This document shows, piece after piece, positions 1-64,000 of a DNA stretch of 64,000 nt. Positions within the stretch are counted from its first letter, which is position 1; each line of letters begins with the position of its first letter. Source of the DNA: Ginglymostoma cirratum (taxonomy: Eukaryota); assembly GCA_024137785.1 (NCBI GenBank), contig JAHRHZ010000109.1:477659-541658 (forward strand), in the 5' to 3' direction. The notes under the pieces are model-generated. The model made no database searches and was not told the origin of the DNA. It saw only the letters and a list, made by a program, of their open reading frames with translations. The position numbers and the translations under genes were made by a program.

Positions 1-1770
1 TTAAAGAATGGTCCAGGAAGTCGTGGCCAGGTAAAAGACACTTATTGCACTTTCGGGTGTACAATCAGGCTGACACAGACATGTGAGTTATCTCATAACT
101 GGAAACAAAATCAGTACCATGTCCATACGTCCACTGGATAGCGCAATCAGCGTAATTGTGTAGCCCGCACACAGACTGCAGTACTAAATTCCCCTCTCAT
201 AAGTACACTCACTGATGGGTATGAGGGCATTTGAAAATGTCAAGCCCAACCACACTATTTTCCTTCCAATGAACTGCATATTGAAGGGCATGCTTCAAGG
301 TGGCCTGGAGAGAACTGTTTCCTATGCCCATGCTGTACAGCCTTAGCTAAGAATAGGTATCCTGGGGTTGTGTGATACTCGGAGGAGGATTGATAATAGT
401 CCTTTGCTCCTGAACAAGTGGTCGTCATACCAAGCAGCATATGACAAATCTTGTAGATTCAGGGAATATGCTTAGTTTTTGGGATGTTGATCCATATGGA
501 TAACAGTTCGAGTGTGACTCAAGAGGAGTCAAACCCATTCCATTAGGTCAACAGTTGCACCCGCAGATCACTATATAAAGCGATTGTTATGAACGGACAA
601 AGGATTCCCGCCTTGTCATTATCTCATTATTAACAAAATCAATTAGAACATTCAGAACAGTTTCAGTTAAATTGTTAAAAGTGAGGGTTTTAGTCTGTAT
701 TTCAATCCTTCTTCTTCTAATCTAGCGGCTATTTCTTGCAAATCTAAGTTATTTTCTAACAATACCTTCAACTTCTCTTTCAACTCTCTGAGTTCTTTTT
801 TGTGATAGTGATTTATCTATGGCATGAACAGCCGAGGTCCCCGTTACTATTTCTAGTCCTGCATCCTGCCAGAAACCTCGCCTCTGCCTGGGAGTCCCCT
901 GCTTTCTCATCATCTTTACAAGGGGCATGCCTCCAAGGGCAGACTTAATCATTTCCCTAAATAAAGTTTGACTTGATGCATCAATACAATTGGGTAGTAG
1001 TTCCAGATTAAATTTAGTTAGTAAAAAGGTTGTGGTCAGTGAAGCGTAGAGGATAACCTATTCATCTGCATCCATGAGGATCATACCATTCGCCCCGACA
1101 GGGATAATGTGGTCTTCAGAGAAGTTGCGGGGAGGACCATATCGTGTGAGAAACTAAGTCACAGTATGGCAGGTACAATTTTTCACTACTACAGTTCGTT
1201 GGGCAGTTGGTATGCCGTGAGTAAAGGCAGTACATATCCGGCATTCAATAGTACCATGAAAAAGCTGAAGGGAGTCGATGCTTCACCAGATCCATGTAGA
1301 ATCGATCCCGGAAAGATGAAACTGACATGAGTTTTGCCCACATACAGGATTATAATAAGATTTGCATAAGTGTTGTTACCTTTGTACACTGAAGATGAAC
1401 ATGGTGTTACAGTTAAGATCAAGGAGGGCTGCAGTCGCCTATTTTCAAAGGAGAGGGGCACCGCATACGGCTTTTAGTCCGACTACATGTTAACTGTGAA
1501 AAGCCATCTCCACAGGTTACATTAAGAGGATTTCTATCAGCTACATATAAGTTCCTGCCATCACAACTCAAGCCCTTATTTCCCAATCAATTTTTACGAA
1601 GTCATTTTGTATACATCCATAGTCCTTGAGTCATCCACATTGCTTCAGTGGTTCTGGAACACCGTGTGCCCCAAGGTCGATTCCTCGAATGTATATTCCT
1701 TGGACGGTCATTGTGGCTATAAGAAAAAGGGTCCTTTTTCACAAGGTAAATGTACAGGTGCGAGACCTTG
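1..1770 (-). pseudogene. env: Decayed retroviral env (SU-TM) of an endogenous retrovirus; runs off the window edge
   Basis: Lies directly 3' of the integrase. A hydrophobic signal-like stretch (TLFLIATMTVQGIYI) is near 1690-1740. A furin site RQRR at 889-878 is followed by a fusion-peptide-like GFWQDAGLEIVTGTSAVHAID and a heptad-like helix. Multiple stops and frameshifts. Confidence 0.7.
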
Positions 1771-1779
1771 CTAAAGATG

Positions 1780-3100
1780 TTAACTGCTGAATACTTGCAG
1801 CTGTGACTGGTGTCTCCACTTGCCTAACGCACTTTTGCCTACAAAAACTCCTCGATCACCATTGATAATCACTTCATAGGGGCCACTCCATTTAGAACTG
1901 AGCTGCCCTTTTGGAGGCAGTGCATGAATTAAGACCCCGTCCCCGGCCCTTATCATCGGGCGTGTCAAGCACATTCCCTCTTGTTCCCTACCATGAACCT
2001 ACTGTATTTGGTTCATCGAGTCTTTCAGCAGTTGGAGATCCATGCAAAATTGACGCATACGTTCCTAAATCTGTCCTTTTGTGTTGATCATTTCCGGTAC
2101 CCCTTGCAGCAGGCCCATGGTGCTACCAGTAATGAATGGGAAAGGAGTCAGTCTTATTAGTCTGTGAATTGTTCCTCGAAAGGCCATCAGAATGGCTGGT
2201 AAGGAAAGGGTCAATTTAAACCCTTCTCTGATTATTGCCTTGGTCAGAGCATTTTTCAGTCTTCTATTCATCCTGTCCACCATCCCCGAGCTCTGTGGGT
2301 GGTAGGGAATATGATACCTTTGTGTTATTCCCAGTAGTTTCCATGCTTCCTTCAGGCACTCGCCAGTGAAATGGGCGAGTTGAATTGAATCTATTTGCAG
2401 GGGGACCCGCCACCTAGGTAATAGTTCTACTGTCAATATTTTTGCCACTGAAGTTGCAGTAGTCTTTTGTGGGGAAAGCTCCTACCATCTGGTAAACTGA
2501 TGAACCATGACCACACAGGATTTTTTTGTTTTATTCTGACTTTGTGGAAGTGGCCCTATGAAATCTATTTTAATGTGTTTCCATGGTCTCTGTGGATGGG
2601 GCTGATTGTTCGTTTTAATTTTAATTCCCTGTCGTGGTTCTGTCTGTGCACATACAGTGCATCTTTGACAAAACTTGGCTTTGTCTCTTCCCATTCCTTT
2701 CCTGCAGCAGCAATTAGATATCAGCTGTATCATTTTATTTCTACCTATGTATGCTAATCCAGGTAAACATTGGATAATGTGTGCTGGCAGAATGTAGGCT
2801 CTACCACTTTGCCTCCTTTTCTCCAAATATTGCCTGCTCCTAACGTTTCCCTGTCTTTTATTCATTCCACATTTTCTTCTGAACTGGCCATTGCTTGTAA
2901 ATTTAAAATTTTCCATTCATTATCTCTGGCTTCATGCTGTCTCGCAGCTGCTATCGTTATCACTTCTTGTTCTAACATTGCTTTTGATGTGCTATCTGCA
3001 TAACTCTTCCCTCTCTGCTCTGGTGTTTGAATTTTCCTATGTGCTTTTATTTTAATTATTGCAGCTTCTTTTGGTTCTGTAGATGATGCCACGAGGTCCT
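1780..3100 (-). mobile_element. pol: ERV/LTR-retroelement pol remnant: RNase H C-terminus, integrase Zn-binding region, rve core and GPY/F C-terminus
   Basis: AAIIKIKAHRK...GKSYADSTSK (RNase H), CTVCAQ, PWKHIKIDFIGPLP, LGITQRYHIPYHPQSSGMVDRMNRRLK and KWSGPYEV occur in colinear order across frameshifted ORFs 2862-3092, 2482-2916, 2065-2448 and 1780-1974. Confidence 0.92.
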
Positions 3101-3962
3101 TGACACCAGGTCTCCAGCACGGAAAAAAAGACCCGTCAACCCATCAGGTCTGCACCAGTTGAACTCACTCTTCTGGTTCTTCCTGTTCCAGCACTTGGCT
3201 TATAGCATCACCAAGGTTAGCAATGCAAGTGTACATCTAAATGTATCTTAACATGTATGAGGGTTTCTGCTTGTTTCGCTCTGACAGGCAAGGAGTTGCA
3301 TCTGTCCACCATTGGCGATCTGAGTGAAATGCTTATTCCCCACCTTCAGTGATTTCTCTCGAAAACAAGAAGACAAGGAATGAAATCCCTTCTTATTTGC
3401 TTTCGACGCTCAATCGTGGTCGGCTAGATTCCAAGCTGTGCAGGGGCACCCCAATGCATTTCAAGTCTTTCACCTTAACCACTCGCCTACAATTATAGTA
3501 GTACAACAGCTGCTCGCCTTTCTCCCTATGGAGGTGAAGAAGAGTGAATCATTACAAGGTTTGTTTGAATCCAACCACTTCTCAGATTTCTTAAGAGTTA
3601 TATTGCTCCCTGGCTGGTCTGGTTGTTTCATCCCGATAGATAGGATAAACATTAATTTAAGAACAAAACCATAAATTTCAGGAAAAGCTCAGCGGATCTG
3701 GCAGAGAATCAAAATCAACGTTTCAGAACTCCGTTTTATCCCGCAGGTACTTCTAATCCTGTTGAGTTTCTACAGCAGTTTTTGATTCTCTTTGAGATTC
3801 CCAACATCCGAAGCTCTTTACTTTAGCTATTAAAGCAACATGGAAATATTATTGTTGTTAGTCACTAGATAAGGTTTTCATTTGGGGAACACCTCCCGAA
3901 CCGCATTAAAAACCCAGAACTGCGTAACATACCAAAGTGATGAAGTGAAAACAGCAATCACT

Positions 3963-4036
3963 CTTGCATGGGTGCCCTCGAACTATCGACCTGTTGTTTA
4001 ATAAGTGAACACACTGAATGATTGCGTCTCAGAGGT
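3963..4036 (-). pseudogene. Degenerate tRNA-Asn gene
   Basis: The reverse complement acctctgagacgcaatcattcagtgtgttcacttattaaacaacaggtcgatagttcgagggcacccatgcaag aligns end to end with vertebrate tRNA-Asn(GTT). The anticodon reads ATT and the stems are broken. Confidence 0.7.
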
Positions 4037-5099
4037 CAGCTAGCAGGAGCTTGCACGATCTCTTAGAGCAGGCTGTTAGTGAATGCAAGCTTCAAACTGC
4101 CTCTCTTCTAATGACAAATGTCCTGTATCAGTTTTGCGTTTCCAAAAGAATGTCTGGGACATTCATTGTGGAGACATGGGAATTTTGCCAGACTTCTTTG
4201 GTAATAATACAAGCACAGTTGATAAAGGCAAGTGTTAGATGAAGTGCATTTGAATTTTTAGTAGGTACTCAACAAGGAGCTATATAAGACGTCATCACAC
4301 AAGGTAGGAGTTTACGCTGTATGGTATAAATGAGCATAGGATGCCCTTGTTTAATTAACAAAATATACAGAATCGGGATTAATGTGCATTTTTCAAGTTG
4401 GAAAGAAGTGATTTCTGGAGTTCCAGAATGCTCAGTCATGGGGTTGTAATTATTTATCTCTGTATTAATGGCTTGTAGGAAATGTACAACAACCACAGTT
4501 CTGGAGGGCATGCCAGAAGCAGCTCCAGAAATGCAACAGAAATAGTTGCCAAATAGCAGACTGAAATGAATGGAGAAAATCTATGGAATTCAGAGCCATG
4601 GAGGAGGTCAATGTTCAGCATTTAGACTGTACAAAACTGAGATTAATAGATTTCTATAGATTAAAAACATTTAGAACTCACATGAAAGTGGAGAAAATGG
4701 CGGTCAAGTTGGAGGACGTACATGATTTCATTATGCTGTGAAGCAGGTTCAATGGGCTAAGTAGCTGTATCATATTTTTATGTTTCAAAATGAAAACGTT
4801 TTTCCTTATATTCACTTGGTACATGTAATTAATATTCCAGCAGAAATCATATAATTCTTCTTGGATGTATTCTTCTTGCTACGATCTTGGATGTATTTCT
4901 CAAATGGCAATAGAGTTTTACATCGGTTGCATCAGAAGTTCCCTCAAACAGGGAATTAACCATTGCTGCAGATGATCATTTCATCCCAGTTTCCCAGCCC
5001 CGGAATCAGAGAAACTCAGTGCCCTAGAATTCTACATATTCTGGGTCAATCGGATTCGCACCCTAAATCCCTATCCCAGGTGATCCCTGACAAACTTGA

Positions 5100-5655
5100 A
5101 AACCTTTGCTTAACACAATCTCTCTCTATCTGCCTTAAAAATATTCATGAACTCTGCAGGCTGCAGCAGAGATTGACAAGGATGTTGCCAGGACTGGACA
5201 AGTTGGAACTTTGCAGAATATTTGGTTAGGCTGGGACTGTTCTCCTTTGAACAGCGGAGGCTGTCGGTAATTTACAATCATACAATAGTATTTATAAACA
5301 TTCAATGTTCTTAGGGGCCTTGACAGCGTAGATATGGACAAATGGTTTCCCTTAGCACGAGAGAGGAGGACAATAGAACATAATGTCCGAATAAGATTTA
5401 GCCCATTTAGTTTGGAAACCAGGTGGAATGTCTTCGCTCAGTGGTCAATGAATTTGTGAAATTCTTTCCCACAGACGGCTGTTGAGGCTGAATTGCTGGG
5501 TATTGTCAAAGTAATCTAGACAGATGTTTACTTATTAAGATAGTCAAGAATTATCCAGGTAAGGCAGCAGAATGGAGTTCAAGACTATCATTGAACGGTT
5601 CAGCAGACTAGATGGGTCGAATACTTCTGCTCCTAATTCATTCCTATGGCTCTTA
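5100..5655 (+). mobile_element. CR1 LINE 3' fragment
   Basis: QQRLTRMLPGL motif, remnant RLGLFSFEQRRL, and a CR1-type 3' UTR ending in a cctatggctct-like tail. Confidence 0.7.
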
Positions 5656-5697
5656 CATTATTTTGTCCATAATCTTATTTAATCGATAGGTCCGAGA

Positions 5698-5720
5698 TTG
5701 TGTGTGTGTGTGTGTGTGTG
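5698..5720. repeat. (TG)n microsatellite
   Basis: Direct run of tg units. Confidence 0.95.
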
Positions 5721-6459
5721 TATTGGGGGTGGGGTGGGCGGAGATTGGATAAAATTATAGTCTTAGCTCTCACACCTTGCAGCTTATAATAGCCCTTTCA
5801 CTCCGCTCCCTCTGCATTTGTTTTCAACCAATGACATTTGGGATAGTTCCAACTAAACTGAAAGTCATTCTGAGAAAGGAGTCATTCTCTGTCTGGCTTT
5901 TAAACCAAAATCACAGCGGAGAAAGCTCCTTCCTGACGATGAGAACATTAAAGATGCTGCAACGTAACAATGAAAGTTGGTTCATCAGCGTTTCTTCTGT
6001 CTTGTTCCTTATTCCTTGTTTCAGTGAATTAAATGTGCTTCTAAGTCTGTCACAGACTTTCACTTTTGTTCCTTTTATAGAATCCTGCCTTTACTCTGAG
6101 AAAATGCTGCGAATACTCACAATACCGCCCCTCCCCTCCCGAGAATATGCATTTCTTTGATCAAACTATGACAGGTCACACAAGAAGAAAAAATCTTCAA
6201 TGTCTTGAAAAACAGTCAGAAGGAGTCCTTTCATTTCCCTGCTATAATCACAGAAAAAAAGATCATTTTCACTTGGATTCTGTTGGTCACAGAGAGTGCA
6301 GGGAGAGCGCAGATAGCCGATGCGATCTTCGTTGCATCCTATTTCTCAAATTACAATACTGGGCGATTTTCAGGTCACTGACTTTAGACGCACTGTTCAG
6401 TTGTCCCGGCAATAAACTCACATGGTATATATTTCCTGGAGACTTTGCCTGTAACTCAG

Positions 6460-6525
6460 ACACCAATCAGGAAGCGGACATTATCAACCAAAATTGGAAC
6501 TGACGTCATTGTCCGCCATTGGATT
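6460..6525. promoter_or_regulatory. Cluster of Pol II promoter motifs
   Basis: CCAAT 6463-6467, GGAAG (ETS core) 6470-6474, ATTGG 6493-6497, palindromic CRE TGACGTCA 6501-6508 and YY1-like CCGCCATT 6513-6520, all within about 60 bp. Confidence 0.4.
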
Positions 6526-7010
6526 TTACCGATACAGTTTATAAAATTCAGCTTTACTGTTAATATGAACAGTGGCCACGGAACTGCAGTTTCCTCTCCT
6601 GATTTTGAACAATGATCATTCCAACTGCAAATGAATTGCTGTTGGTTGGAAACATTTCTTCCTGAACTCGCTGCCACCTGCTTCGACAGGAAGATCTGAA
6701 ATCTCCTGATAGATTGGAATGTAAAGTTTTGTGTTTACAAATTAAGTGAGAAAATATCTGTATAATGTTACCAACATCACTCTGCCACTGACTGAATGAA
6801 GCGGGTGCCTAGCTGGAGGCGGCTGTGTGTTTGAACCCCATGATGTGTTTGAACAAACTGCACACCTTCAGCAGTGTTCCCAATATAAAACTAACAGGAA
6901 CGTAACACATGCACTTAAAAGCTGCTGAATAGACGAATCACGATCAAGCAACACCCCCAAACAACAAGCTCTGCTTCCATACAAATGAGGATCATTTCTC
7001 TACCCGCAGA

Positions 7011-7082
7011 GGCTATGCACCTAACATGAACACACAAACTTCTAATCTGGAAGCGAACGAGCTACCGTTGCGCCACAAACTC
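7011..7082 (-). pseudogene. Degenerate tRNA-Trp(CCA) gene
   Basis: The reverse complement gagtttgtggcgcaacggtagctcgttcgcttccagattagaagtttgtgtgttca matches the D-arm, anticodon and T-arm of vertebrate tRNA-Trp. The 3' acceptor strand is decayed. Confidence 0.75.
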
Positions 7083-8198
7083 ACAATTAACTGTAGAGCT
7101 GCTGTGAAGAATTAAGTGAAGTGAACTTATCCCAATGAGGAATTATCAGTAATGAAGGAGGTGGAAAGGTTGTGCACATTCTGCCTCTTTTTTCCCCGCT
7201 CTCTCTGCGTGTCAACAAATCTTTTTTTTATTTTTCATCTCCAGCCGTTTGTCTGTCCCTTTTTCTCCCTCATCCTACACTTCTCCACTGCATTCTTTCA
7301 GCCTCTCTCTTCTTGCCCTTTAACGTTCTTGTTGATACATTCTGCTCTGAACTGTGGAGATTGATTCAAATCTGTATGTTAGAGGGCGGATCCAGGAATT
7401 ATTCTCGATCCTCCAACAGACACAACGAGAAAGAAACGATTTGGTTGTGGGATGGGAGAAGGGTTAAATTCCAATACAGATATGTTCAGGCATCTTACAC
7501 CAATATCCTTACCAGGAAACGACAAAACAAGTAACTGACAGTATTCCTGAACTTGCACCATTGGAAACATAATGTTCTTAAGGTCAAACAGACCTGATTA
7601 GGTTTTTTTCTTTCAGCTCTGCACCAGTTAGCATAATGTATACCGCGTCTGTTTAAGAATCTGGAAGTTGTAGCTTTCTCTCTGGCTCGAGTGCAGTTCA
7701 CAACTTTGTTATAAGTCCAAATTAATATTTTTTATCGGCCTGAAGCCCCGATGAAGATTGAATTTCGGTTGCACATGAACTAGAATCCTTTCACTGTTTC
7801 ACATCTGTAAATGTCACCAAGAACATCAGAGTCAATGCCCCAGCGGCATCAAAGGAAGGGAAGCTGAAATAATTCCACATGCTGCTCGTGGGCACCTTTC
7901 CATTTCCAAAACCCATCGATCTAATAATGTAGTTGCTGGGAATCGCAAGGAAACAAAACAGAAAACCCAGTTTCAGCGTTGTGAATGTTTAGAAACTCTT
8001 TGGGAAGTGGAATCCGAGGAGAATTAATGGTGAACTGTCCAGCTGAGCAGAAGCGGTCAAGGCACCTTCCCTGTCTTTAAGGGTCTGGGGTATTGACTCA
8101 TGTTCTCGGGATCATTAACTGATCCGAGACAGTGAAAGGATTCCTGCTGGAGCTGCTCTGCTTCTGCTCTTGCCACTATCAGGAATGATAAATCCTGA

Positions 8199-8268
8199 TT
8201 CCCTGACCTGGAACAGAAACCAGTCGTGACAGTGAAACCACCGCATCCTAATCACTCACAGGAAGGAA
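8199..8268 (-). pseudogene. Degenerate tRNA-Glu(TTC) gene
   Basis: The reverse complement ...gtgattaggatgcggtggtttcactgtcacgactggtttctgttccaggtcagggaa matches the 3' three-quarters of vertebrate tRNA-Glu. Confidence 0.7.
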
Positions 8269-8719
8269 TCAATTGCATAAATATTTCTTCTGATTTAATT
8301 TCGTCAATCTCCCGTTTTTATCACATCTCCTTTTGACAGTAGAATTGTAAATACGATCATCCATCCATTTGGAAAAGAAGTGAAAACACAACTCTGGCAG
8401 AATTCGAACCCACTAGAGAAAAGGCAAGAGATAAAAGCAGGAATTGCGTCTCTGAGAGATGATTCACTTCTTAATTATTAGGTTATAACTTTCCTTCCCA
8501 ATTCAAAAAAAGACCCAGTTCCATTGATAATCATTCACTAGGAAAAGTATGCAACGCAATTCAAAACTATGAGTTGTTTTTATAGTCAATGTATTCTGCT
8601 GCACGCATTCATTGTATTTATTTACATCTAAATTTCCTTTATCTGTGTTTTAAAAATCCCGATCAGTTGAGTCGCAATTTATAGCGGGCTTCACTTTGAA
8701 CAATATGCCTCACTTTGTA

Positions 8720-9938
8720 AAAACCATGTCTCATGAATTTAATTATGTTTTTTGAAAGGGTAACCAAGAAAATAGATGACGACTGTGTGGAAGACATTGC
8801 GTACATGGACCTTTGGCGTGGCCTGTTGTTGAGTAAGTTTAAGTATCATGGGATCCAAGGAGAGATAGCCAATCAGATACAAACTTGGCTTGCCGGTAGA
8901 AGATACAGGGTGGTGAAAGACGTCATTTTTCAGACTGATGGCTTGTGACCAACGTTGTACCACCAGGACTAGTGCTAAGTCCACTGTTATTCATTATTTA
9001 TACAAATGATTTGGATGCAAATTTAGAAGGTATGGTTAGGAAGTTTGAGTACAGTATCAGGGTTGATGAAGAAGTGAAGTGAAGAAGGTTATCTAACCCT
9101 ACAGTGAGATCTTGATCAACCAGACCAGTCATGTGAGGAATGGTAGATGTAGCTTAATTAAGATAAATGTATGGTGTTAGGTTTTGGTTGGTCAAACAAA
9201 AGCAGGATATATATACAGTCAAAAGTAGGACTCTTGGCATTATTACAGAATAAAGAGCTCGAGAAGTACAGTTTCATGTTTCATTGAAATTGGAATCACA
9301 GGTAAAGAAGGTGGTGATGAGGGATTTAGGCATGCTTAATTTCATCAAACAGAGCATTGAGTGTAGAAGGTGGGATGTAATGTTGCAGCTGTACAAGACG
9401 TTGGTAAGGTTACCCTACTATAGAAAGGATATTACTCAAAGAGAAAGAATTCAGATAAAAAGAAAATTACGTTGCTACGTGGACCGGACGTTCTGAGTTA
9501 AGAGGGGAGCCTAGATAGGCTGGGACATTTTTCCCTAGATTGGAGGAGACTGAGGGGGGATCTCATAGAGTTCATTAAAATTATGAGAGGCATACATAAA
9601 GCAAATATGTAAGAACACTTCCCCGTGGTCGGGGAGTCTAATACTAGAGGGCATAGAGTTAATGCGAGAGGGGAGAAATACAAAAGGGTACAGTGGGGCA
9701 TTTTCTTCATACGGGGGGTGGTGGTGAGTGTCTGGAATGTGCTGCCAGATGTAGTGGTGCATGCCATTACATTTTTAACATCTAAGAAACATTTGGACAG
9801 GTACTTGGATAGGATAGGTATGGAAGGACATAGACCAAATGCAGGCAAATGGGACCAGATTAATTGTGAAAAATGGGTGGCATGGGCACTTTGGGCCGCA
9901 AGACCTGATTCCTTGCTACAAATCTCTATATGTCTCTA
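8720..9938 (+). mobile_element. 5'-truncated CR1 LINE (RT C-terminal half plus 3' UTR)
   Basis: NLIMFFERVTKKIDD..EDIAYMD, MLQLYKTLVR, TRGHRVNARGEK; ends in a tctctatatgtctcta-type tail. Confidence 0.9.
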
Positions 9939-10261
9939 AGGACTTGAAGAAAACCCAAGCTGCGTTGCCAAGCGAAAGGGCAGGATAAGATCCACTTTAT
10001 GATAAAGTCTGTTCCTACGCTGAGGGCACTCACATGGCTCCTCGTTGATTGGCTGACAGCTGACTTCAACCTGAGATGCAGGGTTAGCACAGGAACCATC
10101 GATACTGCCAACATGGCCAATTACACAACTGATTTGTAATTTGGGAAAAGGAATCCCTCAGTGGTCTATGCATGTGGTCTTCAAGACCCCGAGAATGGAC
10201 TCAAACCTCCATTGGAAGGGTCATCTGTACCCAACATTTCAGTCTCTAGGTTACCTTCATT

Positions 10262-11026
10262 TTAAGTGTTTGAACCGCTGAAATGACAGTAGTTCATCAC
10301 TGATTCAGGCCCCCGACTTGGTTTCCAAAGGCAGGGGATCTCCAGAAAGCTTGCTTGAGATGCAGGTAAGCTTGGGACTAATGAGACTCCGAGATCCGAG
10401 ATGAGAGTGCCTGTTTCAGATTCATGTTCATGAATACAAAGGCGGATGAAGTTAACCCGTGTGGCATGTATCCTTCCGCTCAGGGAAAAGTGCACAGAGG
10501 CCCATTTATCCTTCCTGGGTTTGACAGCCCTTGGAGCTGATATGCTTCTTAAGAATTGGGAGTGAATGGCTGAAGGTGGGACCTCAGTGATGAGGAGGCA
10601 ATCACTGATCTAGAAAATGATAATGGAGATGGAAACTGCTCTCACCAAAGAGGAAATACTCCTCAACAATGTTGAAACGGCATGGGTTCTAGTGTACTGT
10701 GGGGGTGGGGCTGTGGCCCCATATATACTAGGACCAGCTGAAGACAAAAGTCCCAGGGTTGCATTTGTGTCATCAGAGAGCACAGTGTATGCCTGTGCTA
10801 AAGGATCACCAATGTTATCTGAAGAGCTTGGAGAAACTAGTCTGATTCCGGCGCCAGTAAACTCAAACTCCTCTGAGGCAGCTGCTTCAGTACAAGATGG
10901 TACCGGGATTTCACCCAATGGTGTAGAATTGGATGGCACGGACTGGTTGACAATTGGCCTTATTAACCATGTGGACCCACTAAACCTCATTGAAACAACA
11001 AGTGGAATATCTCCCCCTCAAGACAT
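10262..11026 (-). pseudogene. Unassigned decayed ORF of about 254 codons containing a PPxY motif
   Basis: ATG at 11026 opens one frame (MS*GGDIPLVVSMRFSGSTW...ATAPPPQY...IIF*ISDCLL...GSNT*) that joins track ORFs 10610-10990 and 10262-10495. It has only two internal stops and no frameshift. Confidence 0.45.
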
Positions 11027-11959
11027 TTTGTCTTCAGCCCCATCATGATACACTGGCTGATCTCAGTATCATGGAAAACAGTATCCATATCATGGAAAAC
11101 AGTGCAAACAAATCAGAGTAGATGTTGGAGTTGATGTATGTGTGTATCTCTTTGTGTGTTTACTTGAAGATTGCAGGTGTGTTGTGGGGAGTTCTGACAG
11201 TCTCTATGGTGTTTCAAACAATGCAATAACTCCCTCTGCTGACTTCCCCATGCCCCTCCACCTGTAGTGATGGAGCATGATGACCATCAGGGATTCAGTC
11301 ACTGAAGGAACGTCACTGAGGGAGAGGGAGAAGGCAGCAGCTCCTATCATCAAACGTACAATATCTGACAAGAAAACAACGCAAACACACACAAACACGC
11401 ACACCGACACACATACAATCACAAAAGGCTGATGTGCACAGGATTGCAATTGCACTGAGGCCACTCAGAATTGAATATGCTCGTGTGGAGAAATGTTTGT
11501 GCTCCCTCTGCAATGTGGAAATGATTAGTTTATGGGCAGTATTCCTGACACAGGGTGTACACATTCAGGAGTATTTCCACAGCCGCCTCCAAGTGTACTA
11601 TGATGTAACGGAACCAAATGAATGTTATTGCACTTTCTGCAACTTTCAATGATTTGTGACATACTCTGAAAAATTATGAGAAAGGATTCAAAAGTCCTGA
11701 AAGAGACACAGTGGCTGGGGGCATGGTAGCATTGGGTATGTTCATCTCCTTCTGCAGATATCTCATGGACAACATTGCAAGGGATCGTACGAAACTGCTC
11801 TTTGTTTCCATAAACATTCAGCTGCGCGAAGCGAAACAGTCACATTTCCTATTATCTCAGTCACAGAATTCGTTGCCTTCTCGAAAAAAAACTGCTCTTT
11901 GTGCTGTATTGCGGGGAATCCAGCAGAGGTTGAGATTCTTGCAGTTTAGGAACAATGGA

Positions 11960-12555
11960 AAATAGGAGTTAGGAGAAGGACCTGGCAATTCAGCCCTTCC
12001 AGCTCGCTCCACCATTCAACATAATTATTGCTGATCTTATCCTGGCATCAAATCCACTCTCCAGCCTGCTTCCTGAAGACGTTCATTCTGCTTTTTATTT
12101 GTTGGTTGATTGATTCTGCCTCCCCTTCACTCCTGAACAGTGAGTTCTTTGATTCACGGACCTCTGAGAGAAGTTATTTCTTTGCATCTTAGTTTTGAAC
12201 CTATTTCTTCACTCTACATCCGTGAGGTCTTGCTCGATACTTTCCCACAAAGAGGAGCATCTTTTTAACGTCTATTCCTTTAGCGTTTTCTACACTTCAG
12301 TCTGGTCCCCACTCATTCTTCTAAACTTCAGTGTATTGAAGATCAGCGATGCAACCTCTCCTTGTACGACAATTCCTTTATGCCGAGAATCAACCTGGTG
12401 AACCTCCACTAAACTGCCTCCAGTGCCACCACATCCTTCGTCAAGTAAGAAGACCAAAACTGGACGCAATACTCCAGGTGTGCTCTCGCCAAATCCTTAT
12501 ATAATTGTAACAACACTCCTTTATTTTTGTGATCCAATCCTTTGGCAATAAATAC
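11960..12555 (-). mobile_element. CR1 LINE 3' fragment
   Basis: The reverse complement carries an LARAHLEYCVQFWS-like sequence (aaactggacgcaatactccaggtg on the plus strand) and the CR1 3' UTR signature ggcaattcagccc. Confidence 0.8.
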
Positions 12556-13250
12556 CAGGATTAGATTTACAATTCATTACAAGAGGGAAAAACAGGGAGA
12601 TAGAGGACACGAGACTTTGATTCCCATTTGAATGGATTCACCACCGAAGCAACAGAGATTGCATTGCTCAGAGATGCAGACACAGTGAAACACACAACCA
12701 TGGATACATGCATTAACACACTAACATCAACAACAAATAAACTAACACACAAACACAAATAAAATTGCACACAGGCACATTGTCCATGAATGAGAAATAA
12801 GCTCTGATTTACTGCAAGGTATTGAGTCCAAGGCAGGAATCAGAGGCAAAAGGAAGTCCTGAGTTACCTTAACTCAACTTCTGATCTCGGTACCTATCCC
12901 TACCCTTACCTGAGGAGGAGGGCCTCATCTAATCTCTCGCCAGCCCAGGATCTTAAATAAAAAGAAATAAACAAAAATACAAAACTGTTGCTTGGCACCA
13001 TTTAGTAAACGTTATTATCGTTCACAAATTGCAGTTATAGATAGAGTAATTGAGATGGTGCCTTTCCACACTGGACCCTGTGTTTTGAAGACAAATGAAT
13101 GAAACATGCCCTGTGACCTGTGTGGTAAGGCTGGACAAGTCAGCATTATCCTCAGTCTAATGTGACAAAAAATAAACTAATTCATTGCTGCAAATTAGAA
13201 TTGTAATGAGAAAGTACTGAATTGATTGATTAATTAGTGAGTTCTATTGA

Positions 13251-14130
13251 TCAGTTAAGTTGAGAGAAGAGAAATTTCAGCACATTCTTCAGTTGTTCTC
13301 TGAACGTAGTCTGGGTCATAATCGTGGTGTTTGTGCAGCAACTGAGGAGCTGCAGCATGAAGACCAATTCCATCACAAAGTGACCTAGAATGAAAGACCT
13401 ATACCCAAAATTATACATCTGGATCAATGTAGAATACGCCATTAACGCTGACCATAACAGGATGAAACTCACTGAGATCACAAACGATAAAGTGATGGAT
13501 TTCGTTCGGCTCTGCATTTCTCTGTCTTTGTGAATCTTCTCATCAGTATGAGTCTACAGTCTCCTGCGGGCTCTGCTGATCACTAAAATGTGTCTGACAA
13601 TGAAAACATTGAACAACAGAATCAGGAGAAATGGGAGACCAGGGTTTAGAATGTTGTGAAGGAACTCGATTGTAATCCAGAACTGAGATTCACAAACACT
13701 GAGTGATGCATCACAAAACCAGGGAACGTTGCTCCATGTATATTGACTTGAGAGCATAAAATACCAGAAAAGTTTTTTAAACATCTCAGCACAGTCACTG
13801 GTCCTAGAACCACTGCTGCCGTTTTCTTACTGCAATATTTACTTTTCAGTTTCTGGCAACAAATGGCCACAAATCGATTAATGGTGAAAGCAATGGCGAA
13901 CCAGCCAGAACAGTCAGTGGCTGCATAAAGCAGGATGGCATGGATATTGCACACACGAATGTACCACAGGAAATAAAACTGTTCCTTAAAAACAATCGGA
14001 ATGTGCCTTAATATCAGGTCGAGGATAATGACCAGTAGATCCGCTACTGCCATGGCCACCATGTAACGTCTGACACATGGAGACAATCCACAATCTTTAT
14101 AAAGCAGGGAGTAGATCGTCACTGCATTAA
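13251..14130 (-). pseudogene. GPR139/GPR142-like class A GPCR pseudogene, exon 2
   Basis: Acceptor ttcctcacAG at 14132-14131. Protein motifs DCGLSPCVRRYMVAMAVADLLVII, ATDCSGW..AFTINRFVAICCQKLK. Relative to the paralog it has a 1-bp deletion near 13772, an in-frame TAG at 13556-13554 and a 6-bp deletion in TM7. Confidence 0.92.
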
Positions 14131-15889
14131 CTGTGAGGAACGTAAGAAAGCAAATTATGCATTAGGCTGGAGGCAAAGTTGCCAGTTTGACTGAGGACCA
14201 AGTGAAATTTTCAAATGTTTCACTGTATTCAGAGATTTATTGATCTAATCGGAGCTGAAATGACAAAAGGTAAGTGTGGAATTACAAAAATGTGATGCAA
14301 AACACAAGACACACTCCCTCCCAAACATTCAGACACAACTCCATCGGAACAGATGACTTCTAGACTGTTCCCATACACTCGATCACTTGAGAGCACACAC
14401 AGGTGACTTCCTTACAGTTCCAATACAGAGGGTGAAAATATTGTCATCTTGAAGGATTCTCTCCCATTTCCTTGAAGACAAATGGAATTTGGAAATTTCT
14501 GTCTTTTAGTCTAAATTGTGGTTAATCGTCTGTAGTGAGGAAATGTAAACACAGGGAAAATGTATTTACCCCTTGAACTGCCTGAGGGGATGTCGAAACA
14601 GTGTCTTCTTCTCCTTGGAACGGGATCTCTTCCCTCAGGATCTTATGTTTTGTTCAATTAACTGACATCCGGATGTTCACAATTAAAATCAGTTATAGTG
14701 TATTACGGGGAAAGTCAGTTATAGAATGTGATGGAGTCATTGAGATCCACATCACAAAGGCCCGTCTGTCCTTTAAGTTTGGTGAGATCCACTCAGCCTC
14801 GTGGGGAAAGTCTCTCCCCAAACTTGACTCAAATGGCACTTTGCACACAAAACCAATATGATTAAGACAATACCTTGATCATTTGATGTCATATCCTAGA
14901 GTTTGGTGTGTTTGCTGAGTTGGGAGGTGTGATAGCAGACTTTCTGTCTCTTCATTAGATGACACCCTCGGTGCTGTGGAGCCTCCTGTGAAGTGCCATT
15001 GTCTTGTGCCGGTTCGAATTTATAAGTGGAGTTATCCTGAATTTTCCCAAAGCCATCTCATGGTAACAGACCAAAGATGGTCAAGGAAATTGCCTGATAA
15101 TGGACATTTACAGCACTCCACACCATCACTCAGTGATAAATCAGTTCTCCTCGATATTGAAAACAAATTGGGGGAAACACTTAGGGTTACAAGGGCAAAG
15201 AATGTAGTCTGTATGTTTTACTTAAATGCCCATCACCAAGAGTATCTTCACAGGCCCATCACTGATTGAGCAGGGTGAGGCCTAAAGTATATAGCAGTCA
15301 GAATGTGGGAAGTGATGACTGAACCAATAAGTGGGAAACATTCTCACCAAACTACTTGTCACAGATGTATCTGTCGCTAATAGTATCTGCAGGACCACCC
15401 AGCACACAGTTCTGGTGGAGGTAAAGTCTCATCCTCATACTTAATATATTGCCCCTTGTGTTAGGTGGCACTACCTCCTGCGAAGTACAGCAGACACAAG
15501 AGTAGAGGGAAGGCTGGTTACTGAGCGAGAAACATAGATAAATTAGGGATAAATTAGTATTTATCAGTTTAACAGAATTAACAACTTCAGTGACCAGTGC
15601 TGGGTCCTCAACTAATGCAGCTTATACCAATGATTTAGATACGTGGAACAAATGTATTCTCACTAAATTTGTCAATGACACTATGTTTGTAGTAAACTAA
15701 GTTCTAAACAGAAGCTAGAGAATCTGTAAATGGATAAGAATGGGACAATTTGGCAGATGGAATAAATATGTCGTGCGTAACTGTGGACCTGTGAATTTCT
15801 CAGGAAGAATTAAAGGCTGTAAATTAAATAAATGAAGAGAGGTTACAGGACTTAGTGGCACGGTGTGTACTGGAGGGTTCACCCTGACC

Positions 15890-16620
15890 TATTCAGGCAT
15901 CAGAAATGTTGTTCCATCTCCCTGATGGTCTTCTTCCTGATGTTCCCAGTGGCTCCGTTGGTCTCAGTACACACGGGATATTTTTATGGGATTGTTTGAC
16001 GGTGGGGAGTGGTCACTGGGAGGGTGTTTTGAGGCATGTATCAAGGAGATGACCTTTATCCGAGATGTCATTCTTTCTTTCTACATGTAGACCCGAAGAC
16101 AATGGGAATGGCTGCGTGCTTCTGAATGAAGAGGCTGTGGCTGCGACCAGGACAGTGGGTATTCACCAACATGATGTACTATGCATGGTCACACTGCAAC
16201 ATTAATGGAGTGAGAGTTTTTTCAGTTCCTCTATCTCTCCCCATTTCCATGTGGACCCCACGGAGCCATGGACATTGGGAGTATCGCTATACTGGGAAAA
16301 CAAGGATACACCCAGAAGCTCCCCGCTGAGGGAGAAAATATTGTATTCACCTCCTCCACCATATGTGCTCTGTCACCAAATGGTGACATTGATGTCAAAC
16401 ATACTGGGAGATAATGGATATGTTACCCACTCCTGCCTGGCAAGTTCCGGATCATAGAAGCTGAATGAAACTGCCACTTTAACAGCCACTAGCAGCACCA
16501 TCCTCACCCTGCTGTGAAGCTGAAGGCTGTCTTGAAGAAGGTGGCACCGCTCTGTGACTAGCTCCTTGTTCAATCAGGATAACCTCACTCTCTGCTCGTG
16601 ATTGAAGGGTAGCTTGGGAA
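15890..16620 (-). mobile_element. PIF/Harbinger transposase remnant (HARBI1-like)
   Basis: VAVKVAVSFSFY, N*KNSHSINV..CDHA*YIMLVNTHCPGRSH and DKGH..TP occur in the order expected for a Harbinger DDE transposase. Confidence 0.75.
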
Positions 16621-16959
16621 GCTGTTCTTGTTAAGCTCTTTGTGGTTATGGCAGATCCCTTTCCCCGCACACACTGACTCCGTGGTTTCAGAGCTTCATA
16701 TTTCTGGACCCTCTGCTCCATTTGGTGTTCATGTTGCAGAGCCAGATGCTGTAACTACTGTCCCCATGCTTCGTCCAGTGTTGGGTCACCAAATCCGCAG
16801 GTCTCCCTGAATGTCTGAGGCAGCTCATAGCACAACCTCCAGCAAACCAATCCTCGCAACGCCAATGACTTTTCCTTGATAGGAGCCAATCTGAAGCCCC
16901 TCGCTTACAGGTTATTGGTCCTTTACATGAATGCTTGAGGGCTTTCCTTGTGTTACTGA

Positions 16960-17359
16960 NNNNNNNNNNNNNNNNNNNNNNNNNNNNNNNNNNNNNNNNN
17001 NNNNNNNNNNNNNNNNNNNNNNNNNNNNNNNNNNNNNNNNNNNNNNNNNNNNNNNNNNNNNNNNNNNNNNNNNNNNNNNNNNNNNNNNNNNNNNNNNNNN
17101 NNNNNNNNNNNNNNNNNNNNNNNNNNNNNNNNNNNNNNNNNNNNNNNNNNNNNNNNNNNNNNNNNNNNNNNNNNNNNNNNNNNNNNNNNNNNNNNNNNNN
17201 NNNNNNNNNNNNNNNNNNNNNNNNNNNNNNNNNNNNNNNNNNNNNNNNNNNNNNNNNNNNNNNNNNNNNNNNNNNNNNNNNNNNNNNNNNNNNNNNNNNN
17301 NNNNNNNNNNNNNNNNNNNNNNNNNNNNNNNNNNNNNNNNNNNNNNNNNNNNNNNNNNN
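16960..17359. other. Assembly gap (400 N)
   Basis: Run of n. Confidence 1.
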
Positions 17360-17463
17360 AAACGTCAAGTTTTCCTGCTCCTATGATGCTGCTTGACCTG
17401 CTGTGTTCATCCAGCCCCATGCTTGTTATCTCGGATTCTCCAGCATCTGCAGTACCTTTTATA
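17360..17463 (+). mobile_element. 3' part of the short Penelope-derived hammerhead-motif element
   Basis: aaacgtcaagttttcctgctcctatgatgctgcttgacctgctgtgttcatccagc...gcatctgcagtacctttta is near-identical to 33524-33625. The 5' part lies in the gap. Confidence 0.85.
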
Positions 17464-17521
17464 TCAGTAATACAGTCATATATGGTTTCTAGAAATAATA
17501 ACTGGACAGTAAAATACTTAC

Positions 17522-17702
17522 CAGGGGCACCAACGATAGCCAGGATAGGATAATAAAGATATTGAACAATGGAAATGGCATATTCAATGCGCCCTGATAA
17601 GGACATCTGATTATAATTTGTAGAAAGAAACCAAATTTCATGAGATAAACTCTTATCCATTGTTGTAACATTCCAGTCTAAAGTTCTCAGATTCCGATCC
17701 AT
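17522..17702 (-). pseudogene. Exon 1 of the GPR139-like pseudogene (N-terminus and start of TM1)
   Basis: MDRNLRTLDWNVTT...YLYYPILAIVGAP followed by a phase-1 donor G|GTAAGT at 17521. The phase matches the acceptor at 14130, giving P-V-N-A-V-T. The intron spans an assembly gap. Confidence 0.85.
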
Positions 17703-17789
17703 TGTTGGAACATTTCAGACTATTGTTCTCAGATTCTGATCTCTCCTATCCCCCTCTGTGGAGCTGTTGATCCTTTTTAGTGCTGTTGG

Positions 17790-17940
17790 TGATGCTCCCA
17801 TTCATATTACGGGGTAACACATTGAACGAAACCAGTTTATCATTAAAGAGGAAACCCTGTACTGGGATAATTAGAAACCATGGAGACATTAATCACAGTC
17901 ACCGAATAAACAAGTTCAGTTAACCCCTTCCTACATCACT
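17790..17940 (-). promoter_or_regulatory. Putative proximal promoter of GPCR paralog 1
   Basis: Colinear motifs shared with 42450-42590: taacacattgaa-gaaacc, ccatggaga, attaat, aa(t/c)aaaca and cagttaaccc. Confidence 0.55.
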
Positions 17941-18599
17941 TGTCATATCACAATAAATGGGAATATTTACTGAATATTTTTAAATTTTTTCTCCCTTGTA
18001 TGTGGGAACAGTATCAGAACACTGCAGCGTTGTATATGTTGCACGGTGTTTGTAAAAGGAGACAGGAATGGAGAAACACACCAGCTGCATAAAATGACTG
18101 ATGGTGAAATTTCTAGACACCATAAACCAAGGTAACAATATTTATTACCTGTTGACTGTGTAACGTTGTTCCTATATTTAAGTGCCCTGTTATCAAATTG
18201 TTTCATAACCTTGAGACATCATTCAGAGTGTTGAGACTGCTGCTCAGGAACAGGAGGAAACACTTCTGTCCTCGTGTGCCTGGGGATAGATAGGGATAGA
18301 GGAGGTCATTCAGTCCACTTGAGCCTATTACCACTGTTGAAGGTGGCAAGCTGAAATGATGGCATAATTTGCAAATCATGGACTTGCGCTACTAAGGCTG
18401 TGCGAGACCCCTCTGACAGGATGCCTGAAGTATATTGTGTTTTTGTGTTTCTGTGACTGAGAAAGGAGGAACATCCATCAGATACAGTTTAATAGCTGCT
18501 CATAATCCTTAATTTGCTGCATCATTTAATGCCTCGAGTCTGTTACACACAGGAAGGAGGAGGTCTTTTAGCCTCTCATGTTTGTTTTAGCATAGGACA

Positions 18600-18990
18600 C
18601 TGCAACTCAGGAACGGGTCCTTCAGCTCACAATGTTGTGTCAAACATGTTGCCAAATTAAACTAATACCTTCTGCCTGTACTTGGTCCATATCCCGCCAT
18701 GACTTGCACATTCATATGCTTATCTAAAAGTACCTTAAATGCCCTTATTGTATCTGCCTCCAACACCACACTGGCAGTGCGTTCCAGTCTCTTGATACTC
18801 TCTGTGTAAAAAAAAACTTGCCCCCCACATCTCCTTTGAACTTTACCTCTCTCACCGTAATTGCATGCCCCCTAGTATTAGGCATTCTGGAAAACAATTC
18901 TAAACATCAACCCTATCAATGCATCTCATAATTTTACAGACTTCTATCAGGTGTCCCCTCAGCCTTTGCCACTCAAGACAAAACAACTGG
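18600..18990 (-). mobile_element. CR1 LINE 3' fragment
   Basis: Reverse complement of the CR1 RT C-terminus and 3' UTR (gcatgccccctagtattag, tcataattttacagacttctatcagg). Confidence 0.75.
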
Positions 18991-19047
18991 AGATTTTTTT
19001 GAAACAAAAATAGAGATCACTGGAAAAGCTCAGCTAGTCTGGCAGCA

Positions 19048-19185
19048 GAGATAAAAGGTACTGCAGATGCTGGAGAATCCCAGATAACAAGGTATGGGGC
19101 TGGATGAACACAGCAGGCCAAGCAGCATCATAGGAGCAGGAAAGCTTGACGTTTCGGGACTAGACCATTCATCAGAAATCAGAAA
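19048..19185 (-). mobile_element. 138-bp Penelope-derived element with a minimal hammerhead motif and a 13-bp TSD
   Basis: The minus strand reads CTGATGAatggtctagtcccGAAACGTC. It is flanked by the direct repeat tagtctggcagca at 19035-19047 and 19186-19198. Confidence 0.8.
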
Positions 19186-19707
19186 TAGTCTGGCAGCATC
19201 CCTTTTTCCAGCAGAGAGCGACGGGAACTGAGCGGAAGCGAGGTCGGAGCAGAGAGGCTGTTGGGAAGGTAAGTGTTTGCCATTTAAACACTTACCTCGA
19301 AGCCAGTGGTCCTTTTTAAGTAGATGTGTTCTAAGCCCCAGGTCCTACACAGTAGGGCCTCCCTTCCACCCTCCTCCTCTAACCTAATTAATAGTCCACA
19401 GACTTGCAGCAGGGAGAGCGGGAACGTCAATCAGGGGCCTACAGGAAAGGTGAGTCACCACTTTAAAATTTAAAAAAACTTACCTCGACCGGCGGATCCC
19501 TCCATTTCTGTTCCAGCAATAGGAAGAGCGGGAGCTCTAACCAAGAAGGACACTCGTGTGTTGTTAAGGTAAGGCTTTTCAAATTATATTTCTTGTGTAT
19601 CGTGTGATTGATTAGAAGTTTAATTGGTTAATTGAATAAGACCGCAGCAGAGAAGTACTAGGAATTATTTAATACATAAATTGTAAAAGTTAATTAAATA
19701 AGTAGTT

Positions 19708-20661
19708 ATGCGTGGACAGGTGATGTGCTGTGGCTATATGATGTGGGAGCTGGCTGATCTCATTGTGTCTGGCAGCGACCACATCTGCAGCAAGTGTTGG
19801 TTGCTGGAAGAGCTCCGGATCAGAATTAATTATCTGGAATCTGGGCTTCAAACTCTGCGGCACATCCGGGAGGGGGAGAGTTTCCTGGACACTTTGTTTC
19901 ATGAGGCAGTCACACCTGTTCGATTAAGAAATTCAAATTCAATAAGTGTTCAGGGACAACAGGGTATGACTGTAAGTGAGGCAGTTAGGGGGATTTTGAG
20001 TTCAGGAGTGCAGGAGCCACAGCCCTTGACCTTGATCAACAGGTATGAGATTCTTGCTCCCTGTACAGATGAGAGAAAGGGCTGCGGACAGGATGAGCCA
20101 GCTGACCACGGCACCATGGTGCAGAAGGCCATTCAAGTGGGGGGAGCAAAAAGACAAGTAGTTGTTATAGGGGATTCTAGAATTAAGGGGACAGATAGTA
20201 TCCTATGCAGGCCGGATCGGGAGTTCCGCATCGTGTGTTGCCTGGCTGGTGCCAGGGTGCAGGACATCTCCGACCGGCTTGAAAAGATACTTAAGGTGGA
20301 GGATCCAGTTGTTGTGGTAAACGTTGGGCCTAACGACAGAGGCAAAGCAAGGTTAGAGAACCTGTTCAGGGATTATCTAGCACTAGGAAGGAAATTGAAG
20401 TATAGGTCCTCAAGGATCATAATCTCCGGATGACTGCCAGAGCCACGTGCCAATTGGCATAGGGATAAGAAAGTTAGGGAAGTAAACACGTTGCTAAGGG
20501 ATGGGTGTGGAAAAGAGCGATTCCATTTCATGGGGCATTGGCATCAGTTTTGGAACCGGGGGGATCTGTACCGTTGGGACGGTCTCCACCAGAACCCATC
20601 TGGAACCAGTGTTCTAGCGAAAAGAATAAATAGGGTGGTCAGTAGGACTTTAAACTTCTGA
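19708..20661 (+). pseudogene. CR1 ORF1: Zn-finger/leucine zipper plus SGNH esterase
   Basis: HICSKC..LEELRIRINYLESGL, VVVIGDSRIKG, VVVNVGPND and WDGLHQN. One in-frame TGA at 20431-20433. Confidence 0.9.
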
Positions 20662-20839
20662 GTCGGGGGAGGGGTAGGGAAAGCAACAGGGTGTATGGAG
20701 TTAAATGGAAAGATAAGCAGCAGGATAACATGTGAGCAGGTGGTTTTAAGCTCAAGGCAGACTAGGAATGCAGCAAAAAGGAAGGATAAGTTAGGACATT
20801 TCATGATTTCCAATACCTCTAATAATGATAAGAAAGTTA

Positions 20840-23626
20840 GCATTAAGGCACTTTACCTAAATGCTCGTCGTATTCGTAACAAAGTAGATGAATTAATGGC
20901 ACAAATCATCTTGAATGATTATGATGTGGTAGGCAACAGAGACGTGTGTGCAGGGGGTTCAGGACTGGCAGTTAAACATCCAAGGATTTACAACTTATCG
21001 AAAAGACACGGAGGTGGGCAGAGGGGGTGGGGTTGCCTTGTTAGTTAAGAATGAAATCAAATCAATAGCACTGAATGACATAGGGTCAGATGATGTGGAG
21101 TCTGTGTGGGTGGAGGCGAGGAACCACAAAGGCAAATAAACCATAATGGGAGTTATGTACAGACCTCTGAACAGTGGTCAGGACCAGGGGTACAAGATGC
21201 ACCGGGAAATAGGGCATATCAGAAAGGCAAGGTCACGGTGATTATGGGGGACTTCAATATGCAGGTGGACTGGGTGAATAATATTGCCGGTGGATCCAAA
21301 GAAAGGGAATTCATGGAATGCCTACAGGATGGCTTTTTGGAACAACTTGTTATGGAATCCACAAGGGAGCAGGCTATTCTGGACTTAGTGTTATGTAATG
21401 AGCCAGACATTATAAAAGGCCTTAAAGTAAGGGAACACTGAGGAGGCAGCGATCATAATATGGTAGAGTTCAGTCTGCGGTTTGAAAGATAGAAGGAAAA
21501 ATCGGATGCAATGGTGTTACAGTTAAATACAGGTAATTACAGGGGCATGAGAGAGGAACTGACGAAAATTGACTGGAAGCAGAGCCTAGCGGGGAAGACA
21601 GTAGAGCAACAACGGCAGGAGTTTCTGGGTGTAATTGAGGACACAACACAGAGGTTCATCCCAAAGAAAAGAAAGATTATCCAGGGGAGGATTAGACAGC
21701 CATGGCTGACAAAGGAAGTCAAGAAATGTATCAAAGAAAAAGAGACAGCCTATATTGTGGCCAAGAGCACTGGGAAATCAGAAGATTGGGAAGGGTACAA
21801 GAACAAACAGAGGATAACAAAGAGAGAAATAAGGAAGGAGAGGATCAAATACGAAGGTAGGCTATCCAGTAATATTAGAAATGACAGTAAAAGTTTCTTT
21901 CAATACAGAAGAAACAAACGAGAGGCAAAAAGTAGACATTGGGACGTTCCAAACTGATGCTGGAAGGCTAGTGATGGGAGATAAGGAAATGGCTGAAGAA
22001 CTTAATAAGGATTTTGCGTCAGTCTTCACAGTGGAAGACATGAGTAATATCCCAACAATTAAGGAGAGCCAGGGGGCAGAGTTGAGTATGGTAGGCATTA
22101 CAATTGAGAAAGTGCTAGAAAAGCTAAAAGGTCTAAAAATTGATAAATCTCCAGGCCCCGATGGTGTACAATATAGAGTTCTAAGGGAGGTGGCTGAGGA
22201 AATAGCGGAGGCGTTGTTTGTGATCTTTCAAAAGTCAGGGGAAGTCCCAGAAGATTGGAAAATCGCTGTTGTAAACCCTTTGTTTAAGAAAGGATCAAGA
22301 CAAAAGATGGAAAATTATACGCCGATTAGCCTAACCTCGGTTGTTGGTAAAATTCAAGAACCTATCATTAAGGATGAGATTTCTAGATTCTTGGAAGTGC
22401 AGGGTAGGATTAGAACAAGTCAGCATGGATTTAGTAAGGGGAGGTCGTGTCTGACACACCTGTTAGAATTCTTTGAGGAGGTAACAAGTAGGTTAGACCA
22501 GGGAAACCCTGTGGATGTTATCTATCTAGACTTCCAAAGGGACTTTAATAAGGTGCCTCACAGGAGGCTGCTGAGTAAGGTGAGGGACCATAGTGTTCGA
22601 GGTGAGTTACTGGCATGGATTGAGGATTGGCTGTCTGACAGAAGGCAGCGAGTTGGGATAAAAGGCTCTTTTTCGGAATGGCAACCGGTGACAAGTGGTG
22701 TCCGACAGGGTTCAGTGTTGGGGCCGCAGCTGTTCACTTTATATATTAATGACCTAGATGAAGGGACTGGGGGCATTCTGGCGAAGTTTGCCGATGATAC
22801 GAAGTTGGGTGGACAGGCAGGTAGTACGGAGGAGGTGGGGAGGCTGCAGAACGATTTAGACAGTTTAGGAGAGTGGTCCAGGAAATGGCTGATGAAATTC
22901 AATGTGAGCAAATGCGAGGTCTTGCACCTTGGAAAAAAGAATACAAGCATGGACTATTTTCTGAACGGTGAGAAAATTGATAAAGCCGAAGTACAAAGGG
23001 ATCTGGGAGTGCTAGGAGAGAATTCTCTAAAGGTTAACTTGCAGGACGAGTCTGTGATTAAGAAAGCGAATGGAATGTTGTCATTTATCTCAAGAGGGTT
23101 GGAATATAAAAGCAGCGATATGCTTCTGAGACTTTATAAAGCTCTAGTTAGGCCCCATTTAGAATACTGTTTCCAATTTTGGGCCCCACACCTCAGGAAG
23201 GACATACTGCCACTCGTGCGTGTCCAGCGGAGATTCACATGGATGATCCCTGGAATGGTAGGCCAAACATACGATGAACGGCATAGGATCCTGGGATTGT
23301 ATTCATTAGAGTTTAGAAGGTTGAGGGGAGATCTAATAGGAACTTACAAGATTATGCATGGCTTAGAAAGGGTGGACGCTGGGAAGTTGTTTCCGTAAGG
23401 TGGGGATACTAGGACCCGTGGGCGCAGCCTTAGAATTAGAGGGGGTCAACTTAGAACGGAAATAAGGAGACATTTCTTCAGCCAGAGAGTGGTGGGCCTA
23501 TGGGATTCATTGCCACGGAGCACAGGGGAGGCCGGGACGTTGAATGTCTTCAAGGCAGAGATTGATAAATTCTTGATCTCGCAAGGAATCAAGGGCGACG
23601 GGGAGAGTGCGGGTAAGTGGAGTTGA
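20840..23626 (+). pseudogene. CR1 ORF2: AP endonuclease plus reverse transcriptase
   Basis: LYLNARRIRNK, RGGGVALLV, MGDFN, ILDLVL, SDH; then KSPGPDG, QHGFSKGRSCLT, GVRQGSVLGP, KFADDTK. Several stops and frameshifts; the 505-aa segment 21881-23398 is open. Confidence 0.95.
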
Positions 23627-23719
23627 AATGCCCATCAGCCATGATTAAATGGCGGAGTGGACTCGATGGGCCGAATGGCCTTACTTCGACTCCGATGTGT
23701 TATAGTCTTATGGTCTTAT

Positions 23720-24420
23720 CTGTGAAGAGAAATCCGAGGTAATGTTTTGGGTACGGTGACCCTTCCTCAGAACTGATCTTAGCTAGGAAAATGTTGGTTA
23801 ATATGCAAAAGATACTGTAAGAGGAGGAGTTAAGGTGTAATTGATTGGTGGGGATAGAGCCGAGCAAGAACAGTTGGACAGAAAAAGGAATTGATAATGA
23901 TCTAGCCCGGAGGGTAAATAGCTCTTAACGCAGACTGATAATGGTTTACAATAGGTAGAGTGTAATAAAGACTATGTGATATCAAGACCTGGTGTGTGGC
24001 ATAGGGGGCTAGGACATGGGAGAGTTCAGGCACTAAAATTATTGAACTTGATATTTAGTCTGGAGGGCTGCAGGGTCCCCAAGTGGAAAATGACGCATTG
24101 TTCCTCCAGCTTGCGCTGAGCTTCCCTGGAACACTGCAGCAAATCTGAAACATTCATGGTGGCCAGGAAACAAAGTGATGTTTTAAGGTGGCAGGCAACT
24201 TGAAACTCAGGGACTTTGTTTGGGGGCCGGACGTAGATGTTCTGTGAATCGGTAACCCAGTCTATGCTTTTTTTCCCCAATGTAGAGTAGACCAGATTGT
24301 GAGTGGCAAATTCAGTAGATTAGATTGTGTGTAGCTAAAGTGATGCCTCACATGGAAGGTACGTTTAGACTCTTGGATCCTGAGGAGGGAGAAGGTAAAT
24401 GGGCAGTTGTTACACCTTCA
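23720..24420 (-). mobile_element. Penelope-like element 3' part (GIY-YIG C-terminus plus terminal repeat); its terminus continues at about 19001-19200
   Basis: LLQCSREAQRKLEEQCVIFHLGTLQPSRLNIKFNNF. A degenerate hammerhead core (ctgaggaagggtcaccgtacccaaaacatt) lies at about 23741-23771. Confidence 0.8.
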
Positions 24421-27000
24421 GGGAGAGAGGGAAGAGCGAGCGAGCAACAGGGATGGAGGGAGGGAGTGAAGTGAGGGAGGGAAGGAGGGAGTGACAAGGG
24501 AGGAGGAGAGATAGGGTGGGAGGGAGAGAGCGAGCGAAAGAGAGGGACAAGTTGCAGGGAGAGATAGAGGGAGAGGGAGGGAGTGAGGGACAGGGAGGGA
24601 GGGAATAACAGGGAGCAACAGGGAGGGAGTGAGCCACAGGGAGGAAGAGGGCCAGCAGCAGGGAGGGAGGATGCAAGCGACAGGGATGGAGGGACGGAGG
24701 GACAAGGAGAAAGGGAGCGAAGAGAGAGAGGGAGGGAGCGAGCGACAGGGATGGAGAGAGGGAGAGGGAACGAGGGACGGGGAGGGAGGGAGGGAGCAAA
24801 TAGAGGGAGGGAGGGAGTGAGCGACAGGGACAGACAGAGGGAGAGGGGATGTGTTACCGGGAGGGACCAAGGGACGGCGAGGCAGCGAGGGATGGGTAGA
24901 GAGTGAGGGAGCATGGGAGTGAGAGAAGTGGTGGGAGCGAGCAAGGGACTGAGGGAAGTGGAGGGAGTGAGAGACGGGTACTGAGGGAGTGATTGACAGG
25001 GAGGGAGAGATGGACAGGGAGGGAGTGAGGGATGGTGTGCGACTGAGGGCCGGGGAGGAAGTGAATGAGCGAGGGACGGAGCAAGGGAAGGGGAGAGAGG
25101 GATGAGGAGGGAGCAAGGGACGGGGAAGGAGGGTTGGGGAGGGAGCGAGTGACGGGGAAAGAGGGACAGGGAGCGAGGGAGAGGGAGCGAGGGAGAGGGA
25201 GGGGGAGGGACAGGGACTGGGACAGAAAGGGAGGGAGCGAGGGACAGTGACAGGGAGTAAGGGACAGGGAAGGAGGGACAGAGAGGGAGCCAGGGAGTGG
25301 GACGGGGTGGGGAGGGAGCAACAGGGTTGGAGGGAGAGACCGAGCAACAGGGAGGGAGGGAGAGAGCAACAGGAAGGGAGGGAGAGAGCGAGCGACAGGG
25401 ATGGAGGGAGCTACAGGGAGGGATGGATGGACAGGGAGGGAGTGAGCGACAGGGAGGAAGGGAGGGAGTAAGCGACAGGGAGGGAGGGAATAAGAGGGAA
25501 CGACAGGGAGGGAGGTAGTGACGGGGTGGGAGGGAGCTACAGGAAGGGAGGGAAAAACAGGGAGGGAGGGAAAAACAGGTAGGGAGCGACAGGGAGGGAG
25601 GGAGGGAGCAAGCGACAGGGAGGGAAACAGCCAGCAACAGGGACGGAGGGACCAAGCGACAGGGAGGGAGGAAAGGAGTGAGCAACCGGAAGGGAGCGAC
25701 AGGGAGGAAGCGACGAGGGGGGAGGGACAGGGAGGGAGGGACGGAGCGAGCAACAGGGAGGGAGGGAGAAAGCAACAGGGAGGGCGGGAGGAAACTAGTG
25801 ACTGGGAGGGACCGAAAATCAGGGAGGGGGGAAAGGATCGAGCGAGCGACAGGGAGGGATGGAGAAAGTGAAGTGAGGGAGGGAGGGAGCGAGTCACAGG
25901 GAGGGAGGGAGCGACACGGACGGAGAGGGGGAGTGAGCGACAGGGAGGGAGCAACAAGTAAGGAGGGAGGGAGCGATCAACTGGGAGGGAGAGAGCCAGG
26001 AACAGGGAGGGAGGGAGCAAGCTACAGAGAGGGAGGGAGGGAGCGAGCAACTGGGAGGGAGGGAGCAAACTACAGGGAGGGAGCGACAGGTAGGTATGGA
26101 GGGAGTGAAGTGAGGGAGGGAGGGAGTGATCAAATGGGAGGGAGAGAGCCAGGAACAGGGAGGGAGGGGGCAAGCTACAGGGAGGGAGGGAGGGAGCGAG
26201 CAACTGGGAGCGAGGGAGCAAGCGACAGGGAGGGAGAGGGGTCGCGAGTAACAAGGAGGGAAAGAGCCAGCAACAGGGAGAGAGGGAGCAAGTGACAGGG
26301 AGGGAGGAAGAGAGGGAGCAAGCGTCTGGGAGGGATGGAAAATCAGGGAGGGGTGGAGGGAGCTAGTGAGCGACAGGGAGGGAGGGAGGGACCGAAGAGT
26401 GGGAGGGAGGGATCGGGCGATTGGGAGGAAGGGAGGGAGTGACAGGGAGGGAGTGAGCGAGAGGGAGGGAGAGAGGAAGAGCGATAGGGGCAGGGGCTGG
26501 GGTATAGGGGGACGGGGGCAGGAAGCCAGACGGTTACAGAGATATGTGAGGGACTCGAAGGGAGAGAGGAGAGCAAGGAAGAGAGGGCAGAGAGAAAGAG
26601 AAAGTGGGTCAGAGATAGAAAGGTAGATACATGGAAACAGGGGCAGAGTGAGAGGTGTGAGCGAGGGGGCAGGACAGAGACAAAGGGTACAGAGGGGGAT
26701 GGCGGGAGAGATAGAGAGGGGGAGGTGGATGGAGAGAGGGAAAGAGTGTGATAGGGGATTAGGGAGAGGTGGGGTCAGAGGGAAAAATACAGAGTGGGAG
26801 ATGGGGTTGACACAAGCAGAGGGTGAAAGAGACAGGATGCAGGGAGAGAGGGAGAGAGTGGGTTGGAAAGGGTGGGTGTAAAGAGAGAAGGAAGGGAATG
26901 GAGAGAGTGACGGGGAGGACAGAGAAATGTGGGTCAGAGAGGGAGAAAGCGAGCGAGGAGGGACAGGAGAGAGACAAAAAGACAGCGATATGCCAGAGGT
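24420..27000. repeat. GA-rich low-complexity/minisatellite tract
   Basis: About 2.6 kb of degenerate gagcgacagggagggagg-type units with extreme purine strand bias. Confidence 0.95.
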
Positions 27001-27294
27001 GAACGCACGCACAGAGTGACTTAAACCCAACTCCTGAGCTCAGTCCCAACATCCTCCCATTCCCTTGGGGCTGAGTCTGTCTCTCTCCAGCTTAGCTTCT
27101 TCAACACAAAGACAAACAACAATATACTTTACTGTGCTGCTTGGCACTTTTTAATGAACATTAATTACATGTTGAAGTTATGGATGCAGTCAGTGGAATG
27201 GTGCCTGTTCTCTGTGGCCTGTGAGTTGAAAGAAACATTGACATGTTTCCCTGTAATCCCCTGTGGGATAAGGTTGGACAAACCAGCACTACCC

Positions 27295-28277
27295 TCAGCC
27301 TGTTGCCGTAGCAACAGGCTGCTTCATTTCTGAAACAATTGATATGAAATAAAATCCTGGATGGATTGATTCATGAGTGAATTTGATTAATTGATGAATT
27401 TGGGTAAAGGGATATTTCAGCATATTCTCCAGCTGCTGTCTGAACTTAGCCTGGGTCACGGCATAAATCGTGGTGTTTGTGGAGGAACTGAGGAGCTGCA
27501 GCATGAAGCCCATTTCCTGCACAAACCAATCTAGACGTACAGACTTATACCCAATCCACCACATCCGGTACCTTATAGAATACACCATTAACGCTGACCA
27601 GAACAGGATGAAATTGACCGAGATCACAAATAGTGAAATGATGGTTTTTTTTCGATTTCTTATTTGTGTGTCACATTGAGCGTCCCCATTGGTGTGAGCC
27701 CGGAGTCTCCTACAGGCTCTGCTGGTCACTAAAATGTGTCTGACGGTGAAAGCATTGATCAGCAGAATCAGGAGAACTGGGAGAGCCGGGGTGAGAGTGT
27801 GGTGGAGGAACTCGATTGTGACCCAGACACGGGATCTTTGAACATCGCCTATTCCACCACAAAACCAGGGGGCGTTCGCAAGCTGATAGCGAGCTGTGAG
27901 CATCAAATACCAGAAAATGTTCTTTAAACAGCTCAGCACAGTTACTGTTCCCAGAACCACAGCCGCCGATTTATCACCGCAATATTTACTTTTCGGCTTC
28001 TGGCAACAAATGGCCACAAATCGATGAAAGGTGAAAGTGACGGTGAACCAGACAGAACAGTCAGTGGCTGCATAAAGCAGGACGGCGTGGATATTACACA
28101 CGGGGATGGTCTCCAGGAAATCAAACTGTTCCGGGTAAACAATGGGAATGTGTCTCAATATCAGGTCGAGGATAATGACCAGTAGATCCGCCACTGCCAT
28201 GGCCCCCAGGTAACGTCTGACACATGGAGACAATCCACAATCTTTATAAAGCAGGATATAGATTGTCACTACGTTAA
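27295..28277 (-). CDS. GPR139/GPR142-like class A GPCR, exon 2 (end of TM1 to C-terminus), intact
   Basis: Open frame of 327 codons after the acceptor ttcaccacAG at 28279-28278. Motifs LGAMAVADLLVII, ATDCSVWFTVTFTFHRFVAICC, FILFWS and NTTIYAVTQAKFRQQL. Seven hydrophobic segments when joined to exon 1. Confidence 0.92.
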
Positions 28278-29089
28278 CTGTGGTGAAGGAAAACAAATAA
28301 ATTATACATCAGCCTGAAGGCAAAGTTACCAGTTTGATTGAGGACCCAGTGACATTTTCAAACGTATCACTGATTTATTGGGGAAAAAATGAAGCTGAAA
28401 TAACAAATAGTAATGTCTCAGTTTCTTTTTACAAAAAACGCAACATAAAATACAAGTAACTTTCCCTCCTGAAAGACACAAACGCACCACCATAAGAACA
28501 GATGGTTTATAAAATATTCCCACAGACTTGCTCACTCGAGAGCAGGCACAGTTCACTTATTTGCAGTTCCTGATACAGAAGGTAAAGACGTTGCAGTCCT
28601 GAAGGAATCTCTCCCAGTTCCTTGAAGACAAACGGAGGTTGGAAATTTCTGTCTTTTCGTCTAAATTGTTGTCAATTTTCGGTTGTGAAGAAACATGAAC
28701 ACAGGGAAATTGTATTCACCCGTTTAACTGCCTGAGGGGACATTGAAACAGTGTCTCCTTCTCCCTGGAACGGGATCTTTTCCCTCGGGATGTAATCTTT
28801 TGTTCAATTAACTGACGTCCGGCCGTTCACAAATAATGCCAGTTACAGAATGTACCGGGGAATGTCGGCTAGAGAATGTGATGGAGTCATAAAGATCCAC
28901 ATCACGAAGGCCCTTCTCTTTATCAGTTTTGGTGAGATCCACTCAGCCTCGCAGTGGATATCTCTCCCCAAACTCACACAACTGGCAAATACAAATTCAA
29001 GGCATTGCCAGATCAGCTGAAGTGGTCAGTTATCTCACATTCTCAATCCACCTCACAGAACCAGCCCAGACACCACAAATCCAAATGAA

Positions 29090-29445
29090 ATGTCTGTTCA
29101 GCATGGATCACTGTGCAGGCCAGGCCAGTGTCCTGCTCAATACAACCTGGCCGTCCGTCCAGAGTGGGACACAGTGCAGGTCTCACCAGACAAATCGATC
29201 TCAGTCCAGCACAGGGAGCTGCGCAGGCCACACCAGTGCCTTGATCTATTAACGCGGACTAGATGTCTGTCCAGTGTGGAGAGCTGTGCAGACCACACGA
29301 GCGCACTGATTCATAAACCCAGGCCAAGAATCTCTCCAGCACAGAGGGCTGTGAAGTGAAAACCACTGAACTGATCTGTAAACCAGGATCAGTTACCCTC
29401 CCAGTATGTAGATCTGTGCAGAACACCTCAGTGCAGTGCTCGGTA
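29090..29445. repeat. Degenerate tandem repeat of about 65 bp (about 6 copies)
   Basis: Recurrent core tccagYRYRgRgRgctgtgcagRcca at about 29097, 29158, 29205, 29270, 29336 and 29400. Confidence 0.6.
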
Positions 29446-29984
29446 ACACTGTGTTAAATCGCTGCCCAGCCTGGGGAAACTTGCAGCCCATACTGGAAGT
29501 GACAGGATGTTTCGGCTCCCATTCACTTACAGCTCCATATCTCCAATGTGCCATGACAAAGGGTGCCATGGGTGTGAAAATCACTGCCAGAGAGAGATGG
29601 TGGAGCATCAGTTCAAACACGAACAAATGGGATGGGTTGGATATATAGACAGAGAGGGCGAGATTGAGAGACAGTGTCATGGAACGATGCGTTCACAAGT
29701 TTTAGAATGCTGACATGTAAACATTTTGATAGCATCCTGCAACATGGGTTAGTTTTTTCACGAATGATGCATGAATCGGATATTGTTGTGAGTTCAGATG
29801 ATGGGGAGTTTTGAATGAACATTTGTTCTGCGTTTGTGACTGAGAGTGTGGTGAGCACAGTCTTTGGCTCATTGGGCTGAATCTAACAATAATTTGTCTC
29901 AATGTCATTTTAATTGATTGCGACAGAAGGATAGTCTGCAGGTTGCCGAGCTAGTTTTCTGATGCTATCTTATCAAAGTCCCCT

Positions 29985-30457
29985 CATTATCCACCTACCC
30001 GACAACATGTCATTTCTCTCATTCAATGCCAGTCTGACTCTCCCACCCATCATGGCTGGTAATAGTTCCCATCGCCTGGATGGCCCGGGTATTCCATGAT
30101 CCCTGGCGCAGGTGCCATCTTTAAAAGGCCAATGGGCACAAATTTGAACTTTCTCAGTTCGGAGCCGGCCTGCACGGTTTACCCTGAGCCTGACAGACAA
30201 CGGGTAATTGCACCAAGATTTATCGAAAGGGACACGGAGGTCCTGGTGGGTGGGCTAGTACAAAAGATGACCATTCTATTAGCAGAGAAAACCACACCAC
30301 CAGACCCGCCGAGCATGGCCTGAGCTCACCATCCAGCTCAGTGCAGTATCTGCAGTTTGAAGAACTGTCCAGCAACGCAAGACAAGCAACAATAACTTCC
30401 CCGTTCTGTCATGGTAAGTATCACCGAATTCTCAATGCCCCCTCACTCTCTCTCTCA

Positions 30458-30488
<31 letters not shown>

Positions 30489-30800
30489 GCCACCGCTACT
30501 GCCTTACACTGAAAACACTGCATGTATCCAACACTTTTGACTGATTCAATCCAGATACCTCACCGCTTCCCCCTCACCTACACCATCACTAACAGCAGGG
30601 CCACGCACATTCACCTTCATTCCCTTCCTCCCTTTCCCTCATTCCAGGAGAAACAGCCTGGAATAGGACAGAAAGGGCCAAGCAAGGCGGTGGTATTCCC
30701 CACATCAGTTCCCTCACCCACCTTCCTCCGCCGAGTGGGTAGGACCATGGAACGAGCTGGAGAGAACCAGGACGACCCGTGTGGAGATTCCAAAATACAC
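29985..30800 (+). mobile_element. Harbinger-associated Myb/SANT-like gene remnant with intron
   Basis: APRFIERDTEVLV at about 30209, donor ggtaagt at about 30412, and an exon-2-like cagGAGAAA encoding (EK)TAWNRTERAKQGGGIPHISSLT at about 30646. This matches the Myb_DNA-bind_5 layout of vertebrate Harbingers. Confidence 0.65.
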
Positions 30801-31519
30801 AAGTCCCACCTACCGAGTAAGGAGCAATGTTCAGTGTAGGGTAATTCTCATGTTAAACCCACTGTCATTTCCATTTCCACCTGGCACAGCTTAGAAACTG
30901 TGTCTCTGATGCCATCTCCCTTTCATCTCGAGCCGGTACAAACGGAATCTCCACAGTCTCGTTAGGCAGGAGGGTGGGCTCTCAACCCATGGTCTCCACC
31001 AGCTCCCAGGAAGGGAGCATGGAGTCTCCCTCCTCCACCTCCTCCTTCAGACAGCTCAGCTACTGAAACTAACCTGTAATATTTCCTCGTCTCCCAACTT
31101 GTCCTTACATCTTCAATAATACAGCATTGAAATTGTCATAGAGTCACAATCCCCATGGAACAACTGAACTACTGTCACACTCACAGGAGCGAGCAAATAC
31201 TGATGTACTCGCATGGAGTGACTCAAATAATGAAACATTGTCCACGGAATAACAGAAATCCTGACACACACCAGATGGAATGAATGAAATATTGACAAAC
31301 CACAGAGGCAGAGAAATTCTCATAGGCTCCCTTTATTTGTATTAGTATTGGTTTATTTGTGTGTGTATTTGTGTGTGTCTGTGTGGGGCAGCTCTGAAAG
31401 TGTCTGTGCTGTTTGATGTGATGCAATGCCACCTTCTGCTGGTCACGCCACTGTTCAGGCAGCAGCAGAGGATGAGAACCATCAGGGATTTATTCAGGGA
31501 GGGACTGGAAGGGCAGCAG

Positions 31520-32235
31520 CTCACAAAACCATCCAAACTGATTTCTTCTTCATGTACTTATCTAAATGTCTTTTAAACGTTGTAAATGTACCCACTTCCA
31601 CCATTTCATCTGGAAGTTCATTATTTACACGAACGACTCTCTGTAAAATAATTGCCGCTCATGTCTTTTTTTTTAAATGGTTGCTCCTCAAAAGTTGAAA
31701 TATTCCCGTCGTCTTGAAATCCTCTACCCTTAGAAAAAGGTCCATAACATTCAAGTTATCTGTACCCCTCATGATTTATAAACCACAATCAGGTCACCCC
31801 TCAACCTCCTACGCACAACAGAGAAAAGTCCCAGCCTATCCAGCCTTTCCTTTTAACTCAAACCATCCTTTCCCAGCGACATCCTGGTAAATCTCTGTTG
31901 ATCCGTGTCCAGAGTAATATTATCCTTCCTATGACAGTGCGACCAGATCTGGACACAATGCTCCGGAAGATGTCTCACCAACGTCCTGTACGATCTGAAA
32001 ATGACATTCCAACTCCTAAATTCAAAGGTGTGAGCAATGAAGGCAGTGTACTGAACACCTTCTTCGTATGTGTCCATATGTCCAACACCCTGTCCATATG
32101 TGACACAGACTTCATAGAACGACAGTATAGTCTCTGTTCTGCAACGCTACTAACGGTCCTAATTTAAATTGTATAAGTCCTGCCTTGTTTGTTTTACCAA
32201 AAGCAATGTCTTGCATTTATGCAAATTAAACACAA
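31520..32235 (-). mobile_element. CR1 LINE 3' fragment
   Basis: YRTLVRHLPEHCVQIWS...QQRFTRM (ORF 31853-32077). Confidence 0.85.
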
Positions 32236-32893
32236 TCTGACACACCACAGCCAAATGAGTGATATTCCCACCCCCCAACACAACCCTAAAACATGTTTTG
32301 TAAGACACTCCCAACTCCAGAAGGCCTACAAGCTCTGGCCTTTATTTTCCCAAGACCCTGCGCTTGGTTTGCCTTGTGCGGGCAGGAGGAAGGGTGGGGT
32401 GTATATTGCAGACTCGCCAGTGGTGAGGAGACGCTGGAATATAATTTGTTGCTTTGCAGCATTTAATGATTTTAGGAGGACGGCAATAACACATTCTTGA
32501 CGGGAAATAGTGATCTGCAATACGGTCTTTTGGGGCCGAAACCTGTGCTCTTTTGTCGTCTCTGGTGTTCAGTAATAATATCTATTCGTGAATCTTCATA
32601 GCGCAGAGTATGTCTGCATGCATTCTTTCCCTAACGTTGCAGTCTGCAGATAATAGCAATTTAAGCTGCAAATCATGGCCAAGCAATTAAAGATGTTAAT
32701 AGTTTATCTCAAGTGGCACAGCACATGCACTCAACATTCTGTAATTGAGACAAGTAACTTGCATTTGTTCAATGCTGAAAAATCTTCCCTGTGTAATTCA
32801 GTAAAGTAAACAGAATTTGATAAATCCAAGATAACAAACATGGGGCTGGATGAACACAGCAGGTCAAGCAGCATCATAGGAACAGGAAAACTT

Positions 32894-32921
32894 GACGTTT
32901 CGGGCCTAGACCCTTCATCAG
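32894..32921 (-). ncRNA. Minimal type I hammerhead ribozyme core (candidate)
   Basis: CUGAUGA-a-GGG-ucuagg-CCC-GAAAC-GUC on the minus strand; duplicate at 33453-33480. Confidence 0.65.
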
Positions 32922-32943
32922 AAACTGGATTTCATCAGGATTT

Positions 32944-32971
32944 CTGATGAAGGGTATAGGCCCGAAACGTC
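32944..32971 (+). ncRNA. Minimal type I hammerhead ribozyme core (candidate)
   Basis: CUGAUGA-a-GGG-uauagg-CCC-GAAAC-GUC; duplicate at 33503-33530. Confidence 0.65.
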
Positions 32972-33020
32972 AGGTTTTCCTGCTCCTATGATGCTGCTTG
33001 ACCTGCTGTGTTCATCCAGC

Positions 33021-33420
33021 NNNNNNNNNNNNNNNNNNNNNNNNNNNNNNNNNNNNNNNNNNNNNNNNNNNNNNNNNNNNNNNNNNNNNNNNNNNNNNNN
33101 NNNNNNNNNNNNNNNNNNNNNNNNNNNNNNNNNNNNNNNNNNNNNNNNNNNNNNNNNNNNNNNNNNNNNNNNNNNNNNNNNNNNNNNNNNNNNNNNNNNN
33201 NNNNNNNNNNNNNNNNNNNNNNNNNNNNNNNNNNNNNNNNNNNNNNNNNNNNNNNNNNNNNNNNNNNNNNNNNNNNNNNNNNNNNNNNNNNNNNNNNNNN
33301 NNNNNNNNNNNNNNNNNNNNNNNNNNNNNNNNNNNNNNNNNNNNNNNNNNNNNNNNNNNNNNNNNNNNNNNNNNNNNNNNNNNNNNNNNNNNNNNNNNNN
33401 NNNNNNNNNNNNNNNNNNNN
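33021..33420. other. Assembly gap (400 N), probably artefactual
   Basis: The same 159 bp flank both sides of the gap. Confidence 0.95.
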
Positions 33421-33694
33421 GGTCAAGCAGCATCATAGGAACAGGAAAACTTGACGTTTCGGGCCTAGACCCTTCATCAGAAACTGGATTTCATCAGGAT
33501 TTCTGATGAAGGGTATAGGCCCGAAACGTCAGGTTTTCCTGCTCCTATGATGCTGCTTGACCTGCTGTGTTCATCCAGCCCCATGCTTGTTATCTCGAAT
33601 TCTCCAGCATCTGCAGTACCTTTTATCTTTCATAAATCCAAACTCAGCTGATAGCTGGCTTGCAAAATGTGTCTCAAAATCTGGCCATGACTTA

Positions 33695-33995
33695 GGTCTG
33701 TGTAATGGGTAGCGCCAATACCTCTGTGCCAGAGCTCTGTATTCAATTCCCACCCCTGAACCTATGGTAATGTCACTAGTTCTGGACCAGAAGTTCTGGA
33801 TTCAAGTCCTGCCAGTCGCAGAGGTGTGTCACAGCATGTCAGAACAGGTTGATGAGCAAACTTAGAGAGGAATAATGTTGCAGAATCAGGGACTATTGCA
33901 GTGCAGTGGTAATATCCCTACCTCTGGGCATAAAGGTCTAGATTCAAATCCCACGGAGCTGATTCATAATATGTTTGAACAAGTTGGTTGAATTT
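33695..33995 (+). repeat. Three tandem tRNA-derived SINE-head-like units
   Basis: Repeated (g)tggtaatgtc-cta-ctct...ag---...ttcaa(a/g/t)tccc units (A/B-box-like) at about 33700, 33765 and 33905. Confidence 0.5.
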
Positions 33996-34114
33996 TTTCT
34001 GGAATTGTGACATGATCGAGAAGGAAGAGGAAGGAGTTTTGAATTTCACAATTTCGGTCCGGGATAACAGAAAGCACAGTAATTCGTGTTGATTGGAATA
34101 AAATTTATACTTTT

Positions 34115-34425
34115 TATATGTTTATAAAATCATGAAGGGCATGGATAGAGTGAACAGTCAAGGTCTTTTTCTCAGAGTATGGGGAGTCAAAAGTTAGAAG
34201 GCACAGTTTTAAGGTGCGAGGGGAGAGATCAAAAGAAAAACATATGGAATGAACTGCCAGGCGAAGTGCTGGAAGCTTGTGAAAACATTTTAAAGGTATC
34301 TGGACGGGTATATGAATTGGAAGGGTCCAGAGGAATATAGGCCAAATACTGGCAAATTGGATGAGATTAATTTCGGACATCTGGTCAGCATGGACATGTT
34401 TCACCAAATGATTTATCATATCTTT
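34115..34425 (+). mobile_element. CR1 3' fragment
   Basis: tttataaaatcatgaagggcatggatagagtgaac...gggtatatgaattggaaggg, the typical CR1 3' end. Confidence 0.75.
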
Positions 34426-35479
34426 ATGATTCATTCATCCAATTGTTCAAGATCTCTTTGTAATCTAAGATACCCTTCCCTGTCTATGTTCAAATAATCT
34501 CAGTGTCCTCTGTAAACTTGCTAATCGTGCCTTCCTTAATTTTCGTGTAAATCATTTATTTAAATGACAATTAAAAGTAAATCCAGCACAGGTCCCCATG
34601 GATCACCGCTAGTCACAGGCTTCTAGTCTGACGAACAATCCTCCGTGACCACCCTGTCTCCTGAGTCCTGAGTAGAAATACACACACGCACACACATACG
34701 CATATAGAGACACAGACACAGTCAAGTCTTTAAGACAGAGATAGATAAATTTTAATTAGTAAGCAGATCAAGAGTTACGATGAGAAAACAAGAGAAATGT
34801 TTTGAGAAACATGTCAGGCATAATCGAACAGCAGAGCAGACTTAATGGGCCAAATGGCTAATTCTGGTCCAACTTCTTATGCTGTCTGGTCTGAAAGTAT
34901 CGGAAATATTTTCCCATGAGAGCAGTGATGGCTAAGTTTGATCGATTCTGAACTGAACAGAGTTGATTGGAATATGGAATAGGTTTTAGGGGATGAATGG
35001 TTTATATCTGTTCCTATTTGTTGTGGTTTTTAAAGAGGAGGTAACTTGCTATGAGGTTAACACACATCAAGGAGTCTCCCAATTAACATTGAGATAAGAA
35101 TATTTCTTTCTCTTTGATATTGTGCTGTCTGTAGTGTTCTCATCCTCAGGGAACAGTGAAGGCTGGGTTAGTGAAGATATTCAAGGCGGAGCTCAACTGA
35201 CCTTTTATGGACAAGAGAGTCCATTATTGGCAATAAACAGGAAAGGGGTGTTCAGCCATAAACAGATTAGCTTTGATCTTTCTAAATTGAGCAGCAGGCT
35301 CGAGGGTCCAAACGGCCAACTGCAGGTCCTATCCTGTGTGTTGTTCTCTCACTCCAACCCTCGAAGCTGTTACAGAGGGAAAGGAAATCCCCCTTCAAAC
35401 AGTCGTGGTTGTGACAATGAGATAGGAGATCATTCTTCCTCTCTCAGGAGTTACACAGGACTAGAATGAAGTACTCAGA

Positions 35480-35870
35480 CATAGAATCATAGAGACATAG
35501 AGATAGACGGCATGCATACAGACACTTCGGTCCAACTCGTTCACGCTGCCCAGATATCCAAAATAAATCTGGGCCCATTTGCCAGCATTTGGTTAATACC
35601 TCTCTAAACCCTTCCCAAACATATACTCATCCTGGTGCCATTTAAATTTTGTAATTGTACCGGCCTCCACCACTTCCTCTGGCAGCTCATTCCATAAACA
35701 CACCACCCTCTGTATGAAAATATTTCCCCTTAAGTCCCTTTTAAATGCTTCCCCTCTCTCCTTAAACCTATGCCTTCTAGTTTGGACTCCCCCACCCCGG
35801 GGAAAAGGCCTTGATTGTTTACACCTCTGTGCCCCTTATGACTTTGCAAACGTCTGTAAGGTCACTCATT
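35480..35870 (-). mobile_element. CR1 3' fragment
   Basis: Begins with the catagaatcatagag tail, followed by the reverse complement of the RT C-terminus (ccttaaacctatgccttctag). Confidence 0.8.
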
Positions 35871-36344
35871 AAAGAAATTTAAAAAAAAAAATTTTATTGT
35901 GTACCAATTGTGGTAATTTTTCCACACAGCACCCACAGCCAAAAATGAAATTAATCATTAAGATTATCTGTATTCGTGGTGTTGTTAAAGGGACAAATGT
36001 TAACCAGACTGATAGGAAATCGTCCCTCCTCAATACATTGCCGGGGAAAATTGAACACCTGTTTGAGAGGGCAGACCAGATTTATTGCTGCATCAGAAAG
36101 ACAACATTTTTGACCGTGCAACATTCGACTCAAGTGTTAGTCTATATTCTGTGCTTGTCTTTTAAACGCTCAAGGATCAGATGTATTGACAGCATAACCT
36201 CTCCCTGATGATCTGACAACAAATAGCCCTAATGGTATGTTGCTGAGCTCAGATACATCTCGACAACCAGCTACACATCACAGTAGAGGCCCTGCACACT
36301 TTCTAGGCCTCTGCGCAGGGACTGCTGGTTCACGAACAGAAATT

Positions 36345-37105
36345 GCAGAGTATAGATAATTATTTATTTTCAGGTTGGAAATCTGCAACTAGTGGAATTC
36401 CTCAGGGATCGTTGTGAGGTCATCAACAGTTTACAAACTAGATTATCGATTTGGATGAGGGGCTGATAGGATTGGAGCTCAATTTGCTAGTACACCAGTA
36501 TAGTCATCCAATAAGATGTCAAGTGGAGGTAAAACATCTACAATGGTGTATAGACAGGGGATGATAATGAGCAAAGTTTCGGCATTGCAAATAAAAGATT
36601 ACAATGCGGATTCTGGGACATTTGTGTTATGGGGAAAGGATAAAATGGCAATCAATTATATGACTGGAGAGAGAATGCACAGCTCAGTACTCAGGAGGGA
36701 TTTGTGTCTCCTGGTACATAAATCATTTAAAGTTAGTTTGAAGATGTTGCAAATGATTTGGAAAGTAAATGGAATACTGCTGTTTCTCACAAAGGGTGCC
36801 AGGTATGGTATCAGGTATGTTTCCCTGCTTCTGTACAGGGCTTTGCTGAGATTCCATCTAATGCACTGTCTGTAGCTGTAATTCCCTCAACTTGAAAAAA
36901 AAACACAATGGCCTTTGAAATTTTTCAAAGATGGTTCACTATATGCTGTCCTGTGATGTTGGCATTATGTTATGGAGGATTAACAGTTTAGGCCTGAGAA
37001 CGAGAAATATTCGTGACTATATAAGATCTTGAGGAGATTGTAAATGGTGAATACCTGACGTATAATTAGTCTTGAATGGGAGAATAAAACTGGAGAATTA
37101 ATTTT
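36345..37105 (+). mobile_element. Decayed CR1 RT fragment
   Basis: SGIPQGS (agtggaattcctcaggg), KFA and LLLYRALLRFHL. Confidence 0.75.
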
Positions 37106-37837
37106 AAAAAATAAAACAGGTTCTGAGGAAGATTCACTTGGCCTGAAAAATTAATTCTAATTTCTCTTCATATATGCTGCTCGGATGCTGAGCTTTTCCA
37201 GTAATTTCTGTATTTGTTTAGGAATAAGACACATTCATTTTAACACAGATGTTGTGAAGACATTAAATTTGTTATTTTTAATTTATGCAGTAACATGTAA
37301 ACATATCTTCAAATTAAGTGGGGCCATTTGTTGCTAAGGAAATGGCTCTGTGTATGACAGCAGCAACGATGCACCTACATGGAGCAGGAAATGTGATGGA
37401 AACATACAGATCGAACAATGTTCAAGGAGACCTCACATGTTCCAGTTTGGCGGTCGGATAACATTATTGTGAATTTCAACTCAGAGAAGAGGAAAAAACG
37501 GAACCTGCCTGAAAAGCAACAGCCTATTGCTCCCTCTCTTTTTCCTTGTTCCTCATCACATAAATGTATGAGAGCTGAAAACGCACCAATCATCTTTAGC
37601 ACTCGCGGAGAATTCATGACAAGGATTCATTGGAATCTCCCTCTACATGTAGCAAAGGGAATTCAGCCAAATTTAACTGTTCCAGGAAATAATACCATTG
37701 CCAACAACTTGTGCGAGCAGAATAAATTTGGAAGCAGAACAACATTTGGGACAATCTCTCTCACTTTTCCTTTCGTCATGAGTTCAACTATTACGTGGAC
37801 AAAGTTCTTTCAAATTAATATTTCAGGTTGTCATTAA

Positions 37838-37936
37838 ATGTGTGTGTGTGTGTGTTTGTGTGTGCGTATGTGTGTCTGTGCGTGTGTGTGTCAGTTCCTG
37901 TGTGTGTGTGTGCTTGTGCATGTGTGAACTGTGTGC
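37838..37936. repeat. Imperfect (TG)n microsatellite
   Basis: Direct sequence. Confidence 0.9.
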
Positions 37937-38214
37937 GTCATTCTTCTTTCCATCATAGTTTAAGTAAATTTGTTTTCGTCATAAACGTGTCATTTTAGCA
38001 GATTGAAGAAAACTGCCTGATTCGTTCCTTACACTGACCCTGACCCAGTCTAAGACCTATATTATCGGCCACATCACCAACCTGGTTACATTTTAAATTT
38101 GTTGTGACCAGTGGAGAAGTGGGACTACAAAAGGAAACAGTGACCCGACAAGCCAGTGCACCATAGACCATTGAGGCTAACATGAGTTGTGGCTATGTTG
38201 TTGGAGGGGATATT

Positions 38215-39525
38215 GATGGATAGGGTTTACATGCATTTGGAAAGGCAAGCATTGATTAGGGATAGTAAACATGGCTTTGTGCAGTGTAAATCGTGTCTCA
38301 CTAACTTGATTATTTTGAAGAGTTGATAAACAAAATTGATGAAGGCAGTATGGCAGACGTTTTCTTTATGGGCTTCAGGAAGGTGTTCGATAAGACTCTG
38401 AATGGTAAGCAGATTAGTAATGGTAGTTCACATGGGATCCAGGAAGAGTTAGCCAATTGAATTCAAAATTGGCTTGAAGACAGAGGATTGTTTTCCAGAC
38501 TGAAGTCCTGTGACCAATGGTGTGCCACAAGTATCAGTGCTGACTTCACTGCTTTTCATTATTAATATAAAGGATTTGGATGTGAATACCAGAGACATGG
38601 TTAATAAGTTTACAGATGATTTTAAAAAGTGGAGCAGTGGACAGTGGTGAAGTTTATCTCAGAGTGCAATTGGACATTGATCAGACGGGCCGATGGGCCA
38701 ATGGACCAAGGAATGGCTGATGGATTTTAATTTAGATAAATGAGAGGTTTTGCATTTGGTAAGGCAAAGCAGGGCAGGACTTTTACAGTTAATGCTAGGG
38801 TCCTGGGGAGTGTTGCTGAATAAAGAGACTTTGGGTGCACGCACATAATTCATTGAAAGTGGAGTAGCATGTAGACAAGATAGGGAAGGACACATTTGCC
38901 ACGATTATCTTAATCAGTCAGAGCATTGACTATAGGAGTTGGGATAGCATGTTACTCCTGTCCAGGATGTCGATGAGGCCACTTTAAGAATTCTGCGTAA
39001 TTTTCGTTGGTTCTGCTAAAGGAAGAAAGTTGTTAACCTTGAGAGGATGCAGAATTAGATTTACAAGGATGTTCCTCGACTGGAGGGTTTGAACTGTGGG
39101 GAGACGCTGAATAGTTTGAAGTGTTTTCCACTGGAGTGTCAGAGGCTGAGGGGTGACATGACAGAGCTTTATAAAATCATGAGGGGCATGAATAGTCTGA
39201 ACATCCAAGGTCCGTTTCCCAGGAGAGGGGATGTCAAAAGTAAAGTGCTAAGTTTGAAGGTGAGAGGGGAAAGACTTAGTAGCGAACTTCGGGCAACGTT
39301 TTGACGCAGAGAGTGGTGTGTGAACAGAAAAGTGCTATCAGAAGTGATGAAAGTCTGTCCAATTACACAGCTAAAAAGTAGTTGTATTGGTACATGAATA
39401 GGAAACGTTTAGAAGTATCTGGACCAAATACTGGCAAATGGAAATAGATCAGATTACATATCGAGTCAGCGTGGACAAGTTGGACTAAATTATCGGTTTC
39501 TGTGCTGTGTGACTTTCTGATTCTA
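38215..39525 (+). mobile_element. 5'-truncated CR1 LINE (RT plus 3' UTR)
   Basis: HGFVQCKSCLTNL, GVPQVSVL, KFTDD and RLRGDMTELYKIMRG. Confidence 0.9.
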
Positions 39526-39601
39526 TAAGGAGGATAAGAAGGAATTCTAAAAGGGCATTTGAAGTGGGAATTATCTTCCCCAGAAGTCTGTGGTGCCTTT
39601 C

Positions 39602-40147
39602 TGTTGACATTTATTCGAAGCTAATATAATGAAAGAGTTGACAGATATTAAGAAAACCAATTTACTTAAACACTTCAGTTAATATACAAACAAAGAAAGA
39701 GGAATTTAGAATAACCTAACTTCTGGAAAACCTAACAACATAATAGTTACAGCAACTATGACTAATTAACGGTTCCAGTATAGTAACAGCCCATAAACAC
39801 ACACATTGGTAAAAAATAAAATTCAGACACAGGTTCTCACATGCAGTTCTCCAATCCAGGAGAAAAAAAAAAGTCATACACCGAAAATTCAGCAGACAGG
39901 AGACATCCACTGACGCTTCCAACTCTGTTGAGACCCCTATAGTTTCTGAGGCAAATGAAAAGCAAAACTCAGAAATTTTAACATGTGAGAGCTCGTCACA
40001 CTCATTCAGGCTGCTTTGAAAATAAAAGAGGCCTCTCAGGCTGTGTACTCAAGTGGTCTTTACTCGACAGCTTTGTGCCTCTCGTTCAATCCCTCTCTTA
40101 AAAGAAACCAGGCCCAAATATAATCTTACAGTTACAGCATTGTCATA
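39602..40147. mobile_element. Possible solo LTR
   Basis: A non-coding block of about 545 bp starting tgttgaca and ending in tgtca(ta), with LTR-like composition. Recognised only by general resemblance. Confidence 0.3.
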
Positions 40148-42138
40148 CTAGTTCGCACATCGAGCTGTTACACAGGAACCCGGGGAAGGCCAATTAGGCA
40201 CTTGGCCCTGCTGTACAGCCCCTTGAGTCACTTACATATGAACAGGAGGAGGCCATTCAGCTCCGACAATCACTTACATGGAAACAGAGTGTGGTAACTG
40301 ATGCTCCAACATGACAAGCAAATGGAGCAGAGGTTGCACAGATAGTCTGCTTCACGCTGTTCATCGTGTCTCCATTGCTCATGGTACACATGTGGTACTT
40401 TAATGTAGTTTTATAGCAGTGAGGTGGGAAGCCTAATGTTTTGCGCAAAATCTCAAGTAGGCATCCTTTGAAAAGACTTGTGTTCTGTCTGGAGATCAGA
40501 ATTTGGTAGGAATGGCTAATCATTTCAGAAACAGTGTATAATGGCTGATCTCGGGATTGTGAACAACATGACGTTCAGTGTAAGGTCACACATTAATATG
40601 GGGAGATTTCATTCAGAGCCTGCACTTCTCTCTGAATTGACATGGGGCGCTATATTATTTAACATGGAAAATTTACATGTATTTACGCGGGAAAAGTATG
40701 GAAGTTTTCACCCTGTCAATGTCTTTTTTGAGCATAAGTGCTCACTGCCAACCCTCAAGTTTTAATGCAATTATCTCTTATTCTCGCACAGCGCGACAGA
40801 TTAAACACTCAGTTTCTTCACTGTCTCCTTATGGTGCCATCAACTCAGTGATTAGACTGGTGACACCCATTTGTACCGTGTCTGTGGCAAGGAGGTCTTT
40901 CCTTAAAAAATGATCAAACCTGTACACAATGCTACTAAATACTTTCTCATCAATGCTCTGCAAGTGCAGATACATGGTTTTATTAATGTGCTTGTGTCAT
41001 CTACAATGACGGACTACATTCCATTTACTTCCCTCATTACTGATACCCCTGTATGTCCTATTTGTGGCGAGCTATGATCAAGGTCATGCAGGAACCAGAA
41101 ATTCCAGAATCTAAGGAATTTTGAAGGGCAATTAATAATTCTTTCTTGTCGTTTCAAGTTTTAGATGACGTTTGGATATGTACGTCAATAGGAAACAATT
41201 GGAGGGCTATGGGCCAAGACCCGACAGGTGGGATTAGGATAGTTTGGGATAATGTTTGACATGGACTGGTTGGACTGAAGAGCTGTATGACCATGTAACT
41301 CTTTCACTAGCTCTATTACCACCTCCATGTGTACCCTGGGATGTACCAGAGCAACGTACCAAACTTCAGTTCAATTAGCTTTGAGTAATTCCTCTTTATT
41401 AATTCGAATCTCCCAAAGTTACTCATTTTCACAGCCACTCCGTCCTGTAGAATTTCTGGATGATTTTCTGTATCTTCTTCTGTGGAGACACAAGTAATGT
41501 ATTCCACTCAGCAGTGGGTCAATGGGGTTGCGATGAATTGAGATAGCCTCTGTCAACAAGAGAATACATCGGAACACTGCACTTAGGAGATGATGGATAT
41601 GGCACTCCGTCCTATTCGGAGAGTTCTAGAATCGAAACAGTTCAATGGAACTGTCATTTCATGGCCACCAACAGGTTATGCTGAAACAGCTGACACAAAG
41701 CTGTGACAACCTCATTTTAGAAACAAACTGGCATCACACTTTGCAACTAGCAAAGGCCCAGGTATAGACAAGAATATGTTTGCAATCAAAATATTTGTAA
41801 CTGGAAGACTGGCCAGAAGCGAGCTGCAACGGGAAAGGTGTAGATGATGGTTTATTCAGAAGCAGCACTGAAGCAGAAGTGAACACTGGGGATATTAGTG
41901 GTGTTAGAGGGAATATTGAGATATAAATCAGCTCAGAAGAAAATGGGGCATTCGTGGAATTGAACACTTTTTATCCCTCAGATATTTGCAACTGAAGAGT
42001 AAAAAAGCCATTGAATAAGATTGTAGTCGAAAATGAATACAATAGTTTGCATCGTTGCCATATAAAGAGCATAGAAATTGAGATGCTATTCACAAAGATT
42101 TACGGAATTAATAAATGGACAGAGAAATAAAGACTAAC

Positions 42139-42364
42139 CGGGAACACCAACAATAGCGAGGATGGGATAGTAACCTGCCTGAATAATTAACAGTACACTG
42201 TATATCCACAATATCAACGGTACCCAATCTAAAGAAAGCCAGAAAGGACCATAGGATAAACTCCTGTCCATTGCTGAAACATGCCAATCTATTACTCTCA
42301 GATTCTGGTATATTGTTGTCAGATTCCCGTCTATGGTTCTGAGATTCTGATCCATTTTTGGCAT
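42139..42364 (-). CDS. Exon 1 of the intact GPR139-like GPCR
   Basis: MPKMDQNLRT...GYYPILAIVGVP then a phase-1 donor G|GTTAGT at 42138. It joins the acceptor at 28277 in frame (P-V-N-V-V-T) for about 402 aa. The exon pairing is inferred across a 13.9 kb intron. Confidence 0.8.
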
Positions 42365-42449
42365 ATTACAAACTGCTGGTCACGGATTCTGACCTCTCCT
42401 TCTCTCTGGATTTAATGATCCCAGTTGTGTTGAGGGTATTGGTGCCGCT

Positions 42450-42590
42450 GATGTTATGGGATAACACATTGAAAGAAACCCCTTATTACTAGGAGAGATA
42501 AATCCTCCAGTGACACGGCTAGTATCCATGGAGATTGGCATTAATTTGAGTCATGGAACAAACAGCTCCAGTTAACCCTTTTCACTGCAA
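42450..42590 (-). promoter_or_regulatory. Putative proximal promoter of GPCR paralog 2
   Basis: Homologous to 17790-17940 at a similar distance from the ATG. Confidence 0.55.
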
Positions 42591-43304
42591 CACTTTTAAC
42601 GTCACAACAATACCTGTTCTGGATGGGATATTGACATCGCCTGCTATTGGTCTTATTGACCATCTCTAATTCTTCTAACAATGTTAAATGTAAGGGAGAA
42701 AAGTCTCTTTACAGACTGGATAACTCTGCAGTGTTATTGACATACGATGCTCTATGTACACGCATTCCTAAGAGCTAATCAAGAGGTTGTTACAACTTTG
42801 ATGCATCATCCACCACGACAACTGCCAATCGAAAAACTGTCTCTGGCCACAACTGCACAAAACACACACAGAAAGTGTGGATTTCCCTGAATTTTCCTCT
42901 CACTGCTCGAAAGGTGCTTGGGCGGTTGAAAGCTCTGAAGGTGGATAAATTAACCAGATCAGATGGCCTGCACCCCATAATTCGAAGGAGATGATTAAGG
43001 AGATTGTTGAGGCTTTGCTGGTGGTCTTTCAGGGATTACTCGTGTCAGAGAGGATCCCAGAGGACTGGCAAATATTATCCATCTGCTTACGGAGAGAGGG
43101 TCTCAGAAGACGGGAAATCATAGGTGGCCGGGCAAGTTGAAATTGTTGTTATGAAGACTCAGTGGATCCTTGGGTTTATGAATAGATGCATGGACTATAA
43201 AAGCAAGGAAGGTGTGGATAATATTGAAAGTTGTATGCTCAAGCTACAGCATCACAAGTGTTAAATTTACAAACAGAGAGCGTAATAACGGCTGATGATG
43301 GAGT

Positions 43305-43403
43305 CAGAGAAAACGTGATGTGGAGTTGGAGGAGCACAGCAGGCCAGGAAGCATCAGAGGGAGCAGGAAAGTTGATGTTTCGGTTCGGAACCCTTCTTCA
43401 GTC
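43305..43403 (-). mobile_element. Diverged short Penelope-derived hammerhead-motif element
   Basis: The minus strand reads ctgaagaagggttccgaaccgaaacatcaactttcctgctccctctgatgct. Confidence 0.7.
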
Positions 43404-43669
43404 AAAAAAAGAAACACGATTACAAACAGCAGACTTGCAAGCGGGATTGAAACAAAGGAAATCAAAACAGGGACCAACATAAATGACAAACAAACTGTTG
43501 CCTAGGCCCTGTGGTTAGGATGCAGGGAAAAGCTTGCAAGTAAATACACTAAAAAAAGTCTAAAAAACACTATTAAAGCTGATTCTGTGGCGATCCCAAC
43601 GAGCAACTATGTAGTGTGCATTGAAGAAGAAATAAAGATGGATATTTGAAAAGATCGCGGACTCGTTCC

Positions 43670-44015
43670 TCAATTCTTAGCAACCCAAGTCACACCTTCC
43701 AGAAGCAACATCATTTCACATGTATTCTTTCAATCCAGTCTTCTGTTGTTGCTGCTGAAAATGCAGTCTCCTTTACACAGGTGAGACCAAACAGAGACTG
43801 CTTTGCAGAACACTTCCACTTTGTCTGTAGGAATAACCTTGACCTTCTCATTGCTTCCCATTTCAATAAACTGCCTTACACTCATGTACACTTTTCGGTC
43901 CGACGCTGCGGTAATGTTCTGATTAAGCACACCCTAAGCTGGAGTGACACTTCATTTTACAGTTTGGTACTTTACGACCTGGAGGACTTAATATTCAATT
44001 CCAAAACTTCATAGC
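43670..44015 (+). mobile_element. Decayed Penelope GIY-YIG fragment
   Basis: HTFQKQHHFTC...DCFAEHFHFVCRNNLDLLIASHFN, homologous to 45721-46314. Confidence 0.75.
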
Positions 44016-44081
44016 ATGATCCGATATGACTGTTCTCCATTTTGCATACATTTTCCCCCTCCCAGTCTCCGTTTTACCATA

Positions 44082-44716
44082 GGTAACAAGGTATAGACCA
44101 GGATGAACACAGCAGGCCAAGCAGCATCAGAGGAGCAGGAAGGCTGACGTTTCGGGCTTAGACCCTTCTTCAGAAATGGGGGAGTGGAAGGGCGTTCTGA
44201 AATAAATAGGGAGAGGGGGGAGGCGGATATATGATGGATCGAGGAGAAAATAAGTGGAGATGAGACAGACAGGTCAACGAGGCAGGGATGGAGCCAGTAG
44301 AGGTGAGTGTAGGTGGGGAGGTAGGGACGAGATAGGTCAGTCCAGGGAGGACGGACAGGTCAAGGGGGCGGGATGAGGTTAGTAGGTAGAAGATGGGAGT
44401 GGGGCTTGGGGTGGGAGGAGGGGACAGGTGGGAGGAAGGACAGGTTAGGGAGGCGTGGACGAGCTGGTCTAGTTTTGGGATGCAGTAGGGGTAGGGGAGA
44501 TCTTGAAGCTTGTGAAGTCCACATTGATACCATTGGGCTGCAGGTTTCACAAGCGGAATATGAGTTGCTGTTCCTGCAACCTTCGGGCAGCATCATTGTG
44601 GCACTGCAGGAGGCCCAGGATGGACATGTCGTCTGAGGAATGGGAGGAGGAGTTGAAATGGTTCGCAACTGGGAGGTGCAGTTGTTTAGTGAGAACCGAG
44701 CGTAGGTGTTCTGCAG
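44082..44716 (-). mobile_element. Penelope-like element 3' end (GIY-YIG C-terminus, CT-rich UTR, hammerhead-motif terminal repeat)
   Basis: AEHLRSVLTKQLHLPVANHFNSSSHS...LQEQQLIFRL. Core CTGAAGAagggtctaagcccGAAACGTC at 44146-44173. Confidence 0.9.
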
Positions 44717-45524
44717 ATGCTGCCAGACCTGATTTTCTCCAGAAATGAATAGGCATAGAGCAAATTTTCAGGAAAACACAGTACTGTGGATATTGTAAAT
44801 GTGGAAAAATAAACAAAAAAAATGGAGAAACTGGAAGCTTCGAGGAAGGATCATGAGACGTGAAACATTAACTGCTTTCACTCCACAGATGCTGCCAGAC
44901 ATGCTTAGTTTCTCCAACAATTTCTGTTTTTGTCTAAATTCTAATGACGTGTGTCAAAGCTGCTCAATAGCCCTGTACAACATGAAGCACCAACACCTGG
45001 AAGTGAACAATAGCACAAGGTGCACAAATTCATTGATTCTGAAACTCCATAAGGCTGGCATCACTGACATATACATCTTAATCATGGTCTGGGAGAGAAA
45101 CAGAGGGAAACACATTCACTTTAAACACTGTAGATGACACTACTGGAAGGGAAAATGTTCACATGAATATGTTAAAAGGTTTTGAGGAATGTGACAAATT
45201 GGAAGCATGACACCATGGAAAGACGCTCAGAACAATAAGAATATTAAAATTGAATTGGTACCACATCAGAACCAAGAATAGGTCACTGCGGACAGGGGCA
45301 ATGGTGACTCGGTGTGAACTGGGGGACAAGCAGCACAATTACATTGTACGTACTGCAGCGTAAAACTGTGCACTCATGTGGAGATGCATTCCACTACAAT
45401 TTTTTTTTGCCTGGGATAATACCTCAGTCTCCCATTACCATAAAGCCCATCAACGATTCAGTGACGAATGCGGGTGAACATGCCAGGATCAGGACAATAT
45501 GAACCGAAGATAGATGGCAACCCG

Positions 45525-46682
45525 TTAATTCTTCAAGGACGGCAACTTCCCCCCCGCCAGTGGTCGAGAACGCCCTCGACCGTGTCTCCCGCATTTCAAC
45601 CGCAACTCATTCCTCACACCCCGTCCCCGCAATAATAACCAAAAAAGAATCCCCCTCATTCTCACGTACCACCCCACCAAACTTCGGATCCAACGCATCA
45701 TCCTCCAACGCTTCCGCCATATGCAATCTGACCCCAACACCAAAGACATTTTTCCCTCCCCACCCTTATCTGTTTTCTGGAGGGACCACTCCCTCCGTGA
45801 CTCCCTTGTCCGCTCCACACTCCCCTCCAGCCCCACCACACACGGGACTTTTCCCTGTAACTGCAGGAAGTGCTACACCTGCCCCCAGACCTCCTCCCTC
45901 ACCCCAATCCCAGGCCCCAAGAAGACTTTCCACATCAGGCAGATGTTCACCTGCACATCTGCCAATGTGGTATACTGCATCTGCTGTACCCGTTGTGGCT
46001 TCCTCTACATCGGGGAAACCAGGCGGAGGCTTGGGGACCGCTTTGCAGAACACCTGCGTTCAGTTCGCAACAAACAACTGCACCTCCCAGTCGCGAACCA
46101 TTTCAACTCCCCCTCCCATTCCTCAGACGACATGTTCATCCTGGGCCTCCTGCAATGCCACAGTGATGCCACCCGAAGGCTGCAGAAACAGCAAATCATA
46201 TTCAGCCTGGGAACCCTGCAGCCGAATGGTATCAATGTGGATTTCACAAGCTTCAAAATCTCCCCGCCCCCAACCGCATCCCAGAACCAGCCCAGCTCAT
46301 CTCCGCCTCCCTAACCTGTCCTTCCTCGTACCTATCCCCTCCTCCCACCTCAGGCCCCAGCCCCATCTCCTATCTACTAACCTCATCCCGCCCCCTTGAC
46401 CTGTCCGCCCTCCCTGGACTGACTTATCTCCTCCCTACCCCACCACCTACACTCTCCTTAACTGGCTCCATCCGAGCCTCTTCGACTTGTCTGCCTCCTC
46501 TCCACCTATACTCTCCTCTATCCACCTTCTATCCGCCTCCCCGTCTTTCCCTATTTATTTCAGAACCCTCTTCCCCTCCCCCATTTCTGGTGAAGTGTCT
46601 GGCCCCGAAACGTCAAGCTTTCCTGCTCCTATGATGTTGCTTGGCCTGCTGTGTTCATCCAGCCCCACACCTTGTTATCTCG
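45525..46682 (+). mobile_element. 5'-truncated Penelope-like element (RT-EN linker, GIY-YIG endonuclease, terminal repeat)
   Basis: GTFPCNCRKCYTCP...FTCTSANVVYCICCTRCGFLYIGETRRRLGDRFAEH...LGTLQPNGIN. Mutated hammerhead core ctggtgaagtgtctggccccgaaacgtc near 46587-46614. It is inserted inside an older LINE. Confidence 0.93.
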
Positions 46683-47180
46683 AAATCTACTGCACTTGTC
46701 TGCTTGCTTTCCGAACAGCAGGACTAGCATCTGAGAGAGAGGGCAAAGTCATCCCAAGATCTAAGCTCGGCCATGTCCAGTCATAAATGGTGGTGGAATA
46801 TTAAACAACTCAATGGAGGAGAGGGCTCTTCAAATATCTCCATCCTAAATAATGGAACAGCCCCACACATCAGTGCAAAAGACAAGGCTGTATTATCTGT
46901 CCCATGCTCAGCCAGAAGTATCACGTGCATGATCCACCTCACTCTCATCATGATGTTCAGAGAATCACAGATGTCAGTTTTCAACCAATTCGATTCGCTG
47001 CAGGGGGCACCATGAATAAGTTGAACACAGTAGATACGACAAAGGCGATGGACCTTGACACCATTCCTGCAATATACTGAAGGCTTGTGCTGCACAACCA
47101 GCTATGTCCCTGGGGAAGCTGTCTTATTACAGTTCCAACTCTGACATCTACCTGGAATTGTGGACAACGACTTAGCTACA
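46683..47180 (+). mobile_element. Fragment of a second non-LTR retrotransposon family (CR1/L2 group)
   Basis: KWWWNIKQLNGGEGSSNISILNNG..HISAKDKA followed by KAMDLDTIPAI (KAxGPD-like). Confidence 0.7.
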
Positions 47181-48719
47181 TCAAGAGCAGTCAGACTGCA
47201 GAGAAATAACTTGCTCAGTGTGGTTTCTGTTCGGTTCCCATGTGGAGATGGTGTTTGTTAGTCTTGCCCATAACTGAACAGTACAAAATGGCCAACGGCT
47301 GCCATGATTAATGCAGTAGAATAAGGCTGACAATAATATCTCAAGTTTTCTGAAAGTGCATAAAGACATAGATTATAACATTTAATATTTGATAGAACCT
47401 CAAGTCTGCAGCTGATGGATAAGACATAGTTAAGAATGTCTTACACAAATTATTTGTTTAATCAACAACTATAATTATAGATCTGAATTATTATTAGAAA
47501 AAAACATTAAGGAAAAGATTCAAACTAGTTTCATACAGGAAAAATCAACCTCACCTTTATCACTTCAGGGAGGAATGAATACAGAAATTACAAGATATTG
47601 GAATGTGAATTGCCTGAACTCACTGAGACACAACTTGCCAGTTACAGAATTCTAAAATTAGTTGTAATCACACAACCTTTTGGAAAATGGTCAAAAATCA
47701 ATATTATTTCCTGTAATGAAAATTTTTATAGGTTCTGAAGTAATCAGCAAATATTGGTAGTTAAAAGAGTGCAGCTGTTGTTACTTGAATAGAGTATCCA
47801 TTGTGAAAAGCCTCAAGAAAGGAAATAAAAGTCTGGAAGACATCATGAAGGACCAAGGGTAGGCCATAAACCTGTTTTTCACTTTGTAGTTTTGCAAAAG
47901 CATGCTTAAATTATACCAGGGAGCCAATGACAGAGGGCAACGGTTCCACTGACTAACAATAATCGAAGCAGGCATGGAGGTGGGGTGGTGCGTGTGCACT
48001 CTAAGTTTAAACTGTATAAATTAAGACATTCTGACGCCTTGTATGTGTCCCTTATGCTGTGCTGTTATTGATGGGTAAGTCACAATACACTTCAACTGAA
48101 CCTGTCTCATTAGAAATATGAGATCCAACAGTGCTGTTGTGGGAATGTCACTGGATTAGTAATCCAGAACAGGTTAATACTCAGGCAGTTGGTGGAAGTT
48201 AAAAACATTTAATAAAATATAGAGATCTAAAATCTGGTGTCAGCCATTGTTACCTTGAACCCAATATCGATTGTTAACACCAATTTGCTTCACCAATGTA
48301 CTTTCAGGAAGCAAATCTACTGTGCATTCCTTTCTGGCCTAAAAGTGATTCCAGACACATGGGCATGTGCTGAACTCTTCAATGGTCTCTGAAACAGACA
48401 ATAAAGGCAGTCAATTGCACCAACATGCTCCACGGTCTTAACAGATCAAACCAATGAGAACACCTAGCTCCAGCCTTGGTACCAGAAAAGGGAATGGGAA
48501 ATGCATTCCTGTCAACCTGCAGAGGCCTCCTTCCTAACATCTGAGAGCTCATGGTAACATTTACAGAGCTTTCCCACAGACTACACAGATACATTGGGAA
48601 AGGAGTACACCATTCAGCCCATTGAGCCTCCACCATTTCTACGTCACAACCGACCATCTTTTCAATGTAACTCCCGCAGACAATGTACATATCCCTCAAT
48701 GTGAGTGACCTTCGGAAAA

Positions 48720-50300
48720 ATTTGAAGTAGGAACTGCAGTAGGTACTTCGGTCCATTGAGTTTTCGGCGTCAAATAATGGTGGCTGATCTTTTATCTCCA
48801 CACCATACTACTGATTACTTCCCATCCCTTTCCTGCCTCGAAACCCTTATTTGCATTCAATGTTTTGGCTTTCACAGCCTTTTGTGGCAGAGAATTCCCC
48901 AGGTCCGCCAATCTCTGAGTGCAGACATTTATTCTCATCTCAATACACAGTGGCCTGCCTGTACTTAATGCTGTGACCATGACCCAGCGAAGGGAGTATT
49001 CATCAGTGCTTCCAATCTGTCTCACCCTGTCAGAATTTTGTATATTTCACAGAGATCTACACTCACTTTCCAAAACATCAGGGAATACAGGTGCATTCGA
49101 CACAAATTCTGCTCGCGCAACAAACTCTGCGATCCCTGATGTCAGTCTAATCATCCTTCGCTGCATGACCTCAATGGAAGGTTTTTCCTTTATATGGTCA
49201 CGAGGCCAAAACTGCGCACAATACTGCACGATGTTCGAGCTGTAGTCTATCAAGGCTCTGTACAACTGCAGTAAGATGCCCTTACTCCTGCACTCAAATG
49301 CTCTTACAATGAAGGTCAACACACAATTTATCTTTCTAACTGCTTTCTGTTCCTAAACAAATTGCTTGCAGTGACTGGTCTACCAGGAGATCCAGATTAT
49401 TTTCAATGTTACTGCTATCCACTTACTGGGGTCTATGTCAACTGGTCAGTATGCCAATGCTATTCCCGGTATTGACTTCTAGCTTCAAAATTTACTCCCC
49501 TGCGTTAATCTCGGAGGTCTGTGCAGAAGAAAACATAGAATGGGTGTATAAATCCCTTTATAGATTAATATTTTTCAAACAATTCCTTTTCAAACGGTTG
49601 GCTATTGGTGTATTTTTCTCACCAAAGTGCACAATGTTACATCATCCACGTTGCTCTTCAATTCCCAATATTTGCCCATTCACTCCACTTGTCTCAATCA
49701 CCATGGAGCTTTATCACATGCTCCTCACCATTCACGGACATAATTTAGTGCCATCAGCAGACTTGGAAATATTACATTTGATTCCGTCAACGAAACGTTT
49801 CATGTGTAATTGTGTTTAGCTGGGGCTCAAGAACTGATACCTGCAATTCCCCATGAGCCTTTCACTCCAAAAAATCCTTTTATTCCTGCTCACTGTTTCC
49901 TGTCAGCTCTCCCAGTCTGAAACACCGTCCATACATTAGCCCCCAATGGTATAAGATTTGATTTTGCACACACGGCTTGGAATGGTATCAAAAATCTTTC
50001 TGAAAGTACAAATTGATTGCTTCATTGTTTCCCCATAATTTATCTACCAGTAGGTTTATCAAATATGATTTTCATTTTTCAATCTATACTGAGGTTGTCT
50101 GTGCCCATCACTTTCAGTCTCAATAATTTCTCCAAAACCATGTCTTTAATAATTTCATTCTATTCCAAATTTTAACACCAGACTTTGGTTTCCTAGCACT
50201 GCTGGAAAGATTTTTTTTTGTTTTATTTTCTTCTGTGTGGACAGAACTGAAGTAGTTGCTTCATAGTTCTGCCATTTCCCTTTTCTCCAATCTCCAGTTT
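48720..50300 (-). mobile_element. Decayed CR1 LINE fragments
   Basis: ECRSKGILLQLYRAL..QYCAQFW, ISKSADGTKL and a CR1 3' UTR. Confidence 0.8.
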
Positions 50301-50559
50301 CAGACGATAAGGAAGTTGCACCTATTTTCTCTTACCTTTCACAATAGCATAATTTTAGAAGCTCTTCCAGTTCACTCATGTAACGCTTGCTAATTTCCCC
50401 TTCAGAAACAAATCAATTCCTGCGTTAAGCTGATCTTCCACAGCCATACAATCTCAGAAGAGTAGGCTATGTGCCGTCAGAAATGCAGCACAATCCACAT
50501 TGGTTCCACTTTCCTCAAGCAGGACAATAACTGTGAATACTGACATAGTTCAAGTGCTC

Positions 50560-52900
50560 GTCCAAATACTTGTTTTAACGGTTGTGAGGGGACCCGCCAA
50601 AACTACAATGTCAAGAAATGCTCTTCAGACCCCAACATTGTCTGAGTGAAAAACAATCCTCATATCCTCTCTAAACCTCAAGCCCTTCACTGTAAAAGTG
50701 TGGTCCCTTGGTCTTAGCCGTTTGACGAAAATGACTGCTGCTATCTATCCACCCTGTCCATGACCCTTGTCATTTTATCCTTGTAAATTACATCTTCCTC
50801 AGGCTTCTTTGCTCCAAAGCAAACAACTCAAGCTTATTCAGCCTTTTCTCATCGCCGATATGCTCCATCCCAGGGAATATCATGTTGAATTTCCTCTGCA
50901 CTCCCTGCAGTACAATCACATACTTCCTGTCATGTTGCATCCAGAGCTGCAGACAGTATGTCATTTAGCCTAACCAATGTCCTGCATAGCTCTTATAATC
51001 TATGCCTTGAAGAATAAAGGCTAGGCCTACGGTCCTCTATGCCTTCTGAGCTAAACTATTACCCTGTCCAGTCACATTCAGGGATGTGCGGTGCAACATC
51101 CTTTGAGCTTCTTAGTTTGCTGCCATTAATTGAGTACTCCCGTGTCGGTTTCATTTTTTCTGAAGTGCATCACCTGATATTTATCAGGTTTAAATTCCGT
51201 CTGCCATTTATCTGCCCATCTGATAATTCCACCGAGATCTTCCTGTAACATAAGACATTCCTCCTCACTTCCAACCACACTGCCAATTTTTGTGTTGAAC
51301 ACAAACTTACTGATCACATTCTCCCACTCCCCTCCACATTCACATCCACATCATTTATGAATACTAGAAACATTAAAGGACACAGCATTGATCTCTGTGG
51401 TACACCAGCGGACATTGATCTCCACTCACACAAACAGCCATCTACCACCACTCTCTGTCTCCTGTCGCTAAGACAATTTTGAATGAACTTGCCACGTCAC
51501 ACTTTATACCATGAAATTTTACTCTCTTTATCAGTTTTCCATGCGGGACTTTGTAAAATGTCTTGATGAAAAATCAAGTAAACGGCCTCCTCAACAGGTT
51601 TCAATGCAATTCTGATAAAATTATGATAATGTCATGTTGACGATCCCTAATCAAACTGTCCATGATAAATTCCAATTTTATACCAGCCAAAATCATCAAT
51701 CCCTGCTTGCATCTTAAAGCACTTTGCGCAAGCGTTCGATTCACAAGCCATCTTCTCCGATTCTGCACTTGATTCCTCCTTCTCCCAAGGAAAACATCTG
51801 CGAAACACTCATGCAACAATCTACCAATGTTTTCCAGCTTCACACACAGCTTTTCTCTTTGTTTTCTAACGAGGCCAAATTGTTCCCTGGTTACTTTTTT
51901 CTGCTTGGTGTACTTGTATAATACCTTGGGTTTCTCCCAGACTTACCTGCCAGCACTTCTCCATGCCCCTGTGTTGTTCGGTCCCCTCTGTGTGAATGCT
52001 CTAAATTTCAATGAGATCCCCTCTCATTCTTTGAAACTGTAGATAACACAGACCAAGTTTTCTCATCAGACAATCGTGACATTTAAGGGATGATTGTGGA
52101 AAACGTTCGATGCAATTACTCTGTCGTCAGTATATTCTTTCTTCGATTGTGACACCAAAACTGTCCACAATACTCCAGGTACAGTCTCACCAACACTCTC
52201 TGCATCTGCTACAGGATGTATTTACTTCGGTATTCCGATTCCTTTTAAATGAAATTAAAACTAGCTTTTACTTTCCTATTTGACCATGTTATTCCCAATA
52301 CCCTTTGGTTTAATTTTACTCACTAACTCACTGCGTATGTTCGTAAAACATTCGTCCTGACTATCCAACTATACCACATCCACTGGCACTGCATTGTCTA
52401 TGTCTACAAGATATACCTTTTTTTACGGTCAAGCATGATTTTTCTTTCGTAAATAAATTACCATTCTTTCCAATTTTCAGATTATTTTCCAAGTATCCAA
52501 TGTCACATCCTTTGCATTAAATTCCAATAGATTTCCAAGTGCTAATGAGAAGAGAACTGGTCTGTCGTCGCCACACTCCCTTTTCATCCCTTATTGAATA
52601 ATTGAGTTGCATTCATAATGTTCCATTATCCAGAATGGATTTCTGTCTTTTCAGAAGGTGCAGCAAAATAACATGGTGACCCCCAATGCAATCAATGTGT
52701 CGATTGCTGCTTACTCCAAAATTCTGGTACGAAGTACATCTAGTCCATCAGATTTATCAATGCTCACTCCAGTTACGTTCCCAAGTACTACCTGGTTACT
52801 GATATTAATGATATTACACTTTAGCTACACGAGTCCCATGGTCTCTTGGCATTTCTGGGAAATTTTCTGGATCTTCCTCCATGAAGACAGACACAAAGGA
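50560..52900 (-). mobile_element. Stacked decayed CR1 LINE fragments
   Basis: ISKFVFNTKIG...WADKWQTEF, GVPQRSML, and a repeated LEYCGQFW-type motif (aaactgtccacaatactccagg). Confidence 0.7.
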
Positions 52901-54689
52901 ACTGATTAGTTTCCCTTTAAATTCTCATTTCTCGAAAATAAATTATCCTGTCTGTGAATTCATTGTTCACATTTGGCCTTGCTTTTGGTTTCCTTTCAAA
53001 TATCAACAGAAGTTTTTCGGCAGTCTTTGTGTTTCTTGCTGGTTAGCATTCTTGCAACTGTTTTGCCCGGCACCATAAAAAGCTCCGAAAAATTGAGCCC
53101 AGACTTACCATGAAAGCCAACCTCCCATTCATAGATTCAATCTACACTTTTCATTGCTGTAGAAAGTCAACCAAAATCATCAAAGACCCATCCGACCCAG
53201 GTTATAATCTCTTCCAACCACTTTCGTCCGGCTGAAGATACAGAAGTTTAAATACAATTACAACAGATTCATGAACGGCTTTTTTTCCATTGTTATGAGA
53301 CTGCTGAATGGACTTCTTTAATTTCAAGTCTTGTATTGTTCTTGTTTTTGTAAACCTCCTTCCATAACCTTGCGTATCTCACTCTGTATAAACACCCTAT
53401 TATCTGTATGTCCATTTATGTTATGATCTGCTTGTACTGCATGCAAAGCAAAACCTTCCCCTGTACAGAGTTAAGTGTGACAATAATAAATCAAATCATT
53501 ATTTTAAATTTTCTTGTCAGTTTCTTGCTCTTACTTTTCTTGGTCCTATATGTCTCGGAATCCATTGCTTCCCAAAATATCTGGTATTTTTATAAGCTGC
53601 TTCCTTTTGTCTAATGTGATATTTAACTGTTTTGTTAATCATCAATGAACTAGCTTTCTCTTTAGCTGAATGCACTTTGGGGGATATATGTAAATTGGGC
53701 ACCTTACAGTGTATCCATAAATAAAAGACATTGCCTGTCTTGCATTGAATCTTTTACATGTACTTTTGCAATTCACTGAAGCCAACTTGCCCCATAGACC
53801 TTCACAGTTGGCCTGACTCAGATTTGTACCCGCAGTTTCAAAAAAAGCAAAAAGTGTTTTGCGTTCAGGCAAAATGGAAAATTCAATATATTATGATGAC
53901 TATTCCTAACATCTCCTTTTGCAGCAAGAGTTTCAATTCGGTGTTCTGATCACACAGCACCAATTCCAAAACAGCCTGATCTCTAATGCGGTGTTCAACA
54001 TACTGTTGAAGCAAACTATCCTCATACACGCTCATGAAATCCATTTTCCCCAGAGTTAGCATCACATGGCTTAACTAGTTTAGACACAGCTTGAACTTAT
54101 CCATTATTATTGCAACACCCACAAACTTGTACATCTAATTTCCTGTTTTATAACCTGCCCATCATTTTTATTGCAGATTTGACTTTGAAACATTATTCTA
54201 TGAATGCTTGCTTCTCCTTGCTGTTTCTCAGCTCCACCTTACCAGATTCTGTGGAAATTGATCAACGTGGACTCTGGGGAGATTCAGATGAGGTATGTGG
54301 TAAGACCTATCCAGATTTTGAGATCATTTTTCCACATCTAATCTGTTCTTCCCAAAACTTATTGTGACATTTTCACCAGATTTTCCATTGTGCTGGTGGA
54401 GTAGAAAAGGAGGATCAACTTTCATCCATGTTGTGCGTTACTCCAGACAGCTGACATGGCTCACACCTGCATGGGAAACTTAGAACAGACTGTCAAAGTG
54501 TTGCTGCCACTGCAAAGGGTCTCAGTGAGATCAAATCTGGAGTAGTGTGTACAGATTTAGTCTCCTCACTGAAGAAAGGATAATGTTGCATTGGAAGCAT
54601 TGACTGTACTAACGTATAAGTAACGGAAGATCAGGTTGATTCGATACACATTGGAATTTACAAGAATGAAAGATGATCTTATTTTTATA

Positions 54690-55530
54690 TAGAAGGAGTC
54701 AGCAACATAAGCCAATTTCACAGCAAATTGAGGAATTCAATCTGCTTGTCCAGCCTGTTACACAGGAACGGAGAAGTATACTCAGGTCTTCAACCCAGTT
54801 ACACGAGAACAAGATGAGGCTATTCAGCTCCTGGAGCCTGATATACAGTTACAGAAGGAGGCCAATCAGTCCCTCCAGTCTATCTCACAGGACCTAGAGT
54901 AGGACATGGAGCACTACTATCTCGTTGCAAAGCAACAGGATCGGTACATTCAGTCTCCACACCTCTGCGAATCAAGAGATGGAAGAGGCTGTCAAGAGAC
55001 TGGAGGTTGGTACACTGGAATAAGAGCAGGCCATTCAGCCCATCAATCCTAATGCACAGGACCTGAAAAGTGCACAAAACAATTTGAAATCTTAATGGAA
55101 AGGGAACATTTAATTAAGCCACGTGCCAGTTGTATGTGAACAGGAGAAGAATAATCACTCAGGGATGGGGGAGGAGACCATTCAGCACCTCGATGCTGTT
55201 TTGGAGGAATTTGAGGAGACCCTTCAGACCCTTGAACAACACAGCAACAGGAAGGTTCCATGTACCCTCAAGCCACTTATACATCAACAGGAGGACTACA
55301 TGGAACCTTCCTGTTGCTGTGTTGTTCAAGGGCCTGAGTCTTACTCAGGAACAGGAGTAAGGCATTCTGGCCATCTAGACATTAAAGTAAGAACACCAGG
55401 AGGACATTCAGCCCATCGAGTTATAAACCAGGAACTTAATGAATCCTTTCAGCCATTCATGCCTCTTATGCAGCAATCACAGCAGACCTTTTACAGCCTT
55501 GTGCCTGTCGCACAGGAATTGGAAAGTGAA
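54690..55530 (+). repeat. Degenerate satellite of about 42 bp (ttacacaggaacaggaggaggccattcagcccctcgagcctg-like)
   Basis: Many imperfect units with recurring acaggaacaggag and ggccattcagccc cores. Similar units occur at about 18240-18340, 18540-18630 and 40160-40265. Confidence 0.75.
55224..55337. repeat. Near-perfect 41-bp inverted repeat with a 32-nt spacer
   Basis: 55224-55264 versus the reverse complement of 55297-55337: 40 of 41 bases identical. Confidence 0.95.
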
Positions 55531-55669
55531 CATAGAGGTTATAGAAAGAGAAGAACTTAGAATAGCTATGTTCACTAAGGAATAAAAAGTAGTGAGGAGA
55601 CTATTGAGGTTGAAGGTAAAGTGTTAAATTTCATTATCTAGGAGTTAAAAACAGCAGATTTGCAAAGTG

Positions 55670-56760
55670 AAACCACAATCCATCAGAGACAGTATGGTTT
55701 CATGGAGAATAAATCATGTTGAATTGTTTGATTACGTTCTTTAACATTGTGACAGAGAATGTGGATAATGAAGATTTTGGAGATGTTACATATCTGGACA
55801 TCCAGAAGGTATTGGATAATGCGCCGGACAAATGTTTAATCTGTAAAATAAGAGCACGTGGGTTGGAGAATTTATTAGCTTGAATAGAGAATTGGTGAAT
55901 CAACGACATGCAGTAAGATGGCATCAGGAAGTGTAGGTTTATGATTGGAACTTTTGAGGTGCCACAGATTTCAGTGCTCAGGCCCCAACTATTTTCAATC
56001 TATTGTATTACTTGATTGAAAGTATGAAAGATACTATCACCAAATTTTCCGCTGATATTAAAATGGGTGGGAAAGTAACTTTGCAATGAAGATGTAAGGA
56101 TTTACAAAGGGAAGTGGATAATTTCAGTGAATGGGCCAACATTTTGCAGTTAAACTTAATGTGGACAAATATGGGGTTATCCATTTTGGACAACATAGTA
56201 CAAAGCCAACTTATTGTCTCAATGTCAAGAAACTTCAGAATGCTTAAGTGCAGAGAATATCAGAAAAAATCCACACTCAGATACAGCACGTAGTGAGGAA
56301 GGCAAGTGCAATTTCATCTTTTATTTCTAAAAGAATAGAGTATAAATGTAGCAAAGTGAGACTGCAACTATGTAAGACATTAGTGAGTCTGCAGCTGGAG
56401 TACCTTGTACAGTTATGTATCCCAGATTTGAGAAGAGATATAGTTGCATAGAAAGCAGTTGAGAATAGTTTATGAGATTTATTTCAGAAATAAGGTGTGT
56501 GTTATGAAGAGAGATTGAGCAGTTCAGGTCTGGAGTTTAGAAGAACGAGAGGAGATTTCATTGAGGTAAGATGCCAAAGGGAACTGACAATGTAGATGTG
56601 GAATTCACGAACCAAGATGAAGAGATATTGAGTAAATGATGAGTTATGGAAAGTTGGCAGGAAAGTGGAACTGAGGCCACGATGGCATCAGCTACGATTG
56701 TATTAAATGACGTAGCAGGCTAGAAGGGTGAATTGCTGACTGATGTTAGTCGTCCTTATT
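55670..56760 (+). mobile_element. Decayed CR1 RT plus 3' UTR
   Basis: QYGFMENKSC, TKFSADIK and LQLCKTLVSLQLEYLVQ. Confidence 0.8.
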
Positions 56761-57069
56761 CAGGCCTTTGCATGTGCTACACAGAAATGGGAGAGGACTT
56801 GTTATCAAACAGAAAGCAGGCACTCAGGAAAAATCAGTCCTGATCAGTTTGACAGAATGTAACCAATGGATTCACACAGTGACCAGTGCTGTGTCGTCAA
56901 CAATTTACAATCTATATCGATGACTTGGAGGAGTGGAACAAATGGATTGTAACTACACTGGGCGATGACGTGAAGATCAGCAGGAAATTGAGCTATCGAT
57001 AGAAGATGAATTCTGTAAATTGATACAATTCGGTAAAGCCAATGAATAATAGTTTGCCAGATGGAATAT

Positions 57070-60000
57070 AATGTGGGGACTCTTCCATCACACTCCTGAC
57101 TTGTGCCTTGCAGATGGTGTACAAGCTTTGGAGAGTCAGGAAGTGAGTTACTTCCCATAATATTCCGAAACTCTGACCTGCACCTTTAAGCACTGCGTTC
57201 ATGTGGGGTTGAGTTTCTGCTCAATGGCAACTCCTAATATGTTGATGTTGAGAGATTCAGTGACGTGAACACCATTGAACGTTGAGGGGTGGTGATTGTA
57301 TTGTCTCTTTTTGGTGATGGCCATAGCCTGACTGTTATGTAGTACAAATATTACTGCCACTTGTCAGCCCAAGCCTGCATATTATCCAGATCTCGTTGTA
57401 TTTGGATACAGAATGCTTCAGTGTCTGAGGAGTCATGGATGGTGCTGAACATTGTGCAATAATTGGCGAACATCTGCGCTTCTGACCAGGGAAGGTCACT
57501 GATGAAGCAGCTGAAGATGGTTGTGCGTAGGACACTACCCTGAGGAACTCCTGCAGAGATGTCCTGGAACTGAGATTATCTTCCTATGTATCATATTTTA
57601 CTCCAACCACCAAAGAGTTTGTCCCCAGTACTCATTGATTCCAGTTTTGCTTGAGCTCCTTGATGCTACACTCAGACAAATGCATTCTTGATGTCAACGG
57701 CTGACGCCCGCACCTTCTCTTTGGAATTCAGATCTTCTGCCCATGTTGAACGAAGGCTGAAATGAGGTCAGTAGCTGAGTGGTACTGGTGGAACCCAAAC
57801 TGGGCGTCACTGAGCAGGTTATTGATGAGACAGGAGAAAATTTAAAAGCTGCAGGATTCCTAGCTTCTGTTCTGCTGTTGTAACCAGGGCAGTTATACGG
57901 TCTTGGAAGAAAAGTAAATAACTTAGCAATGACAATGCCATTAGATGTCAAATGGTGACAATGAGATTCACCATGTTCATGATGGCCATTGTCTGGTGTT
58001 TGTGTGGTACAAATGTTGAAGTCACATGTTAGCCTAAGCCCGCACATTGCCCAGATGTTACTGCATTGGGGCATAGTCCGCTTCAGTATCTGATGAGTTG
58101 AAAATGCTTATGATCATGGTGCCATCATCAGTTAACATCCCACTCCCTACGATGGAGTGAAGGTCACTGGTGAAGCAGATAAAGAAGTTTGGGCATAGGA
58201 AGCTGCAGTGAGGAACATCCTGCAGAGAAGTCCTGAAGTTGAAAATAACTGACTTTCAAAAACTGTAATCCTATTTCCTGTGGGCCAGCTAAGTCTCGAA
58301 TCAATGGAGAGTTTCTCCTTGATTCCCATAAGACCGTAAGAACTAGGGACACCAGTAGGATGTTCTGCTTGTCAACCCTGCTCTTCCATTCAAATACAAA
58401 ACGAGCTGCACGATAGCCAAACTTAAGCTGACAAGTGGAAAAGACTATTCACGTCACCGAAGTGCTAGGCGTTGACAATCACCACAAAGAATCAATATAA
58501 CCACCGGCCCTTGGCGTTCAATGGTGTTAGCATCATTGAATGCCCCACTATCAACATCGTGGGAGTAACCATTGACACAGAGGCTACAAGAGAAGGTCAG
58601 AAGCTGGGAATACTGTGATGAATAACTTACTTGTTGAATCCCCTAATCTTGTCCATTACCACAAAGCAAAAATCAGGAGAGTGATGGAATACTTCCCACC
58701 TTTCTGGACAGGTGCAGCTCCAACAATACTCAAGAAGCTCAACATCATCCAGGACAAAGCCACCACTTGATATGGTACCAGATCCACAAGCATCCATTCC
58801 GTCCAGACCTGACGCCGGGTAGAAGAAGTGCATATCAGCTGCAAAAGAGATTGCAAAAATTCACCAAATATCATCTGCACATTCCAAACCCACAACCACT
58901 TCCAGCTAGAAGGAAAAGGTCAGCGGATACATGGTAACGTCACAGCCAGCAAGACTTTTTTCAAAGCCACTCGCCATTCTGACTGGGAAATATATCACCA
59001 TTCTCTCATGGTCACTGGGTAAAAATTCTTGAATTCATTCCCTAAGTACATTATGGGTCAGCTCATAGCTGGCGGAATGCATTAGTTCAAGGAGGCAGCT
59101 TACCATAACTTTCTCAAGGGCAACTTCTCTAGTTGGGCTATAAATGAACTGCACTCGTCCATCAGTGGAATGTGCATTATATCTTGTAGATGGTCCATGC
59201 TGCAGCTACAGTGCACTTGTGATGGAGAGAATCTACAAGACGTAATGCACCCAACACTGGAACACTGACTGAAAGTCCTTCAGCAGGTTATTGCTCATTA
59301 AGCATATTTTTGCTGACACTTTTTTTGTTTTTGAGATTTACATGGTAGACTGTCCACCGGTATGTCAGTGACTGGCTGCAATGAAATTGCCATGATTTTG
59401 TGTCCAGGACATTTTTGGACAATTAATAACATTGTTGGTAGATGTCAGTTTTCTTGCTGGACTGGAACAGCATGGCGAAGGATGGGGAAATTTCTAGCGT
59501 CATATATTACCAGTCCCACAGCAGTTTTCAGAGTCTCCAACCATTTCTTGATATCGCATGGAGTGAATCAATTTGTCTGAAAATTGTCACCTGTGATTCT
59601 GGGGACCACTGCTGGAGGCCGAAATGTAATACCTGCTTGGCACTTCTGGCTTAAGATTGTTACAAATTCTTCAGCTGTATTTTTTGCCCTGATGCTCTGG
59701 GCTCCCCCAGAACTGAAGATTCAGTTGTTGGAGATCAGCCTCCTACTGCAATGGTTTCTTTCATATCCACTACCTTTAACAACTTAATTTGCAGGTCTGC
59801 AGAGTTTAGATCTGATCCATTGGTTGTGAGATCATTCAACACTGTCCATCACTTGTTGCTTATGATATTTAGCATTGCAAATAGTTCTGCTTGGTAGCCG
59901 AAGACAATAAGAGCTTCTTCCAGGTTGTCACCTCATGTCTAGGTCTGGCTGCTGCTGTTTCTGGCATGTCCGTCTGCACTCTTCATTGACCAGGGTGGAT

Positions 60001-60370
60001 TCCTATCTTGATAGTAACTGTAGAGTGGGAAATGTGCCGGGCTGTGAGGTTCCAGACTGTATGAGTTGTGCACAGTATGATTCTGTTACTGCTAATAGTT
60101 CATTGCTCCACATGAATGTCTCATCGTGAGTTGCTAGATCTGTTTGAATTCTCTCACGTTCAGCAGATATATTGCTACATGACATGGCGACGCGGTAGAA
60201 AATGTGAAGATGACACTTCCTTCCAAGGACTATGCAGTGGCCAGTCTTAATGATATATTAAATGGAGAGGTGTATCTGCAGCAGCCTTGTTGGTGATGGC
60301 GCAGTTAAGTATATGTTCCCAATTAATTAATTACCTCATAACCTGCTGCAGAGCAATCTAGCAGCTTCAA
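57070..60370. mobile_element. Mosaic of second-family LINE fragments (minus 57070-58330, plus 58400-59130, minus 59340-60370)
   Basis: TICKAQVRSVME, AGVPQGSVL (revcomp of aggacactaccctgaggaactcctgc), and KAKIRRVMEY on the plus strand. Confidence 0.7.
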
Positions 60371-61714
60371 GATTCAGCATCAATGCTGAGCACTACAGTG
60401 ATGAGATACCAAGAAGAGGCCCCCTCCTTTGGCTATATCCGGTGAGAGGGACAGGAACTAGCAGAAAGGGTGGTGATGTTGCCTGGGACATAACCCTGAA
60501 CGCAGAATCCTGTTTTACATTCAATTTCTGACTGTTGCTTGATTAGTCTGTGAGAAATATAATGCAGCTCACGTTTACATTTTTTATAGCAAAGATTTAA
60601 TATCACTTTAATTTTATATGCTTTAAAATAACCAAAATGCATTGTTTTTCAGTTGAAAACAACTTAAGTGAACAATAATTAAATTACCAGAGTACACACC
60701 TAAATATTGCAGAATTTAATGACTCTCATAAACAGCTTAATCATGTTCAGGTCAGTGAACACATCATCTTACAGTCAGCAAATCTGTTGAAAATAAACTT
60801 TAAAATAAAAACTGACTTCAGATGCATTGCTACAGGGCCTCACACAACCTCCAAAACACTGGGCATCTCCTAAATCTGTCCAGAAATCTTCTAAACCGGA
60901 CTTGGACTGATATTCAAACAATCCCTCTCAACAGACCTGTTAGAGGCATCCCTGAACAACAAGGAAGTGCATGGGGCAGAAGGACCAATGGACTAGCACC
61001 AGAATCAGTGATGACCCGAATGCAGTTCAACATTTGTGAAAAAAATGACCTGCCAATAACTATGTCTCGCAAGTTTATCTGGGCTGATGTCTTCTGGTGT
61101 ATCAGCTGATCTCTGTAATTGTGCACGTCGGACACGATCCTGAATGAAGCTGTTATAAAGGTGATGGACTCCTGTAGCAAATGCCGCCTTCCATTGAATC
61201 CCTCATAAACCATATTCAGTGTATGACAGCTCCACACGTCAGTGTCTAAACAGGATTGTGCAAAGACATGTTCCAAACCCAACATCTTTGTGTGTGACTC
61301 AAGATAGAAATTTCCATGGAAACGTTCTCAGCATTCTAACTATTAACAGCAAAGTCTCATCACTGAAAGCCGATATCCTTCGATAATACCCACTTTCCGC
61401 TTGTCCAATAGACACACATTGACCCATTTGTTCAGTTCAATTTTATGATAACAATGACGAAACAGTGAACAGATCACAACAAAGAGCTTTGAAATGATAA
61501 ATCTTGTTACCACACCCAATATCAAATTATTATTAAGTCCAAGGACTTTGAAAATAAACATTTTTTTCCCTTGTACTAATGTAGTATGCTAATATTTACA
61601 TGTAATCATACTCATGGCAACAATACCATGGTGTCAGATCAAACGTTGACGAGGAAACCTCCTGCTGAATCATTTCCCTTAGCTGGTGGATCAGCCTTTG
61701 AATTATCCAGTCCC

Positions 61715-62780
61715 TCCAGCTGTTTGTTCATATCACAGAAAATGAATGACATTAGTTTAAGGCTGCCACATGTAATGTTGGGAATCATTGGAGGAGGGTG
61801 AAATAGATCAACCCATCGACATTGCTGTCGAAACACTGTTGTGAATGTTTCAGCATTGTCTGTTTTGTTGTGCTGGGCTCTCCCATCATTGTGGAGCTGC
61901 CTCCTCCAGTGAGTTCTTCAATTGTCTAAGACCATTCATGACTGGATATGACAGGATTGCAGAGATTATGTCTGATTGATTTATTATGAGTTTGCTCAGA
62001 TCAGTCCACGATTTGCTGCTTATTCTATTTTACAATTAAGTTGACTTCACCTTATTTTCAGATTGTCCCGCTGCCGCTACTGGCACAATCTTCTGTATTG
62101 TTCATTGAACAAGGGTTTATCCCCGGCTCGGTAGTCACAATTAAATGGACATTATGTGGGCAATGATGTTAAAAATTGTGCTGAAGTTAAATTCTGCTGT
62201 TGTTAGCGACCCATAGCACTGCACACAGACCAGGTTAGAGTTGCCAGACCTATTTGAAATCTATTCCATTTAGCACAGTGTTAATGTCACACACATGATG
62301 GAGGGTAGTCCCAATGTAAAAGTGGGACTGCGTCTCCAGCAATGCTGTGTGCATGGGCCACTGTTACCGGTATAGCCGTGGATCCATGTATCTGCAGCTG
62401 GCAGATTGGAGAAGATAAGGTCAAGTATGTTTTGCTGTCTTAGTCGGTTCTTCCCCATCCGCTGATGCCCCAGTCCAGCAGCTGTGTCCTTTTGGAACCA
62501 ACCGTCTCGATTAACAATGCTGCTGCCGATCCCTTCATAGAGGTGGTTTTGGAATGGACCCGTCAGTATACAGTGTCCATCATTCCCACTCTCTCAGTAC
62601 TTGCTCCAAGTGTTATTCAATGTGGAGGAATGCTGATCCACCAGTTCAGGGAGGGGAAGCAGCCAGACATTTCCGTTTCAAAGTCTGATCTGACACCATG
62701 AGGCTTCGTTATGTCACACTGTTGCTTGACTGGCCTGTCGGATGGCTCTCCCAAGTTTAGCACTAGTCCCCAGACACTAG
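61715..62780 (-). mobile_element. Second-family LINE fragment (endonuclease and linker)
   Basis: QNILDLIFSNLPAAD..GNSG and PPPMIPNITCGSL...LDNSKA. Confidence 0.65.
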
Positions 62781-62949
62781 CAAGGACGAATTTGCAGTGT
62801 CTACAGGGCTTTTTATTTTTGCAGCTGTCAACTGAAGAAGCTTTATGATACTGACTCTATGGCTCCTGTGAATAGACTCTCCAAGGTCTCCCTTGACTGG
62901 CACAGATTTCTCCAATTTGTTATCCATTAAGTCGATGTGTAATTCTGTG

Positions 62950-63795
62950 TTTTCAAACTTCCCAGCTGTGCCTCTAACTTTCCATGCCAGCAACTTCATC
63001 TGCTACATCCTTCTCCATCTACATCCATCACTGTCTGTCAAGCCTTCTCCTGTCCCACTCACCCTCCCAATCTTTACAACTTCCCAGTCCCACTCGCCCT
63101 CCCTATCTCTCCAAACTCCCATCTCCACTTGACCTCCATATCTGTCTAACCTCTACCGGCCCCATTGGTTCTCCCTGTCTCTCAAAACTCCTCCAGCCCC
63201 TTTACTCCTACATTTCCAGCCACCCTCCTCCAGCTCATATCCCCCTCCCTATTTCTCTAACCTCCAGCTGATACACCACTTCCCCCATCCTGTGAATGAA
63301 TGGGAATAAAAATTCTGCAGCCTTTTCTAGGATTCACAGGCCTCGCTATCTCTGGAATATCTCTCACCCGACATTCCAGTTTCGGTAACTTCCTCCAGCC
63401 TATAAAACCTATAACCCCTTCCAGGTTTTATTCCTCCCTATCTTTGTAACCTCATTGTTCAGCTACACTGCTCCCAATTCTGTCATCGCCTCCTTCCCCT
63501 GACCCATCCCTCTCTGATTAATCACAACCAGCATCTACTTCACTTCATTAACTCCCTCAGCCCTATTCAACTCTCCCTATTTCTACAATTTTCTCCAGCA
63601 CCTACACTCCTCTAAATCTGGGGAGTCTCCCACAGCTCCGATAACCTCCACGTCTCTGTCACCTTCTCTAGCAGCTACATCCACTCCCTATCCCTGTAAC
63701 ATTCTCCAGCACTTACACTCCTCCATATTTGTGTAGCCTGTTCGAGCGTGTCCGTGCATCCCTTATTCTTGTAACCTCCTCCGACCCTAAAACTT
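62950..63795. repeat. CT-rich degenerate tandem repeat
   Basis: Recurrent tctgtaacctcctccagcccctacactcctcc-like units. Confidence 0.7.
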
Positions 63796-63802
63796 TCTTA
63801 TT

Positions 63803-64000
63803 GAGTGGCATGGTGGTTTATTGGTCTGCACTGCTGCCTCCCAGCGCCCGGGACCTTGGCTCAATTCCAGCCTCTGGCGACAGTCTATGTGGAGTTTGCA
63901 CATTCTCCCTGTGATTGTATGGGTTTCCGCTGGGTGCTCCGGTTTGCAGGTTTTGTTTTGCAGAACAAAATGTAAAGATTTGCAGGTTAGGAGGACCGGC
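63803..64000 (+). mobile_element. tRNA-derived V-SINE (HE1-like, elasmobranch)
   Basis: ggcatggtggtttattgg..gcactgctgcctcccagcgcc..caattccagcc head followed by the V-domain gtggagtttgcacattctccctgtg..tgggtttccgctgggtgctccggttt. Confidence 0.85.

Follow-up and report, generated by a model that had tools for sequence, protein, structure and literature searches.

The window analysed here, a 64,000-nucleotide stretch of a Ginglymostoma cirratum contig (JAHRHZ010000109.1), carries a short inverted insertion within the intron of a two-exon rhodopsin-family GPCR gene (Table 1). The host gene, which matches the Pfam 7tm_1 family, is encoded on the minus strand; a 13.9-kb intron separates the end of exon 1, near 42139, from the start of exon 2, near 28277. 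Once a 159-bp duplicate across a 400-N gap is collapsed, 239 bp lie between the two copies of the target site duplication (TSD). The insertion consists of two inverted arms (32823–32924 and 33500–33601 are 94% complementary over 102 nt) of unequal length, approximately 95 nt on the left and approximately 129 nt, including a tail, on the right. The 15-nt filler that separates them contains a third, partial copy of the hammerhead core, and the reverse transcription (RT) starts lie 92 nt (left arm) and 125 nt (right arm) from C3 of the respective core. A first-pass annotation, made from the letters alone, had described two inverted arms of about 95 bp in an element of about 240 bp, devoid of coding sequence and located in a GPCR intron; the arms, the size, the lack of coding sequence and the intronic position are all borne out, with the arm lengths refined to the values above.

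Table 1. Features of the insertion and its host intron (window coordinates)
Feature	Position	Strand	Remarks
Left TSD copy (14 bp)	32816..32829	+	Last 7 nt match the element continuation at 6/7
Left arm, pLTR piece without tail	32830..32924	-	Begins 3 nt upstream of the core and reaches the inner RT start at 92 nt from C3
Minus-strand minimal type I hammerhead core	32894..32921	-	C3 at 32921; sense to the GPCR pre-mRNA; consensus-predicted cut between 32894 and 32893
Junction filler, 15 nt	32925..32939		Unique to the locus; re-copied bits of the arm 5′ ends
Right arm, first assembled piece	32940..33020	+	C3 at 32944, preceded by 4 nt of arm; cut predicted between 32971 and 32972
400-N scaffold gap	33021..33420		Likely assembly break at the hairpin
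Exact duplicate of 32862–33020	33421..33579	+	Private mutations and the unique seam recur here; probably one stretch of DNA assembled twice
Right-arm end with tail of ~33 nt (about 33595–33627)	33580..33627	+	Reaches the outer RT start, 125 nt from C3
Right TSD copy	33628..33641	+	Fourth base G to C relative to most empty sites (G in 16/18)
Host intron, two-exon rhodopsin-family GPCR gene	28278..42138	-	Context, outside the element

The element is bounded by a direct repeat of 14 bp with one mismatch (32816–32829 and 33628–33641). The intron flank is multi-copy in the genome, with at least 40 paralogous matches and paralogs on contigs C101, C102, C109, C110, C134 and C202. Of 19 paralogous flank copies, 18 run through a single 14-mer with the insert absent, and the remaining one bears a small deletion at that point; the repeat is hence a genuine TSD, in agreement with the first-pass annotation. 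Elsewhere in the window, tandem two-exon rhodopsin-family GPCR paralogs are found at 12933–14838 and 27080–28987, the first with a frameshifted exon 2. Broken frames at 2065–2916 (minus strand) resemble a retroelement integrase by eye, as frames at 19702–23398 (plus strand) resemble a CR1/L2-type LINE reverse transcriptase region, and a 114-bp near-palindrome at 55224–55337, which is unrelated to the Penelope arms, scores weakly against a microRNA model, short of the model's gathering score.

The sequences on either side of the 400-N gap (32862–33020 and 33421–33579) are 100% identical over 159 bases. Because these bases share a unique seam, because the same overlap around a gap is present at two other fold-back loci (L021 and L023), and because gap-free units of similar size with their own TSDs are common (for example L005, L007, L009, L012, L017, L022 and L025), the gap-side duplicate is treated as a likely assembly artefact. 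That the gap instead conceals a longer Penelope body or a genuine tandem duplication, the arms being merely the ends of a bigger insertion, appears highly improbable given this identity, which extends to private mutations, and given the gap-free units of equal size; complex tandem and inverted insertions do occur in the genome (e.g. locus L003), and no sequence spanning the gap was found among contigs from four sequencing runs, which at 80% likeness covered the flanks and arms only. The other 400-N gap of the window (within 16960–17465) adjoins an arm at 17360–17465, just past exon 1 of the neighbouring GPCR paralog, and is likewise a likely hairpin-caused break.

The arms are 85–90% like the ends of two Penelope elements in the same window (44081–44177 and 46583–46694), so that the match to the terminal repeats of GIY-YIG Penelopes noticed in the first-pass annotation holds. 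The reading frame at 45529–46314 matches the Pfam GIY-YIG family at 22.7 bits (cut-off 22.6) and has a Cys cluster ahead of the GIY-YIG stretch; a Cys cluster or Zn-finger-like linker in this position has been linked to the Neptune and Nematis groups (PMC8557442, in the portion available). Other copies of the family continue beyond the tail into the reading frame. By sequence likeness, the arms are pieces of the pLTR of an EN+ Penelope-like element (PLE), i.e. one with a C-terminal GIY-YIG domain. Their layout, with inverted, 5′-truncated, head-to-head pLTRs, a tail at one end only and a TSD, is the standard one for EN+ PLEs (PMC3846280, PMC8557442) and is already in print (Arkhipova 2013, Cervera 2014, Craig 2021). 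The family is abundant: the genome contains 56,035 young cores that are exact, and the arm body matches it 101,033 times. The region 44044–46694 itself comprises two older 3′ pieces of GIY-YIG Penelopes, head-to-head, with degenerate cores and approximately 800 bp of other DNA between them.

Each arm contains a hammerhead core, one on each strand and 22 nt apart. Cores of the form CTGATGA..GAAAC give five matches in the window compared with 0.54 expected from shuffles, and an Rfam search of the window returned no hammerhead family at E ≤ 1. The boxes (CUGAUGA, A, GAAA), a 4-bp helix II and a palindromic ACGU remnant of helix III are present in both arms, consistent with the minimal type I assignment given at first, and helix I has 3–5 weak pairs. 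In the 13-nt class (254 cores), the changes in helix II that recur are all one-sided (U-G to U-A in 16), the family being too young for a covariation test. Cores with an altered helix II base account for 1,729 genome matches and, among the 100 matches listed, appear to carry single mutations, with no sign of compensatory families.

The first-pass annotation had further proposed that the minus-strand core could cleave the GPCR pre-mRNA or fold it into dsRNA. As RNA, the unit is predicted to form a hairpin of approximately −155 kcal/mol, in the context of which helix II has a probability of approximately 1e-16; whichever strand is read, just one of the two cores is in sense orientation, and it is preceded in the transcript by its antisense arm. 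The host pre-mRNA is unlikely to be cleaved, because the arms are predicted to pair in full, burying the cores, and because such motifs are poor cleavers: minimal PLE hammerheads cleave poorly even as dimers (PMC4209133), and that of an anole PLE needs protein (PMC11167929, in part). The dsRNA half of the proposal is plausible; judging from the same predicted fold, the host pre-mRNA would likely contain approximately 95 bp of intronic dsRNA, provided that the intron is transcribed. The ribozymes would appear to be passengers in this insertion. At seven other loci (L054, L086, L088, L104, L214, L230 and L234) arms begin at the predicted cut or 0–6 nt 3′ of it, which could be a trace left by in vivo cleavage. 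At locus L082, 30 nt upstream of the core, bases present in long copies are predicted to pair weakly (−11.6 kcal/mol) with the 5′ strand of helix II, and could hold the ribozyme off in read-through RNA.

The central seam between the arms is unique genome-wide with up to two mismatches allowed, the only matches being the two gap-side copies. The back-to-back junction pattern as such is common, with 4,017 matches per strand (some places are counted twice across gaps, and L034 at least is unrelated) and 0 for a reversed control; seams vary widely, by eye, among the matches listed. Sixty gap-free head-to-head pairs, a set that includes the left piece from the window and one element counted twice, and which, like the arm sample described below, was drawn from the first-listed places and is not random, show 52 different combinations of arm 5′ ends, and both cores are whole in 18 of them. 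The uniqueness of the seam and the diversity of end combinations lead us to conclude, from these sequence comparisons, that the units are made anew at each insertion by an abundant Penelope family.

These results also bear on the original interpretation of the locus, in which a non-autonomous fold-back element with ribozymes as its sole content is transcribed and moved as a whole, in trans. One part of it stands, in that the element is a TSD-flanked retro-insertion whose protein was supplied by another copy; the mobile fold-back unit does not, as the roughly 4,000 back-to-back junctions in the genome have varied seams and this seam is found at one locus only. For such a unit one may cite the absence of coding sequence, the presence of its own TSD and the thousands of similar units, together with the finding, from Adineta, that other DNA can be moved with no cis sequences beyond the pLTRs (PMC3846280, available in part). 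One seam does recur, at two nearby places (L029 and L030), yet their right flanks are shared. Mobility as a unit is contradicted for this copy by its unique seam, either transcript would be a hairpin predicted to bury both cores, and the arms do not form a head-to-tail array as in retrozymes; we regard it as very unlikely. The related assignment as a non-LTR retrozyme was rejected on layout, the arms being head-to-head with cores on opposite strands (compare bioRxiv 10.64898/2026.07.22.740005 and PMC6765202, as far as their available text goes).

The 5′ ends of the arms are not spread evenly. Ends were located relative to C3 (positive values being upstream) for 78 arms, obtained from the first 100 matches (99 examined) of a pattern 3′ of the ribozyme, after 21 of the 99 that ended at gaps were dropped. 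Twenty-five arms end at +1 to +7 and 16 at −1 to −7; two end inside the core, one at +13, none at +14 to +72, and 23 further upstream, whilst 11 end 3′ of the predicted cut, seven of these within 1–5 nt. Genome-wide, nine upstream element bases are kept in 28,087 of the 56,035 exact cores, mutation and gaps explaining part of the loss. The stop is seen in single arms and in partial-tandem units (L158, L160, L174, L175, L177 and L178) as well as in head-to-head pairs. One such single arm lies in the window on the minus strand (19035–19199, arm 19048–19180), with a tail, its own 13-bp TSD, a stop at +4 and a re-copied terminal 7-mer. In the partial tandems, the downstream unit begins at the hammerhead edge and the upstream unit runs 110–360 nt past the tail, its own 5′ end, where visible, being mostly at the same hammerhead edge; this arrangement suggests a template jump after run-off.

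The peak of arm ends lies on CCATTTC, the A of which is 4 nt before the core; this motif is initiator-like. The transcript of Drosophila Penelope starts inside the pLTR (PMC2377424, in part). Judged from the insertion ends and this short motif, there is slightly better than an even chance that the fixed stop marks the 5′ end of the RNA, i.e. its transcription start. The last filler base before +4 is C in 20, G in 18, A in 4 and T in 0 of 42 cases, by a crude parse which left 28 of 82 rows unparsed and in which some G belong to the partner arm; the excess of G over A and T, as copying of a cap would predict, is suggestive only. Both arms starting at the ribozyme cut was rejected for the studied locus, where each arm includes the whole core, and an origin as one turn of a small RNA circle was likewise rejected, since the sequence 5′ of the stop differs from copy to copy. 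A cleaved template may, from their end positions, lie behind a minority of arms, because 11 of the 78 end 3′ of the predicted cut.

With priming of the same kind on both strands, the stop might alternatively reflect a structural or processing block, such as a stem, a protein bound at the hammerhead or a nuclease-trimmed end. The second group of ends (16 of 78 at −1 to −7) would fit such a block, as would the predicted pairing of upstream bases with the 5′ strand of helix II, since a stem there could pause the RT. This stem is weak, however, and the main peak, at +2 to +5, lies between the 5′ strand of helix II, by then already copied, and the C-rich tract; of the arms that do pass the stop, nearly all extend at least 73 nt more. 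A block thus seems unlikely as the general cause, and we continue with the RNA 5′ end as the preferred reading of the stop.

The tails and RT starts inform on how the two arms are related. A tail is present on exactly one arm in 51 of the 60 gap-free pairs, compared with 29.8 expected if the arms were independent (p = 1.5e-8). RT starts cluster at 83–94 and 123–133 nt from C3, with one at 140, and each insertion has one start of each class (22 of 33 pairs mapped via their TSDs); the starts of the studied element fall in both clusters. Subfamily letters are discordant between arms at only 7 of 132 sites, where random pairing would give 65.5, and both arms must therefore derive from the same RNA or source. 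The use of two different RNAs per insertion is accordingly not supported, a few pairs being discordant (L192/L120).

Among one-tail pairs with 5′ ends differing by at least 8 nt (n = 33), the tail-bearing arm is the shorter at the hammerhead side in 22 and the longer in 11; a further 18 pairs are near equal. As each arm holds sequence that the other lacks in 22 of the 33 unequal pairs, neither is a plain copy of the other in these, although the 22 to 11 split is indistinguishable from 50:50 (p = 0.08) and trimming after self-priming could yield the same shape. The TSD ends match the continuation of the element over 2.3 and 1.8 nt on average, compared with a null of 0.3 that reached at most 1.0 in 2,000 draws; this comparison covers the 22 of 33 pairs that were mapped. 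The protein of an anole PLE has been found in vitro to cut both target strands and to extend them from two start sites which bound the tail; according to the available part of that report, initiation took place on cut DNA that lacked homology, whereas a short match is present in the shark units (PMC11167929).

Taken together, the rule of one tail per pair, the concordant arms, the reciprocal overhangs, the matches at TSD ends and the both-strand extension by the anole protein favour priming from both nicks. The insertion is probably a single abortive, TSD-flanked, head-to-head event in which both nicked strands served as primers for a PLE protein and copying ended, on each, just 5′ of the hammerhead. 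In the mechanism we envisage, the GIY-YIG domain would nick the two target strands approximately 14 nt apart. Priming would use the outer (tail) site for one strand and the inner site for the other, on the same type of RNA, helped by 1–3 nt of pairing between the target end and the RNA; at the left TSD, the 6/7 likeness implies that such pairing would be possible at the inner start. Both cDNAs would then run off the RNA at its 5′ end, and the centre would be closed by end joining that leaves short re-copied fillers; these could stem from the RT or from host end joining.

An abortive Penelope insertion could also acquire its mirror arm if a single strand folded back or primed itself and integration trimmed the tail off one side, and self-priming on an antisense template has been proposed by Arkhipova 2013 (Discussion of PMC3846280, available in part). 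Agreement of the arms at subfamily sites is expected on this account too, and many seams are short palindromes among the matches listed; the 11 of 33 unequal pairs in which the tail arm is longer at both ends also fit it. Reciprocal overhangs, by contrast, are impossible by plain fold-back without later trimming, single arms that have no partner stop at the same 5′ point, and extension of both strands has been seen in vitro for another PLE (PMC11167929, in part). We therefore judge fold-back distinctly unlikely, and retain priming of both nicked strands.

The closest published parallel is Pen2a_Av of Adineta (PMC3846280; scheme in Figure 2 of PMC8557442), in which, from the parts of these papers available, head-to-head inverted pLTRs, a tail of 30–40 nt at one end, a TSD and trouble in short-read assembly are all found. 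Unlike Pen2a_Av, the shark units are free of a body, both arms being pLTR-only and stopping at the hammerhead edge; the TSD mode is 14 bp, compared with 8–10 bp in the Adineta cases, and thousands of shark loci allow ends to be counted. With the minimal PLE hammerheads (PMC4209133) the shark cores share the core boxes, a single base between A9 and G10.1, the G10.1–C11.1 pair and the palindromic remnant of helix III. In the same work (2014), dual motifs approximately 100–700 bp apart on opposite strands were interpreted as truncated PLEs; the putative shark ribozymes differ from these in that their cores lie only 22 nt apart, with helix II limited to 4 bp and helix I to 3–5 weak pairs.

Poseidon PAc of Anolis (Frangieh 2024, PMC11167929) likewise has two internal RT starts which bound the tail, with both strands cut and extended, and inserts without need for hammerhead cleavage. 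The shark starts differ in lying upstream of the ORF start, in the 1–3 nt of target pairing and in being coupled, one per arm; the available portion of the PAc report describes neither strand-dependent start sites nor a fixed 5′ stop. Non-LTR retrozymes of animals (bioRxiv 10.64898/2026.07.22.740005; PMC7229834; both in part) resemble the shark unit in being non-coding, derived from pLTRs, equipped with a type I hammerhead and dependent on PLE protein. They are, however, head-to-tail repeats with cores on one strand, whereas the shark unit is head-to-head with a single-copy seam and cannot give a dimeric ribozyme in cis. In the literature covered, thinly so for subscription papers and supplements, which leaves absence unproven, we found no description of ORF-less, back-to-back pLTR stubs with a fixed stop in sharks, or of coupled starts.

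The element is a real but ordinary dead insertion of a known Penelope kind. What makes it useful is that it belongs to a set of thousands of natural reaction products that inform on PLE insertion, a process in which the making of inverted repeats and tails has been called undefined (PMC8557442, in the portion available). The counts obtained here (coupled starts, reciprocal overhangs and the fixed 5′ stop) favour priming of both strands, and the exact positions can be tested in the in vitro system of PMC11167929. The hairpins of such stubs break short-read assemblies, and the stubs would place approximately 95 bp of dsRNA in host introns.

More tentatively, and on balance short of probable, the stubs may be the Penelope counterpart of retroviral strong-stop DNA, present at the scale of ten thousand in this genome. 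One complex would prime both target strands at two coupled starts near the 5′ end of the RNA and run off the cap-bearing end, which lies 4 nt before the hammerhead; for a body to be inserted, a read-through template or a jump would then be needed. If this reading is correct, the inverted pLTRs, the one-sided tail and the partial tandems would all arise by one mechanism, and the family's transcription start site could be mapped from DNA alone.
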